DNA of 46,547 bases, taken from a virus. The notes under the pieces were generated by a model, which did not search any database, was not told the origin of the DNA, and saw only the letters and a list, made by a program, of their open reading frames with translations. Within the stretch, counting starts at the first letter, position 1; every line of letters begins with the position of its first letter. The stretch is from UHGV virus genome UHGV-0027832. One strand, written 5' to 3'. Positions 1 to 46,547 of the stretch are shown here, piece after piece. Both the position numbers and the translations under genes were made by a program.

Positions 1-200
<200 letters not shown>

Positions 201-245
201 TCACCAATAAAAAATCCCATCACGTTGGATGGGATTATAGCATGG

Positions 246-494
246 TCACTTGTTGCGATTTCGATTTCTGTATGCCGGATAGAATTTTGACAGAGGCCAC
301 ACCCAGAATTTCCACAGCATCTCATCGTAGCTTGGTAGTACCTCATGGAATCGCTTTCCAGAAGAGTATCCATCATGGTCTTCTTCGTAGAAGTAATATA
401 TAAATTTTCCCCTGATAATATAAACAAGTTGATTTCTTATCAGGATGTAAACGAAGAACACCATAACGATAAGAGTAAGAATCATAGCTACCAT
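246..494 (-). CDS. Hypothetical small membrane protein (82 aa, N-terminal TM helix)
   Basis: ATG at 494 overlaps the TGA of the upstream gene (TGATG) and is preceded by GGTGGAGTG; hydrophobic segment MVAMILTLIVMVFFVYIL. Confidence 0.5.
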   Translation of the reverse strand: MVAMILTLIVMVFFVYILIRNQLVYIIRGKFIYYFYEEDHDGYSSGKRFHEVLPSYDEMLWKFWVWPLSKFYPAYRNRNRNK

Positions 495-688
495 CACTCC
501 ACCTCGCTTACGACGCCAGACTTCATCCACTGATTAAACGCGTAACATTCAACCCTGTCACCACTTACTACTTGATGGCATTTTGCATACAACTTAGCGC
601 GATTACTGCGTAATCCATGATTCGTCCATACATCTTCGACGCGCTTCCTTGCTGCAATAGAATATTCGTGAGCATCTTTTCTTGTCAT
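494..688 (-). CDS. Hypothetical protein (64 aa)
   Basis: ATG at 688 preceded by AAGGTGGAGTG; the listed 494..736 ORF starts at GTG, so the internal ATG is preferred. Confidence 0.45.
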   Translation of the reverse strand: MTRKDAHEYSIAARKRVEDVWTNHGLRSNRAKLYAKCHQVVSGDRVECYAFNQWMKSGVVSEVE

Positions 689-698
689 CACTCCACCT

Positions 699-860
699 TC
701 ATTTGAAGTATTGATACAGCAAGCATGGCACAACACCAGTCACCACAGCGAAAAATGAACCAACTATAAAGTGAATCCATTTTGGTTCATTCACTCCGGC
801 AGCCATAGCCCACCAGAACATAAAGTTAAATGGAATCCAGAACGACCAGAATAGCGCCAT
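699..860 (-). CDS. Hypothetical small membrane protein (53 aa)
   Basis: ATG at 860 overlaps the upstream TGA and is preceded by AAAAGGTGGAGTG; hydrophobic sequence; below the 60-aa cutoff of the ORF track. Confidence 0.4.
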   Translation of the reverse strand: MALFWSFWIPFNFMFWWAMAAGVNEPKWIHFIVGSFFAVVTGVVPCLLYQYFK

Positions 861-1045
861 CACTCCACCTTTTCTAGTTTATCAATGACAACATCATACC
901 CACCAGATTTAAACTCATTAACCTCACTGCAACTCATAAATGAGTTAAACGCTTCAATGGCATTACTTGTAGAGGCCATACATGAAATCTTCTTAATGGT
1001 ATCACCAGCCCACATAACTTCAGCATGAATAAAATAAACGCTCAT
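860..1045 (-). CDS. Hypothetical protein (61 aa)
   Basis: ATG at 1045 overlaps the upstream TGA; SD GGTGAGGAG upstream. Confidence 0.5.
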   Translation of the reverse strand: MSVYFIHAEVMWAGDTIKKISCMASTSNAIEAFNSFMSCSEVNEFKSGGYDVVIDKLEKVE

Positions 1046-1218
1046 CACTCAATCTCCTCACCATTAACCCAGCGTTGCAGGACTTCGATAAGCTGCTCTG
1101 CTTGCTCAATTGCGACAACTATTACATCACCTGTCTGCCTGACAACTAGCAGGTCGTTTCCGTATTTAAAATCCTTATCAACCATAATATGCTGCCCGTA
1201 ATCACCTTCAATAATCAT
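1045..1218 (-). CDS. Hypothetical protein (57 aa)
   Basis: ATG at 1218 overlaps the TGA of the 1222..1428 gene; translated manually (MIIEGDYGQH...GEEIE); ends in the same GAGTGATG junction. Confidence 0.4.
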   Translation of the reverse strand: MIIEGDYGQHIMVDKDFKYGNDLLVVRQTGDVIVVAIEQAEQLIEVLQRWVNGEEIE

Positions 1219-1221
1219 CAC

Positions 1222-1428
1222 TCACCCTCTCAAAAAATCATTCTTGCAGCAGATACCCTTATATCCGCGTTTCTCCTGTAGGTTAACGAAAACGTCATCC
1301 AGAACGCGCAGCAGGAAATCCTCGTCGATGTCATACCGACGGCAAATCACCTCATCAGGCACACCAGCACGCGCCAGTGAATAAACCTGCTCTTTCTCCT
1401 CCTGTGTGAATCCTGCATAGCTGCGCAT
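1222..1428 (-). CDS. Hypothetical protein (68 aa; the longer listed ORF to 1488 has no better start signal)
   Basis: ATG at 1428 preceded by GGAGATATAACT; first gene downstream of the promoter at 1457-1488. Confidence 0.45.
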   Translation of the reverse strand: MRSYAGFTQEEKEQVYSLARAGVPDEVICRRYDIDEDFLLRVLDDVFVNLQEKRGYKGICCKNDFLRG

Positions 1429-1456
1429 AGTTATATCTCCGGTAAGCCTGATGTAG

Positions 1457-1488
1457 ATTATACTATGCGCTCGGTGTAGATTGGTCAA
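1457..1488 (-). promoter_or_regulatory. Sigma70-like promoter on the minus strand (-35 TTGACC, 17 nt, -10 TAGTAT overlapping TATAAT)
   Basis: Reverse complement of 1483-1488 is TTGACC; of 1460-1465 is TAGTAT; of 1457-1462 is TATAAT. Lies in the TerL/next-gene intergenic gap. Confidence 0.4.
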
Positions 1489-1504
1489 GTGTGGTGATGC
1501 AGAT

Positions 1505-2929
1505 TTATCGCCTGCGTCGGATTAGCATTCCGCTACCGCGCTGGACGATATGGTCTCCAAGGCCATAGCGTAAACTATCAATCGCGTGATTGTATTTATC
1601 AACTATGTCAGGGAGTATATTTCCTGTTAATTTATCAACCTTGTAGCTATACATTGTCATCTCTTCAATGACGTGCTTGCATCTTGAGTGTACGTAAATC
1701 CTGTCACACCCACGCAGCCATGTAATCCCGTCCTCAATGCTACCCGGCCATTTTGCGCACGGATGAATATCGAATCCAGAGCGTCGTATATGGCTTATTG
1801 TTTCAGGGCGAGCGCAATCCCCATACCATCTGTATTTCTCTGAGTTTGGGAATGCTGAGCGCATCGCCTCCGGCGTGTCAGTTATCTCAAGGCCAACCTT
1901 TGCAAAGTCACGATAGATATACAGGTTCCTTCGTCCATCACCCAAATCTTCTACATATGATTCGGTTGCTGCTGTTGCATCCTGAGAAAAACCAAAGTCA
2001 ATGCCGTAGTAAGGCCCTCCCCACTCAGGAGATGGTTCAAAGTCGATCGTTTGCCATTTCCCACCGAGAACAGCTTCTTCAGACCGCTTGTTGAATAAGC
2101 CTTCATACACCCAAAGATAGCGATCATAATCCACAGCCTTCATCTGGTTCATGTGCTGTTTAAGTTCTTCCGTGAACCACGGGTTGTGGACGTAGTTAAC
2201 ATTAACAACAACGATGTCATCATCCTGATATATGCCATCAACCATCTTGTCGATGTAAGGTTCAACAAAGTTAGTCCACGTGGGGTCCGTCTCTTTGTTC
2301 GGGTTAAAAACAATAATAATTTCAGAGCCAGACGCACGGACTGTCGGGATTAATGTATCCCATGACACCTGACTGATGTTTTCGGATTCTTCACAGAATA
2401 CATCTGTAAGTCCAGCCATACCTTTGATGGCGGTTATGTTTCGCCAAAGGCCACGAAAAACAAACTTTGATCTCGTTGCATGGTGTGTTATCTCTCCATC
2501 CACGCAACGATATTCCTGAGCGTGACCTTTCCTGTTTATCTCATCAACCAACTCGGCATAGCTTGATTCCTTAATTGAGTTTTGTATCTCCCGGAAACAA
2601 CCAACACGACTATTGCGGAATCTTGCCTTTTCGATGAGGTAGGATATGCACGACCTCGATTTGGCCGACCCCCTGCCACCGTAGAACACTTTAAAGCGAC
2701 GAGGATAAAGCAGTAGCTCCATTCGCTCAGGGATTAATATTGTTGGCTCTTCGTTTGTTTCAGATACACCTGTTGCTGTCATTTTAAGGCGCTTTACGAC
2801 ATTGGGAGAGCCATTCTGGAGTAACTTATCTACAAGTCCAAACACTGCTGATTCTGGCTTTGCAGTTGAGTTACCAACTACCTGTTCAAGTTTTTCGATT
2901 GCCACACTTGAGAGTCTTTTTCTAGCCAT
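1505..2929 (-). CDS. terL: Terminase large subunit
   Basis: 474 aa; Walker A GGRGSAKS near the N-terminus; C-terminal nuclease-like region; SD GGGGAG upstream; sits next to TerS and an HNH gene. Confidence 0.9.
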   Translation of the reverse strand: MARKRLSSVAIEKLEQVVGNSTAKPESAVFGLVDKLLQNGSPNVVKRLKMTATGVSETNEEPTILIPERMELLLYPRRFKVFYGGRGSAKSRSCISYLIEKARFRNSRVGCFREIQNSIKESSYAELVDEINRKGHAQEYRCVDGEITHHATRSKFVFRGLWRNITAIKGMAGLTDVFCEESENISQVSWDTLIPTVRASGSEIIIVFNPNKETDPTWTNFVEPYIDKMVDGIYQDDDIVVVNVNYVHNPWFTEELKQHMNQMKAVDYDRYLWVYEGLFNKRSEEAVLGGKWQTIDFEPSPEWGGPYYGIDFGFSQDATAATESYVEDLGDGRRNLYIYRDFAKVGLEITDTPEAMRSAFPNSEKYRWYGDCARPETISHIRRSGFDIHPCAKWPGSIEDGITWLRGCDRIYVHSRCKHVIEEMTMYSYKVDKLTGNILPDIVDKYNHAIDSLRYGLGDHIVQRGSGMLIRRRR

Positions 2930-3437
2930 GATTACAAAACTCCCCGTGATGTCTCTCTCTTTCTTCCATTATCTTTTTGACTGCATCTTCAATGTTGGAG
3001 AATCTGCCAAGGTTAACCTCCCTGCCGTTTATATTTAATCTCGCCATCCACTTGCATCTTGATTTATCCCAGTACACACCCTTAACCCCTGACGTGTTGT
3101 TCGCCTGTAGCTTTTTGTTGTAACCATTTTGTTGATGGTCAGCCTCTCGCAGATTAACAAAACGATTATCAAGCGTATTGTTGTTTATGTGGTCTATTTC
3201 TTTTTTAGGCCAACTACCAGTCATGTAAAGCCAAGCCAGCCTGTGCGATCTATACCACTTTCTTCCAAAATGAATATAGTGATACGGCCGCTTGCTACCA
3301 ACGGTGCCGCATAATTTTATTGTTCCTGCTGGCTTCCCTGGTTTAGCCCTTCCCTGCTTGTGTGGGTTTTTCCATGTAAAAACTCCGGTGTCAGGATTGT
3401 AATCAAGGATGTGTTTTAATTCTGCTTGCGTAAGCAT
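2922..3437 (-). CDS. HNH homing endonuclease with AP2 DNA-binding domain
   Basis: HINNNTLDNRFVNLREADHQQN (HNH motif) plus GVYWDKSRCKWMARLNINGREVNLGRFSNIEDAV (AP2-like); start chosen at the MLTQ ATG with GAGGAA SD; overlaps the terL start by 8 nt. Confidence 0.8.
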   Translation of the reverse strand: MLTQAELKHILDYNPDTGVFTWKNPHKQGRAKPGKPAGTIKLCGTVGSKRPYHYIHFGRKWYRSHRLAWLYMTGSWPKKEIDHINNNTLDNRFVNLREADHQQNGYNKKLQANNTSGVKGVYWDKSRCKWMARLNINGREVNLGRFSNIEDAVKKIMEERERHHGEFCNHG

Positions 3438-3536
3438 ATATAGATTCCTCATCAGGGCATCATTGAAGTGAATGCGGCAGGCGGTGATGAGTCGCTTTTC
3501 GGGTGCCCCCTAGCCGCATTAATTATTATAAATCAG

Positions 3537-4013
3537 TTACTGTTGCTGCTCCAGCAATTTCTCCAGTCGCTCAAGTCGCGCGGCGAGTTCGGTGATTTCC
3601 TGAATATCAAGGCCAGACTTGATAATATCTGCCATCATCTTTCCGATGTCGGCAGGGACAACGCCAGTGGATACACCCTTGATGATTGCATCCATCTTTT
3701 GCACCGGAGTTCCGTCAGCCGGGAAATCAAATTCCACAGGAGGAGCTACAGGCTTCGGGATGGGGTTAAGTCGCAGGAATATTTCCCGCAACATGCCGGT
3801 GGCCTGAGCATCTTCACATGTCATTGCCCTGTTGATGTAGTACGTGACGAATTCAATCTCATTCATCGGGGTATTTGCAGCACGTAACGCTTCAAGAAGC
3901 ACGGTTCTGTAGCTCTTTCCTCTTGGTGGAGGCTGATTGCTGGATGAAAATTTGTGCTTAGGGTTCGGATTCGCCATTTTATATGTGTCCTTTGAGTAAC
4001 TCACATAAGACAT
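3537..4013 (-). CDS. terS: Putative terminase small subunit
   Basis: 158 aa ORF immediately upstream of the HNH/TerL genes; coiled-coil C-terminus; assigned by position and size. An alternative start is at 3977. Confidence 0.5.
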   Translation of the reverse strand: MSYVSYSKDTYKMANPNPKHKFSSSNQPPPRGKSYRTVLLEALRAANTPMNEIEFVTYYINRAMTCEDAQATGMLREIFLRLNPIPKPVAPPVEFDFPADGTPVQKMDAIIKGVSTGVVPADIGKMMADIIKSGLDIQEITELAARLERLEKLLEQQQ

Positions 4014-4104
4014 ATCTTACCACATGGCGTAGATAAAAAAGAACCCGCCGAAGCGGGTTAAAGGTTGGGTGATGATATGAGTGAAAGCAATGGTGGTTAT
4101 GCGT

Positions 4105-4281
4105 TTATTGTACACCATCATTATCACGCTTGCCAGCATAGCACCATGCGTTTTCATTACGAGTCTGCACATGAACGATTTCAAGCGCATCAGGGAATGT
4201 TTTTGCGACCTTTGCGATGAAATCGTCCAGTTCGTGCTGCTTTGCGAGGTGCCATACCTTCTGCTTAGTGGTTTGCATTAG
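4105..4281 (-). CDS. Hypothetical protein (58 aa)
   Basis: ATG at 4281 with GAGGG SD; the listed longer ORF has a hydrophobic N-terminal extension and no SD. Confidence 0.4.
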   Translation of the reverse strand, partial: LMQTTKQKVWHLAKQHELDDFIAKVAKTFPDALEIVHVQTRNENAWCYAGKRDNDGVQ

Positions 4282-4444
4282 CATAAGCCCTCGTAGAGCA
4301 CATGTATTTAATATCATGCACGCCATTGCCATGCACAACCTCAATGTAATTACCTATCTGTACCATCATGTAGTGACACGTCTTCATGCTATCCCAGTGG
4401 CGCTCCCACATGTTTTGCATTGCGTCGCTAATGTCGTTAAACAT
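4265..4444 (-). CDS. Hypothetical protein (59 aa)
   Basis: ATG at 4444 overlaps the TAA of the upstream gene; GGAGTG SD; below the ORF-track cutoff. Confidence 0.35.
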   Translation of the reverse strand: MFNDISDAMQNMWERHWDSMKTCHYMMVQIGNYIEVVHGNGVHDIKYMCSTRAYANANH

Positions 4445-4757
4445 AATGCTGCCACTCCTTTTTAACCCATGCTATGCGATTCTTGTTGGTGTGAATCAGT
4501 CCTCTTGCTCTTTCTGTTAAATATGGTATTTCTCTACTGTTAAACGGGTAGTCACCATTAAGTCCAGCTTTAATGAATTGCGACCGCATTAACTTTCTTG
4601 CCTGCTCCCTTTCCTTTGGTGTTAACCCTATCGCCTTTAAATGCAATATTAAGGAAACACAAATTCCGCAATTACGACTAAACGGTTTACCTTCTGGTGC
4701 TCCAGTATCAATCCAGTCTGAATATGCTTTATAAAAATCAGCTAATTGATTAAACAT
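4437..4757 (-). CDS. Hypothetical protein (106 aa)
   Basis: ORF with GGAG SD; start overlaps the stop of the 36-aa peptide gene. Confidence 0.5.
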   Translation of the reverse strand: MFNQLADFYKAYSDWIDTGAPEGKPFSRNCGICVSLILHLKAIGLTPKEREQARKLMRSQFIKAGLNGDYPFNSREIPYLTERARGLIHTNKNRIAWVKKEWQHYV

Positions 4758-4857
4758 AACTCACAACTCCTGCAATGGCTGCAACCAGTGCCAGTGCATA
4801 CACAGCAAGGAAGATTTTAGCGCCAGTGGTGTATCGGCGTCGTTGGTGTCTGGTCAT
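4747..4857 (-). CDS. Hypothetical 36-aa transmembrane peptide
   Basis: GGAGATATTAAAATG; sequence MTRHQRRRYTTGAKIFLAVYALALVAAIAGVVSYV; stop overlaps the next ATG. Confidence 0.3.
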
Positions 4858-4920
4858 TTTAATATCTCCACTAAAGCGTGCGCCACATAGAGCGCACTGA
4901 TAATTAATATGAAATGGTAG

Positions 4921-5199
4921 TTATTCACTTTTAGCAAGACTTTCGAATTGCTTTATCGCCATATCATAAACGTCAGGTAACTCATAATTGCGATTTAATG
5001 CGGACTCCAGTTCTGCAATGCGATTTTTCATATGATAATTCTCAACGCTCATTTCTGTGATTCTGTTGAGACATGCCATGTAGTCAGTAAGCTCAACAAC
5101 AGTCACGTAATATCCATCACCATCAGGAGGATGATGAATTGCGCTTCTTGGAACTGAATATGTTTTTGCTTTTACTGTTCCTCGTTGTTCTTCACTCAT
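4921..5199 (-). CDS. Hypothetical protein (92 aa)
   Basis: ORF with ATGA overlap to the upstream gene; coiled-coil-like C-terminus. Confidence 0.5.
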   Translation of the reverse strand: MSEEQRGTVKAKTYSVPRSAIHHPPDGDGYYVTVVELTDYMACLNRITEMSVENYHMKNRIAELESALNRNYELPDVYDMAIKQFESLAKSE

Positions 5200-5429
5200 A
5201 CCCTGACCCCCATAATTTCTTCGTAATAGCCATCTTCTTCAAACTGAATCTTTTCGATTTTGAGCGCATCTTCGTCAGTGATGTCAATCGCTTTGAATTT
5301 GCACTTTGCCAGCACTATGCATCCGGACAGGACTAGCCGCTTATTCCACCAGTGCGCTCTCCTGATTGTCTTGCTGGTATACATTCTGTTCTGCACCACC
5401 CAGAACTCGTATGTTTTGACCTTTTCCAT
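5196..5429 (-). CDS. Hypothetical protein (77 aa)
   Basis: ORF; GGTGGTGA upstream of the ATG. Confidence 0.5.
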   Translation of the reverse strand: MEKVKTYEFWVVQNRMYTSKTIRRAHWWNKRLVLSGCIVLAKCKFKAIDITDEDALKIEKIQFEEDGYYEEIMGVRV

Positions 5430-5464
5430 ATCACCACCATTGAAATAAGAGCGCTGAATCGAGG

Positions 5465-5647
5465 TCAGAACACGATAATAAGCTCATCCATTACTCTTCG
5501 CTTGCCCTCACCATTAAACACGCGCACAACGCGATTTACGCGGATAGACTCCATTGCATTACGTGCCTGTTTACTCATGAAGTTCTGCGCGCCAACGTGA
5601 CCGAGTTCAGGCTCCAGCTTCTCGCGACGATAGATAGTCTTTGCCAT
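5465..5647 (-). CDS. Hypothetical basic protein (60 aa)
   Basis: GGAGA SD 5 nt before the ATG at 5647. Confidence 0.5.
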   Translation of the reverse strand: MAKTIYRREKLEPELGHVGAQNFMSKQARNAMESIRVNRVVRVFNGEGKRRVMDELIIVF

Positions 5648-5650
5648 TTG

Positions 5651-5810
5651 TTATTTCTCCACGTGCGCCTGATACATTGCCTGCCAGATGAAAACCACGG
5701 TGTCACTCATCTCATCATCCGTCATGCACTCAACATCAATATTTTCCATAAGTTCACGAATGCCTGCTTCAATCATTTCTTCTGTTGGTTGGATTGTCTT
5801 GTTGCTCATC
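5651..5810 (-). CDS. Hypothetical acidic protein (52 aa)
   Basis: GAGGT SD; ATG at 5810; stop overlaps the SD of the next gene. Confidence 0.4.
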
Positions 5811-5990
5811 TTGTTAAACCTCATAAGAGTTAATTGTTGCCTTAATTCGACGGCGATACCACTGCATGATGTGCTCGTTATGCCAGTTGGTCATTTTGTT
5901 ACTCCTTATACCCTGATTTAGAAACTGCCACTGCGATAATGATGAATGCCACGATAACCAGACTGGCGATAAGTTCTAGTGATGCGCCCG

Positions 5991-6176
5991 TCATTTCTTC
6001 GATGCCTTATATTCATCCTCAGTCATCGCATAAGCCTCGCAAATCATGTTTGCTGCATCAATGATTGCATTTGAACGAATGTCAGCAGGAAGGCTTGGAA
6101 CCTGTTGCGCCAATGCCATGCATATATCGCTGAACAACTTCATCTGGTCGATGCTGTACGTGCTTTCTTCTTCCAT
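5991..6176 (-). CDS. Hypothetical protein (61 aa), first gene of the early leftward operon
   Basis: GGGGGTGAAGAG SD before the ATG at 6176; the promoter at 6207-6235 lies just upstream. Confidence 0.5.
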   Translation of the reverse strand: MEEESTYSIDQMKLFSDICMALAQQVPSLPADIRSNAIIDAANMICEAYAMTEDEYKASKK

Positions 6177-6206
6177 CTCTTCACCCCCGTTTGTTTCGAT
6201 GAGTTC

Positions 6207-6235
6207 AATCTACATCAGTTGCGATTCTACGTCAA
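6207..6235 (-). promoter_or_regulatory. Sigma70-like early promoter on the minus strand: TTGACG-N17-TAGATT
   Basis: Reverse complement of 6230-6235 is TTGACG; 17-nt spacer ending in GATG; reverse complement of 6207-6212 is TAGATT. Same architecture as the promoters at 25356 and 27113. Confidence 0.45.
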
Positions 6236-6263
6236 CATGCAGAGAAAGAAAAAGCATGGCTAA

Positions 6264-6287
6264 ATGTTAGTAAACGTTAGCTAACAT
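6264..6287. promoter_or_regulatory. Dyad-symmetric operator-like element ATGTTAG-N10-CTAACAT containing the palindrome GTTAGCTAAC
   Basis: GTTAGCTAAC at 6277-6286 is a perfect palindrome; outer arms ATGTTAG and CTAACAT are inverted repeats; lies just upstream of the early leftward promoter. Confidence 0.3.
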
Positions 6288-6462
6288 ATATAGTTACATG
6301 TATTACTAATAGTAACCTTTGTTTATTACCTCTATAAAGTATATTAAGATCTTCTTTATATTTATTATAGATATTAATACCTTACACTACAGAAACACGA
6401 AAACCAGCAGTTAAGCTGGTTGATTTGTTAATAAATTTCGTTAATTTTGAATCCCAAGTTAT

Positions 6463-6724
6463 CGGGAAGCGAAATTCCTTTTATTTTCAGTATTTTCCGT
6501 TCGCTTCCCAGCTTCCCGAAAATACCCACCCCTTTTTTTATGATGAGCTTTTGTTTGTCCATTTTTTTTAAGTCGGGAAGCGAACACATAAACTATTGAT
6601 TTTACTTAGTATTGGCTTCCCGAGAATTTTTCTCATTTACCTATATACCATTGAAAGATAAAGGAAAAATTAAGCTCTGAAATATTAATACGCTTTTTCG
6701 GGAAGCGTGTCAACTCAGGAAGCA
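6463..6724. repeat. Iteron cluster: six to seven copies of CGGGAAGCG(A) in both orientations within an AT-rich intergenic region; candidate replication origin or control region
   Basis: Copies at 6463(+), 6501(-), 6512(-), 6574(+), 6615(-), 6699(+), and a degenerate copy at 6716(+). 6464-6473 and 6500-6509 form a perfect 10-bp inverted repeat. Flanked by A/T runs; sits upstream of the primase-helicase operon. Confidence 0.5.
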
Positions 6725-6829
6725 AAGTATGTAGGTTGCTATTAAGTGTTTCTTCGTGTGCTTGCTGAATTATAGAAAAGTTGATATATTAAATTGAGTT
6801 TACTGTTGATTGATTGTCTGGAGGTTGTC

Positions 6830-7045
6830 ATGTACAGGTTTGGTAGCGCAATGGCTGAGGTGTATGAGTTTGTTAGCGGGATGTCGATTGGAGAGGTGCG
6901 ATTTTTTGTGGTAGATGATTTCCGTGCCAATAACAGTATTGAAAAATTCAGGGCGAGCCTGTGCTGTGTTGCGAAAGATAATTCATGGCTTTTTGTAACC
7001 AGAAAGATGGAAGAAGGCGAAGTGTCTGTTCGGAGAATTAAATGA
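6830..7045 (+). CDS. Hypothetical protein (71 aa), first gene of the rightward replication operon
   Basis: GGAGG SD 5 nt before the ATG at 6830; stop overlaps the next ATG (ATGATGA). Confidence 0.45.
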   Translation: MYRFGSAMAEVYEFVSGMSIGEVRFFVVDDFRANNSIEKFRASLCCVAKDNSWLFVTRKMEEGEVSVRRIK

Positions 7046-9375
7046 TGATTGGTTATGAAGATTACCGCAAATGTGGCTTCCCTATTATTGGAATCCATGC
7101 AATGGATATCGACCGCAATTGCACATGCGGTGATCCAGAATGCAATGCTGCAGGTAAGCATCCGGTTATGAGCAACTGGCAGCTTGGAGTTATATGGGCT
7201 GATGACCAGATTGAGAATATGGCTGAATATGGTCAGTTGCAGTCATTTGGTGTCCTTGTGAATGGTTATCTTGTCGTTGATATTGACCCACGCAACGGAG
7301 GTAATAATGGATATGAATCGCTTTGTGATGCCTTAGACGTAGAGCTTGCTGACGAAGCAGGTTTTACGGTCAAGACTGGTGGTGGTGGTCGCCACATTTA
7401 TTACAAACTTCCTGAAGGAATAAAGCTGCGCTCTCATGACAGAAGGTTTAAGGGTATTGACTTTAAATCATCTGGTTTTGTTGTTGGCTGCGGCTCATTC
7501 CATAAGTCAGGTAACTTTTATGAAGCTGAGCATGGCTCCCCTTCAGAGATAACTGAATGTCCATCTGAACTTATTGAGCTTTTGTTGCGCCCTGAGAGAA
7601 CGGAAGACGAGGTTTTCACGCTTGACAGTAAAAATTACAGCATTGCCGAAATGGAGGATATGCTCAAATACATCAAAGATGGTGATGAGTATGACCCATG
7701 GCTTCATGTAGGCATGGCTATCCACGAAGCTACAGAAGGCAATGGTTTTGAGCTTTGGGATAGGTGGTCATCGCAGTTCAGCAAGTACAGAGCTGAAGAG
7801 ATGGACGCAAAATGGCATTCCTTTGGAAAGGACGGTGTTAGCGAAAAGATAACCGAAGCAACGCTGGTTTATCTCGCGCAAGAGGGAGGGTGGGTAAGGC
7901 AAGTAACTTTTGAGGCTACTCCAGAGGAAATTGAGAAACTTGAGTCTTTCGAGCGAGAGATGGCAATGGGTGTTGGTGAATGCCCTGTAGAGTACAAAAG
8001 TGTTGATGTCCGTTATCCCCCTGGATTTGTTGGTCGCCTTACGGCGTGGATTAATAAGAACTGTGCAGAGAAGCGAGAGAATATTGCAGCACTTGCCGCA
8101 TTGCATGCCGCATCCATGATTTGCGGAGCGTCATCTGATATTTACCTTACAAAAAGGAAGGCTTTGCCAAATCTTTTTGCTGTTGGTATAGCTGGTTCAG
8201 GTTCAGGTAAGGGTGATGTCCTTGCTGCGCTACAAAAGATAATTGATTGCTCAGGATTGAGTAAGACTGTCGCCGGTAAGATACGTTCAGAGCGTGCGAT
8301 ATATGAAGGTCTTTGCGCTAACCAGATGTTTAATATCATCATGGATGAGATTGGGATAAAACTTGGGAGTGTTGTTGGTCAGAAAGTAAGCGAGTACAAC
8401 ATGGCAACCGCTGGTGCGATCATGGAGGCTTACACGTCAGAAGTTCTTTATTGTGACCAGCGGGTTACTGAGGATTTCATTAAGTCTTTCGAAAAGAGAA
8501 AGGCTATGCTGTTGATGGCTATTGAGGAAAATGAAATACAGGCAGACCCCGTTGACATTAAGTGTCAGTTTGATGATGTGATAAACAGAATTGACGGAGC
8601 TATAAGGAATCCATTTTTTTCAATCTTTGGTGTGTCTACTGATGATCAGTTTAAGCGCCTTATTACTGAAGAAAACATTAAGTCAGGTCTTATGGGTCGC
8701 GCAATGATTATGCAGGAGTTGCAGGAGATTGCTGACGAAAACGAAAACGTCAACTACTGCGATCTGCCAATGGATATGCAACTGACCATAAAAACAATAA
8801 TAAATGGCGGAACTGCTGGGCACAAAAACTGGACAGACTCAATAATCAGTCAAAAAGAAAGACGGATTATAAAAGCTACGCCTGAAGTTTCTCAGCTCGC
8901 TAAGGAGTTCTTCTCATGGATTAAAACCGTTGCAAGAAAGCATGTAGAAAACGGCACTGGTTATCACCCACTGATAAACAGATGCGCTGTAAAGGTGGCA
9001 AAGATTGCTGGCATTCTAGCGTGCGATACTGGAGTCATAACCATGGAGCACTTGAGATATGCGGTGGCATTAACAATTAAATCAACAAGCGATCTGATGA
9101 TGCGTGCTGACAGTATCGCCGGAGCGAAGTCTAAAGCTATGGAGGAAAGAATTGAAGGTATTTTCTCCATGGTTAAAGAATATGTGAAGAGAGGAATGAC
9201 CAAAACAGCAATGGTTAGAGGGGTGGCAAAAGAAGGTGGGTATAAACGTGCTGATGTCGAGAGGTGCGTAGAGAAGTTGTTATCAGATGGTATTATTTGC
9301 ATTGATGAAAATGCAAAAAGAACATCTCACAACGTAATAATTTACAAATTAACAAATGATGAGGTTGAGATATGA
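7042..9375 (+). CDS. Bifunctional primase-polymerase/helicase (prim-pol N-domain, PriCT-like middle domain, D5/P4-alpha-like NTPase)
   Basis: 777 aa. N-terminal prim-pol-like stretch FGVLVNGYLVVDIDPRNGG; PriCT-like DPWLHVGMAIHEATEGNGFELWDRWSSQFSKY; P-loop VGIAGSGSGKGD. Confidence 0.85.
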   Translation: MMIGYEDYRKCGFPIIGIHAMDIDRNCTCGDPECNAAGKHPVMSNWQLGVIWADDQIENMAEYGQLQSFGVLVNGYLVVDIDPRNGGNNGYESLCDALDVELADEAGFTVKTGGGGRHIYYKLPEGIKLRSHDRRFKGIDFKSSGFVVGCGSFHKSGNFYEAEHGSPSEITECPSELIELLLRPERTEDEVFTLDSKNYSIAEMEDMLKYIKDGDEYDPWLHVGMAIHEATEGNGFELWDRWSSQFSKYRAEEMDAKWHSFGKDGVSEKITEATLVYLAQEGGWVRQVTFEATPEEIEKLESFEREMAMGVGECPVEYKSVDVRYPPGFVGRLTAWINKNCAEKRENIAALAALHAASMICGASSDIYLTKRKALPNLFAVGIAGSGSGKGDVLAALQKIIDCSGLSKTVAGKIRSERAIYEGLCANQMFNIIMDEIGIKLGSVVGQKVSEYNMATAGAIMEAYTSEVLYCDQRVTEDFIKSFEKRKAMLLMAIEENEIQADPVDIKCQFDDVINRIDGAIRNPFFSIFGVSTDDQFKRLITEENIKSGLMGRAMIMQELQEIADENENVNYCDLPMDMQLTIKTIINGGTAGHKNWTDSIISQKERRIIKATPEVSQLAKEFFSWIKTVARKHVENGTGYHPLINRCAVKVAKIAGILACDTGVITMEHLRYAVALTIKSTSDLMMRADSIAGAKSKAMEERIEGIFSMVKEYVKRGMTKTAMVRGVAKEGGYKRADVERCVEKLLSDGIICIDENAKRTSHNVIIYKLTNDEVEI

Positions 9376-9794
9376 TCAATTACAAGTATCTGGTGATGAG
9401 AGGTTTGTATGACTATTTTGAGTCAGAAAATCCTGAGCGCGCACATGATAACGCAATATCCATGATGACAGGGAAACACCTGATGGAAGTTTACTACTGG
9501 AAAATGCCCGTATTCCGCTGCAATATGGGTATCTGCATTGATGATGACGTACTGTTTTGTCGAATACAATATGAAAACAATGTAGGTATAGTGACAGCAT
9601 CGTACAGGGATGTTGCAAGAAAATCCGGGAACTGGCATCCAAGCGAAGTTTTTGCAGGTGACGCACTATTTAATTTCTGTAAGGCGTTTGGTGTCTTGTA
9701 TGAGGATGTAAGCAAAGAGTATAGCGGAAGGCGTGAGAAAGATAGCTTAAGTTCCAAGGGCGTGACTAACTACAAGGATAAAAACCATGGCTAA
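9372..9794 (+). CDS. Hypothetical protein (140 aa)
   Basis: ORF; ATGA overlap with the primase gene. Confidence 0.5.
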   Translation: MINYKYLVMRGLYDYFESENPERAHDNAISMMTGKHLMEVYYWKMPVFRCNMGICIDDDVLFCRIQYENNVGIVTASYRDVARKSGNWHPSEVFAGDALFNFCKAFGVLYEDVSKEYSGRREKDSLSSKGVTNYKDKNHG

Positions 9795-9990
9795 CACAAT
9801 GAGAACAATATCAGGAGAACTTTGCCGCTCAGAGGGTTCATGGCATTTCAGGCCGCATGGTTATTCGACGTGGTTTTTCTGGAGTGGTATTAACAAAGTA
9901 TGGATTCGCTCTAATTACCACGTTCTTGATGATTACTGGCATAGATTTTGTGTTGGTTATGTTGATATTTCAAAATTGATGATTAAGTGA
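9787..9990 (+). CDS. Hypothetical protein (67 aa)
   Basis: ORF overlapping the previous stop; Trp-rich. Confidence 0.4.
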   Translation: MANTMRTISGELCRSEGSWHFRPHGYSTWFFWSGINKVWIRSNYHVLDDYWHRFCVGYVDISKLMIK

Positions 9991-10000
9991 GGGCAAGGAA

Positions 10001-10261
10001 ATGGATGTAAAGGATAAAGTTTTATACGTGATGAGAAAGAGAAAAACCATTGAGGAGGCACTTGGGATTTGTTGCAAGTTCTCCGTAGCTACGTGGAGCT
10101 TACGCCTATCGATGGTGAATGAATTTCCTGATGATGAATGGACAGCAGCAAAGTTACGGAAGGTTCTGATTTCTCTTTGTAAGGATGGCTTTGTATCAAA
10201 GGATCTAAATAACAGTCGCATTGGTAACTCAGTATGGATTCTGGAGGAAAAAAATGGCTAA
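10001..10261 (+). CDS. Hypothetical protein (86 aa)
   Basis: ORF with a GGGCAAGGAA SD-like upstream sequence. Confidence 0.45.
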   Translation: MDVKDKVLYVMRKRKTIEEALGICCKFSVATWSLRLSMVNEFPDDEWTAAKLRKVLISLCKDGFVSKDLNNSRIGNSVWILEEKNG

Positions 10262-10559
10262 CCTTCAACTTGTCGTCAAAGGTGAATACTTCGATGCCAT
10301 GATTCGCGGAGAGAAAACGGAAGAGTATCGCCTTTTCAATGACTACTGGAAGAAACGCCTTATTAACTTTAAAGATAGCGGACAGATTGGAAGGAAGTAC
10401 GAAAGGTTAATTATCACAAAAGGATATCCAAGGAAGGACGATAAATCCAGGCGTATTGATATCCCATACGATGGATGGACGGTTAAAACCATCACACATC
10501 CTCACTTCGGTCCAGATCCAGTGGAAGTGTTCGCAATAAAAGTTAACATCAAAGCATAA
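10254..10559 (+). CDS. ASCH-domain-like protein (101 aa)
   Basis: GGAGG SD before the MANLQLV start; LQLVVKGEYFDAMIRGEKTEEYR resembles the ASCH beta-barrel core; followed by a terminator. Confidence 0.55.
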   Translation: MANLQLVVKGEYFDAMIRGEKTEEYRLFNDYWKKRLINFKDSGQIGRKYERLIITKGYPRKDDKSRRIDIPYDGWTVKTITHPHFGPDPVEVFAIKVNIKA

Positions 10560-10562
10560 CGA

Positions 10563-10591
10563 AAAGCCCGCAAACGCGGGCTTTATTATTT
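10563..10591. terminator. Bidirectional rho-independent terminator
   Basis: AAAGCCCGCAAACGCGGGCTTT hairpin followed by ATTATTT; lies between convergent genes. Confidence 0.7.
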
Positions 10592-10830
10592 AACAATCCA
10601 TTTTGTAACTGCTGGTCTTAAATCTTCCTTTCTGAAAATTCCACCAGTAAGTTTCTCGGCATCAATTGCTGCTGTAGCGCTAATTCTTCCTCTTGAAACC
10701 CACTGATTAACAGCCTGTTTTGACACACCAAGAAACCTTGCCAGTTGTGATTGCCCTCCAACATAATCAATCAGCTCTGACAGCTTCGTCTGTTCCATTT
10801 CTCTTATCTGTTCTGCGATGCTTTTCATGT
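10586..10830 (-). CDS. Cro/CI-type HTH DNA-binding protein (81 aa), the only minus-strand gene inside the replication module
   Basis: GAGGT SD before the ATG at 10830; helix-turn-helix stretch QSQLARFLGVSKQAVNQWVSRGRIS. Confidence 0.65.
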
Positions 10831-10880
10831 GTTTACCTCTACTTTTCGTATGCAGCAATAATGAACTCAAAAAAAATTTT

Positions 10881-10941
10881 CGTCAAGGTATTGCGTTTAC
10901 CATCACGTTGACGTATCTTTAAGTCACACCAGCGGTATGCT
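10881..10941. promoter_or_regulatory. Divergent promoter/operator region with inverted TTGACG hexamers
   Basis: CGTCAA at 10881-10886 and TTGACG at 10908-10913 are inverted repeats 21 nt apart. Candidate -10 elements are TATCTT (plus strand) and CATTAT (minus strand). Lies between the Cro-like gene and the Sak4-like gene. Confidence 0.35.
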
Positions 10942-10962
10942 GAGTTAAATCGAGAGGACACT

Positions 10963-11805
10963 ATGAGCTTATCAATGATTCAAAAACCAAAACCAGCAGC
11001 ACCGATCATAACATTGGTTGGTACTCCAGGGGTTGGCAAGACAACTCTTGCGGCGCTATTTCCAAACCCAGTGTTTATTCAGGCAGAAGAGATCACTGGT
11101 GTTTTTGATGACTGGGATGATGAAAAGAAACCTGACTCATTTCCTGTGCTTAAGCGCGCTGATGCTAAACGAAAAACAAGCACAAAGGATGACTTGCTGT
11201 CACAGCTACGCGCATTAATTACTGAGGAACATAATTACAAAACGCTTGTAATTGACTCAATCACAAGCCTGCATTCAATGTTTGAGCATGAGGTTTGTGA
11301 AAATTACGGCGTTGACAACGTTGGTTCTGCGGCTGGTGGTTACAACAAAGGATATATTGTTGTTTCTGAAATGCACGCTGAAATAATAAATGCATGTAAG
11401 TATCTTCGCAAAGAAAAAGGGATGAGCATTATTTATCTTGCACACGCAGGTGTTAAAAAGATGAAGAATCGCCCTGATGCTGATGAATACACTGTTTACA
11501 CGCTTGATATGCATGATGCTTCTGTTTCTGGTTATGTGAATCTTAGTGATGCTGTTATTTACATCAGAAATGAGGAGTTTGTAAAAGGAACTGAGACTGA
11601 TAAGAAAGGGCAAGTCACCAAGTTTGGGAAGGTGGTTCAGACTGGTCAGCGAGTTCTTATCACCTCTGGTGATGGTCGTATTGGGTATGTTAATGCTAAA
11701 AACAGATACAACCTTGAGCCTGAAATTCCTTTTGAAAAGGGTGAGAACCCGCTTTTGAGTGAGATTAAATATTATGCATCTCTACGAGATAACGAAACAG
11801 CTTAA
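10963..11805 (+). CDS. RecA-like/Sak4-like AAA ATPase (recombination protein)
   Basis: 280 aa; Walker A LVGTPGVGKTT; GAGAGGA SD preceded by TAAATCGAGAGGACAC, a motif shared with the gene at 12271. Confidence 0.75.
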   Translation: MSLSMIQKPKPAAPIITLVGTPGVGKTTLAALFPNPVFIQAEEITGVFDDWDDEKKPDSFPVLKRADAKRKTSTKDDLLSQLRALITEEHNYKTLVIDSITSLHSMFEHEVCENYGVDNVGSAAGGYNKGYIVVSEMHAEIINACKYLRKEKGMSIIYLAHAGVKKMKNRPDADEYTVYTLDMHDASVSGYVNLSDAVIYIRNEEFVKGTETDKKGQVTKFGKVVQTGQRVLITSGDGRIGYVNAKNRYNLEPEIPFEKGENPLLSEIKYYASLRDNETA

Positions 11806-12253
11806 TGAGCTGCTGTCGATGGATGATATTCCACGGGAGCAGATTGAAGATACCATCAATCTTATTGAAGAGGAGTTTGAAGGAAAGGCCGAAATGGTTG
11901 CTGCTTACATTCGTGAGCTTGAAGCTGATGAGGCTGGACTTAAATCCGAGATTGACCGTCTTTCTGAGCGTAAGCGTGTTTTAGTTGCTAAGATTGATAA
12001 CCTTAAAGATTATCTTCGTCAGAACATGATGGCGTCAGGAAAGACAAATATCAAAGGTAAGTTGTTCAGTATCACGCTTGGCAAACCGTCACCAGTTCTT
12101 GATGTGTTTGTTCCTGTTGAGCAACTTCCTGAGCAGTACCGTGTTGTGAAAGTGTCGGCAGATAACGCGGCAATTAAAAATGCGATTAAGGCCGGAATTG
12201 AAATTAATGGTTGTGCCATCACCGACGGCAAACCGAAACTGATCATCAAATAA
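11774..12253 (+). CDS. Siphovirus Gp157-family protein
   Basis: MHLYEITKQLNELL... coiled-coil protein typical of Gp157 proteins found next to Sak4 and SSB; start chosen at 11774 to limit overlap. Confidence 0.6.
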   Translation: MHLYEITKQLNELLSMDDIPREQIEDTINLIEEEFEGKAEMVAAYIRELEADEAGLKSEIDRLSERKRVLVAKIDNLKDYLRQNMMASGKTNIKGKLFSITLGKPSPVLDVFVPVEQLPEQYRVVKVSADNAAIKNAIKAGIEINGCAITDGKPKLIIK

Positions 12254-12270
12254 ATCGAGAGGACACAAAA

Positions 12271-12792
12271 ATGGGTTTCTGGAATCTTTCTGACGGTAAA
12301 GCTGTTGAATCTAAATCTGAATTTGAATTGGGTGGTGGTTTCGAAGTAATTCCTGATGGTAGCCGTGTTCTTGCTGCCGTTGAAGAGTGTAAAGACGATC
12401 AGTGGGAAGGTGAGCGATTCTTCAATCTTAAGTGGCGAATCCTTGATGGTGAGTATAAAAATCGCATCATCTTCCAGAAGCTGAAAGTATTTAGCTCAAA
12501 AGAAAAGCAGCGCGACAATGCTATCACTATGCTTGCAGCAATTGACGCAAACGCTGGTGGTAAGCTGATGGCATCAGGGAAAGAGCCGACTGATTTTGCC
12601 ATTGCCAGTGCGCTTGCAAATCGTCCAATGATTCTTCTTCTACGTGTTTGGGAATCTGAGGATAAGCAAAAAACTGGTAACTATGTGGCTGGTGTATTTG
12701 GTCGTCAACAGACAAAAACAGCATCTGCTCCTAAGCAATCTGCACCGTCTAACGAGCCGCCGGTTGACTTCGATGAAGATGTGCCATTTTGA
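12271..12792 (+). CDS. DUF669-type single-strand DNA-binding protein with an E. coli SSB-like C-terminal tip
   Basis: GAGAGGA SD; C-terminus APSNEPPVDFDEDVPF closely matches the E. coli SSB tail PSNEPPMDFDDDIPF; genomic context is Sak4 plus Gp157. Confidence 0.65.
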   Translation: MGFWNLSDGKAVESKSEFELGGGFEVIPDGSRVLAAVEECKDDQWEGERFFNLKWRILDGEYKNRIIFQKLKVFSSKEKQRDNAITMLAAIDANAGGKLMASGKEPTDFAIASALANRPMILLLRVWESEDKQKTGNYVAGVFGRQQTKTASAPKQSAPSNEPPVDFDEDVPF

Positions 12793-12809
12793 TTTAAATA
12801 AGTAACCAA

Positions 12810-12833
12810 GGGCCATTCGTGGCCCTTTTTATT
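12810..12833 (+). terminator. Rho-independent terminator
   Basis: GGGCCATTCGTGGCCC hairpin followed by TTTTTATT. Confidence 0.7.
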
Positions 12834-12845
12834 CGAGATGACATT

Positions 12846-13034
12846 ATGAAAGAAAATAAAGAAAAACATGAAAAGTTCATGAGTTTTTCCGCGTGGAGAG
12901 AGTTTGGTTTTACAGTAATAAAAGGTGAAAAATCAAGCTTTAGAAGTCCAGATGGTATTCCATTATTCAATGAGTCTCAGGTTACTGAGATAGATGATGA
13001 TACTTTAGATCTAAATCATTGCGATTTATATTAG
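12846..13034 (+). CDS. Hypothetical protein (62 aa)
   Basis: The listed ORF starts at GTG inside the terminator; the first ATG is at 12846; weak SD. Confidence 0.3.
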   Translation: MKENKEKHEKFMSFSAWREFGFTVIKGEKSSFRSPDGIPLFNESQVTEIDDDTLDLNHCDLY

Positions 13035-13044
13035 GATTTGAATT

Positions 13045-14910
13045 ATGAAATACACGCTAAGGCCATACCAACAGGAAGCAGTTGACGCGGCTATGGCTCA
13101 CATTAGAAGCACCATCTCATCATGCGTTATCATCCTCCCGACAGGTGCAGGAAAATCCATGGTTGTAGCAGAACTTGCATCTCGTATTTATGGCATGAGC
13201 AAAAAGCGAGTTTTGTGCATTGCTCCCACCAGTGAATTGGTTGTTCAGAACAGGGCTAAATACCTACTCACAGGAGAACCAGCCAGCATGTTCAGTGCAA
13301 AGGCTGGCCCCAAAAACCTGCGTCATCCGGTGGTGTTTGGTTCACCAGTTACAATCAAGAACTCAATAGAGATGTTTGGTGATAAGTATGGTGCTGTCAT
13401 TATTGATGAGTGCGATGGAATAACACCAACCATTAAATTTATTATTAATGAAATGAAGCGTCGCAATCCAAAACTGCGTGTTATTGGAATGACTGCTACT
13501 CCTTACCGCCTTGGAACTGGATACATATACAAAGAGCACTATCTAGACGGTCCCACAGATGATGAAACTGCCATTGACCCATATTATGATAAGGTTGTTT
13601 ATGAGCTTGAGGCTAAATTCCTAATTGAAAACGGATATCTTACGCCTCCAGTAACAGAGCCTGTTTTTGACGAGTATGATACGTCTTGTCTTGAAAAGGA
13701 TAAGTTAGGTCGGTACACGACAGCTTCAGTTGAAAAAGCGATGGTTGGCAAGGGAAGGAAAACATCACGCATTGTTGAAGATATTATCCGTCGCTCTGTT
13801 AATCGGCGCGGAACGATGATTTTTGCCAGCACTAAGAAACACGCTATGGAGATAATGGAGTCACTTCCTCCCGGTTCTTATAGTTATGTTTTTGGTGATA
13901 TGCCAACAGCAGATCGCAACAAGGCAATATCAGACTTCAAGGCACAAAAAGTTAAATACATCGTCAATCAGAATATCCTTACTGTAGGGGTTGATGTTCC
14001 TCATTGTGATCATATAGCAGTAATGAGAGCCACAGAATCACCAAGACTCTACCAGCAAATAATTGGCAGGGGGACGCGTCTTTATGAAGGTAAGGAAGAC
14101 TTTCTTGTCAGCGATTACGCAGGCAACATTCAGCGCCACTTTTCTGAGACAGGGGACTTGTTCACTCCAGAAATAAAAGCAACAAGGAAAAAACCATCCG
14201 TGCCAATGGATGTCAAATGCCCGTTATGTGGCTTTATCAATGAATTTGGCGTGCGCCCAAATCCGGAAAATATGGCAGTTGATAAAGAAGGTTACTGGCT
14301 TGATTTGGCTGGTGACAGGGTGATGATTGATATTTTTGATAAATCAGGTGAAAAAATTGGAAGTAAGCCTATGCCCGCTCATTTTGGGAGAAGGTGTAAA
14401 AACTACGTTATGCTCGGGCCATTAAGGGAAATGCACAGGTGTACTTATAAGTGGTCGGTGAAAGAGTGTCCTGATTGTGGATTTGAAAATGATATAGCGG
14501 CAAGAAACTGCACATCATGCGGCGCTGAAATCATTGACCCAAACCAAAAGCTAAAAGAAGAAGCTGACAGGCTTGATTCTTCTCCTTATGCAACCAAGCA
14601 ATCAAGCGTAACCATGATGAACATCATGAAGCATTACGTTTCAAGCGGTGAAGATTTGGTACACGTAAAATTTGCTATTGAACAGAAACCATTTTTTGTT
14701 AGCAAGTTCTACAATCCAAACTCTGAGAAGGAAGGGATGAAGAAGGAGTGGGAAGAATTTTGTGAGAAGTGTTTTGGTGAACATAACATGTCAATTGATG
14801 ATGCAATAGCAAAAAGAGATGAGGCTGTCGCGCCATCAGTGATTATGTTCAGAAGAGATAAGGGTAGTAAATATTTCAACGTTAAAGGCATGTATTGGGG
14901 AGTATTATGA
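13045..14910 (+). CDS. SF2 DEAD/DEAH-box helicase with C-terminal zinc-ribbon repeats
   Basis: 621 aa. Walker A ILPTGAGKS; motif II VIIDECD; MTATPYR; helicase-C block IIGRGTR; CxxC pairs CPLCG, CPDCG and CTSCG. Confidence 0.85.
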   Translation: MKYTLRPYQQEAVDAAMAHIRSTISSCVIILPTGAGKSMVVAELASRIYGMSKKRVLCIAPTSELVVQNRAKYLLTGEPASMFSAKAGPKNLRHPVVFGSPVTIKNSIEMFGDKYGAVIIDECDGITPTIKFIINEMKRRNPKLRVIGMTATPYRLGTGYIYKEHYLDGPTDDETAIDPYYDKVVYELEAKFLIENGYLTPPVTEPVFDEYDTSCLEKDKLGRYTTASVEKAMVGKGRKTSRIVEDIIRRSVNRRGTMIFASTKKHAMEIMESLPPGSYSYVFGDMPTADRNKAISDFKAQKVKYIVNQNILTVGVDVPHCDHIAVMRATESPRLYQQIIGRGTRLYEGKEDFLVSDYAGNIQRHFSETGDLFTPEIKATRKKPSVPMDVKCPLCGFINEFGVRPNPENMAVDKEGYWLDLAGDRVMIDIFDKSGEKIGSKPMPAHFGRRCKNYVMLGPLREMHRCTYKWSVKECPDCGFENDIAARNCTSCGAEIIDPNQKLKEEADRLDSSPYATKQSSVTMMNIMKHYVSSGEDLVHVKFAIEQKPFFVSKFYNPNSEKEGMKKEWEEFCEKCFGEHNMSIDDAIAKRDEAVAPSVIMFRRDKGSKYFNVKGMYWGVL

Positions 14911-15362
14911 TTTTTCCAGAAGGCGTTAAGGTATATGGCGATTTGGATTACAGAAACAAAAAGTGCCCGTCAGAAGATGCTGAGCTGGAGACTTTTGTGA
15001 ATCAGATAAGGAAGCTATATCCTGACTTTGCAAGAGTTATGATTCATGTGCCAAATGAAGGAAAGCGTAAAGGGTATGAAGTTGAAAACCTGAAGAAAAA
15101 AGGCGCGCTAAACTTCGGGGCGTCAGACATCATTATCATCGGAAAGCAATCATTCGTTATGGAGATGAAGAGAATGGATCATACTTTATCAAAGTGGCAA
15201 CCTGGACAAATGGCATACCTCAAGGCTGCAAAAGAATTAGACTCCTTCGCATGTGTATGCCTCGGCTGGGAGGCGGCGATGATGGCATTTAACGACTGGA
15301 GAGCAATAAATTACCCAAACTATAAAAAACCATCAGAGCCATTGATATTTGATGGTTTTTAG
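14895..15362 (+). CDS. VRR-NUC domain nuclease (PD-(D/E)XK), terminated by TAG
   Basis: IHVPNEGKRKGY...ASDIIIIGKQSFVMEMKRMDHTLSKWQPGQ fits the VRR-NUC D...E.K pattern; the helicase plus VRR-NUC pairing is common in phages; stop is TAG at 15360-15362. Confidence 0.75.
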   Translation: MGSIMIFPEGVKVYGDLDYRNKKCPSEDAELETFVNQIRKLYPDFARVMIHVPNEGKRKGYEVENLKKKGALNFGASDIIIIGKQSFVMEMKRMDHTLSKWQPGQMAYLKAAKELDSFACVCLGWEAAMMAFNDWRAINYPNYKKPSEPLIFDGF

Positions 15363-15476
15363 CAGCAACGCCAGCAATCAGTCCAGCAACCGCAAAGACA
15401 ACAGCAGCCACCAAAACAACAAAGCCCACAAGGAGGCAATGAGCCTCCTATGGACTTCGACGATATTCCGTTTTAA
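15363..15476 (+). other. In-frame continuation after the VRR-NUC TAG, encoding a Gln/Pro-rich linker plus SSB C-terminal tip (QQRQQSVQQPQRQQQPPKQQSPQGGNEPPMDFDDIPF*)
   Basis: Same frame as 14895..15362 with no intervening stop other than TAG; ends in NEPPMDFDDIPF, nearly identical to the E. coli SSB tail; the only internal ATG gives the 8-codon ORF MDFDDIPF. Confidence 0.5.
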
Positions 15477-15479
15477 GCG

Positions 15480-17354
15480 TTAAAAGTTTATCGCTTTCCC
15501 AATTATTAATACATCCACGACAACTGTTGACCAGGCCGTGTTACCATCACCACGGCCTACTATAATCTGAACATCAGTGGATGTGTGGTTATAACTTGCA
15601 CAATTCCATTGATACATAGGGACGTTATTTGGATACTCTCTCGGAGTGGCAATAACCTGATATCCCTCACCATCGACACTCAACTGAAACGGTAGCGTTA
15701 TTGTGGTTGTGCCGAAGCTCTGGCCTGATGTTCTGGTTATAGTCTTGGAGTAACGCAAGAATCTTTGGTCGTTTGGTAATGAACCGGTATTACCCCCTGA
15801 TGCAAACCAGTCACTAAGTCCTGTTGGCCCGATAAGAAATCCATTGGGGTATGCTGCGGACATATACTTGGTGGTGCTATAGGTGTTCTCATTAATAAGT
15901 GCACCTGTACCCCAAACATCAGCTAAGTCTCCGGAAGCATGGTTGACACGGTTAATGGTGAAGCGGCTATTAGTACCCAAATCCCATATACGGCGACCTG
16001 TGTTGAGGAATCTGATATTGCTAAGAGTAAACTGAGAACCGTTGCTGTCGCCCTGAACCCATAATAAGTTGGTGGGAACAGGTGATTGCTGGGCTTCAAC
16101 GTTACCTGCCATGCAGTTAGACCATGTTAAGGCAACACGTCCAGATACCTTAACTACTGCATCGGAGCCTGAGTTCTCAAAACCACACTCGTCAATCGTA
16201 TACACACTGTTATAGTCCGATGACTCCAACCAGTACGCAGCCTTTTTAGTAAAATCATTAGCGCACTTGGATATAACAGAGTACCCACTCTTCATTCGCA
16301 CAGCATAATTAGAATTCTGGAAATAGGATTCTGTAATCCATGCAGATGTGCCTGCTTTTTTCCATATTCCGTAGTTTGATGAGCTAAACATTTGGCAACC
16401 ATGAACGCGAAACACCCATGAACCGTTATCGCAAATATCTGCTTCAGTGAATCCAGTAAACTTACAGTCATTAATATTTGTATTCTGTGTCCTGCCCAGG
16501 TAAATTCCGTAGGAGCCACCAGCGGTTGAGGTGAACTGCAATCCTTCTATATATACAGCCTGTGGTTGATTCACCACAGCGTTGTCCGGGTTTGTTGATG
16601 ACACGACAATAGCAGCGTTAACATCCATAACAATTCCGCTCTCATCAACAGGCAATCCGGAAGTCTCCGTTGAAGAGTTTAGATTTATTACGGTTCGTCC
16701 GCCATAGCAAAGAATACGGCTGTTACGAAATCCTTTTTGCTTATATATCAGAGGTTTATTTATGTTGTATGTGACTGCTTTGTCGAATAATACCGCTTTA
16801 CCATTTAGCGTGGCATAGTCTAGCATTTCCTGTAATGCGGATGATGCATCACTCCCATCTTCTGGGGTTCCAAATTGTGCTGGAGTTACAAACCACAGCA
16901 TGTCATAAACGGAACCGATACCAGCAGGAGCCTTTATTAATTTTGATCCTATATCTTGATTGTTTAATTCTGAACGCAAGGCGGCATCACCAACACTAAC
17001 CCATGCTCCTTGTTTAACCTCACCAGTGCCATCTGGAGTTGAGCCCGCTGGAACGATTTTTGGGAAATCCCCATCCCAACGGTAATATTCTCCGTTCGCT
17101 TCATAGCGCAGTGTCTGATTGGGAAGCGTCAATGTTGCTCCATCTTCGAAGCTGTCCATTGTGATGTAGCCATATTTGCGGATAGCTTCTTCTGCTGTGT
17201 ACTGGAATCCAGCAATAGTCCATCGGCGCACGCCAAAGCGATCTGTATAGTAATGCACGTCAGATGTCACTACCTCGTCAATCTTCCCGGCATTAAACTT
17301 GAGGTCGCGCGGGTCTTCTGACGGAATTGGTTTATTGGTTGGTGTGGTAGCCAT
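15480..17354 (-). CDS. Tail fiber/tailspike protein with a probable right-handed beta-helix (pectate-lyase-like) domain; putative receptor-binding or depolymerase protein
   Basis: 624 aa, last gene of the tail operon. The N-terminal ~120 aa look like an adaptor domain; the remainder is rich in N/G/S/T repeats typical of beta-helix tailspikes. AAGGAG SD upstream. Confidence 0.65.
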   Translation of the reverse strand: MATTPTNKPIPSEDPRDLKFNAGKIDEVVTSDVHYYTDRFGVRRWTIAGFQYTAEEAIRKYGYITMDSFEDGATLTLPNQTLRYEANGEYYRWDGDFPKIVPAGSTPDGTGEVKQGAWVSVGDAALRSELNNQDIGSKLIKAPAGIGSVYDMLWFVTPAQFGTPEDGSDASSALQEMLDYATLNGKAVLFDKAVTYNINKPLIYKQKGFRNSRILCYGGRTVINLNSSTETSGLPVDESGIVMDVNAAIVVSSTNPDNAVVNQPQAVYIEGLQFTSTAGGSYGIYLGRTQNTNINDCKFTGFTEADICDNGSWVFRVHGCQMFSSSNYGIWKKAGTSAWITESYFQNSNYAVRMKSGYSVISKCANDFTKKAAYWLESSDYNSVYTIDECGFENSGSDAVVKVSGRVALTWSNCMAGNVEAQQSPVPTNLLWVQGDSNGSQFTLSNIRFLNTGRRIWDLGTNSRFTINRVNHASGDLADVWGTGALINENTYSTTKYMSAAYPNGFLIGPTGLSDWFASGGNTGSLPNDQRFLRYSKTITRTSGQSFGTTTITLPFQLSVDGEGYQVIATPREYPNNVPMYQWNCASYNHTSTDVQIIVGRGDGNTAWSTVVVDVLIIGKAINF

Positions 17355-17393
17355 TATGATAAATGCTCCTTTGTGAATTTGATGTATATTGTA

Positions 17394-21195
<3,802 letters not shown>

Positions 21196-21219
21196 GATAG
21201 TCTCCATCTCGTGTTGTTG

Positions 21220-21247
21220 TATTTTAGCACGCTGATGGTACAATAAT
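21220..21247 (+). promoter_or_regulatory. Extended -10 promoter (TGGTACAAT) for the opposite-strand inserted gene
   Basis: TGgTACAAT at 21236-21244; -35 weak (TTGTTG); followed by GAGGG SD and ATG at 21331. Confidence 0.3.
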
Positions 21248-21330
21248 AAGTGCAGCTAGGAGGCGTCCGAAAAGCGATTGGTTATCGCCTGCTGCATCAC
21301 TCCAAACCACCTTTAACCGAGGGTTCAATC

Positions 21331-22209
21331 ATGAGCAAATCAACCACTGAAGAATTTATTATAAAAGCCAGATCGATTCATGGTAATAAATATCTTTACG
21401 ATGCTGTTTCTTATATAAAAAGTTCGATAAAGGTAAAGATAACATGCCGTAAGCATGGGTTATTTGAGCAGACTCCAAACTCTCATTTGAATGGAGCTGG
21501 ATGCCCTTCTTGCTCTGGAAATAAGAAGAAAACAACGCGTGAATTTGTGGCTGATGCGATTGCAAAGCATGGTGAATCTTATGATTATTCTAAAGTTGAA
21601 TATAGAGGTGGTCATAAGAAAGTAAAAATAATATGCAAAGTACATAATTTTGAGTTTTCTCAGGAGGCCAACAGTCACCTTAATGGGTGTGGTTGCCCTG
21701 TTTGCGCAAGGGAGAAAATTACAGCATCTGTAACTAAGGGGTTCAATAAGTTCAAGAAAGATGCCATTATAATTCATGGGAATAAGTACCATTATGATTG
21801 CTTGTCATACGTTAATGTGACAACAAAAATGAGAATAAAATGCCCAGAACATGGGTGGTTTGCAAAGACGCCAGACAGGCACATTCAAGGGCAAGGTTGC
21901 CCTCATTGCTCCAAGGGAGGTTTCAAGCTGAAAGAAAAGGCATTTGTTTACTTCTTGTTCTCAGGAAACGAAATTAAAGTTGGGATTACTAACAATCTTA
22001 GGCGTCGAGTTTGTCAGTTAAAGAAAAACACACCATTTGATTTTCACGTCATATCAAAAATAAAGACAATAGGTGGTGATGCTCTTGCTATTGAAAAGTA
22101 CTATCACAAGAAATACGAAAGTGCAGGACTGACAGGTTTTGATGGCGCAACTGAGTGGCTTAAGTATTCACCTGAATTAATGGATGAGATAATGAACAAA
22201 GCCCCGTGA
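21331..22209 (+). CDS. Homing-endonuclease-like protein: three tandem ~45-aa Cys/His repeats plus a C-terminal T5orf172/GIY-YIG-like domain
   Basis: Repeats HGNKY.YD..SY......I.C..HG.F......H..G.GCP.C occur three times; C-terminus AFVYFLFSGNEIKVGITNNLRRRVCQLKK matches the T5orf172/GIY-YIG signature. Encoded on the opposite strand inside the tail operon, with its own promoter and terminator. Confidence 0.65.
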   Translation: MSKSTTEEFIIKARSIHGNKYLYDAVSYIKSSIKVKITCRKHGLFEQTPNSHLNGAGCPSCSGNKKKTTREFVADAIAKHGESYDYSKVEYRGGHKKVKIICKVHNFEFSQEANSHLNGCGCPVCAREKITASVTKGFNKFKKDAIIIHGNKYHYDCLSYVNVTTKMRIKCPEHGWFAKTPDRHIQGQGCPHCSKGGFKLKEKAFVYFLFSGNEIKVGITNNLRRRVCQLKKNTPFDFHVISKIKTIGGDALAIEKYYHKKYESAGLTGFDGATEWLKYSPELMDEIMNKAP

Positions 22210-22223
22210 GGGGCTTCTTTTTA
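22198..22223. terminator. Bidirectional rho-independent terminator
   Basis: AAAGCCCCGTGAGGGGCTT hairpin followed by CTTTTT; lies between convergent genes. Confidence 0.7.
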
Positions 22224-24599
22224 CTCTGTTGCTCGTCTGTTGGTGTTAAAGTTCCTTGAGATGGATTGACTCATTGGACCGCCTTCATTCATATCGGATA
22301 TAAATGTCTCAATAGTTATCGAGCCATCACCGTTATCGGTGGCTCTGCTTGTTGCGCTAGCATTGCTTGAATTATTGTAAACATTATTATAGACCACAAC
22401 TCCGCCACCTCCACCGGAAATATCCTTATTGCTGATAACCTTTCCTGAGTTGCCAGGTATCATGTATTGCCTGCCTGTGCTGGCCTGGAATATTTCTGGT
22501 GCGTTTCCCTCGCCCACTTCGTACATACTTCCAGCACTAACAGGGCCACCATTTTTACGCTTGCCAGCAATGCCCATCGCCAGTGCTCCGAGAACGGCGC
22601 CTACCCCAATTGCAGCCGCCCCGCCGAATGAGCCGATTGATGCTACGATTGCTGCAGGAGTCCATGCCGCCGTAGTGGTTGCTGCCGCCGCAGTGGATGC
22701 TGCTGTTGTGGTTGCCAGTCCTGCCGTTTGCGCCGCTGTGGTGGTAGCCGTAGCCGCAACCTGTGCAGTCTGTCCCATAACCGCAGATTTTACCCACTGC
22801 ACACCCATTTCGACGAAACTATTTACCAGAGAGTTCAGCACCGTAGAGCCGAGACTGCGCATGGCATCCTGAACGCTCATTGTTCCTGTCAGCAATCCGG
22901 TAATGCTGTTTGATGCTGTGCTCATTGCCGAATCAAGCGCAGTGCCGAAAAGTTGAGCACCAAGGCTTTGCTGCTGCCACTCAGCCCACATGGCGTCCAT
23001 TCGCTGCTGGCGATATTGCGCTTCAATTGCTGCGCGAGTCTGCTCAATCTCCGTGATTTTCTGCGGATATGCTGCGGCGTAGGCATCAAGATTAGCTATA
23101 CGTTGCTGGTATTCACTGTCAATACCTGTTGTTGGTGACGCAATGGCACGCAACCCCTGATATGATTTTTCTACGCGCTGCCTTTCCTTCTCGGCCTCTG
23201 CTTGTTCCTTCAATGCATTCTTCTGGTCCCAAATCTTCGCAGCGTACTCACCAGCCAGCTTTATTTGCTCCTGAGTGGCGGCTTTGCCAAGCGATTGCTG
23301 CGCGTTGAGAATGGCTTGTTCGCGGGATAGTTCGCTGGTAGATGTGGCATTGAGCATGGTTTGCTGGCGTAATTTCTCCAGCTTTTCAGCTACTGACTCA
23401 GCTTGCCGTTCTTCGGCGCTTTTACCCTTTCCTTTGCCTTTTTTGTCTTTTGTTGGTGCTTGAGCAATCTTCAGGTGTTTTGTTGCTTCAGCTTGTTTCT
23501 TTGTCTGCTCGTAACCTTCTGCTGATGCCTTAACGAATCGCTCAACCTGATCGTTATATTGCTTTTGCTTCTCAATGTCGTCATCACCGAAAAGCGCATC
23601 GACTCCCATCTGCGCCCATGCTCCGGGATTTAACTTGGAAATTACAGTGGCGAGAGACAGAATCTTATCGCTTGTGCTGGTTGATTTATCACCGAGAAAA
23701 TCAATGTATTTTGCCAGCTGGTCGATAATCTCCACTGCTGTTTTTGATGCACCAGTAGCATCGTTAACGGCAACCACAAGTTTGGAGAATGAAACCTCAA
23801 GAGAACCAACGGCCTGATCTATTGTGCGAGGAAGTTTTTCAAACTCAGCATTGACGACTCTTGTTCTGTCCTGAATTGCATTCAGTGCATCTTCTGCCGT
23901 CAGTTTGCCATCGAGCATTCTGGCGCGAAGTTCACCCATTGAAATGCCAAGCCCAGCCGCTATCTGGCGTGCAAGTTCAGGCATCTGCTCAAGGATGGAG
24001 TTAAATTCTTCGGCGCGGATTGTGCCAGATGCGATTGACTGACCGAATTGGCGCAGGGCGTTCGCCATTTCTTCGGTTGATGACCCGCCGATTCTACCTA
24101 TCTTTTGCAGGGTATCGGTAAGGTTCAGGACCTGAGCATTTGTCGCTCCAGCCTCTTTTAGTGATGACGTCAATGTTTCCCACAGCTTCGTGGTGTCGCT
24201 GAGGCTTGCGCCAGTGGTTGAGGCGATATTTGCCAGTGTGCTGAATGTTTCATTCGCGGTTTTCGCATCAGTTGATAAGCGAGCAATCCTTGCCTGAAGC
24301 TGCGTCATGTTATCGGCAACCTCAAGGAATCGCTTTCCCCATTCGATAATCAATGACACGGATATTGCGCCAGCAAGAGCCGTCATCTGCGTTTTTAAAC
24401 CAGAAACAGAGCCAGACAGCCCGCCAAATGTTTTGCCAGTTTTCTTTGCTGCGTTATCAACGCCATTAAGTGTATCGGTTGCTGACGTTCCTGATTTAAC
24501 GAATCGTCCAAACTCATCTCGCGCGCGTTGTGTGCCTTTTTTTAGCCCCTCAACATCCATCCCGACTTCATAGACAATTCCGCCGACTTCTTCAGCCAT
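22221..24599 (-). CDS. Tail tape measure protein
   Basis: 792 aa. Alpha-helical, Ala/Gln-rich with a repetitive Ala/Thr stretch and a hydrophobic segment; follows the chaperone gene with a TAATG overlap. Confidence 0.85.
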   Translation of the reverse strand: MAEEVGGIVYEVGMDVEGLKKGTQRARDEFGRFVKSGTSATDTLNGVDNAAKKTGKTFGGLSGSVSGLKTQMTALAGAISVSLIIEWGKRFLEVADNMTQLQARIARLSTDAKTANETFSTLANIASTTGASLSDTTKLWETLTSSLKEAGATNAQVLNLTDTLQKIGRIGGSSTEEMANALRQFGQSIASGTIRAEEFNSILEQMPELARQIAAGLGISMGELRARMLDGKLTAEDALNAIQDRTRVVNAEFEKLPRTIDQAVGSLEVSFSKLVVAVNDATGASKTAVEIIDQLAKYIDFLGDKSTSTSDKILSLATVISKLNPGAWAQMGVDALFGDDDIEKQKQYNDQVERFVKASAEGYEQTKKQAEATKHLKIAQAPTKDKKGKGKGKSAEERQAESVAEKLEKLRQQTMLNATSTSELSREQAILNAQQSLGKAATQEQIKLAGEYAAKIWDQKNALKEQAEAEKERQRVEKSYQGLRAIASPTTGIDSEYQQRIANLDAYAAAYPQKITEIEQTRAAIEAQYRQQRMDAMWAEWQQQSLGAQLFGTALDSAMSTASNSITGLLTGTMSVQDAMRSLGSTVLNSLVNSFVEMGVQWVKSAVMGQTAQVAATATTTAAQTAGLATTTAASTAAAATTTAAWTPAAIVASIGSFGGAAAIGVGAVLGALAMGIAGKRKNGGPVSAGSMYEVGEGNAPEIFQASTGRQYMIPGNSGKVISNKDISGGGGGVVVYNNVYNNSSNASATSRATDNGDGSITIETFISDMNEGGPMSQSISRNFNTNRRATE

Positions 24600-25306
24600 T
24601 ATGTATTCCTCGCTTTTTTCGCTTTGCGTTCAGCCAGTGCCTTCATGCGCTCACGGTCTGCTTTAGCCTGATCGTACTCTGCCGCGCGTTCTTCTTTCGT
24701 TAACCCTTTCGGCTCTGGATATTTATTCTTAATCATCATCTGAAACTCTGTCATAGACAGGTTTTCTGCCTCATCGCGCGTCATGTCGAAATGCGTGCGT
24801 GCTGAGATGATGTATTGCGACGCATGAAATTCGTTTGTAGTTTTTTTGCCATGCTCCTCCAGACGCTCAGGCACTTTGAGTGGTGACTTACCGATGATGC
24901 CGTGCTGCATCAGATTGCGTGCAATAATAATAATGTCACTCACTGGCATGATGCCCGGCACATATCGCACGCCGCGCGGAGTTGGCTTCCATCCACCAAT
25001 CAGCACAGAAATATCATCTTCACAGCATGACTGCATGACGATATAGGCTGCGCTCAGCACATGGCGACCATACACAGGCTTACTGATGGTTTTCATGACC
25101 TGCATCTGCGCGCCAAATGGCAGGTATTCGACATGCTGCAATGGCGCAACATAATCAATGCCATTGAGCTTAGCGTATACCTCAACGATTTCTTTTGGTG
25201 TGCCGATTTCATTCATGGCGCGGAATGATGGCTTAAAGAAAAAACTCCTGTCAGAAAGCGAGATGCGCATCTCTCCGATTTCTGTTAGTGGCGTGCGATT
25301 GCTCAT
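24599..25306 (-). CDS. Tail assembly chaperone (gpG/GT-like position, single ORF)
   Basis: 235 aa immediately upstream of the TMP gene; acidic/basic coiled C-terminus; start taken at 25306 (AGGA SD). Confidence 0.55.
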   Translation of the reverse strand: MSNRTPLTEIGEMRISLSDRSFFFKPSFRAMNEIGTPKEIVEVYAKLNGIDYVAPLQHVEYLPFGAQMQVMKTISKPVYGRHVLSAAYIVMQSCCEDDISVLIGGWKPTPRGVRYVPGIMPVSDIIIIARNLMQHGIIGKSPLKVPERLEEHGKKTTNEFHASQYIISARTHFDMTRDEAENLSMTEFQMMIKNKYPEPKGLTKEERAAEYDQAKADRERMKALAERKAKKARNT

Positions 25307-25334
25307 GTTTTGCATCCTGAATTTGACTGATATT

Positions 25335-25384
25335 GATTATATCATCTCGATGGTGTTGACACCTGTGAGGTGGTGATGTAGATT
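25335..25384 (+). promoter_or_regulatory. Strong sigma70-like promoter: TGATTATATCA upstream element, -35 TTGACA, 17 nt, -10 TAGATT
   Basis: TTGACA at 25356-25361; spacer cctgtgaggtggtgatg; TAGATT at 25379-25384. Nearly identical in layout to the promoter at 27097-27141. Confidence 0.5.
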
Positions 25385-25423
25385 CAAGTCATCGAAACGA
25401 GTGATGAATAAATGAGGTGAGTT

Positions 25424-25717
25424 ATGAAAATTAAAATGTTGATTGCATCAGTGCTATTTGCCTCCTCCTTTGCGGTAAGCGCAACCTCTGAGGTTTGCAA
25501 AAACATCGGAGAAATCGCCATGAACACTGCCGATGCTCGCGATAACGGTATTAGCAAGAATCTTGCCGAGGTGGTAGTAAAAGGATCAGCAAAAAACAAC
25601 GAATCAGCAGAAATAATCGGCCTTGCCATTGTAGAAATGGTTTATGCCAGCAGTGATATGACCAAAGAGCAATTGCGTGATGTTGCTGTTGCTTTGTGCG
25701 AAAAGAATGGCATGTAA
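25424..25717 (+). CDS. Secreted or periplasmic small protein with a signal peptide (97 aa)
   Basis: MKIKMLIASVLFASSFAVSATSE is a typical Sec signal with an AxA cleavage context; GAGGTGA SD. Confidence 0.6.
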   Translation: MKIKMLIASVLFASSFAVSATSEVCKNIGEIAMNTADARDNGISKNLAEVVVKGSAKNNESAEIIGLAIVEMVYASSDMTKEQLRDVAVALCEKNGM

Positions 25718-25737
25718 TATAAACAAGTTATTAACAG

Positions 25738-25944
25738 TTGAGGTTAGCTATGGACGTTGTTATTTTGTTGTTTTTCGCTGGATTGGTGATATTTGCTTAT
25801 CTTCTCCCGTCATTTGTGGCATTGCAAAGAAAGCACACAAACACGACAGCAATCTGTGTTCTGAATATTCTTGTCGGGTGGAGCTTTATTGGATGGGTTG
25901 CGGCACTTGTTTGGGCATTAGTTAACAGTGGCGACAAGAAATGA
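25738..25944 (+). CDS. Superinfection immunity (Imm)-like small membrane protein
   Basis: LPSFVALQRKHTNTTAICVLNILVGWSFIGWVAALVWAL matches the Imm_superinfect family signature (..NlllGW..iGWi.AlvWA); two TM segments. Confidence 0.65.
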   Translation: MRLAMDVVILLFFAGLVIFAYLLPSFVALQRKHTNTTAICVLNILVGWSFIGWVAALVWALVNSGDKK

Positions 25945-26084
25945 ACGAACAAACAAAAGCAGACCTGATTTTCTACACTGATTTGTATGTCGATGCGGGT
26001 TATGATTATGAAGAAGCAGAGCGCATGGCGAAAGACTTGCTTCGTGTTATTGGTGTGATTTTTGATGAGGATAAGGTGATATGA
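25941..26084 (+). CDS. Hypothetical acidic protein (47 aa)
   Basis: ATGA overlaps on both sides; sequence MNEQTKADLIFYTDLYVDAGYDYEEAERMAKDLL... Confidence 0.35.
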   Translation: MNEQTKADLIFYTDLYVDAGYDYEEAERMAKDLLRVIGVIFDEDKVI

Positions 26085-26314
26085 GCCAGTGGATTAAATG
26101 CAGTGAGCGGATGCCTGAAGAAGACTCTTATGTGGTAGCTGCAGAAATTGGAAGCGCAACATTGTATTCCTTTGTCGCATCTTGGTTCCTTCATGGAAGA
26201 TTTAACCTAATGGAGGATGGACTTAGCGCATCAAATTATGATGGCGGTGCATGTATTAGTATGAATTTGAGTATCACACACTGGATGCCGCTACCAGAAC
26301 CACCACAAGAATAA
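26081..26314 (+). CDS. DUF551-domain protein
   Basis: C-terminus ITHWMPLPEPPQE is the hallmark of DUF551; followed by a terminator. Confidence 0.6.
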   Translation: MSQWIKCSERMPEEDSYVVAAEIGSATLYSFVASWFLHGRFNLMEDGLSASNYDGGACISMNLSITHWMPLPEPPQE

Positions 26315-26317
26315 AAC

Positions 26318-26344
26318 AAAGCCCCTTTCGGGGCTTTTTCTTTA
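26318..26344. terminator. Bidirectional rho-independent terminator
   Basis: AAAGCCCCTTTCGGGGCTTT hairpin followed by TTCTTT. Confidence 0.7.
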
Positions 26345-27061
26345 TCAGGATACGGTGCAGGCCGTGCTCAGGATGACTTCCGGGTCAGTAGACGAGTCTG
26401 TTACCGTAACTGTATACACACCAGCGGTAGGGCTTGCCAGTGTCGCACCAGATTCGCTACCGACAACCACGCCATCTTTGCGCCAAACGTAGGTGTAAGG
26501 AGCAACGCCACCTTCAACAGCAACAGTTAACGGACTGCCAGTCGTGCCAGTTGATTGCAGGTCGGTAGTGAATGCCAGAGGCTCAAGGCTTTCGACGGTA
26601 ACGCTGTCAGAATCGTAGACCTTGAACTCAAGGCTGCCAGTCACGATGTCGTTCGTGCCACCTTCGTAGCTGATGCTGGTGATGTTGCAGTACGCGGTAA
26701 CGATAGTTGCACCAGTCACCTGACGCACCCACAAGGAAGGCTGGCGACGCGCTTTCAGTTCAGTGGCGTAAATCTCAACAAGACGATGGAAGCCAAACTC
26801 ATCACTTGGGTCATTCTTGCGGATTTCCACCTCTGCGCTGATGGTCATATCAGAGCTGGTAACGAGAGTGGAAACAAAACCGCCAGTGGTATCAGCTTCT
26901 GACGTGGTGGTCTGCGGCGAATAGTCCACGCCTTTACTGGTGGTTGAGCCTAAATATTTCCAGTCTCCAGCTTCCGGAACTGCGTCACCGCAACCTTCAG
27001 CAAGGAACAGTCGGGTCATGCGACCGACCAGAACGCCTTTATCATTTGCACAAATAGCCAT
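26345..27061 (-). CDS. Major tail protein with a C-terminal Ig-like (Big_2-type) domain
   Basis: 238 aa; GGAGA SD; C-terminal ...LTVAVEGGVAPYTYVWRKDGVVVGSESGATLASPTAGVYTVTVTDSS... resembles a bacterial Ig-like domain; located upstream of the chaperone and TMP genes. Confidence 0.75.
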   Translation of the reverse strand: MAICANDKGVLVGRMTRLFLAEGCGDAVPEAGDWKYLGSTTSKGVDYSPQTTTSEADTTGGFVSTLVTSSDMTISAEVEIRKNDPSDEFGFHRLVEIYATELKARRQPSLWVRQVTGATIVTAYCNITSISYEGGTNDIVTGSLEFKVYDSDSVTVESLEPLAFTTDLQSTGTTGSPLTVAVEGGVAPYTYVWRKDGVVVGSESGATLASPTAGVYTVTVTDSSTDPEVILSTACTVS

Positions 27062-27096
27062 TTCGATCTCCGAATTGTGTTAGCTGCTAACGTGGT

Positions 27097-27141
27097 GATT
27101 ATATCACAGGTGTTGACAGTGATTTTTTTGTGGTGTAGATT
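27097..27141 (+). promoter_or_regulatory. Strong sigma70-like promoter (second copy): TGATTATATCA, -35 TTGACA, 17 nt, -10 TAGATT
   Basis: TTGACA at 27113-27118; spacer gtgatttttttgtggtg; TAGATT at 27136-27141. Confidence 0.5.
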
Positions 27142-27532
27142 AGGATTTAACAGAGATTGGTTCCATGATTTCATCTAATTACATCCAATCCTTCAATTAC
27201 AATTAGCGGTCGAAAGACGCCGGACGCGTAACCGGCACACAACAGGAAATAGTATTGGTGTACCGGAAGCCTGTGGGTTACGGCTAAGGAGTCCCAAGCG
27301 AGCGCATCAGTACTATTTCCGTTGTGACCAGCAAGACCATACAATATACGCAATAATCTTAACCGTAGCGCATGTTGTGGGGCTGGGAATGGGTTAACGT
27401 TCAAGAGTGAGATGGTGCGACACTCCACAACACTTAATATCCAGCATTATCGCAATCATATGTAGGGGTATGTATGGGTTACGGGGCTGGATATTAAGAA
27501 AGCACGCTGGCAATGCTTAAACCAGCACTTAT
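27142..27532 (+). ncRNA. ~390-nt non-coding, highly structured leader or candidate ncRNA between the promoter and the tRNA
   Basis: No plus-strand ORF of 60 aa or more. Long imperfect stem CACAAC(A)GGAAATAGTA / TACTATTTCCGTTGTG at about 27240-27256 and 27305-27320. 13-bp stem CTTAATATCCAGC (27434-27446) / GCTGGATATTAAG (27487-27499). Repeated GGGTTACGG and GGGCTGG elements. Confidence 0.3.
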
Positions 27533-27609
27533 GGACGCGTAGCTTAATTGGTTAAAGCAACCGACTCATAATCGGCTGATTGAAGGTTCAAATCCGTCCG
27601 TGTCCACCA
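27533..27609 (+). tRNA. tRNA with anticodon CAU (tRNA-Met, or tRNA-Ile2 if lysidine-modified)
   Basis: Cloverleaf: acceptor GGACGCG/CGTGTCC (one G-U pair); D-arm GCTT/AAGC; anticodon stem CCGA/TCGG with loop CTCATAA; T-arm GAAGG-TTCAAAT-CCGTC (one mismatch); discriminator A; encoded CCA. Confidence 0.8.
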
Positions 27610-27614
27610 AATTA

Positions 27615-27644
27615 AAAGCCGCTTCATGCGGCTTTATTTATTTC
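27615..27644. terminator. Bidirectional rho-independent terminator
   Basis: AAAGCCGCTTCATGCGGCTTT hairpin followed by ATTTATTT; lies directly after the tRNA and after the minus-strand gene ending at 27638. Confidence 0.7.
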
Positions 27645-28012
27645 ACAACCCGTAAAAGCAACTCATGTACAGGCCGCTTCTCTTCCGTTAACATCGGCCT
27701 ACCGATCGGAGCCTGCAACTGGATGTAGTTAACGCATGAATCAATCGGATGCGTCTTGATGTATTCGATAATCTCATTGGCTTTAGCATCAACATCCGAC
27801 ACGTTATACTGTCCATGCTTGCCGACAACATACAATGAGAAATAGAAATCACCGCCGAGGCCATCCATAACCTGCGTACCCCCATTGGATTGCAGGACAA
27901 TAAATTGCTCGTTGCCATCTCCGGTGTCATTCCAGAACTGCAACTGCGAAGTCCAGCCATCATATAATCCGGCATCCTGAAGATAAGCATCAACCAGTTC
28001 AAGCATATTCAC
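27638..28012 (-). CDS. Putative tail terminator/tail completion protein (gpU-like position)
   Basis: 124 aa ORF immediately upstream of the major tail protein gene; assigned by synteny. Confidence 0.45.
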   Translation of the reverse strand: MNMLELVDAYLQDAGLYDGWTSQLQFWNDTGDGNEQFIVLQSNGGTQVMDGLGGDFYFSLYVVGKHGQYNVSDVDAKANEIIEYIKTHPIDSCVNYIQLQAPIGRPMLTEEKRPVHELLLRVVK

Positions 28013-28407
28013 AGTTTCATCTCCTTCTTAATCACGCTATCAACAAGGTCTTTCGTGTGTTGCGCTGCTTTGGTCAGGAATTGCGGCTCACCGCCCGGCG
28101 ACCAGTACGTGCCATTACCATTGCTGCGAGGTTTACCTGTAAGTTTCCCGCTGGCGTTATGGACATACAACGCATATTTCGCAGAATAGCCAACCTTGCC
28201 AGTGATTCGCGTTCCGCTAACTTCCACAGTATCAAACTGACTGTTAATCAGCGTCGATGTGTCAATTGGCGTTAACGTGGCTGACTCGGTACGGATGATG
28301 TATGTCGCCGATTTCAATGCTCGCACCGCTTTCGTGGCGATTATCTCATCCACAATCTGAGATGTTCTTTCTACGGCCTGCCGGATGCCTCTTAATTTCG
28401 CTGGCAT
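28009..28407 (-). CDS. Putative head-tail joining or tail completion protein (HK97 gp10/gpZ-like position)
   Basis: 132 aa ORF with ATGA overlaps on both sides; assigned by synteny. Confidence 0.4.
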   Translation of the reverse strand: MPAKLRGIRQAVERTSQIVDEIIATKAVRALKSATYIIRTESATLTPIDTSTLINSQFDTVEVSGTRITGKVGYSAKYALYVHNASGKLTGKPRSNGNGTYWSPGGEPQFLTKAAQHTKDLVDSVIKKEMKL

Positions 28408-28754
28408 TATGTCACCAGTGCAAAGTCAGGCGGCTCTTCCCTGTTGAAAGTTGAACCATAGTTGATCACATTCAGAATCTGGTTTGCACCAGCCGTCAGT
28501 GGGTCAGCCTCTGTTGTCGTGCCAATCATGATGTAATCACCAACCTTAGCGCCAGTGTACTCTGTCCAGAAGGTATTTTTCTGCACAATCTCATTGCCTT
28601 TCGCATCGGTCGACACGTCATCGTTAAAGCCATAATCACACATGATGCTCACTGGCGTGTCAAAAGTTGGCTTGCCGTACTTGTCAGTGCCGCTTTTGTG
28701 CCAGATTGTGCATGGTTGCGTGTAGCTCCAGTTAGCCAGCGATGTCATTTGCAT
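28407..28754 (-). CDS. Putative head closure protein
   Basis: 115 aa ORF within the head-tail joining cluster; assigned by synteny. Confidence 0.4.
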   Translation of the reverse strand: MQMTSLANWSYTQPCTIWHKSGTDKYGKPTFDTPVSIMCDYGFNDDVSTDAKGNEIVQKNTFWTEYTGAKVGDYIMIGTTTEADPLTAGANQILNVINYGSTFNREEPPDFALVT

Positions 28755-29137
28755 TTACTCCCACGCACAACCGCAAACCACGGCTTACCGCTTCCATCAG
28801 GGTCTTCCACCAAATCGCCAGTGCATCCGGCTGTATCCAGTAGCTTCATCTGATTGTACAGCGCCACCCACGGCTTGCTTCCGTAAGCGAATGATTGTGA
28901 TGCGCCAGATGGTGCGCTCTGACTGGTAACGTAGCGACCAGCGGTATTTGCGCTAATCAGGATGGAAGCCCACAGCATGATCGCATTTTGTCGGCATTCA
29001 TCGTTTGGATAGTTCAGTTCAAGGCATTCACTGATTGACGCCACAAGGCACAGAATACCGGAAGCATCTGTTGTGGTGATAGTCATTCCACGGGATGCCA
29101 TCTGGCTTACTAATTCCTCAGGTGTTGGTGCTGCCAT
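28745..29137 (-). CDS. Putative head-tail connector/adaptor protein
   Basis: Start taken at the MAAPTPEEL ATG (29137) with GGAGTC SD; assigned by synteny. Confidence 0.4.
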   Translation of the reverse strand: MAAPTPEELVSQMASRGMTITTTDASGILCLVASISECLELNYPNDECRQNAIMLWASILISANTAGRYVTSQSAPSGASQSFAYGSKPWVALYNQMKLLDTAGCTGDLVEDPDGSGKPWFAVVRGSKCK

Positions 29138-29402
29138 TTTTTTTAGACTCCCGTACTTTCCACCACATTTCAAACAGGTTCTTTATTACCAGAGACAGAG
29201 CGCCAAGAATTGACGCTACTGCCGCCCATTCTGTCAGGCTGTGTGGAATCATCGCTTCAAAATAAGATTGCGTGACAGGTGTTTGCTCTGCAACTTTCAG
29301 GCCAATGCCAGTGCCAATAGAAGCATATCCAGCCTTATCAATCACCTGCCCTGCCGTTCCGCTTATAATCTGCTCTGCGGCCTGCCTTAGTGCTCCGTTC
29401 AT
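29118..29402 (-). CDS. Hypothetical protein with a C-terminal transmembrane helix (94 aa)
   Basis: ORF; contains the hydrophobic segment WAAVASILGALSLVI. Confidence 0.4.
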   Translation of the reverse strand: MNGALRQAAEQIISGTAGQVIDKAGYASIGTGIGLKVAEQTPVTQSYFEAMIPHSLTEWAAVASILGALSLVIKNLFEMWWKVRESKKNGSTNT

Positions 29403-29434
29403 TGTGCGTCTCGCTGATGATATGTTTCCAGCAC

Positions 29435-29875
29435 TTATAGATTTGAATCAGCGAAAAAACAATGGCGACCACGCCAAGAATAATGTCCAATTTCGCCGCC
29501 CCATTTAAAAGTGATGGAAAGGATGAACAGATGGATGCCGATAATAATAAATGCGTACTGCGCATGAAGCGGCGTTTCTACAGGCGTGATAAATTCCCAT
29601 ACGAATGACTCTATCGCAACCAGCCATTCGTAAAGGCTCATCGTCAGCACGCAGAGCGCCATCTTTGCACTTTTGCGCAGTGCAATGGCCGGAAGCAACC
29701 AGACCATAGACTGCGCAAGGTAATACAGATATTCGGCGGGGAATGAATCAACAAGCACCCATCCAAGATACACAGACATCACCATTGCCGGAATGAACAC
29801 CAGAAACGCAACCATGCCTGTGCAGGCAAAGCCAAGCACATACATGATCATGATGGCAACGTCTGCGCCGAACAT
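29435..29875 (-). CDS. Polytopic inner-membrane protein (146 aa, four to five predicted TM helices)
   Basis: Hydrophobic throughout (MFGADVAIMIMYVLGFACTGMVAFLVFIPAMVMSVYLGWVLV...); start overlaps the stop of the basic peptide gene as TAATG. Confidence 0.55.
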   Translation of the reverse strand: MFGADVAIMIMYVLGFACTGMVAFLVFIPAMVMSVYLGWVLVDSFPAEYLYYLAQSMVWLLPAIALRKSAKMALCVLTMSLYEWLVAIESFVWEFITPVETPLHAQYAFIIIGIHLFILSITFKWGGEIGHYSWRGRHCFFADSNL

Positions 29876-29995
29876 TATTTTTTACCGCGCGATGGTGAAC
29901 GGGTAGAGCCGTTTGGCTTCACTGCGCCAGTTTTGCCGCCAGTTTTGGTGTTGCCAGTAGCGCGTGAACGAGACGGACCGTTTGTTGAACCCATG
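29876..29995 (-). CDS. Hypothetical highly basic 39-aa peptide
   Basis: Strong GGAGA SD 6 nt before the ATG at 29995; sequence MGSTNGPSRSRATGNTKTGGKTGAVKPNGSTRSPSRGKK. Confidence 0.35.
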
Positions 29996-30100
29996 TTTAA
30001 ATCTCCTGTTGTTTGATTAGCATGATTTTAGCACAAAATGTCATTGAAGATTCGTTGTGGTTTTGCTAAATTTATAAATAAGAAAACAAAGGAGAGCGCA

Positions 30101-30406
30101 ATGCAAACAAAAAATCCATTTCTAATGATATGCGAAAAAAAAGTAGATGCTGAAATCATGCACATAAAAAGCGTCATGATCATACTGCTAATGAAAAGGT
30201 TAAATACTATGGCTTCCAAGAGAAAGGATATGGCTAAGATCCTTGGATGCTCAGAAGGAGAAATGAGTAGGATTGCGAATGGGTATTTATCAAGCATTTC
30301 ACTTGAGAAGATTATTAAGCACTTAGCTACTATAGATTGCTTTTCATCCTCTAAATTTTTCGATGGAACCGTTTCAATTATTATTCGTGAGGATAAATCA
30401 AAATGA
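30101..30406 (+). CDS. HTH (XRE-like) DNA-binding protein
   Basis: AAAGGAGAGCGCA SD before the ATG at 30101; MAKILGCSEGEMSRIANGYLSSISLEKII resembles an XRE-type helix-turn-helix. Confidence 0.5.
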   Translation: MQTKNPFLMICEKKVDAEIMHIKSVMIILLMKRLNTMASKRKDMAKILGCSEGEMSRIANGYLSSISLEKIIKHLATIDCFSSSKFFDGTVSIIIREDKSK

Positions 30407-30876
30407 TATGGAATGAGGTATTTAAGTATAAGGATGGTCATATTTTTTGGAATATTAAGAGGCGGAAAGTTAAGTTTGGATCAGAGGCTGGTTCGTGTAA
30501 GTCTCATGGATATAAAGTGGTTCGAGTTAACGGCAGGCAGTTCTTAGTGCATCGCATCATCTGGGAAATGCATAACGGCGCAATACCAGAAGGAATGGAG
30601 ATTGATCATATCAACCATGTTCGTGATGATAACAGAATTGAGAATTTGCGTATTGTTTCTCACGCAGACAACATGAAAAATCAAAAAATGAACATTAATA
30701 ATAAATCTGGCCATCATGGAGTTAGCCTATGCAGATCTAGAGGGAAGTGGCTGGCAAAAATAACAGCGAATGGCTCTCACATTTTTCTTGGTCACTTTGA
30801 CACAATCGAAGAAGCAATTGACGCAAGGATGAATGCGATAACGCAGCTAAAGTTTCACGAAAATCATGGGATCTAG
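30403..30876 (+). CDS. HNH homing endonuclease with AP2 domain (second copy, divergent sequence)
   Basis: HNH motif EIDHINHVRDDNRIENLRIVSHADNMKNQ; AP2-like HGVSLCRSRGKWLAKITANGSHIFLGHFDTIEEAIDAR. Confidence 0.8.
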   Translation: MIWNEVFKYKDGHIFWNIKRRKVKFGSEAGSCKSHGYKVVRVNGRQFLVHRIIWEMHNGAIPEGMEIDHINHVRDDNRIENLRIVSHADNMKNQKMNINNKSGHHGVSLCRSRGKWLAKITANGSHIFLGHFDTIEEAIDARMNAITQLKFHENHGI

Positions 30877-30947
30877 TGTTGATGTAGGTTGCAGTTTTGT
30901 GTATTCTAGTGACGTAGAAACAACAATAAATGTTAGAGGTGATGAAG

Positions 30948-31217
30948 ATGAAGATGAAGATGGAATGGATTAATGTAAATGACGAATTGCCAGAATCAAA
31001 AGACGACTCCGTATTGGTCTGCTCTATTGATGGAAGCAAATACGATGACTATGGTTTCCCTGAAGGCGGCATTGATATGGTTCATATCCAAGACTATTTT
31101 GACGATATTACTGCGGGTATTGATGAAAACGGCAATCAGCTTTATACGAAGCGTTACATCGAAATGGGGATAACACACTGGATGTATCTTCCTGAGCTGC
31201 CCGTTTCTGTGAAGTGA
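30948..31217 (+). CDS. DUF551-domain protein
   Basis: C-terminal ITHWMYLPELPVS; several in-frame ATGs (30930-30960), so the exact start is uncertain; GAGGTGA SD. Confidence 0.55.
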   Translation: MKMKMEWINVNDELPESKDDSVLVCSIDGSKYDDYGFPEGGIDMVHIQDYFDDITAGIDENGNQLYTKRYIEMGITHWMYLPELPVSVK

Positions 31218-31239
31218 TAATAAATATTGAGGTGGTGAA

Positions 31240-31500
31240 ATGTTTGATATTGATAACCCAAGTGATGACAAAGCCAAGCTGATTGATGCGGTCGCTTGCA
31301 GTTTCGCATCCTGCCAGACAGAAGGTGAATATCAGGTTGTGAAAATGTGCATTGTTGAATTTTTCTCAGCAATCAACATTCCTGATGATGAGTCGGTTGA
31401 TATTCTGCTGTGTGCTGCTAGTAATTGCGCTGAGGCGGACGAGTGCATTGATGATCTAGTTGAAGAGTTTGGCGGCATTTTTCAGGGTGGTGAGGAGTAA
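31240..31500 (+). CDS. Highly acidic small protein (86 aa); candidate DNA-mimic or anti-restriction protein
   Basis: About 30% Asp/Glu (…DDESVDILLCAASNCAEADECIDDLVEEFGG…); GAGGTGGTGAA SD. Confidence 0.45.
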   Translation: MFDIDNPSDDKAKLIDAVACSFASCQTEGEYQVVKMCIVEFFSAINIPDDESVDILLCAASNCAEADECIDDLVEEFGGIFQGGEE

Positions 31501-31503
31501 ATT

Positions 31504-31695
31504 ATGGCAAACATGCCCTACTGTCGATTTCGTAACACAGAGCAAGACTTCAATGATTGTGTTGATGCAATTGGCAGCATTGAGTCTATTGGTGATTTAA
31601 GTAATGCAGAACGCAAAGCTGCTGATCGCCTGTACTATCTGGCCAATGAGTACGTCGCATATTACGAGCAATTGTTAGAAGAAATCGGTGAATGA
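31504..31695 (+). CDS. Hypothetical acidic protein (63 aa)
   Basis: GGAGT SD before the ATG. Confidence 0.45.
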   Translation: MANMPYCRFRNTEQDFNDCVDAIGSIESIGDLSNAERKAADRLYYLANEYVAYYEQLLEEIGE

Positions 31696-31696
31696 T

Positions 31697-31885
31697 ATGA
31701 AAGATGAATTTATTGATTATGACGCTAAGAGACAAGAAATGGCTTCTGATGCAACGCTACGTGATTACTTTGCCGCAAAAGCAATGCAATCTCTATTAAT
31801 TACATCACCAAATATGGGTTATGGCGAGAAGGCTGAACATGCTTACCTTATCGCAGAAAGAATGATGGAGGCGAGAGTTAAATGA
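31697..31885 (+). CDS. Hypothetical protein (62 aa)
   Basis: Start chosen at the MKDEF ATG with GGTGAA SD. Confidence 0.4.
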   Translation: MKDEFIDYDAKRQEMASDATLRDYFAAKAMQSLLITSPNMGYGEKAEHAYLIAERMMEARVK

Positions 31886-32691
31886 AAACACTCAGCAAAA
31901 TCTATTCAGACAAAGAAACACGCAACGGAATCGCTGTGAACAAAACCTACCTCGTGCCAGTTGAGCAAATCTATCTGGAGCCGGGATACAACATCCGCGA
32001 GGCAGATGAGCAACACGTTGAATATTTCGCGCAGTGCTGGGAGTCAGGTCAGCCATTACCAGCATTAACAGTTATTCCAGATGAGAAGGGAATCCGCATT
32101 CTTGATGGTCAGCATCGCTATCTCGGCGCATTGCGCGCCATTGAGCGTGGCGCACCAATCGTTCGTATTGAGTGTAAGGACTTCACTGGTGATGAGGCTG
32201 ACAAAATCGCCTTCATGGTGTCATCCAGTCAGGGTAAGCAACTCGACCCGTTTGAACGCGCGAAGGCTTACACGCGACTGAAAGGCTTTGGCTGGACGAA
32301 TGAAGAAATTGCCAAGAAGGTAGGCCGCTCAGTATCTGACGTGCAAATGCACCTGTCGCTGAGTGATGTTCCGGCGGAAGTAAAAGCGCGAATTAATGCA
32401 GGGCAAATCAGTTATGCAAATGCCGTAGCGGTAACACGTGAGCATGGCGATGATGCGGTAAAAGTTATCGACGAGGCAGTCGAAGAGGCTAAAGCACAAG
32501 GCAAGGACAAGGTCACGGCGAAGGTGTTGAAGTCGAAAAAGATTAAGCCAGTAGACCGTCTGATTGAGTTATTGAAACCAGCGGACCATGTGATTCTCCC
32601 TGCTGGTCACGTGGTGGCAGAGGATGAGGAATTTATCCAGATTCCTGTTGCTGACATTCACGAGGTCATGGCAATTCTGGAGAAGATGTGA
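31882..32691 (+). CDS. ParB/sulfiredoxin-fold nuclease-domain protein with a DGQHR motif (DndB-like subfamily)
   Basis: 269 aa. The N-terminal ~100 aa contain ...IPDEKGIRILDGQHRYLGALRA..., characteristic of DGQHR/ParB-like domains; C-terminal half is helical. Confidence 0.6.
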   Translation: MKTLSKIYSDKETRNGIAVNKTYLVPVEQIYLEPGYNIREADEQHVEYFAQCWESGQPLPALTVIPDEKGIRILDGQHRYLGALRAIERGAPIVRIECKDFTGDEADKIAFMVSSSQGKQLDPFERAKAYTRLKGFGWTNEEIAKKVGRSVSDVQMHLSLSDVPAEVKARINAGQISYANAVAVTREHGDDAVKVIDEAVEEAKAQGKDKVTAKVLKSKKIKPVDRLIELLKPADHVILPAGHVVAEDEEFIQIPVADIHEVMAILEKM

Positions 32692-32942
32692 TGAGTAAGT
32701 ATGAAAAACTTGATTCGATGATTATGGGTGTTCTTGATTTCAAAATTCCGACGCCATTCATGGCAATTCATTTTTCTGATGGAATCCATAGTGGCATATA
32801 CGCAGAATGTGAAAAGTTAGCGACAAAGCCGCACGAAGGCTTTCGTGTTCTCGATCGCAGATTGCAAGCGCTAAGAAAGAAAGGTCTTATCGTATCTCAT
32901 GGCGCAAGCAAAGGATGGGTGAAAATAAATCATGAACGCTGA
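32688..32942 (+). CDS. Hypothetical protein (84 aa)
   Basis: ORF with ATGA overlap. Confidence 0.45.
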   Translation: MMSKYEKLDSMIMGVLDFKIPTPFMAIHFSDGIHSGIYAECEKLATKPHEGFRVLDRRLQALRKKGLIVSHGASKGWVKINHER

Positions 32943-33102
32943 ACAATTCATCGAAAAACAACTTCGTGCCAAGCTGCCTGACATTGACCAGATGGCAATT
33001 GATGCGGCTATTCAGTATTACAAGCGCAATCAGAGCACAAAGAAGGGTGGCATTTTTGAAGAATGCCTGAAAGTTGCAAAACAGCACATGATTAAGGTGA
33101 AG
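32932..33102 (+). CDS. Hypothetical protein (56 aa)
   Basis: ATG overlaps the previous stop; sequence MNAEQFIEKQLRAKLPDIDQMAIDAA... Confidence 0.35.
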
Positions 33103-33641
33103 TGATGAAACTAAAAATCAGCAAACTATTACTTGAGTCAGCATTAATATTTCAGGCTCGCAATGATGTGCGCTACTATCTGAATGGCATCTGCTTTATG
33201 CCTGATGGTCGTATTGCATCAACTGACGGTCATCGCGCATTTATTGGCGGAAGCCATGACAATAAGTTGGAAGAAAATGTGATTATCAAGATTGGCAAAT
33301 CTCCGACAAAACGCTATGAGTACGCCATCATTGATACCAAATCGAAAATTGCAACGTATCATGATGAAGCTGGCGCGATGGTTGGTGCTGGTATCTGCGA
33401 AGAGATTGATGGCCGATTCCCTGATATTGATCGCGTGATACCAAAGGAGACTAAAGCAGCAGAGAAAATAGGCTTCAATGCTGGCTATCTTGTTGATATT
33501 GAGAAAGTGGCGAAGCTGTTTAATCCTAAATTCTGTGGTGTTAAATTTGAGCTGAATGGAAATACAAATGCCGCAGTTTGTTGTCTTAGTGCTCCATCTG
33601 GAGAGACTGCAAAGATTGTTGTTATGCCTATGCGTCTGTAG
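33102..33641 (+). CDS. Truncated DNA polymerase III beta sliding-clamp (DnaN)-like protein (179 aa)
   Basis: The C-terminus ...AKIVVMPMRL is identical to the E. coli DnaN C-terminus (...VVMPMRL). About half the size of DnaN and resembles a clamp C-terminal domain. AAGGTGA SD. Confidence 0.55.
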   Translation: MMKLKISKLLLESALIFQARNDVRYYLNGICFMPDGRIASTDGHRAFIGGSHDNKLEENVIIKIGKSPTKRYEYAIIDTKSKIATYHDEAGAMVGAGICEEIDGRFPDIDRVIPKETKAAEKIGFNAGYLVDIEKVAKLFNPKFCGVKFELNGNTNAAVCCLSAPSGETAKIVVMPMRL

Positions 33642-33644
33642 CAA

Positions 33645-33676
33645 TAAAAAACCCGCATTATGCGGGTTTTATTTAC
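33645..33676. terminator. Bidirectional rho-independent terminator
   Basis: AAAAACCCGCATTATGCGGGTTTT hairpin followed by ATTT. Confidence 0.7.
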
Positions 33677-33870
33677 TCTGCTTTCTTTTTCTTTGTCGTC
33701 TTTTGTTGTGGGGTTGCGACTTCGAAAGACTTTTCCAGCTCTGGCATGATGCGCAGTTTTGGCAGCAGATGCTCGGCTGGTTCGGCAATCACCTCGCCAA
33801 GCTGCAATTCACGAATCTTGCCTTTTTCTTTTACAAAGATTCCGCGTGCGATGACTTCGTACTTAGCCAT
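33673..33870 (-). CDS. Hypothetical protein (65 aa) downstream of the major capsid gene
   Basis: ORF with a lysine-rich C-terminus. Confidence 0.45.
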   Translation of the reverse strand: MAKYEVIARGIFVKEKGKIRELQLGEVIAEPAEHLLPKLRIMPELEKSFEVATPQQKTTKKKKAE

Positions 33871-33887
33871 TATTCACCTCAAATTCA

Positions 33888-33916
33888 TAAAGGGGCTTTC
33901 GCCCCTTTTTTTATTA
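33888..33916. terminator. Rho-independent terminator after the major capsid gene
   Basis: AAAGGGGCTTTCGCCCCTTT hairpin flanked by T/A runs. Confidence 0.6.
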
Positions 33917-34984
33917 CACCGGAGTTTGTGTTCCGTAGCCGTTGAACACTTTGGACTTACCGGAGAAATCCTTGCGCACCTGTAAACCCATAGCAGACCA
34001 CACGAGGAAGTTGAAGTTAGCGTGCGGCGTGGTACGCGGCTCTGCATAGGTGGATACCGGCTGAGCAACACGCGGACGGATGTACATGTCGTTGCGAACG
34101 TAGCCAACAAAATGGTTACCAGTCAGCAGGAAGTTGGTGCCAATCTTGCCGATACGACCATTGCCGAACTGCGTGATGTACTGCTCAACCGTACCGCCTT
34201 TGAATCCTGCCGCATCAGAATACGGACGCATGAAACTGCGACGCACTGCCGGGGAAACCCACAGAGTAACCTGCTCAAATACGTTCTGCGCATCAAGAAT
34301 AGCCTGGAAATCCTGATTGAAGAAGGTCACGATTTGGTCAGGCGTTGCGGTTTGCAGGTCGATATTCAGGCCACCGGAAGCATTCAGGTTAACCTGAACA
34401 GTGTTCGGGTGGTTGGTGATACCGTAACCAGTGTAAACGCCGTTCACGTTCAGAGTCTGGTCGCCAGTAAGTAGATACTGCGCCATGTCGGAACGCAGGT
34501 TAAAGGTGACGTTAGCCTGATCGTCCAGCAGAGGGTCAAAACCCTCAGACTGCATACCCAGCAGCTCGCGCCATTCGCGGCCGTATCCAGTCTTGAAGAT
34601 TGGAATCACATCGCCAGTGTAATCGTAGCGAGTTTTATCCAAATCTTCCGGCTCCTGACCAGACAGTGTGCGGACGACCTTACCAGCATCGGAAGCGATG
34701 CGGCTGATTGCCACAGTCTTGCCGATATTGATGTTTGCCGCGATACCCATCAGGTCAGCCATCATATCCTGACCAGCTTCGTTACGGAAAACGCGGGTGG
34801 TGACGTTGTCCACGTCGCGCCAGTAATCCTTCGTTACCAGTGCGGTAGCGTTCACGCCGTAGGTTTTCGCCAGTTCAGCTTCTGCATTGCAGAACACCTT
34901 ACGGTCGATAGTCAGATGTTTCCACTGGGCAGCCACCACTGCGGAGTTGGCTACCAAGTCTTTGGTAAAAATAATCTTTTCCAT
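33914..34984 (-). CDS. Major capsid protein
   Basis: 356 aa ORF following the protease/scaffold and decoration genes and followed by a strong terminator; size and position are typical of an HK97-fold major capsid protein. Confidence 0.65.
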   Translation of the reverse strand: MEKIIFTKDLVANSAVVAAQWKHLTIDRKVFCNAEAELAKTYGVNATALVTKDYWRDVDNVTTRVFRNEAGQDMMADLMGIAANINIGKTVAISRIASDAGKVVRTLSGQEPEDLDKTRYDYTGDVIPIFKTGYGREWRELLGMQSEGFDPLLDDQANVTFNLRSDMAQYLLTGDQTLNVNGVYTGYGITNHPNTVQVNLNASGGLNIDLQTATPDQIVTFFNQDFQAILDAQNVFEQVTLWVSPAVRRSFMRPYSDAAGFKGGTVEQYITQFGNGRIGKIGTNFLLTGNHFVGYVRNDMYIRPRVAQPVSTYAEPRTTPHANFNFLVWSAMGLQVRKDFSGKSKVFNGYGTQTPV

Positions 34985-34986
34985 TA

Positions 34987-36866
<1,880 letters not shown>

Positions 36867-36882
36867 GGTTAACTCTCCACGG

Positions 36883-37006
36883 TTAGTTTGTGGTCGAATT
36901 ATAACACAGGGAGATGTAGCACCATGAGGCGGTAGCCAGTGCAAACAATGGCGAACTGGTGAGTGCGTAGAGCGTGAGAAAGAAAGTGATAGGGATTATG
37001 TTCATG
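36883..37006 (-). CDS. Hypothetical 40-aa hydrophobic peptide
   Basis: GGAGGT SD 5 nt before the ATG at 37006; sequence MNIIPITFFLTLYALTSSPLFALATASWCYISLCYNSTTN; stop sits next to the SD of the protease gene. Confidence 0.3.
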
Positions 37007-37060
37007 GGCTACCTCCTGATTAAATGATAGCAGCCCATGATGAACAAAAGATATACGGAG

Positions 37061-37207
37061 TTAGTCTGAAATCACATCATCCATAAATGCAAGCGCAGCA
37101 CCAGAGAGACAGAACAGAGCGCCATAGCAAATCATCTGGTATAGAGTATCCGCCTCAAATACCCTTGCGAATGCGTAGGCTGATAATATCCACAGTAATG
37201 GAATCAT
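37061..37207 (-). CDS. Hypothetical small membrane protein (48 aa)
   Basis: GGAG SD; ATGA overlap with the upstream gene; hydrophobic. Confidence 0.4.
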   Translation of the reverse strand: MIPLLWILSAYAFARVFEADTLYQMICYGALFCLSGAALAFMDDVISD

Positions 37208-37455
37208 TTTCGCTCCGGAATGATGATTGTAGTATCGAATGGTGGAATGCACCCAAGGTGGACATACTCTCCAAATGTATCGAATAGCGCCCACAGCGGA
37301 AATGAAGAATATCCATCATCATCTTTTTCTGGCTCGACAAAATCACCAATACCAGGGACTCTCAAACGAAGTTCATTGTGTCGCTTGCGCAGAATGTCGA
37401 TTCCATTATCGTTTAGCTTAATTTTCACGTACTCATTTATATTGAATTTCATCAT
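37204..37455 (-). CDS. Hypothetical protein (83 aa)
   Basis: ORF in the translationally coupled array. Confidence 0.45.
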   Translation of the reverse strand: MMKFNINEYVKIKLNDNGIDILRKRHNELRLRVPGIGDFVEPEKDDDGYSSFPLWALFDTFGEYVHLGCIPPFDTTIIIPERK

Positions 37456-37781
37456 ACCAATCCCGCATTACGTTTGGCTTTATGAACAAATTCCATGAAA
37501 CGACCAATAGGCATTTCCTTGCGGATTTGCGCCAGTATCGCCCCGTGAATCATTCTTTCCTCGCCGTAATACAGCTTATCCAGCCGCGTTTTGATTAGTG
37601 CTCGCGTGCGCTTCATGTGGTCGCGTGCCTTAAGTGCCTTCTCATGCCAGACGCGATCATTCTTCTTATCAGCATATTGCAGTTGTCGCTCGACAGTTTC
37701 GATTTCAAACGCCAGTTGCATGTCATAATCTTCAAGCTGAATGATATCTGCTTTCATGATTTCGTTTAGTTGGATAATCAT
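37452..37781 (-). CDS. Hypothetical protein (109 aa)
   Basis: AAAGGTGA SD. Confidence 0.5.
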   Translation of the reverse strand: MIIQLNEIMKADIIQLEDYDMQLAFEIETVERQLQYADKKNDRVWHEKALKARDHMKRTRALIKTRLDKLYYGEERMIHGAILAQIRKEMPIGRFMEFVHKAKRNAGLV

Positions 37782-38158
37782 TTTTTCACCTTTAATCCTG
37801 ATTGTTCGAGTTCTTCAATAAGCTCATCTACGTAAATTACATCCCTATCAATGTAATACTCTCCGGGAAATTGATTTGGGAGCTCAATCTCAATCGCCGC
37901 ACGCGATGCCTGCCATGCATTCCATGCAAGGTTTGTTTGATGGCATTTGTACTGCTGGTTATCCCATTCTGTCATTGGGTATTCCGTGCGCCATAAATCA
38001 AAGCCTGTTTCTTCCTTAATCCACTCCTCAAACTTATCTCTGCTCGTCATCTTCACTTCCTCCACTATCCAGCCCATCTCTCTACGGTTATTGGCAATAA
38101 ACTCATCCGATGTTACAAACAGAGTTCTGCCAGATTTATGCTTAATAGCCCATCTCAT
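37778..38158 (-). CDS. Hypothetical protein (126 aa)
   Basis: ORF with ATGA overlap. Confidence 0.5.
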   Translation of the reverse strand: MRWAIKHKSGRTLFVTSDEFIANNRREMGWIVEEVKMTSRDKFEEWIKEETGFDLWRTEYPMTEWDNQQYKCHQTNLAWNAWQASRAAIEIELPNQFPGEYYIDRDVIYVDELIEELEQSGLKVKK

Positions 38159-38328
38159 TTAGTACATCCTCAGCAAGTTTTCGGAACATGATTTGCACCC
38201 TTGCCACCTTACGCCACTCAGCTTCGGTAAGAATCACATCTTCCTGCTGCGGCATTCCTGACATTTCATACGGCGGTAGCGGCTCATACTCTTGTTTCTT
38301 GCGTTTCGCTTTCCCCATAATGACCTCT
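38152..38328 (-). CDS. Hypothetical protein (58 aa)
   Basis: AAGAGGT SD before the ATG at 38328; overlaps the 3' end of the upstream gene in another frame. Confidence 0.3.
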
Positions 38329-38769
38329 TACATTGCGAAGAAGTGAATTAAAAAGATTGCTCGCGTTTACTTCCTGCTCCTTCCATGAGTAACGCCACAC
38401 TTTCTTGTGGTGGTCATAGCTTCGCGTTACATCACCGTTATGAAGCATAATGCGGATGCGGCTTTTCACGATGCGATAATCAATGCCAGTTGCGGCGCTG
38501 ATTTCTTTCACCTCTGCGCCAGCTTTATCAAGAAGATGGCAATTAATCGCATCATCAATACCAGCAGCATCATCAGAGATGAAATACTTATATTGCCACT
38601 TGCCGCCACGAATCACCGACTTCTCGCGGCGAATGAAGCCAAGCGCAAGCATTTCATGCAGACGGTGCGTTGTGGTGCTTGAATGCTTTCCGCCGCAATG
38701 CTTTTCAATGTATGCACGCGTTGCTCCAGGGTGATTGATAATCACTCGCATGATTTGTGATTTATAATC
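38284..38769 (-). CDS. Putative DNA-binding protein (161 aa)
   Basis: Start taken at the MDYKSQ ATG with AGGAG SD; probable winged-helix-like segment HRLHEMLALGFIRREK. Confidence 0.45.
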   Translation of the reverse strand, partial: DYKSQIMRVIINHPGATRAYIEKHCGGKHSSTTTHRLHEMLALGFIRREKSVIRGGKWQYKYFISDDAAGIDDAINCHLLDKAGAEVKEISAATGIDYRIVKSRIRIMLHNGDVTRSYDHHKKVWRYSWKEQEVNASNLFNSLLRNVRGHYGESETQETRV

Positions 38770-39010
38770 CATAATCGCACTCCTCTGCTGCCTGATTGAA
38801 GCCATCGGCGGTGTAGAGGTGTCCGTTGCGGGTGTTCCATTTTTTAATTATGACTGATTTCTGTTGATATAAATCAGTTGCAATGCCACAACCCAAGCAA
38901 ACAATTTGCGATAATCCATCCTCTCTATCCATTGTCGTATCTCCGCTACCACAGAACGGGCACTCAAGTAATCCTTCCTCATTCATCGTTGGCATATGTG
39001 GCGCGCTCAT
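38762..39010 (-). CDS. Lar-family restriction alleviation-like zinc-finger protein
   Basis: ...LLECPFCGSGDTTM...CLGCG...: the CPFCG...CxxC pattern is typical of Lar proteins; ATG at 39010 overlaps the upstream TGA. Confidence 0.55.
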   Translation of the reverse strand: MSAPHMPTMNEEGLLECPFCGSGDTTMDREDGLSQIVCLGCGIATDLYQQKSVIIKKWNTRNGHLYTADGFNQAAEECDYGL

Positions 39011-39201
39011 TTCAACCACTCCCCAAGATTGTTAAATTTAGGCGTATCGCCTGACCAGTCGATAACGTCTCTCTGCTGGCTGCGATTGCGTTGCAGTCGG
39101 TTGCGCACTTCTCGCAGTTCGCACTCCAGCCATTCGCGAGTACGCTCAACTTCATTCAGTCGCTGGATTAGCGATTGTTCGTACAGCTCGTCAGTTGTCA
39201 T
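39007..39201 (-). CDS. Hypothetical coiled-coil protein (64 aa)
   Basis: Strong GAGGAG SD 7 nt before the ATG at 39201. Confidence 0.45.
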   Translation of the reverse strand: MTTDELYEQSLIQRLNEVERTREWLECELREVRNRLQRNRSQQRDVIDWSGDTPKFNNLGEWLK

Positions 39202-39211
39202 TGTGTACTCC

Positions 39212-39415
39212 TCAAAATTTACCAATTGCTGCCAGTCTCAGCATTACAGGCAGGTCTTTCTCTGCGTAGTCAACCTTCCCCTGATGATACCCTTCAAGGA
39301 CGGAGTTTTTGATATGCTCCATGCAGACATCAATGTCATTACTGCTGACCCCGCGAGCTTCAAGCATGGAGCGCAAATACTCACATCTTTCCGTTATTAC
39401 TTTTTCTGCACTCAT
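39212..39415 (-). CDS. Hypothetical protein (67 aa), first gene of the leftward operon
   Basis: AAGGTGA SD before the ATG at 39415. Confidence 0.45.
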   Translation of the reverse strand: MSAEKVITERCEYLRSMLEARGVSSNDIDVCMEHIKNSVLEGYHQGKVDYAEKDLPVMLRLAAIGKF

Positions 39416-39429
39416 TTCCACATCACCTT

Positions 39430-39510
39430 TTTCGTTGTGGTACAATCTACGTCAATAAGTATTGACTAAATGATGTAGATTGGTCAACAATAATTTTCGA
39501 AAAGGAGTAG
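39430..39510. promoter_or_regulatory. Divergent promoter region: TGGTACAAT extended -10 (39436-39446) and the TTGACT...GATGTAGATTGGTCAA element
   Basis: Lies between divergent genes starting at 39415(-) and 39516(+). TTGAC (39462) and GTCAA (39485) are inverted around TAGATT (39476-39481). Confidence 0.35.
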
Positions 39511-39515
39511 TAAAT

Positions 39516-39740
39516 ATGCCAAGACCACGACGTGAGCCGATGGACATTATCACCAGCATTGTGGAGAAGCGGCAGCCGCTGACACTCCGCGATGTTCGCT
39601 ACTTTGCCCGTTGCTATGTGGCGCTGGCTGATATGCCGAAGGAAGATATGTACCAGATGATTCGCAATAATTTTAATGTTGATGAACACAACCGCGTCAC
39701 AATGCCGCGACGCGAGATGATTAAGTGGAGAGAGGAATGA
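39516..39740 (+). CDS. Hypothetical protein (74 aa)
   Basis: AAAGGAG SD 7 nt before the ATG; the listed ORF starts at TTG. Confidence 0.5.
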   Translation: MPRPRREPMDIITSIVEKRQPLTLRDVRYFARCYVALADMPKEDMYQMIRNNFNVDEHNRVTMPRREMIKWREE

Positions 39741-40258
39741 TTAAAGGCAAACTGGTTTATTCTGGAGTTGGCGGCCCGGCTCGCATATACAAATCGCAAA
39801 GCATCGAGCAGTCATATGATGATATTCAATTTGAATCAATGACACTGAAAAAAGTTGATGCTGGTAGATGCGCGAGAATAGAGGGGGTTGATAAGTATGG
39901 GTATAAATTTTTCGCTGAATACCCATCATGGTCGTTCGTTTTTGAAAATGACGAGCAAGACCTAAACGATTGCATTGGCGCACCGGAAGCAGACACTACA
40001 GAGCAACTCATCAACGAACGCGGTAGCCGATACGGTAAATTCAAAGACGGTGCTGAAATCATGCAGGAACTGAAAGAAGTGATGCGCGGGGTGGATGGGT
40101 GGCACAACCTGACGCCAAGCCAACGCGAGGCGCTAGACATGATTCAGCACAAGATTGGGCGCATACTGAATGGAGACCCGACTTATGATGACAGCTGGAA
40201 AGATATTGCTGGCTATGCGACGTTAATTGTTAATGAACTGAACGGAGAGATTAAATAA
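39737..40258 (+). CDS. Hypothetical protein with a possible C-terminal MazG-like all-alpha NTP-pyrophosphohydrolase domain
   Basis: GAGAGGA SD; C-terminal EIMQELKEVMRGVDGWHNLTPSQREALDMIQHKIGRILNGDPTYDDSWKDIAGYATLIVNEL has the spacing of acidic/aromatic residues seen in MazG/HisE-like proteins (low confidence). Confidence 0.4.
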   Translation: MIKGKLVYSGVGGPARIYKSQSIEQSYDDIQFESMTLKKVDAGRCARIEGVDKYGYKFFAEYPSWSFVFENDEQDLNDCIGAPEADTTEQLINERGSRYGKFKDGAEIMQELKEVMRGVDGWHNLTPSQREALDMIQHKIGRILNGDPTYDDSWKDIAGYATLIVNELNGEIK

Positions 40259-40470
40259 TGGCACCACCAAAACATGACGAGCTTGTGTATCTCCATATTG
40301 AGCAAGTTAATGGCAGAAGCATGATTGTCGATCAGGACGGACGCAGGGTTGCTGGTGTGGTTAACTTCAATCTCGACGCATCTTTTGATGGAGTATCTAC
40401 AATCACTGCAACAATCGAATCGGCAACATATGGCGAAAACAGCAAAATCCATATCACTACAGGAGCATAA
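40258..40470 (+). CDS. Hypothetical protein (70 aa)
   Basis: TAATGG overlap with the upstream gene. Confidence 0.45.
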   Translation: MAPPKHDELVYLHIEQVNGRSMIVDQDGRRVAGVVNFNLDASFDGVSTITATIESATYGENSKIHITTGA

Positions 40471-40471
40471 A

Positions 40472-40780
40472 ATGTCATTCTGCGACATTACCATCGCGCA
40501 ACGAAACGCGAACTACACCAATATTGCTGACACGTCCGCACAACTGGTATCACTCAATAGCGACGGCAGCGCAGTGCTGAAAATCGGCACCGAAACAGCG
40601 CAATTCATCGTGCAAAATCTGTCGCAGGCGAACGCAAAGCAGGTGCTGATTAGTACTGGTAGCGTGCTGTTTCTGGCGGGTAATTACAATGCACCGAACC
40701 TTGAGTGTTCACTGGTACGCATCGTTGAAACTGCGGTCGAGGAATCTGTTGATGAGTCAACAACATTGCCAGCAGAGTGA
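40472..40780 (+). CDS. Hypothetical protein (102 aa)
   Basis: AGGAGCA SD before the ATG at 40472. Confidence 0.45.
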   Translation: MSFCDITIAQRNANYTNIADTSAQLVSLNSDGSAVLKIGTETAQFIVQNLSQANAKQVLISTGSVLFLAGNYNAPNLECSLVRIVETAVEESVDESTTLPAE

Positions 40781-40901
40781 GCCGTCCGCCTACATCGTTA
40801 CGGATAACCGAGGTAAACGCTATCTCGTGTTTTCCGGTAGCGTTGAGCATCAGAATGCAATTATGTTTGGGTATGAAACTAAACCACTGTATGGGGAATA
40901 A
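40752..40901 (+). CDS. Hypothetical protein (49 aa)
   Basis: GAGGAA SD; overlaps the previous gene by 29 nt. Confidence 0.3.
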   Translation: MSQQHCQQSEPSAYIVTDNRGKRYLVFSGSVEHQNAIMFGYETKPLYGE

Positions 40902-40903
40902 AT

Positions 40904-41065
40904 ATGGATGCTTATGATGAATTAATGGCTGCTCTTGGTTACTATTTTGGCGATGGTGAGATGCTGGCCAGTGAAGAATCCATCAGGGAGATTATTGGTC
41001 AGGAGCATGACCCAATACAAACTATTGCGGAGGCTCTTGATGAATATCGTGAGCGGATAAAGTAA
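40904..41065 (+). CDS. Hypothetical protein (53 aa)
   Basis: ATG 2 nt after the previous stop; followed by a terminator. Confidence 0.35.
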   Translation: MDAYDELMAALGYYFGDGEMLASEESIREIIGQEHDPIQTIAEALDEYRERIK

Positions 41066-41067
41066 AA

Positions 41068-41096
41068 CAAAGCCCCATTACGGGGCTTTTTTATTG
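41068..41096. terminator. Bidirectional rho-independent terminator
   Basis: AAAGCCCCATTACGGGGCTTT hairpin followed by TTTATT. Confidence 0.7.
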
Positions 41097-41569
41097 CGTA
41101 ACGAATTGTACTGTGCCTCACATGCTAATCCTGCCTCTCTTGCCCTGTCAGCATAATCTGCCAGTTGTCGATTTCTTTCGACAGATGCTGCGAGCACGTC
41201 GGCAAGCAAAACTCCGGTTTCTGCGGTTGGATCGCCAATGGACTCAGTGGCGGAATATCCGACGAGCTGCTTGCGGATGTTTGCGAGTTGTTGCTGCAAC
41301 CTGCCAGACTTAGCAGCAGCATTGACAGCGTCATTGCGCGCAGCGTCAATCCTTTGCTGTGCATCGGCCTGAATCTTTTGCAGTTCTGCATTGCGTCGTT
41401 GCTCCTCTTGTTCGTCTGCGGTCTTCTGGTCTGCGATGGCCTTTGCATATCCGGCTGCGTATCGCTGGTCGCCGTACTCTATAACCTCCCCGCGAATCAA
41501 CAGCGCGCCAGCTGCAGCAATTATAATAATTGCCAGCGGTCGCCAGTATCTACTGAGTACTGTTTCCAT
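41078..41569 (-). CDS. Rz: Rz-like inner-membrane spanin (i-spanin)
   Basis: N-terminal TM helix (PLAIIIIAAAGALLI), then a long Ala/Gln/Arg-rich coiled coil; sits downstream of the holin and endolysin genes. Confidence 0.7.
   Translation of the reverse strand: METVLSRYWRPLAIIIIAAAGALLIRGEVIEYGDQRYAAGYAKAIADQKTADEQEEQRRNAELQKIQADAQQRIDAARNDAVNAAAKSGRLQQQLANIRKQLVGYSATESIGDPTAETGVLLADVLAASVERNRQLADYADRAREAGLACEAQYNSLRNKKAP
41125..41334 (-). CDS. Rz1: Rz1-like outer-membrane lipoprotein spanin (o-spanin), embedded in the +1 frame of Rz
   Basis: MTLSMLLLSLAGCSN carries an LAGC lipobox; proline-rich mature part; lies entirely inside the Rz gene. Confidence 0.65.
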   Translation of the reverse strand: MTLSMLLLSLAGCSNNSQTSASSSSDIPPLSPLAIQPQKPEFCLPTCSQHLSKEIDNWQIMLTGQERQD

Positions 41570-41691
41570 TTCCCGAAACTCCAGCCAGCCATAAGTGAGG
41601 ATGGGCTATGCAGTTGGTTATAAAGTGCAATCCCTTGGTGGTCTGGTATGCAAAGTAAAATCCACTCCGCATCTTCATCAGTTTATGTATT

Positions 41692-41931
41692 TCACGCATT
41701 CTTGCTTTCATCTTTTAACCTCTTATTCGCCTTATTCATCGCATGCATCTTGCCGAGGATGCCAATCAGCATGATTGAGTAGCTAACACCTTTAACTACG
41801 ATTGGCGGTAGCGCCGCTTTCAGGTCATCAGGCATCATTACCCACACATGCATCATTGCGTCAGGCCATAGCTGCAACAGTGAGCAGAATGAAATCCACG
41901 CGCCGAGCAGCCAGTTGCTTAGTTTTTTCAT
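41692..41931 (-). CDS. Putative holin (79 aa, two TM segments, charged C-terminus)
   Basis: TM segments LLGAWISFCSLLQLW and VSYSIMLIGILG; C-terminal KANKRLKDESKNA; ATGA overlap with the endolysin stop; GGAG SD. Confidence 0.55.
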   Translation of the reverse strand: MKKLSNWLLGAWISFCSLLQLWPDAMMHVWVMMPDDLKAALPPIVVKGVSYSIMLIGILGKMHAMNKANKRLKDESKNA

Positions 41932-42392
41932 GCCACAACTCCGCCAGCATCCTTGTATACCTGAATCAGCTTATCCAGTTTCTGCTCATGCTGGCCATAG
42001 CCAGCGCCCGGCAGTGAAGCCCAGCGTGAGCGGCATTTATGGATGGCATCAGCAATGCGACCAGCCTCAATATCCGCAGTGGCTTTGCATTCACGGATTA
42101 ACTGCATTGCAATAGCGTCCTGCGATGCGGGGGAGAAGTCCGGCAAGCGTAATTGCTTTTTGTATGCGTCATAAAACTTAGCCAGCACCTGATAGCGTCC
42201 GGCTGCAGTGGATTTTATTCCCAACTTAGGCAGACTAATCAGCTTGCGTGGGTGGTCTGCGTAATCGGTAAACAGCGAGCCACCAACAATCACATCATAA
42301 CCATGATTATTGGTTTTCTGTCGCCCGTTATCAGTGCCTTCGCTGTACGCCAGCATATCCAGAAACGCCTTCATGTTTTTGCTAATAACCAT
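41928..42392 (-). CDS. Endolysin, lambda R-like lytic transglycosylase
   Basis: MVISKNMKAFLDMLAYSEGTDNGRQKTNNHGYDVIVGGSLFTDYADHPRKL... is collinear with lambda R (MVEINNQRKAFLDMLAWSEGTDNGRQKTRNHGYDVIVGG...); start at 42392 with AAGAGGT SD. Confidence 0.85.
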   Translation of the reverse strand: MVISKNMKAFLDMLAYSEGTDNGRQKTNNHGYDVIVGGSLFTDYADHPRKLISLPKLGIKSTAAGRYQVLAKFYDAYKKQLRLPDFSPASQDAIAMQLIRECKATADIEAGRIADAIHKCRSRWASLPGAGYGQHEQKLDKLIQVYKDAGGVVA

Positions 42393-42660
42393 ACCAGTAA
42401 ACCTCTTTTTCAGCCTTGCGTTTTGCTTTATCTCCAGTCTTCTCCCCCCACACAATGAAATGCGCAACAGCACATGAGAAGCAGCGAAGATTGTGTTTCT
42501 TCAAAAGCGTTGATTTGCGGAAAGTGTCAATGCCGATGTCGGTGGCAAGACTTGTCAGTGCGTCAAACTGATTCCGCGTTGTCTCAGTGGTGATGTAAGG
42601 AGATATATCTACGGCATCAGTGACTCCAAGTGTCTCCGCGCCGCGTTGCGATAGTTTCAT
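42382..42660 (-). CDS. Hypothetical protein (92 aa) translationally coupled to the endolysin gene
   Basis: GGAGG SD 4 nt before the ATG at 42660; no TM segment; overlaps the endolysin start by 11 nt. Confidence 0.5.
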   Translation of the reverse strand: MKLSQRGAETLGVTDAVDISPYITTETTRNQFDALTSLATDIGIDTFRKSTLLKKHNLRCFSCAVAHFIVWGEKTGDKAKRKAEKEVYWYGY

Positions 42661-42694
42661 TCTGCCTCCTGTTCAAATGATGATTAATTCTATC

Positions 42695-42723
42695 ACAACA
42701 GGTATTGACGTAGATTGAGTGGT
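42695..42723 (+). promoter_or_regulatory. Putative promoter TTGACG-N17-CATAGT containing the TAGATT/GGTGGTG motif
   Basis: TTGACGTAGATTGAGTGGTGGTGCATAGT; lies between the divergent genes at 42660(-) and 42765(+). Confidence 0.3.
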
Positions 42724-42764
42724 GGTGCATAGTATCTGCATCAATAACGAGTGAGGTGATGAGA

Positions 42765-42986
42765 ATGAAAATAGAGCTTAACAAAGAAAGTAATATGCTA
42801 AGTATTACTGGGCAGGGAGAGATGGTATTCACAAGGATCAAAAATGAAAATGAAGCTGCAATAACAATGATATGTGACGGGGCGAAATCTTCAGTTCAAG
42901 ATATGTATCTGGTCAATTTAAAAGGGAAAACAAGGGTTGGCAGATTTCTCTCTGCGCTGAAGCATGTGTGGATTCTTGCCAGATAA
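42765..42986 (+). CDS. Hypothetical protein (73 aa)
   Basis: GAGGTGA SD 6 nt before the ATG at 42765. Confidence 0.45.
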   Translation: MKIELNKESNMLSITGQGEMVFTRIKNENEAAITMICDGAKSSVQDMYLVNLKGKTRVGRFLSALKHVWILAR

Positions 42987-42996
42987 AGGTGTGATT

Positions 42997-43140
42997 ATGG
43001 TGATGGTCAAATTCAAAGAAAACGGACGCTGCGGAGTGTTCAACCTTGAGCAAATCAAAATTCGTCCGTGCGGAAAGGTGGTTGCGCCATTTGGTCTGGT
43101 GCAGATGCGTGAGATCGAGATTGTTGAATATATTAAGTGA
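42997..43140 (+). CDS. Hypothetical protein (47 aa)
   Basis: AAAGGTG SD; sequence MVMVKFKENGRCGVFNLEQIKIRPCGKVVAPFGLVQMREIEIVEYIK. Confidence 0.35.
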   Translation: MVMVKFKENGRCGVFNLEQIKIRPCGKVVAPFGLVQMREIEIVEYIK

Positions 43141-43148
43141 GGTTGGCG

Positions 43149-43283
43149 ATGGAAGAGTTTAAAGGCACGCAAGGAAAATGGGAAGTTGTTGCTGGTGAAG
43201 ATAACGCGCCAGATGTTATCTCGGATATTGGTGTTGAGATTGCATTCACCCCAACATACAACGGCGACAAAACTGAGCAATAG
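43149..43283 (+). CDS. N-terminal segment (44 aa) of a TAG-interrupted ORF
   Basis: GAGG SD; sequence MEEFKGTQGKWEVVAGEDNAPDVISDIGVEIAFTPTYNGDKTEQ, then TAG at 43281-43283. Confidence 0.4.
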   Translation: MEEFKGTQGKWEVVAGEDNAPDVISDIGVEIAFTPTYNGDKTEQ

Positions 43284-43446
43284 CATAACGCAAAGTTAAT
43301 CGCAGCATCTCCTAACCTGCTCGCAGCACTCCAGCAACTCATGGAAATCTACGACGACCACTCAGGCAAAGTCTGGACAACATCAAGCAAGCGTCGCGCT
43401 CTGGATAATGCGCGCGCGGCGGTTAATAAAGCATTGGGAGAATAAT
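43284..43446 (+). other. In-frame continuation (54 codons) after the TAG: HNAKLIAASPNLLAALQQLMEIYDDHSGKVWTTSSKRRALDNARAAVNKALGE*
   Basis: Same frame as 43149..43283, with no SD and no start codon of its own near the 5' end. The NAKLIAA.P.LLAAL-type segment looks like the C-terminal half of a small phage protein family (assigned from memory). Confidence 0.4.
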
Positions 43447-43447
43447 C

Positions 43448-43672
43448 ATGTGGCTTGTATTTAATATTGGATGTATCGAATGCGGTGTTTCATCAAATGT
43501 TGTTGCTATTTATCCAACTAAACAAGAGGCTAATGCGGTGGCTGAAAAACTGAATGAGGTTCACGAATGGCGAGAAGGCGGTCAAAACTCGTATGAGGTA
43601 TTTAAGCTGGGTGAGCTGTACGAGGTTGAGGGTGAATATAAAGAAATACTTTCCGATGGAGAAACAAAATGA
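43448..43672 (+). CDS. Hypothetical protein (74 aa)
   Basis: GGGAGAA SD; ORF. Confidence 0.5.
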   Translation: MWLVFNIGCIECGVSSNVVAIYPTKQEANAVAEKLNEVHEWREGGQNSYEVFKLGELYEVEGEYKEILSDGETK

Positions 43673-44259
43673 AACTTATCGACTTGTTAGTTCAAGAATT
43701 GCCTAAGCGTGGCGGGTGGCCTGAAGGTGCTGTCGAGTGCCAGAGATTTGTTGATGAGGCAACCATTGATTTTTATGATGAAAATGGAAATTGGGATGAT
43801 GACTGTTCACTTACTTACGGCTCTATAGCGGTGGAGCTCGTCAGAAAGCAGGCATACCCTTGCGAGAGCGAGCAAGTAACTCGCGACCAATACGAATCCG
43901 CACTCTCCGCATCGCAAAAATCAGCATGGAACGGTGAAGGCCTGCCGCCCGCTGGTGTTGAGTGTGAGGCTAAATACAGAGAATCAGATATTGCCGAGTG
44001 GTTTTTGTTCCGCTGTGTTGGTGTTGATTGCGGCATGGCATTTGGTTGGGCAGGGAAAGAGGCTGTCACTCTTGGTAAGGGAAGTTATGAATTTCGACCG
44101 CTACACACTGAAGCAGAGAGGAAGCGAGAAGTGGCAATTGAGGCAATTCTATCTGATATGAGAACCATACCATGTGACCTAAGCCTGCGTGATGGGGTTG
44201 CTGTTATTTACGACGCCATCGCAGCAGGCAAGATTCCCGGCGTGAAACTGGAGGGTTGA
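43669..44259 (+). CDS. Hypothetical protein (196 aa)
   Basis: ORF with ATGA overlap. Confidence 0.5.
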   Translation: MKLIDLLVQELPKRGGWPEGAVECQRFVDEATIDFYDENGNWDDDCSLTYGSIAVELVRKQAYPCESEQVTRDQYESALSASQKSAWNGEGLPPAGVECEAKYRESDIAEWFLFRCVGVDCGMAFGWAGKEAVTLGKGSYEFRPLHTEAERKREVAIEAILSDMRTIPCDLSLRDGVAVIYDAIAAGKIPGVKLEG

Positions 44260-44261
44260 TA

Positions 44262-44390
44262 TGCGATGGTTGCTTGCATTTGTTCTTGGCGTCTGCTGGT
44301 TAATTTTATCTCTAATCACTGATAGTGATGCCAATATGATAATCGCCAATATCTGGATGGCAGCAAGTTTCATCTTGGCATCAAAATAAT
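44262..44390 (+). CDS. Hypothetical 42-aa membrane peptide
   Basis: GGAGGG SD; sequence MRWLLAFVLGVCWLILSLITDSDANMIIANIWMAASFILASK; followed by a terminator. Confidence 0.35.
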
Positions 44391-44400
44391 ATAAAGCCAC

Positions 44401-46546
<2,146 letters not shown>

Positions 46547-46547
46547 T

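Follow-up and report, generated by a model that had tools for sequence, protein, structure and literature searches.

The window, that is, the whole stretch of 46,547 nucleotides of the virus genome UHGV-0027832 that was analysed, contains a nuclease gene ending in TAG and, directly behind it, a short piece of an ssb gene that faces a convergent tailspike gene. The features considered are as follows.

5997..15360, + strand: replication/recombination module, with no DNA homology to its Skatevirus counterpart; its right end is the junction
12271..12792, + strand: intact SSB of the DUF669 type, 173 aa, ending ...SNEPPVDFDEDVPF (ORF listing; Pfam DUF669, 26.5 bits; phrog_9002)
14907..15362, + strand: nuclease gene, predicted VRR-NUC fold, 151 aa; TAG 15360-15362 is its native stop (ORF listing and translation)
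15360..15362, + strand: junction of the nuclease stop and the ssb remnant; the ssb homology begins at the AG of the TAG
15363..15476, + strand: ssb remnant (pseudogene fragment), 37 linker and tip codons plus TAA; no OB-fold and no start codon
15432..15473, + strand: tip-coding stretch GGNEPPMDFDDIPF, where the remnant is best conserved and where crossovers have taken place in relatives
15477..16977, - strand: receptor-binding part of the tailspike (gene at 15480-17354, with its stop 3 nt from that of the remnant)

The ATG of the nuclease gene at 14907 overlaps the helicase stop codon as ATGA, and the ORF lister places the start at TTG 14895. The product had been named a VRR-NUC nuclease in the first-pass annotation. 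The Pfam VRR_NUC model (PF08774) gave no match to it even at E <= 10, no precomputed Pfam VRR_NUC match was present for any of the 57 nuclease homologue clusters, and the PHROGs assignment was phrog_824, function unknown. The AlphaFold2 model of the nuclease (pLDDT 87.6) was closest in the PDB to the 4QBL chains, a VRR_NUC domain protein (Foldseek probability 1.00, TM 0.73-0.77, rmsd ~2 Å); the next structural matches were 4QBO and the FAN1 nuclease domain. Residues D74, E86, K88 and Q101, which form a D...ExK...Q pattern, were invariant among 33 aligned homologues, and by analogy would be the catalytic residues of a VRR-NUC nuclease (PD-(D/E)xK superfamily). The name is thus backed by the predicted fold and the conserved residues, but not by the Pfam model.

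The nuclease homologues of 151-152 aa have a common C-terminal ...I-x-x-F end, including those without an ssb remnant downstream, and the C-terminus is conserved as the native end of the protein. The idea that the last 10-13 residues were derived from ssb or from non-coding DNA was rejected, since some of the homologues that keep this end have no such stump. The premature TAG in the ECO95 nuclease is a secondary mutation, as the ECML-4 sequence shows.

The segment beyond the nuclease stop

After the TAG at 15360-15362, the nuclease frame runs through 37 sense codons (15363-15473), QQRQQSVQQPQRQQQPPKQQSPQGGNEPPMDFDDIPF, and ends in TAA at 15474-15476. The in-frame open stretch ending in an SSB-type tip, which had been described beforehand, was thus found as stated. 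The octapeptide MDFDDIPF had been given as the only possible independent ORF in it, and the ATG at 15450 is indeed the sole one in this frame.

Positions 15361-15474 shared 90.6% identity with the final 117 nt of ssb in phage LPST10 (blastn; E = 2e-34 against the phage collection, ~3e-41 pairwise). The likeness to an SSB tail is a matter of true homology and did not arise by chance. The alignments to intact ssb alleles always start at 15361, and the TAG of the window aligns with an AAG or CAG codon of the ...DDSG(K/Q)QQRQQ... stretch in intact SSBs. The prior chance of being in frame with the nuclease is 1 in 3, and the freedom of the remnant from stops is inherited from a recently functional gene.

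Of the parts of a functional ssb, the linker and the acidic tip are present (...PQGGNEPPMDFDDIPF, one Asp short). No OB-fold was found in the same ORF; the nuclease lies upstream in frame, and the ssb homology starts only at 15361. No ATG, GTG or TTG stands where the segment begins, and the only in-frame ATG lies eight codons before the end. The tip is one Asp codon shorter than the DFDDDIPF tips of 24 aligned intact alleles of the LPST10 family, and the Val at codon 7 (GTC, not GGC) occurs in no intact allele sampled. An overlapping ORF in the +2 frame (15349-15483, 44 aa; once annotated as Sf11_gp12) was set aside as a compositional by-product of the CAA/CAG-rich linker; it is absent from the Klebsiella-type junctions.

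The earlier reading had missed the gene at 12271-12792, which is intact and gives the phage a separate SSB with a tip of its own. This protein was assigned to phrog_9002, 'single strand DNA binding protein', with E = 1.7e-68. A direct repeat between the remnant and the tip of this SSB gene (12750-12790) was considered, and dismissed as not meaningful because only 20 of 26 nt match.

A sequencing or assembly error could also give such a junction: the TAG or the frame continuity would be wrong, and the real gene would be a longer ORF or would be followed by unrelated sequence. A single-base error could make a TAG, and nothing specific speaks for one. The public 46,666-bp contig L228 has the same TAG and no mismatch to the window over the compared stretch (its assembly is perhaps not independent), the same codon is a stop in sixteen other distinct sequences of relatives (isolates and metagenomes), and the nuclease C-terminus is kept as an end. 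We regard the probability of an artefact as practically nil.

Stop codons and reading frames in related phages

A stop codon (TAG, TAA or TGA) was present in all 24 distinct in-frame junction sequences examined, and a sense codon in 0. The 17 distinct window-type junctions had TAG in 14 cases and TAA in 3, and the six in-frame junctions of Klebsiella phages had TGA in 5 cases and TAA in 1. TAA occupies the equivalent codon in Sa179lw, Sf11 and the L227 group, which is widespread and whose nuclease protein is identical to that of the window. In VLCpiS13b the stop is TGA and the remnant is out of frame (+1). A pattern search with the junction codon left free returned stops only, and a metagenome scan for junction variants added one contig only. 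The alignment to homologues that had been proposed to reveal a single VRR-NUC-SSB-tail ORF with a sense codon revealed none, and no fused ORF was seen in the 57 nuclease homologue clusters, whose members are all <= 152 aa. If the window type and the Klebsiella-phage type arose independently, that both are in frame is a mild coincidence of ~1 in 9.

The remnants differ in their state of decay. That of L016 contains an internal TAG, that of IMEP24 has 12 linker codons fewer than the window with the frame kept, and the tip is truncated in phage ukendt. The remnant is wholly lost in ECO95 and gmqsjt-1 and absent in P400 too; the nuclease is conserved in all three. The codon changes private to remnants comprised 11 nonsynonymous changes and 1 stop against 4 synonymous ones, only 16 events in all. 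With a rough neutral expectation of 3:1 for nonsynonymous to synonymous changes, these look neutral. The changes among intact alleles (27 nonsynonymous, 17 synonymous) were not significantly different from the remnant count, the intact linker itself being weakly constrained.

Nearly all remnants retain an intact acidic tip, and differences between them lie mostly at third codon positions, a pattern that would also fit purifying selection. It was not taken as proof of selection, since the chimeric stumps of YX3973 and L229 show import from intact alleles. The YX3973 remnant has a linker of the LPST10 allele family and, from GAGCCGCCGATGGA on, is that of the intact family-2 ssb locus L088; the two sequences agree over ~100 nt without a mismatch (tip, terminator and tailspike 3' end) and are 93% identical over the aligned 280 nt. 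L229 carries a Skate-type insertion of the GGWG region behind the same junction. We attribute the third-position variation to import from functional alleles, as shown for these two remnants only.

These observations bear on the first of two explanations that had been offered in the first-pass annotation, namely that amber suppression or readthrough yields an SSB-tailed nuclease. Some ribosomes would decode the TAG, by natural leakiness or, in supE hosts, as Gln, and the nuclease, extended by the SSB linker and tip, would be recruited to SSB-interacting proteins or would compete with host SSB clients. The frame is open for 37 codons, the tip differs from the E. coli consensus by one missing Asp only, TAG is the commonest stop in window-type junctions, and the extra stop of L016 is likewise a TAG. 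However, neither a leaky stop nor its context is conserved, since the homologous codon can be TAG, TAA or TGA, as in the Sa179lw, Sf11, L227 and Klebsiella-phage sequences. An extension that is in frame and free of stops is not conserved either: the frame is broken in VLCpiS13b, a second stop interrupts the L016 remnant, and ECO95, gmqsjt-1 and P400 have no extension behind their conserved nuclease. The private changes look neutral, one of them being a stop, and no fused homologue exists among the 57 clusters. ARAGORN detected a single tRNA in the window, for Met (CAT), and no suppressor tRNA, which agrees with the previous statement that no supE-type (Gln) amber suppressor was found in it. 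A second TAG-interrupted ORF had been pointed out in this genome, and it exists at 43150-43446; its TAG (43282-43284) stands where phage Akira has TGG, and is thus a Trp-to-amber nonsense change, not a Gln site. We consider the readthrough product unsupported and very unlikely.

In E. coli, termination at UAG is comparatively weak when C is the next base, so that trace readthrough is conceivable, and it would be substantial in supE hosts. In the lineages with TAG-C, the window included, a small fraction of readthrough (a large one in supE hosts) would then give a VRR-NUC protein whose SSB tip docks on tip-binding host proteins or on SSB-coated DNA, and the TAA and TGA lineages would have lost such a use. 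To this variant we likewise assign a very low probability.

Translation of the remnant on its own would produce an SSB-tip decoy that titrates host SSB partners, starting at ATG 15450 (MDFDDIPF) or, in Klebsiella phages, by termination-reinitiation at an ATG next to the nuclease stop (MKPS...DFDDDIPF). XY3, 6991, RSU-F4K5, L173 and L212 have an ATG right behind the stop, and GGAGG lies 13 nt upstream of ATG 15450. However, no window-type junction has the post-stop ATG, and L168 has ATT there; every intact ssb has this GGAGG and internal ATG too, as its GG and M codons, and the 13-nt spacing between them is poor. Moreover, the tip is truncated in ukendt, several relatives have no remnant, and the phage's own SSB already supplies a tip. 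Such a peptide is exceedingly unlikely.

The module boundary and the tailspike cassette

The remnant is homologous to the 3' end of an intact ssb gene in LPST10 and in about 70 other Skatevirus-type records. The gene order in LPST10 is helicase, nuclease, hypothetical protein, exonuclease, recombinase and ssb, the last being convergent with the tailspike gene, so that an intact version of the truncated gene lies at the same position in a related genome. Among 80 IMG/VR loci retrieved, an intact ssb was read in 40; a convergent long ORF, checked separately, was found in only 12 of 68 tip-matching loci.

In whole-genome blastn, the window and LPST10 were collinear over 13-5996 and 16978-46443, mostly at 82-95% identity, with two short collinear pieces at only 75-77%. 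Between 5997 and 16977, the only island of homology was 15361-15474. Since the ssb tail is the sole island between two non-homologous blocks, it marks a junction at which modules were swapped. DNA homology to LPST10 is missing left of 15360, and the nuclease family there has relatives of its own; the module contains Sak4-like, Gam-like, SSB, helicase and nuclease genes. Loss of the hypothetical-protein, exonuclease, recombinase and ssb genes through a simple deletion inside one lineage was rejected, because the helicase and nuclease genes also have no DNA homology to those of LPST10. Because the whole of 5997-15360 differs from LPST10, the event was a module replacement, not a deletion. The second explanation offered before, a remnant of an ssb gene displaced by the nuclease, was thus essentially right: the segment is the 3' stump of a bacterial-type ssb at the boundary of a swapped module that bears the nuclease.

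To the right of the stump, homology to relatives stops at 15474 and restarts at 16963-16978. The receptor-binding part of the window's tailspike had no DNA match in the phage collection, and the tailspike reached only ~32% amino acid identity with other E. coli tailspikes; a search for its donor gave no candidate. Phages with an identical nuclease protein carry six different tailspikes, and tailspike cassettes are 88-95% identical between phages with the scar and phages with an intact ssb. The receptor-binding cassette is thus exchanged independently. Relatives have a conserved terminator, AACCCCGCCGAAGCGGGGTT, behind the stump and immediately 3' of the tailspike gene. No terminator-like hairpin was found where remnant and tailspike meet in the window; since homology right of the tip is missing as well, the stump of the window can no longer pair on that side.

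Podoviruses and myoviruses also have such sequences beside their tailspikes: fragments of the ssb tail, with or without the AACCCCGCCGAAGCGGGGTT terminator, were found just 3' of tailspike or tail-fibre genes in the Kayfunavirus IMEP24, the Gamaleyavirus PBM-2 and the Phapecoctavirus ukendt, and the Kuttervirus ECML-4 has a 229-nt nuclease pseudogene fragment and the terminator 3' of its tailspike gene. No tailspike bodies were shared between these four phages and the siphovirus loci compared; only the flanks were in common. A conserved 20-nt terminator-like motif downstream of receptor-binding-protein genes has been proposed as a recombination hotspot (Pas et al. 2023, Virol J 20:174, PMC10408124), and this motif, a predicted terminator named 'motif three', was reported in Gamaleya-, Kutter-, Justusliebig-, Kayfuna- and Nouzillyvirus. 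That article does not mention ssb; its 'motif three' is probably the terminator AACCCCGCCGAAGCGGGGTT.

The stump might be maintained by selection as a portable homology arm that raises the acquisition of tailspike (host-range) cassettes, across phage families too. The crossovers documented inside the remnant, the six tailspike types beside one nuclease protein, the fragments in IMEP24, PBM-2, ukendt and ECML-4 and the independent hotspot proposal for a terminator-like motif (PMC10408124) are all in line with this. However, hitch-hiking flanks of donor cassettes would give the same pattern without selection, remnants decay (truncated in ukendt, with deletions in IMEP24, lost in ECO95 and gmqsjt-1), and the stump of the window lacks the terminator and the homology with which to pair right of the tip. 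Selection for such an element is therefore possible but doubtful.

Based on these results, we conclude with a probability of about 0.9 that the 114 bases past the nuclease stop are a non-coding ssb relic at a module joint, and not a readthrough extension, and that they act as a crossover point in tailspike exchange. We infer the following order of events. In Skatevirus-type relatives, ssb closes its module, ends beside the shared terminator and faces the tailspike gene. In the window's lineage, another module (Sak4-like annealase, Gam-like protein, DUF669 SSB, helicase and nuclease) would have been joined to the Skatevirus-type backbone by illegitimate recombination, with the stop codon of the nuclease on one side of the joint, the ssb linker on the other and a 2-nt overlap, AG, as microhomology. 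The ssb gene would thereby have lost its start and OB-fold, and 37 of its codons would have stayed behind, in frame by chance. Translation would end at the native stop of the nuclease, and the tail would remain unmade. The stump would persist because it is young; as the left homology arm of the tailspike cassette, it would repeatedly cross over with homologous intact ssb alleles from co-infecting phages, and so be overwritten, whenever this cassette is exchanged.

Significance and comparison with known systems

The remnant is an ordinary mosaic scar and a modestly useful evolutionary marker; no tethered nuclease is indicated, and the tail has no importance as a protein feature. As a marker, the stump pinpoints to the base the graft of a Sak4-type replication/recombination module on a Skatevirus-type backbone. 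It also shows that ~40 nt, which selection holds constant where ssb is functional, serve as a landing pad for the exchange of tailspike (host-range) cassettes. The stump and nuclease fragments beside tailspikes in T7-like, N4-like, rV5-like and Vi1-like phages show the direction of transfer, from a siphovirus donor to other families, and suggest where the conserved terminator motif known from the 3' side of receptor-binding-protein genes came from. For annotation pipelines and searches for recoding signals the case is a caution, as an in-frame post-stop extension bearing a motif can be a young pseudogene fragment.

Programmed readthrough, as in the Qbeta A1 protein, likewise involves an open in-frame extension past a single stop. 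Unlike that system, the identity of the stop and the frame are not conserved here, purifying selection is not detectable in the 16 private changes, and the extension is absent in close relatives.

Homology to the Skatevirus-type SSB (LPST10 ARK07740.1, 160 aa) and to E. coli SSB covers the last 37 codons, which encode a Gln/Pro-rich disordered linker and ...GGNEPPMDFDD(D)IPF, with the 90.6% nucleotide identity referring to LPST10. The remnant also occupies the same place as the Skatevirus-type gene, last on the + strand and facing the tailspike. In contrast to that gene, it has lost its start codon and OB-fold (~120 codons are missing) and one Asp of the tip, and it stands behind the stop of an unrelated gene. 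Thus, the remnant is a gene fragment, not a gene.

The motifs of Pas et al. 2023 are comparable in that the stump and the AACCCCGCCGAAGCGGGGTT terminator lie 3' of the tailspike in relatives and crossovers occur in this flank. The stump and/or the terminator were also found 3' of the tailspike in Gamaleyavirus, Kayfunavirus, Phapecoctavirus and Kuttervirus. Unlike those motifs, the window itself has lost the terminator.

The junction also resembles the mosaic boundaries left by illegitimate recombination, as in the modular theory of phage evolution, with a sharp change of homology at one point, 2-nt microhomology, flanks with different nearest relatives and a truncated gene at the joint. Unlike the usual mosaic scars, the stump in the window continues the frame of the gene before it and codes for a protein-interaction motif that can be recognised, so that it is easily over-interpreted; it also belongs to remnants that are still recombining with intact alleles.

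The reading frame behind the nuclease stop codon

The nuclease ORF (151 codons) starts at ATG 14907, which overlaps the stop codon of the upstream helicase as ATGA, and ends at TAG 15360-15362; the mechanical ORF list places its start at TTG 14895. Beyond the TAG, the same frame stays open for another 37 sense codons, QQRQQSVQQPQRQQQPPKQQSPQGGNEPPMDFDDIPF, and closes with a TAA at 15474-15476. The first-pass annotation had described a nuclease ORF, a TAG and an in-frame extension resembling the tail of E. coli SSB, and translation and the ORF listing bore out this arrangement.

Window 14700-15600 was compared with 50,697 phage records by megablast. Helicase, nuclease and tail matched together at 93-94% in seven records, including Sa179lw, YX3973, ECO111 5-P and Sf11; these count as five phages, two of them deposited twice. 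In most other matching records, chiefly Skatevirus-cluster Salmonella phages, the match was confined to query positions 662-775 (window 15361-15474), and the annotation there is a single-stranded DNA-binding protein gene. The SSB of LPST10, a Skatevirus-type phage with an intact ssb, has 160 aa and ends ...DDSGKQQRQQSGQQPQRQQQQPKQQSPQGGNEPPMDFDDDIPF. Since the tail is 90.6% identical to the last 117 nt of LPST10 ssb, with the TAG aligned to an AAG Lys codon, it is homologous to the terminal part of a genuine ssb gene and more than just SSB-like. We refer to it as the stump. A Ser/Asn-rich ORF of 44 aa in the +2 frame (15349-15483, + strand) overlaps the stump; its counterpart in Sf11 is annotated as hypothetical protein gp12, and it looks like a by-product of the CAA/CAG-rich linker read out of frame.

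The TAG at 15360-15362 is the native stop codon of the nuclease. In a collection of 5.8 billion proteins, the nuclease homologues formed 57 clusters, all of 152 aa or less, and a C-terminal ...I-x-x-F end is common to the enterobacterial nucleases of 151-152 aa (PLIFDGF, PIDIESF, SIQIDSF, PITINHF). ECO95 1-6-1 and gmqsjt-1 possess a nuclease of the same family without an ssb stump; it stops at the homologous Phe codon and passes directly into the terminator, a conserved motif 3' of the tailspike genes in relatives. The tail ...I-[D/E/N/K]-x-F-COOH (window 15318-15359; columns 150-166 of the homologue alignment) is missing from shorter homologues. The model is of low confidence there (pLDDT about 57-64), and the tail may act as a peptide docking motif.

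The earlier label VRR-NUC was upheld by the fold and not by the Pfam family model: a Pfam search did not recognise the nuclease as VRR_NUC. The top PDB match of the AlphaFold2 model (pLDDT 87.6) was 4QBL, a VRR_NUC domain protein (probability 1.00, TM 0.77, rmsd 2.0 Å), with the FAN1 nuclease domain ranking after it, and D74, E86, K88 and Q101 are invariant in the homologue alignment. The window helicase (13045-14910) has 621 aa and no intein; in contigs L227, L231 and L233-L235, which encode an identical nuclease protein, the upstream helicase has 968 aa with Hint and LAGLIDADG homing-endonuclease (intein) domains.

Origin of the stump at a module joint

By whole-genome blastn, window 13-5996 and 16978-46443 are collinear with LPST10, mostly at 82-95% identity, with two short pieces at 75-77%. 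Between 5996 and 16978, the sole LPST10 match is 15361-15474. The gene order in LPST10 is helicase, 141-aa nuclease homologue, hypothetical protein, exonuclease, recombinase and ssb, with a convergent tail-fibre/tailspike gene opposite. The corresponding genes of the window are as follows.

Replication/recombination module of the window; genes were named from the window annotation and the annotations of relatives
5997-15360: non-homologous replication/recombination module, no DNA match to the LPST10 module
within 5997-15360: Sak4-like annealase (phrog_124)
within 5997-15360: Gam-like protein (Sipho_Gp157, phrog_253)
12271-12792, + strand: DUF669-type SSB, 173 aa (phrog_9002, E = 1.7e-68)
within 5997-15360: 71-aa ORF, ResIII/DEAD helicase and nuclease

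A simple deletion was rejected as the origin of the stump because the whole block 5997-15360 is non-homologous to LPST10. Instead, a Sak4-type module was joined to the backbone of a Skatevirus-type phage, within the ssb gene of that backbone, and the stump marks the joint. Homology to every intact ssb allele compared begins at the AG of the nuclease stop codon, which is consistent with a joint made at a 2-nt microhomology. Thus, of the two readings offered by the first-pass annotation, the ssb remnant is borne out by the 3'-end homology and the module-swap joint. The feature is best described as a young ssb pseudogene stump at this joint, in frame by a one-in-three chance.

Junctions in relatives and the readthrough reading

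The other reading was that amber suppression or readthrough yields a nuclease with an SSB tail. Junctions were gathered from GenBank phages, from IMG/VR contigs by pattern, from contigs encoding the window's exact nuclease protein, and from one metagenome contig. The window-type junctions comprise 17 distinct sequences, 14 with TAG and three with TAA. The TAA carriers include Sa179lw, Sf11 and the L227 group; the latter numbers at least six contigs, drawn from no fewer than six samples, and shares its nuclease protein exactly with the window. No sense codon was found at these junctions; the pattern with the codon left free retrieved stops only. As no nuclease homologue exceeds 152 aa either, the check for relatives with a single fused nuclease-SSB-tail ORF came out negative.

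A second junction type was found in Klebsiella phages (XY3, VLCpiS13c, 6991, RSU-F4K5, L168, L173 and L212). Here TGA or TAA is followed by a stump of 22-24 codons, ...KPP(A/V)NEPPMD(F)DDDIPF, which stems from a different ssb allele family than the window type. An ATG stands directly behind the stop in most of these junctions. Because it is ATT in L168, a reinitiated micro-ORF is not conserved. Relative to the nuclease, the stump of VLCpiS13b, QQPSNSPPMEDDIPF, is shifted into the +1 frame, and that of L016 contains a second in-frame TAG. The stump of IMEP24 has 12 linker codons fewer than the window with the frame kept, and the window stump has lost one tip Asp codon.

ARAGORN detected no suppressor tRNA in the window, in agreement with the first reading, and only one tRNA gene.

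27533-27609, + strand: tRNA with CAT anticodon, Met by ARAGORN

The DUF669-type SSB ends ...SNEPPVDFDEDVPF / ...APKQSAPSNEPPVDFDEDVPF, an E. coli-SSB-like tip; therefore, the phage already makes a tipped SSB. Pfam does not place this protein in the canonical SSB family, and its gene sits among the Sak4-like, Gam-like, helicase and nuclease genes. The second TAG-interrupted ORF noticed earlier does exist (43150-43446, + strand, 98 codons, Ead-like, TAG at 43282-43284). The homologue in phage Akira has TGG (Trp) at this position, and both halves align over the entire 98-aa protein. This TAG is an ordinary nonsense mutation and is no argument for recoding of amber codons as Gln.

Differences among the stumps fall mostly at third codon positions. 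Purifying selection would fit this pattern, but chimeric stumps and private-codon counts can explain it without translation. The YX3973 stump carries a linker of the LPST10 family, and from GAGCCGCCGATGGA on it matches L088, a phage whose ssb is intact and belongs to the other allele family, for about 100 nt without mismatch, spanning the tip and the terminator and running into the tailspike gene. In L229, a Skate-type GG(W/R)GTN insertion comes after the same junction. Tailspike cassettes common to stump-carrying and intact-ssb phages are 88-95% identical from the first base past the ssb stop. Because these two stumps are chimeric and the cassettes are shared with intact-ssb phages, the silent variation probably arose in functional genes and was then imported by recombination. 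Such recombination with intact alleles would keep the stump looking intact.

Codons of 11 stumps that are absent from all 21 distinct intact alleles are the changes most likely to postdate truncation. Counted in this way, there were 11 nonsynonymous codons and one stop versus four synonymous; leave-one-out on the intact alleles gave 27 versus 17. The rough neutral expectation is 3:1. The stump-private changes are close to this ratio, and because the counts are small, we regard them only as consistent with neutrality. With the stop varying among TAG, TAA and TGA, the frame broken in VLCpiS13b and an extra TAG in L016, a functional nuclease-SSB-tail fusion through readthrough is highly improbable, and trace readthrough may occur.

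Tailspike cassettes and ssb fragments in other phages

The 624-aa tailspike gene (15480-17354, - strand) is convergent, with its stop codon 3 nt past the stump TAA. The identical nuclease protein is paired with six tailspikes (555, 624, 634, 673, 728 and 747 aa), and the left edge of the swapped cassettes lies in the stump or just past it. Homology of the window to relatives extends no further than the first T of the TAA (15474). The shared terminator of relatives, AACCCCGCCGAAGCGGGGTT, is absent from the window at the stump/tailspike boundary and, unlike in relatives, no terminator-like hairpin was found between the two. The receptor-binding part of the tailspike (15480-16977, - strand) has no DNA match in the 50,697 phage records and only about 32% amino acid identity to other E. 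coli tailspikes. In L232 (about 2070-2110), a second, nested scar follows directly on the stump stop: the terminal ~15 nt of an ECO95-type nuclease gene (ATCAACCACTTCTAA), then the shared terminator and a different tailspike. Incoming cassettes thus carry along whatever adjoined the donor tailspike.

Fragments of ssb tails were located in three unrelated phage families, each non-coding and 3' of a tail-fibre or tailspike gene. In Kayfunavirus IMEP24 (L004 3990-4118), ~30 nt from the end of the nuclease gene, the TAG and the stump lie 3' of the tail-fibre gene; Gamaleyavirus PBM-2 (L005 4001-4090) retains the final ~60 nt of ssb and the terminator 3' of its tailspike; and Phapecoctavirus ukendt (L006 3001-3039) has 39 nt of stump 3' of a tail-fibre/tailspike gene. 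Among the listed matches, SP5M, PhAPEC5, PhAPEC7 and PDP351P4 are putative further cases. Kuttervirus ECML-4, a 157-kb myovirus, carries an unannotated 229-nt pseudogene of the siphovirus nuclease C-terminal half and the terminator (L019 2500-2730; NC_025446.1 ~89270-89500). Over these 229 nt its identity to ECO95 is 90.8%; the pseudogene contains an internal stop and adjoins tailspike gp192, a distant homologue of the window tailspike, on its 3' side. Hitch-hiking of flanks with tailspike cassettes is thus also seen outside siphoviruses.

Features of this kind are commonplace in phage genomes. The interest of the stump is modest: it marks a module graft point to the base, documents crossovers within a tip-coding stretch of ~40 nt, and labels the donor of tailspike cassettes that reached podoviruses and myoviruses. 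In several of these genera, Pas et al. 2023 (PMC10408124) described a predicted terminator of 20 nt that is conserved downstream of receptor-binding-protein genes, and they suggested that it acts as a recombination hotspot; ssb does not occur in their text. This motif is probably the terminator seen in the present relatives.

Follow-up and report, generated by a model that had tools for sequence, protein, structure and literature searches.

The window, which is the whole 46,547-nucleotide stretch of virus genome UHGV-0027832, carries among its tail genes a unit (27113-27643, + strand) that is very likely an independent modular operon of non-coding RNAs, one of them a homologue of the LPR2 hairpin of phage lambda. 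We favor, with a probability of roughly 0.57, the interpretation that it is an autonomous accessory unit of small stable RNAs that would be cut apart by host RNases and act in trans. This interpretation is built on five observations: the anatomy of the unit, the homology of its hairpin to that of lambda, the conservation of its folds, the shuffling of its modules between phages, and the independence of the modules from the tRNA. A preliminary description drawn from the sequence had proposed a single structured, non-coding unit from promoter to terminator with a tRNA in last place. Our analysis supports this proposal, and we recovered all of its features within 1–3 nt of the positions first assigned to them. 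The unit and its neighbors are as follows.

26345-27061, - strand: tail tube gene (name taken from the Skate and gmqsjt-1 records)
27113-27141, + strand: sigma-70-type promoter, TTGACA-17-TAGATT, with 10/12 consensus matches and a predicted transcription start at about 27148
27142-27237, + strand: 5' module "A", AU-rich; contains one hairpin at 27152-27192 and a small CCGG one at 27219-27236
27238-27326, + strand: LPR2-family hairpin, made up of a lower stem, a bulged A, an upper stem and an apical insert
27327-27431, + strand: module M2, a four-helix RNA ending in CACAAC, with strong covariation support
27433-27498, + strand: hairpin H3, a 13-bp stem (27433-27445 with 27486-27498) and a structured apex containing GGGUUACGG
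27506-27526, + strand: small hairpin GCUGG-11 nt-CCAGC of five pairs; 6 sequences have G.U in place of G-C
27533-27609, + strand: tRNA with anticodon CAU (ARAGORN, CAT; 63.4 bits with the Rfam tRNA model against a threshold of 29)
27615-27643, + strand: intrinsic terminator, an 8-bp stem (27615-27635) with 5 G-C pairs followed by a T-run
27638-28012, - strand: tail terminator gene (PF23842)

As had been noted before, the unit lies antisense to the structural genes that flank it, the tail-terminator and tail-tube genes both being on the - strand. The promoter was found at the very site first proposed. Its match to the consensus is not significant by itself, as shuffles yield 2.6 weaker matches in a 1.7-kb scan, and its flank is conserved: positions 27062-27141 are 95–99% identical in 32 relatives, and similarity stops exactly after the -10 hexamer (27141) wherever the first RNA module of a relative differs. 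At the other end, the strong terminator expected after the tRNA is kept in relatives both with and without a tRNA; a T-run is also present when it is read on the - strand, and from this sequence the terminator is probably bidirectional. The leader together with the tRNA has a folding energy of z = -4.8 on the + strand versus z = -2.8 on the - strand.

By sequence comparison, the hairpin at 27238-27326 is homologous to the phage lambda hairpin that has been probed as LPR2. Its lower stem of 6 bp (27238-27243 with 27321-27326) and its upper stem of 13 bp (27245-27257 with 27308-27320, plus 3–4 further pairs) are separated by a bulged A at 27244, so that the interrupted stem of about 16 bp reported earlier is real, with a make-up other than the one first given. 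All scaffold positions are paired in the window (19/19; folding energy z = -5.4), and the 50-nt module-specific insert (27258-27307), which we assigned to insert family 5, carries a covarying stem of its own. When compared to lambda 44787-44862, the stem arms are identical at 17/20 and 17/19 bases; the differences are compensatory and amount to three changed stem pairs, namely two double changes (G-C to U-A and C-G to U-A) and a change of the usual U.U to A-U. The published LPR2 northern probe is the reverse complement of lambda 44816-44850, which lies inside the homologous hairpin. In lambda, LPR2 is expressed during lytic growth, gives a single northern band of about 63 nt and co-immunoprecipitates with Hfq (bioRxiv 10.1101/2024.10.31.621285; LPR2 is also mentioned in PMC12197685), and it is for lambda only that a discrete, Hfq-bound RNA from the homologous hairpin has been shown. 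By our arithmetic the lambda upper stem and insert (13 + 37 + 13 = 63 nt) match the size of LPR2, which is itself a gel estimate.

The stem is widespread, and its pairing is maintained. More than 120 IMG/VR contigs carry the pattern, as do Enterobacterales prophages and lambda; we collected 213 hairpin copies with 140 distinct inserts that fall into at least 74 unrelated families and measure 25–137 bp between the stem arms. Fifteen of these families occur across just 34 phages whose tail-tube proteins are 90–99% identical. Among 91 distinct stems, double changes were seen at 13/19 pairs, and none of 500 shuffles reached the observed values. The family alignment is 93.9% paired, a percentage (unlike the compensatory counts) inflated by our choosing copies with at least 15/19 pairs, whereas slid controls reached at most 61%; one U.G pair is conserved. 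The stem sequence is conserved as well (mean column identity 92%), and part of this conservation could come from recent spread or from a role at the DNA level. A common variant of the stem is present in 341 of 5,426 E. coli genomes; BLAST of the window's leader against the same 5,426 genomes gave no match because the window's own stem variant and modules are absent there. A scan of genome contigs for the stem pattern gave a matching 3' arm at 39 of the 120 loci listed, many matches being due to chance, and several of the 39 (lambda-identical fragments, tiny low-coverage contigs, unrelated taxa) look like contamination.

The remaining modules are also folded, with graded support. M2 is the best supported: its helices P1 (27328-27332 with 27382-27386), P2 (27342-27351 with 27368-27377), P3 (27387-27391 with 27398-27402) and P4 (27405-27409 with 27421-27425) show compensatory changes at 12/27 pairs from only 8 sequences, and Klebsiella phage Geezett and podophage EC1-UPM have homologues in gaps that carry no annotation. 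The H3 fold (z = -4.1) is conserved, with covariation support below that of M2; its stem had been placed one base downstream in the preliminary description (27434-27446 with 27487-27499). The hairpin is found at 95–100% identity in nearly all Skate-like relatives, the tRNA-less ones included. One H3 pair varies between C-G (11), U-A (9) and U.G (3); elsewhere in the main stem, single changes mostly leave a G.U pair. Module A is one of three alternative first modules among the relatives, and its 3' half also occurs in Sashavirus. It shows no double compensatory changes; nearly all single stem changes stay paired as G.U, which fits a + strand RNA. In both H3 and module A, variation is too limited for strong covariation. 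The small hairpin at 27506-27526 is the last element before the tRNA and stands directly before the terminator in tRNA-less relatives. We rejected an H-type pseudoknot at 27501-27526 (AAGCA-C-GCUGG-CAA-UGCUU-AAA-CCAGC): of the two substitutions seen in relatives, one breaks stem 1 and the other is neutral. The repeated motifs pointed out earlier are present (GGGTTACGG at 27275 and 27476, GGGTTAACG at 27391, and GGGCTGG as the 3' strand of two different stems), but they are spread over three separate hairpins and do not form a single repeat family. We also discarded the idea that GGGUUACGG is a shared protein-binding motif; most relatives contain it a single time, and its local pairing differs from hairpin to hairpin.

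In 34 relatives the promoter and the terminator are kept while the RNA modules between them are shuffled, the locus ranging from 451 to 1595 nt and its tRNA content being CAT, AAT, Ser, Arg or none. Twelve of them have no tRNA at all yet retain promoter, RNA modules and terminator; the tRNA is therefore optional cargo of the locus. The Klebsiella myophage Geezett likewise has a tRNA-less unit with an LPR2-like hairpin, M2 and a terminator, headed by an analogous TTGACA-17-TG-AATTAT promoter and placed antisense between structural genes. Exchange reaches across phage types: a Skate-like siphophage and the N4-like podophage IME11 share a 382-nt block at 95.5% identity. The flanking genes differ by group (tail genes here, Q and holin in prophages, baseplate genes in Geezett). 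The slot between the tail-terminator and tail-tube genes is plastic. In two relatives it is occupied by a Rha/KilAC gene instead. Other relatives carry tag-like frames in this locus (ANDDVVLMAA, which comes with weak tmRNA_permuted matches, ANEEMYLAVA and others, varying conservatively at the peptide level) and an element that resembles the tRNA-like domain of tmRNA (Rfam tmRNA, E = 3.5e-6); in no relative could a complete tmRNA be assembled from the pieces. IME11 contains degenerate tRNA-like stretches.

The cloverleaf predicted after the leader was called by both ARAGORN and Rfam, and its CAU anticodon stands, but the assignment to Met is doubtful. Judging from its sequence, the tRNA is probably of the AUA-reading, lysidine-dependent Ile2 type rather than an elongator tRNA-Met. 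A homologue in an E. coli prophage shares the anticodon arm and is named tRNA-Ile by NCBI PGAP although ARAGORN reads CAT; the only difference in the Skate tRNA is A in place of C34, which makes the anticodon that of Ile; the acceptor stem has C4-G69; and ATA makes up 20.7% of the Ile codons in the long ORFs of the window. The identical tRNA of phage Bas80 is annotated as tRNA-Met.

A search of positions 26900-27800 with all 4227 families of Rfam 15 (E <= 10) returned only the tRNA and chance matches, all of them overlapping the tRNA or downstream of the leader, with nothing in the leader for ROOL, GOLLD, HEARO, YrlA/Y RNA, STnc100, AgvB or AsxR. At permissive thresholds, 15 related loci gave only weak tmRNA-type matches. 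The window's leader yielded no tmRNA call, no Rfam match and no AAATGCAAACGA tag start. A Y-RNA (YrlA) or Ro-binding stem was rejected for want of a covariance model match; to our knowledge E. coli K-12 has no Rsr protein. Of the three roles initially offered for the leader, a regulatory sRNA comes closest, the hairpin being homologous to the Hfq-bound LPR2 of lambda. A leader serving the tRNA is at odds with the tRNA-less loci described above, and degenerate tRNA remnants find no tRNA or tmRNA model match here, even at E <= 10.

In the favored interpretation, the sigma-70 promoter would drive a primary transcript of about 500 nt that joins separate small-RNA genes in the order 5' module, LPR2-family hairpin, M2 of about 100 nt, H3 with the small hairpin, optional tRNA and terminator. 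Host RNases would then cut this precursor into individual stable RNAs: RNase P would cleave at the tRNA, and RNase III or RNase E would cleave at the long stem and AU-rich linkers or close to them. Processing, stability and Hfq association may depend on the conserved stem, and specificity on the variable insert. The RNAs would act in trans on RNAs or proteins of the host or of competing phages, as regulators, sponges or decoys that aid infection. A specific trans-acting, Hfq-linked mechanism for the module RNAs is less likely than not, and we put it forward tentatively.

Several other explanations have to be weighed against this one. The 390 nt might be the plain 5' leader of a tRNA precursor, removed by RNase P and RNase E and degraded with no role of its own. 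Phage tRNAs are commonly produced from long precursors, and the tRNA here is co-oriented, begins 5 nt past the last hairpin and shares the terminator. We consider this highly improbable, given that the locus persists in 12 relatives and in Geezett although it has no tRNA there, that the folds of three modules are under selection, as their covariation indicates, and that the homologous hairpin of lambda gives a stable RNA from a locus without a tRNA. Small proteins encoded on the - strand are barely credible as the product, even though the Skate record annotates three of 46–53 aa here (CPT_Skate_053 to 055). As the preliminary description held, the roughly 390 nt contain no credible ORF: ORFs exist mechanically, such as one of 85 aa on the - strand (27171-27428), but their position, frame and length are different in every relative, and none is conserved among them. 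Furthermore, module swaps ignore any frame, substitutions preserve RNA pairing, and most annotators have left the region empty. A quite unlikely alternative is that tRNA and tmRNA genes have decayed here, at a recombination hot spot, and have left residual structure and inactive pieces. The tmRNA-like pieces of the relatives (the ANDDVVLMAA frame and the tRNA-like-domain element), the stretches in IME11, T-loop-like motifs in 17/140 hairpin inserts and the Rha/KilAC replacement would all suit such a history. The clean leader of the window, the stems maintained by compensatory changes and the retention of identical modules by unrelated phage families would not, and the conservative variation of the tag-like frames argues for function even there.

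It is also conceivable, though unlikely, that the same RNA operon encodes not Hfq-dependent base-pairing RNAs but decoys or mimics, directed at host factors that deal with tRNA or tmRNA (anticodon nucleases, other tRNA-targeting defences, SmpB, processing or modification enzymes). The modules adjoin real tRNAs and tRNA- or tmRNA-like frames in relatives; the hairpin is usually followed by tRNA 5' parts of the GGUG-(U/A)A-GCUC type; and hypervariability among near-identical phages is typical of arms-race loci. For a mycobacteriophage DS6A RNA comprising little beyond the tRNA-like domain of tmRNA, a role as inhibitor, possibly by titration of SmpB, has been discussed (PMC4131195). The window's relatives resemble tmRNA and the DS6A RNA in their tag-like frames and tRNA-like-domain element, whereas the window itself has neither; its own modules show no recognisable tRNA features, and the sole experimental datum, the association of LPR2 with Hfq in lambda, points to sRNA biology. 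We regard a role as DNA or in cis as very unlikely, be it as attC-like recombination sites for cassette exchange or as a unit that insulates or regulates the antisense tail operon through its terminator, convergent transcription or antisense RNA. In favor of such a role, the sequence of the two stem arms is conserved while the center between them varies (25–137 bp), and the imperfect inverted repeats share with integron attC sites an extra-helical base, a similar total length and the exchange of cassettes. In addition, the unit lies antisense within a structural operon both here and in Geezett, and its terminator appears bidirectional. However, we found no integrase near the locus here, in prophages or in Geezett, nor any other partner gene, and rejected an attC-like site; the flanking genes change with the phage group, and the lambda element lies in the sense direction within the late leader. 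The conserved U.G pair and the G.U-only substitutions are strand-specific signatures of RNA, and a discrete RNA was detected in lambda. The resemblance to attC is a purely formal one.

Under the favored interpretation, the closest known system is lambda LPR2, which shares the homologous stem arms, the plan of 6 bp, bulged A, 13 bp and apical insert, and a place in a transcribed non-coding stretch. The inserts are unrelated (50 nt in the window versus 37 nt in lambda). LPR2 arises from pR' read-through after tR', whereas the window hairpin would be transcribed from its own sigma-70 promoter in a siphophage of virulent type, where it is embedded with M2, H3 and the tRNA. Species 1 and 2 of phage T4 (rnaC, rnaD) are small stable RNAs in a tRNA cluster, cut from a common precursor by host RNases. 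They are similar in being co-transcribed with phage tRNAs, but they are fixed genes and not shuffled cassettes, and a relation in sequence or structure is not expected. Lambdoid prophages have an sRNA/tRNA island between Q and the lysis genes, with ileZ/argO-type tRNAs, StxS, PasD/STnc100, AgvB and AsxR (PMC13192938, PMC7547250). This slot is a hot spot of accessory RNAs as well, and in E. coli prophages it contains an LPR2-type hairpin, a homologous CAT tRNA (annotated as tRNA-Ile) and a tRNA-Arg(TCT). It differs in that its Rfam families have no match in the window, whose island lies among tail genes and has its own promoter.

The papers found on Skatevirus, LPR2, phage tRNA-like RNAs and the stem sequence contain no description of a family-wide scaffold with variable inserts, and the locus is not mentioned in papers on seszw genome reduction and the BASEL collection. 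A more speculative extension, which we doubt more than we believe, is that RNA cassettes are displayed on the LPR2 stem, which would be a conserved, processable, Hfq-associated scaffold for dozens of unrelated structured inserts, an "RNA integron" whose inserts would be swapped by recombination within the stem arms among temperate and virulent Enterobacterales phages, each insert being a specificity module (a base-pairing seed or an aptamer) against a different target in the host or a rival phage. The tRNA-like frame of the relatives may, on the same doubtful footing, be a parallel scaffold that also displays unrelated structured inserts. If so, these loci would form a fast-evolving arsenal of RNA for counter-defence or host takeover, in which the load-out of the window would be insert family 5, M2, H3 and tRNA-Ile2.

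Until now, accessory hot spots in which near-identical phages differ have been interpreted as protein genes, typically for anti-defence or superinfection exclusion; here the content is RNA. If the favored interpretation is right, lambda LPR2 gains a comparative set of more than 200 copies and at least 74 insert families, with a defined stem that has a bulged A and a conserved mismatch, and its processing and function would thereby become directly testable in lambda, the easiest phage to handle. The unannotated gaps of 0.5–2 kb in Skate-like, N4-like (Gamaleyavirus), Jedunavirus and Sashavirus genomes would then be arrays of RNA genes and not junk or mis-called ORFs, and the stem would offer a candidate scaffold of natural origin for stable RNA expression in E. 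coli. With the tmRNA-like tag frames of the relatives, the further question arises whether phages interfere with trans-translation.

Inside the window, a search for antisense targets of at least 14 nt found none. A 14-mer scan of IMG/VR was uninformative (at least 120 matches, most in contigs outside the results of the earlier scans). Two 14-nt identities to - strand coding sequence of the window (17797-17810 and 35007-35020) exceed the shuffling expectation of about 0.07, with no sign of function found; the one at 35007-35020 lies within conserved coding sequence and is kept at 13/14 positions in phage 64795_sal3.

The gap between two tail genes is occupied by a unit predicted to be transcribed in the opposite direction, with the following features:

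27062-27637: gap between two tail genes, both on the - strand
26345-27061, - strand: tail tube gene (name taken from the Skate and gmqsjt-1 records)
27638-28012, - strand: tail terminator gene (PF23842, E = 2e-41)
27113-27141, + strand: promoter TTGACA-17-TAGATT (10/12 matches)
391 nt between promoter and tRNA, + strand: leader without tRNA or Rfam match, even at E <= 10
27142-27237, + strand: first module (module A)
27238-27257 with 27308-27326, + strand: first stem, bulged A at 27244, in the long hairpin (27238-27326)
27327-27431, + strand: module M2
27433-27445 with 27486-27498, + strand: second stem, in module H3 (27433-27498)
27533-27609, + strand: tRNA, anticodon CAT (ARAGORN; Rfam 63.4 bits)
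27615-27635, + strand: intrinsic terminator

The preliminary description had placed a promoter, a tRNA and a terminator on the + strand, antisense to the tail genes, and we located all three; the two stems that it proposed are real, with coordinates that needed the small corrections listed here. The covariance search that it suggested left the leader unmatched. The structure potential that it noticed was confirmed by the folding energy of the whole unit, which is unusually low on the + strand (z = -4.8, versus -2.8 on the - strand), with z-scores of -5.4 for the first hairpin and -4.1 for the second module. Its view that the leader holds no credible ORF also held, as we found no ORF common to the relatives on either strand, which makes it unlikely that the small CDSs of the Skate annotation, on the - strand, are real. 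The terminator hairpin (27615-27643) has a T-run after it on either strand and may also halt - strand transcription arriving from the tail-terminator gene; expression of the tail tube gene would then require read-through or a separate promoter.

The window belongs to the Skatevirus/Saltrevirus group, siphophages of Salmonella and E. coli. We fetched 34 relatives through their tail-tube protein (90-99% identical among them) and excised the corresponding gap, which ranges from 451 to 1595 nt. The segment 27062-27141, including the promoter, is 95-99% identical in 32 relatives, and wherever the first transcribed module differs, similarity ends exactly at 27141, the final base of the -10 hexamer. 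Three alternatives exist for this first module; module 27425-27527 and the terminator are retained almost everywhere, and the tRNA may be CAT, AAT on the same scaffold, Ser(GCT), Arg(TCT) or none. In 12 relatives the promoter, modules and terminator are kept and the tRNA is absent, which speaks against the leader being, as had been suggested, no more than a precursor of the tRNA. An ordinary ORF at this position, named beforehand as evidence against a structured leader, occurs in two relatives (loci L038 and L039): the slot, window 27110-27614, is occupied by a 304-aa Rha + KilAC antirepressor-like gene, the replacement begins just upstream of the -35 element, and a similar terminator is kept in both, with additional duplicated pieces in L039. 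Taken together, the conserved promoter and terminator, swapped modules and optional tRNA demonstrate that the locus is an accessory-gene slot whose cargo is RNA in most of these phages. None of the listed seszw derivatives with reduced genomes, the smallest ~36.5 kb, has lost the locus; as the seszw paper is silent on the region, this retention is no more than suggestive.

Pieces of the leader also match unannotated gaps in unrelated phages: the Klebsiella myophage Geezett (Jedunavirus), the N4-like podophages EC1-UPM and IME11 (Gamaleyavirus; gaps of ~2 kb) and Sashavirus. Geezett has a complete unit parallel to that of the window: behind a TTGACA-17-TG-AATTAT promoter come a first module, the long hairpin, M2 and, after further sequence, a terminator, all of it antisense between baseplate genes; a tRNA is absent. 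One block of 382 nt in IME11 shares 95.5% identity with a Skate-like relative. These results demonstrate that the RNA modules transfer horizontally between phage families. The gaps in IME11 (L006 540-2640) and EC1-UPM (L005 634-2597) are RNA islands that hold a tag-frame module, an LPR2-type hairpin, tRNA-like frames, two tRNAs, degenerate tRNAs missed by ARAGORN, a weak STnc100-like match (29.7 bits) and a strong terminator.

The stem of the long hairpin, CACAAC-A-GGUAAGAGCAUUG ... CAGUGCUCUUUCCGUUGUG, recurs across relatives with a wholly different apical part. A scan of IMG/VR for the 5' arm pattern returned at least 120 matches, nearly all of those listed having the matching 3' arm, and a genome scan yielded, among many chance matches, true copies in Serratia, Yersinia, Rahnella, Pantoea, Klebsiella, Enterobacter, Kluyvera, Pectobacterium and others. 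The copies in E. coli prophages have the antiterminator Q gene on one side and the holin gene on the other, and in phage lambda the hairpin lies at 44787-44862, immediately 3' of the 6S RNA terminator tR'. It has been previously reported from RIL-seq of lambda infection that the small RNA LPR2 is adjacent to 6S RNA, is Hfq-enriched, gives a single ~63-nt northern band and is expressed in the lytic cycle, without known function (2024 preprint, 10.1101/2024.10.31.621285). We mapped the probe P844, listed in Table S5 of that preprint, as an exact reverse complement to lambda 44816-44850, within the hairpin. A 2025 review holds nothing on LPR2 beyond that preprint. The lambda upper stem and insert add up to 13 + 37 + 13 = 63 nt, equal to the size estimated from the gel, which suggests that LPR2 would be cut out at the level of the bulged A, where the upper stem begins. 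By sequence and architecture the window hairpin belongs to the LPR2 family; a discrete Hfq-binding RNA is established in lambda only. Lambda-identical copies of hairpin and flank also occur in tiny low-coverage contigs (L174, L195, L200, L221, L223, L235 and others) from taxa as unrelated as Pseudoxanthomonas, Psychrobacter, Algoriphagus, Tardiphaga and Oceanobacillus, most simply explained as lambda DNA contamination of the assemblies.

Conservation in related phages, proposed earlier as a check, was borne out by compensatory changes in the scaffold stem and M2. We aligned 91 distinct versions of the scaffold stem, chosen for at least 15/19 pairs; 93.9% of cells were paired, a value inflated by this selection (the compensatory counts are not), compared with at most 61% in slid controls. 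Both-sided changes occurred at 13 of the 19 pairs, and none of 500 shuffles reached any measure. Nearly all versions keep the bulged A; position 10/35 is mostly U.U, and 18/27 mostly U.G, which would make an A.C mismatch on the opposite strand. Two double changes (G-C to U-A and C-G to U-A) and one change closing the U.U set the window stem apart from the consensus. The 50-nt insert of the window is found in six other loci, IME11 among them, and its internal stem shows a G-C/A-U swap. The four helices of M2 show compensatory changes in 12 of 27 pairs among only eight sequences. In H3, which shows little variation, a single pair occurs as C-G, U-A or U.G, and most of the remaining single changes in the main stem keep G.U. 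Module A has single changes only, nearly all G.U-compatible. These substitution patterns indicate that the structure is under selection on the + strand.

The apical inserts are hypervariable. The 213 hairpins carry 140 different inserts, 25-137 nt long, which fall into at least 74 families without mutual alignment; the 34 Skate-like loci alone have 15, and the lambda LPR2 insert family recurs in four virulent Skate-like phages. After the hairpin, relatives usually have the 5' part of a tRNA-like frame (GGUG-(U/A)A-GCUC or GCGC...), with a variable insert at the place of the anticodon arm and the 3' end ..CACCAC-A-AC; in the window, M2 occupies the position of this frame.

Most relatives (L009-L037) have, in the first ~175 nt past the promoter, a tmRNA-like tag-frame module in place of the window's first module; the tag-frame module is also present in L005 (~1273-1460), L006 (1338-1500) and several IMG/VR loci. 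After AUAAAU it reads GCA AAC GAU GAU GUU GUU CUG AUG GCG GCG UAA UAG (ANDDVVLMAA), with variants such as ANEEMYLAVA, ANDDLMMVAA, ANDEQFLAVA and ANEEVYLAVA; all tags are 10 aa, start with AN(D/E)(D/E) and end with a hydrophobic residue and A-(A/V)-A. This peptide-level conservation suggests a working tag template. The modules score 28-34 bits against Rfam tmRNA_permuted (threshold 47), and a complete tmRNA could not be assembled from them. An E. coli prophage carries in its Q-holin interval, just downstream of an LPR2-type hairpin, a ~60-nt element (L167 2657-2715) resembling only the tRNA-like domain of tmRNA: its match to the Rfam tmRNA model (20 bits, E = 3.5e-6) covers the two ends of the model and lacks the 316 nt between them, and the element ends in ..GCC-A-CAAC, not CCA. 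This module is also found in L001, L003, L020, L021 and L029.

The tRNA with anticodon CAU had been named tRNA-Met; the anticodon stands and the Met identity is doubtful. The two identities, Met and Ile2, are not separated by ARAGORN. The closest homologue in E. coli shares the D-arm and anticodon arm and stands with a tRNA-Arg(TCT) between Q and the lysis genes; it is CAT by ARAGORN and tRNA-Ile by PGAP, the NCBI annotation pipeline. The Skate tRNA (L001 2998-3074) differs from the window's only by C34 (27567) to A, giving the Ile anticodon AAU, which is unusual in bacteria. The window tRNA has C4-G69. In the long ORFs of the window, 20.7% of Ile codons are ATA (13.8 per 1000 codons), a frequency several-fold higher than in E. 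coli. The identical tRNA of phage Bas80, annotated tRNA-Met, counts against Ile2, which we nevertheless consider quite likely. The IME11 RNA island also has an AAU tRNA.

We propose that the promoter would yield a ~500-nt precursor from which host RNases would free individual modules, with RNase P cleaving at 27533 and RNase III or RNase E at or near the ~22-bp stem and in the AU-rich linker 27327-27360. The stem would provide stability, processing and Hfq association, the insert specificity, and the products would act in trans during infection. Within the window no antisense match of at least 14 nt to the RNA modules, and no target, was found. As the chief alternative function, the modules may be decoys for factors handling tRNA or tmRNA, consistent with their tRNA/tmRNA-type neighbours in relatives. 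A simple tRNA leader fails on its defining feature, the locus being retained without a tRNA in the 12 relatives and Geezett; tmRNA, Rfam phage RNAs, Y RNA and attC sites each fail a tested defining feature.

The LPR2 hairpin is already known in lambda. No description of its stem as a scaffold that is widespread and bears unrelated inserts was found in the Skatevirus, BASEL-collection, seszw and LPR2 papers and review or by a literal stem-sequence search; the same literature describes neither the stem under its own promoter in virulent phages nor M2 and H3.

Two 14-nt identities to - strand coding sequence, 27387-27400 with 17797-17810 (M2 P3 hairpin) and 27505-27518 with 35007-35020 (loop of the last small hairpin), were observed against ~0.07 expected by chance, and are probably chance. 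The latter site, 13/14 in phage 64795_sal3, lies in the 3' end, itself conserved, of a 155-aa gene, and the next start codon follows 23 nt downstream. Small + strand ORFs form a second antisense cluster at 25424-26314, with the tail-assembly genes on one side and the tail tube gene on the other, one ORF being annotated in Skate as a superinfection immunity (Imm) protein; the tail module thus has two separate opposite-strand accessory islands.

Follow-up and report, generated by a model that had tools for sequence, protein, structure and literature searches.

Change of a tryptophan codon to UAG by a G to A transition is the textbook route to an amber codon. Classical amber (TGG to TAG) mutants and phage pseudogenes have one such substitution, lose a conserved domain through it and have relatives with a sense codon at the site. 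The classical mutants were selected in the laboratory, in essential genes and with suppressor hosts. In phage Q-beta the A1 protein is made by UGA readthrough, the stop being followed by an open in-frame extension. Some gut phages are reported to read TAG as an amino acid, and in these an in-frame TAG is found inside a conserved gene.

The locus considered here is part of a virus genome of 46,547 nucleotides (UHGV-0027832; the whole of this stretch is termed the window), and it shares a feature with each of these systems: a TAG stands where close relatives have TGG, the frame stays open beyond it, and the gene so interrupted is conserved. However, unlike in the classical mutants, the gene hit is small and accessory, and the phage is a wild one, assembled from a metagenome. 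In contrast to Q-beta, the stop is not conserved, no RNA structure accompanies it and the ‘extension’ specifies the conserved protein core rather than something added to it. TAG-reassigned phages differ as well, since the window has one such TAG among some 85 genes, lacks a tRNA with anticodon CUA, and uses TAG to end six other genes at the homologous position. It is highly likely that a nonsense mutation of the ordinary kind recently abolished the function of this small accessory gene in a phage lineage from the wild, leaving a pseudogene. A preliminary description of this DNA had offered propagation on an amber-suppressing host, UAG readthrough and recent pseudogenisation without choosing among them. 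The last is the one that the evidence favours, and the other two are left without favouring evidence.

The features of the locus are as follows.

43139..43142, + strand: Shine-Dalgarno-like GAGG, 6 nt 5′ of the ATG at 43149 (direct reading)
43149..43283, + strand: 5′ fragment of a PF27050/phrog_1273 gene, 44 codons plus premature TAG, specifying the N-terminal beta-strand part alone (profile E=9.5e-14)
43281..43283, + strand: premature amber TAG, opposite TGG (Trp45) of the closest relatives, putatively by G>A at 43282 (DNA alignment, codon table)
43284..43445, + strand: severed 3′ part, 53 codons plus TAA, specifying the conserved two-helix C-terminal part, presumed untranslated (profile E=8.7e-34)
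43341..43343, + strand: in-frame ATG, codon 65, without a Shine-Dalgarno sequence; unlikely as a restart site
43448..43672, + strand: next gene, 74 aa, with its own Shine-Dalgarno sequence GGGAGA at 43436-43441

Direct reading of the sequence gives 44 sense codons from the ATG at 43149 to the TAG at 43281-43283, after which the same frame continues for 53 sense codons to TAA at 43443-43445. The GAGG 5′ of the start overlaps the TGA of the preceding gene (42964-43140). The protein of the upstream ORF begins MEEFKGTQGKWEV and ends DKTEQ (all 44 codons give MEEFKGTQGKWEVVAGEDNAPDVISDIGVEIAFTPTYNGDKTEQ), and that of the downstream frame begins HNAKLIAASPNLLAALQQLMEIYDD and ends KALGE (all 53 codons give HNAKLIAASPNLLAALQQLMEIYDDHSGKVWTTSSKRRALDNARAAVNKALGE). 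The split of one ORF by an in-frame TAG into a 44-aa and a distal half, as first described, is real, both halves matching a single family of about 98 aa. Some details need correction. The ‘54 codons’ of the distal half are 53 sense codons and the stop, and the end given for it, 43446, is one base beyond the TAA. It had also been said to have neither a Shine-Dalgarno sequence nor a start codon of its own. The former is borne out by the sequence 5′ of the ATG at 43341 (tcgcagcactccagcaactc), in which there is no Shine-Dalgarno sequence, but that ATG is itself in frame. The 34-aa product which would start there is absent from the protein collection on exact look-up, and the gene caller left 43284-43445 without annotation. 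In intact relatives the next gene starts 2 nt past the stop of the gene that is interrupted here. No second copy of the gene was found in the window by family profile search.

On comparison of sequences the interrupted frame is not a chance open frame, because both halves match the family profile and a tblastn alignment crosses the stop. The profile scores the upstream ORF and the downstream frame separately, at the E-values given above, and the two are therefore parts of one gene. In the tblastn alignment the uninterrupted 98-aa proteins of phages Akira and INT55 extend across the TAG at 89.8% identity, and the 98-aa sequence with the stop read through matches phrog_1273 with E=6.4e-21 over residues 1-98. 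With this read-through sequence as query 271 proteins were found, and all 120 that are listed carry PF27050 (‘Phage_P22_Y8K6’). The search for uninterrupted homologs, which had been proposed at the outset, thus has a clear outcome: each of the 120 homologous clusters listed is a single ORF, of 87-126 aa. In INPHARED 135 records match, and in 110 of them a single place accounts for at least 80% of the query. Homologs that are naturally two genes with independent starts had been named as an observation that would speak against an interrupted gene. None of the 120 listed is split, and the distal half here is without a ribosome-binding site. (A 541-aa protein, P0122, in the 90%-identity cluster of the 44-aa fragment, P0121, is GroEL, and its presence there is a database clustering artefact.)

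Position in the genome is also conserved. The annotated relatives Akira, ZK22 and INT55 have one CDS at the same place, 3′ of the lysis cassette and two small ORFs, and in these phages as in metagenome contigs the PF27050 gene lies between the endolysin genes and a Mu F-like head-morphogenesis gene. The window gene shares with the family this position and a profile match over its whole length. It departs from the family in that the uninterrupted ORF of about 90-125 aa, specifying strands and two helices, is cut by TAG at codon 45, and in having atypical residues at 56 (N) and 65 (M). Since the frame is interrupted at codon 45 and the listed homologs are intact, the locus is a pseudogene and not a functional family member.

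What the intact protein does is not revealed by its matches. Searches of a local Pfam copy (which is without the PF27050 model), of NCBIfam and of PDB, by sequence and by fold, gave no functional assignment, and in a viral structure library the matches are only to uncharacterised phage proteins of about 100 aa. The literature on PF27050 and on this phage group adds nothing on the interrupted gene. An AlphaFold2 model of an intact homolog (P0007; mean pLDDT 84.6, pTM 0.71) has three beta-strands within residues 11-33, followed by helices at 42-69 and 79-95. In the family alignment 26 of the 29 nearly invariant columns are at residues 55-98, and the N-terminal part is variable and, in some members (P0114, P0115), exchanged. 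The TAG site is at the junction of the variable N-terminal and conserved C-terminal parts, which may be coincidence. Position 45 itself is variable, with W in 39, H in 28, D in 15 and E in 7 of the 120 homologs.

The nature of the lesion can be deduced from the relatives. DNA alignment places the TAG opposite TGG in Akira and ZK22, a codon table gives TGG also for INT55 and Skate, and the same codon is present in three real IMG/VR relatives and three relatives from metagenome collections (sequences with TAG that matched in the metagenome scan are unrelated). As the relatives checked carry TGG, the lesion appears to be a single G to A transition at 43282, turning Trp45 from TGG to TAG. With the stop in place the protein lacks its two predicted helices, as well as 26 of the 29 nearly invariant residues, and the 44-aa fragment is therefore, on the model of the intact protein, very unlikely to be functional.

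The downstream part has kept its coding character. No further stop, frameshift or indel is present in its 53 codons. Its pN/pS is 0.11-0.17 against relatives at a synonymous divergence of about 0.23-0.29, the corresponding values for intact pairs being 0.06-0.08. The lack of decay and the low pN/pS imply that this half has been mostly under purifying selection and that the stop is recent. The lesion would then be young relative to the ~25-30% synonymous divergence, its age being judged only from the lack of decay. Two replacements at highly conserved positions are unique to the window: D/E56N, with N in none of the 120 homologs, and L65M, where Leu is present in 117 of the 120 and Met in one. 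They fit, weakly, a short period of relaxed constraint, the numbers being too small for proof.

The course of events that we propose is then simple. A G>A change at 43282 would have turned Trp45 (TGG) into amber (TAG). The gene so affected is small, accessory and probably dispensable, and in this Skatevirus/Akiravirus/Cedarrivervirus-like siphophage it belongs to the variable cluster of early genes that separates the lysis cassette from the head-morphogenesis gene. Ribosomes would stop at the TAG, releasing a fragment of 44 residues without the helices, and the 162-nt remainder would go untranslated save for background readthrough. The phage presumably tolerates the loss, the gene being non-essential. 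Its size, its location and the existence of a second disrupted allele are what suggest that it is probably dispensable. That second allele is in a 95-aa protein of the family (P0039, with 17 member sequences), in which loss of 1 nt after about residue 72 has put the same gene out of frame (…EIYDDQYGKAGQHQASAALLIMRMRRLIRR). By sequence comparison it looks to be an independent inactivation in a different lineage, so that natural disruption of the gene recurs, and it fits a gene that can be lost. Biologically the case is minor, another wild phage losing a small accessory gene by point mutation, and the recurrence of disruption, in the window and in P0039, hints weakly at a gene that the phage can do without or that is at times a cost. 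For annotation it has some value: the locus is best labelled as a PF27050/phrog_1273 pseudogene, and the genome should not be flagged as alternative-code or as an amber-suppressor-dependent stock.

The source of the DNA is relevant here. The window derives from a siphophage whose nucleotide sequence is about 90% identical to those of Salmonella, Escherichia and Shigella phages (Skatevirus, Akiravirus, Cedarrivervirus). It is absent from the INPHARED isolate collection, in which the best matches to it have about 90% identity. The portal gene, the product of which has 470 aa in relatives, spans the window ends (45332-46547 and 1-197, − strand), and since it crosses them, the window is a complete, circularly permuted genome of ~46.5 kb. 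Positions 40149-46283 (6,135 bp) match the ENA metagenome contig ERZ27287221:k141_338226 with 100% identity. (At 46,666 bp this contig is 119 bp longer than the window, presumably by terminal overlap.) On exact look-up the 44-aa product is among the gene calls of 6 contigs, of NCBI and ENA origin, and the exact neighbouring 74-aa protein is found on the same 6, so far as can be judged from these matches all the known contigs of the lineage thus carrying the TAG. No near-identical genome with TGG is on record, the nearest intact relatives being ~9-15% diverged in nucleotide sequence. Given the 100% identity to an ENA metagenome contig and the occurrence of the product on 6 contigs, the window is from a metagenome-assembled wild phage and not from a laboratory amber stock. 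An isolate grown on a supE/supF strain, as expected of a laboratory amber mutant, is not what this sequence represents, and because it is a metagenome assembly the genotype of an isolation host, suggested earlier as a check, cannot be looked up.

Use of TAG elsewhere in the genome is unexceptional. Stop codons in the 85 homolog-supported ORFs are TAA in 40, TGA in 38 and TAG in 7. The catalogue of TAG-terminated genes that the preliminary description had called for thus comprises 7 of 85 ORFs, and the six other than the interrupted gene all end where their homologs end. The single tRNA gene in the window (27533-27609; ARAGORN and Rfam) has, by ARAGORN, anticodon CAT (Met), in agreement with the earlier statement that the phage tRNA has CAU and not CUA, and neither program finds a phage-encoded suppressor tRNA with anticodon CUA. 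None of three signs of TAG reassignment, which are many in-frame TAGs, a CUA tRNA and avoidance of TAG as terminator, is present. When all annotated CDSs of Akira, Sf11 and INT55 were compared to the window by tblastn, the only premature TAG found was that at 43281; the search was confined to annotated CDSs, as inclusion of all the relatives’ ORFs swamped it with non-coding frames. A TAA at 19812 that came up in the alignment of the minor tail protein merely makes its C-terminus ~7 aa shorter. If ORF pairs linked through a TAG are simply counted, there are 27, the largest of which (34022-34990, 5139-5600) are non-coding and antisense to real genes. Pairs joined by TAA and TGA are even commoner, at 50 and 59, and such pairs are therefore mostly due to chance.

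The premise that two genes of this genome are interrupted by amber codons probably fails, as the scan of the CDSs of three relatives finds one premature stop. Our best guess is that the other case in mind was the TAG at 15360, the sole plausible candidate among the TAG junctions. A nuclease-like gene (14895-15362, + strand), homologous to Sf11 gp11, ends there with TAG 15360-15362, and an in-frame 37-codon acidic tail of SSB type follows (QQRQQSVQQPQRQQQPPKQQSPQGGNEPPMDFDDIPF, ending …NEPPMDFDDIPF). The Sf11 homolog ends at the same residue (…LIFDGF) with TAA as its stop, and the layout is the same (L004, 8128-8697). The DNA of the tail is 92.8% identical to the 3′ end of the real SSB gene of Akira (L003, 8404-8500), and in Akira and INT55 the genuine SSB gene adjoins the tailspike gene at the equivalent position. 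The TAG at 15360 is thereby discarded as a second amber interruption: the gene ends there normally, Sf11 having TAA, and what follows is the fossil of an SSB 3′ end. Since Sf11 ends with TAA and the tail matches the 3′ end of Akira SSB, the tail is an SSB remnant, in frame with the preceding gene by chance, and not the result of an amber mutation; it is a recombination scar at the boundary of a swapped replication module. Two further points concern this remnant. The Sf11 ‘gp12’ annotated at 8573-8755 reads it in another frame and looks spurious, and comparison of the window with Sf11 over 14895-15478 reveals more synonymous than non-synonymous changes in the tail together with an in-frame 3-nt indel. 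The ORF at 12846-13037 (TAG 13035-13037) seemed to share its frame with the helicase, but this too was dismissed, as the frame of the ORF meets TGA 15 codons on and the helicase, from ATG 13046, is read in a different one. The genome has one amber lesion, and a single lesion needs no special explanation.

Ways in which the full-length protein might still be made deserve consideration. A suppressor tRNA of the host (supE or supF type) would insert Gln or Tyr at position 45 and keep the gene functional. Variability at position 45 in the family means that such a residue is probably tolerated, the downstream half is intact and conserved, and the TAG allele is on every known contig of the lineage. 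However, a recent lesion explains the intact downstream half equally well, the source is a metagenome assembly and not a stock from a laboratory suppressor strain, the phage itself encodes no suppressor tRNA, and TAG serves six other genes as terminator, at the point where their homologs end too. The base after the TAG is C, a poor context for suppressor tRNAs in E. coli, and maintenance of function by suppression is improbable to a high degree. The same C enters into the possibility of programmed or tolerated readthrough, by which the 44-aa fragment would be the main product and a full-length form a minor one, since UAG-C is a relatively weak terminator in E. coli and the frame is open past the stop. 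Were the signal programmed, other family members should share it, whereas no relative checked has a stop at codon 45, all having TGG or another sense codon there. Nor was a stimulatory RNA structure or motif detected: the 101 nt from 43260 to 43360 fold no better than shuffled sequence (z=−0.02), and Rfam has no recoding element at the stop. Readthrough of this sort is barely credible here.

Other explanations accept that the protein is absent, or deny that the codon is real. If the phage in nature has TGG, the A at 43282 would be a consensus error or minority variant, and indeed just one base is concerned and the source is a short-read metagenome assembly (contig k141_...). Substitution errors are, however, rare in high-coverage Illumina consensus. 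The same 44-aa product is predicted in 6 NCBI and ENA contigs, not necessarily from independent samples, and other lineage-specific changes in the gene suggest a real, distinct allele, all of which makes a sequencing or assembly artefact very unlikely. Fixation of the stop by selection rather than drift, loss of the PF27050 protein being advantageous, for instance if a host defence senses it, would accord with the presence of the TAG allele on every known contig of the lineage, with the second, independent disruption in another lineage (the P0039 frameshift, 17 members), and with location in a variable accessory cluster, a related contig carrying a Tad2-like anti-defence gene ~2.4 kb upstream, past the lysis genes. 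But a role of the protein as a defence trigger would be conjectural, and two disrupted alleles stand against hundreds that are intact, a pattern that drift in a dispensable gene gives as well; such a selected knockout is most improbable. It is quite unlikely, too, that the disruptions in the window and P0039 lineages together represent an adaptive knockout by which both escape a host defence or, in a weaker variant suggested by the tolerance of position 45 for many residues, that partial function persists through natural UAG readthrough or suppression. Recent nonsense pseudogenisation is the reading adopted here.

Several other features of the genome and its relatives may be recorded. In a related phage contig (L021; Logan ERR14372543) the Tad2-like (anti-Thoeris) gene, at 319-573, is ~2.4 kb upstream of the PF27050 gene, beyond the lysis cassette, and because of it the region near the cassette may hold counter-defence genes. 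The lysozyme region of the window (41928-42660, − strand) consists of two overlapping ORFs in different frames, an arrangement also annotated in Akira, Sf11, INT55 and ZK22.

42382-42660, − strand: lysozyme ORF 1, 92 aa, Phage_lysozyme, ends with TAG
41928-42392, − strand: lysozyme ORF 2, ~154 aa

Three endonuclease-type genes are present (21250-22209, +; 30403-30876, +; 2922-3452, −), likely to be mobile homing-type insertions. One, an insertion among the tail genes on the strand opposite to theirs, is an ORF of 319 aa with 30% identity to the DUF559 endonuclease of Akira, and the remaining two are HNH endonucleases. Directly upstream of the HNH endonuclease gene at 2922-3452, which adjoins that for the terminase large subunit, is a match to the Rfam int-alpA RNA (RF02996; 3457-3520, − strand; 42.6 bits, the gathering score being 35.8). 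An 828-aa tail protein ORF and a 624-aa tailspike ORF (17394-19880 and 15480-17354, − strand) are in the same frame with only the TGA of the former between them, and the Sf11 annotation treats the two as separate genes. The match of the tailspike to Sf11 extends over ~136 aa only, which suggests that its receptor-binding part has been swapped.
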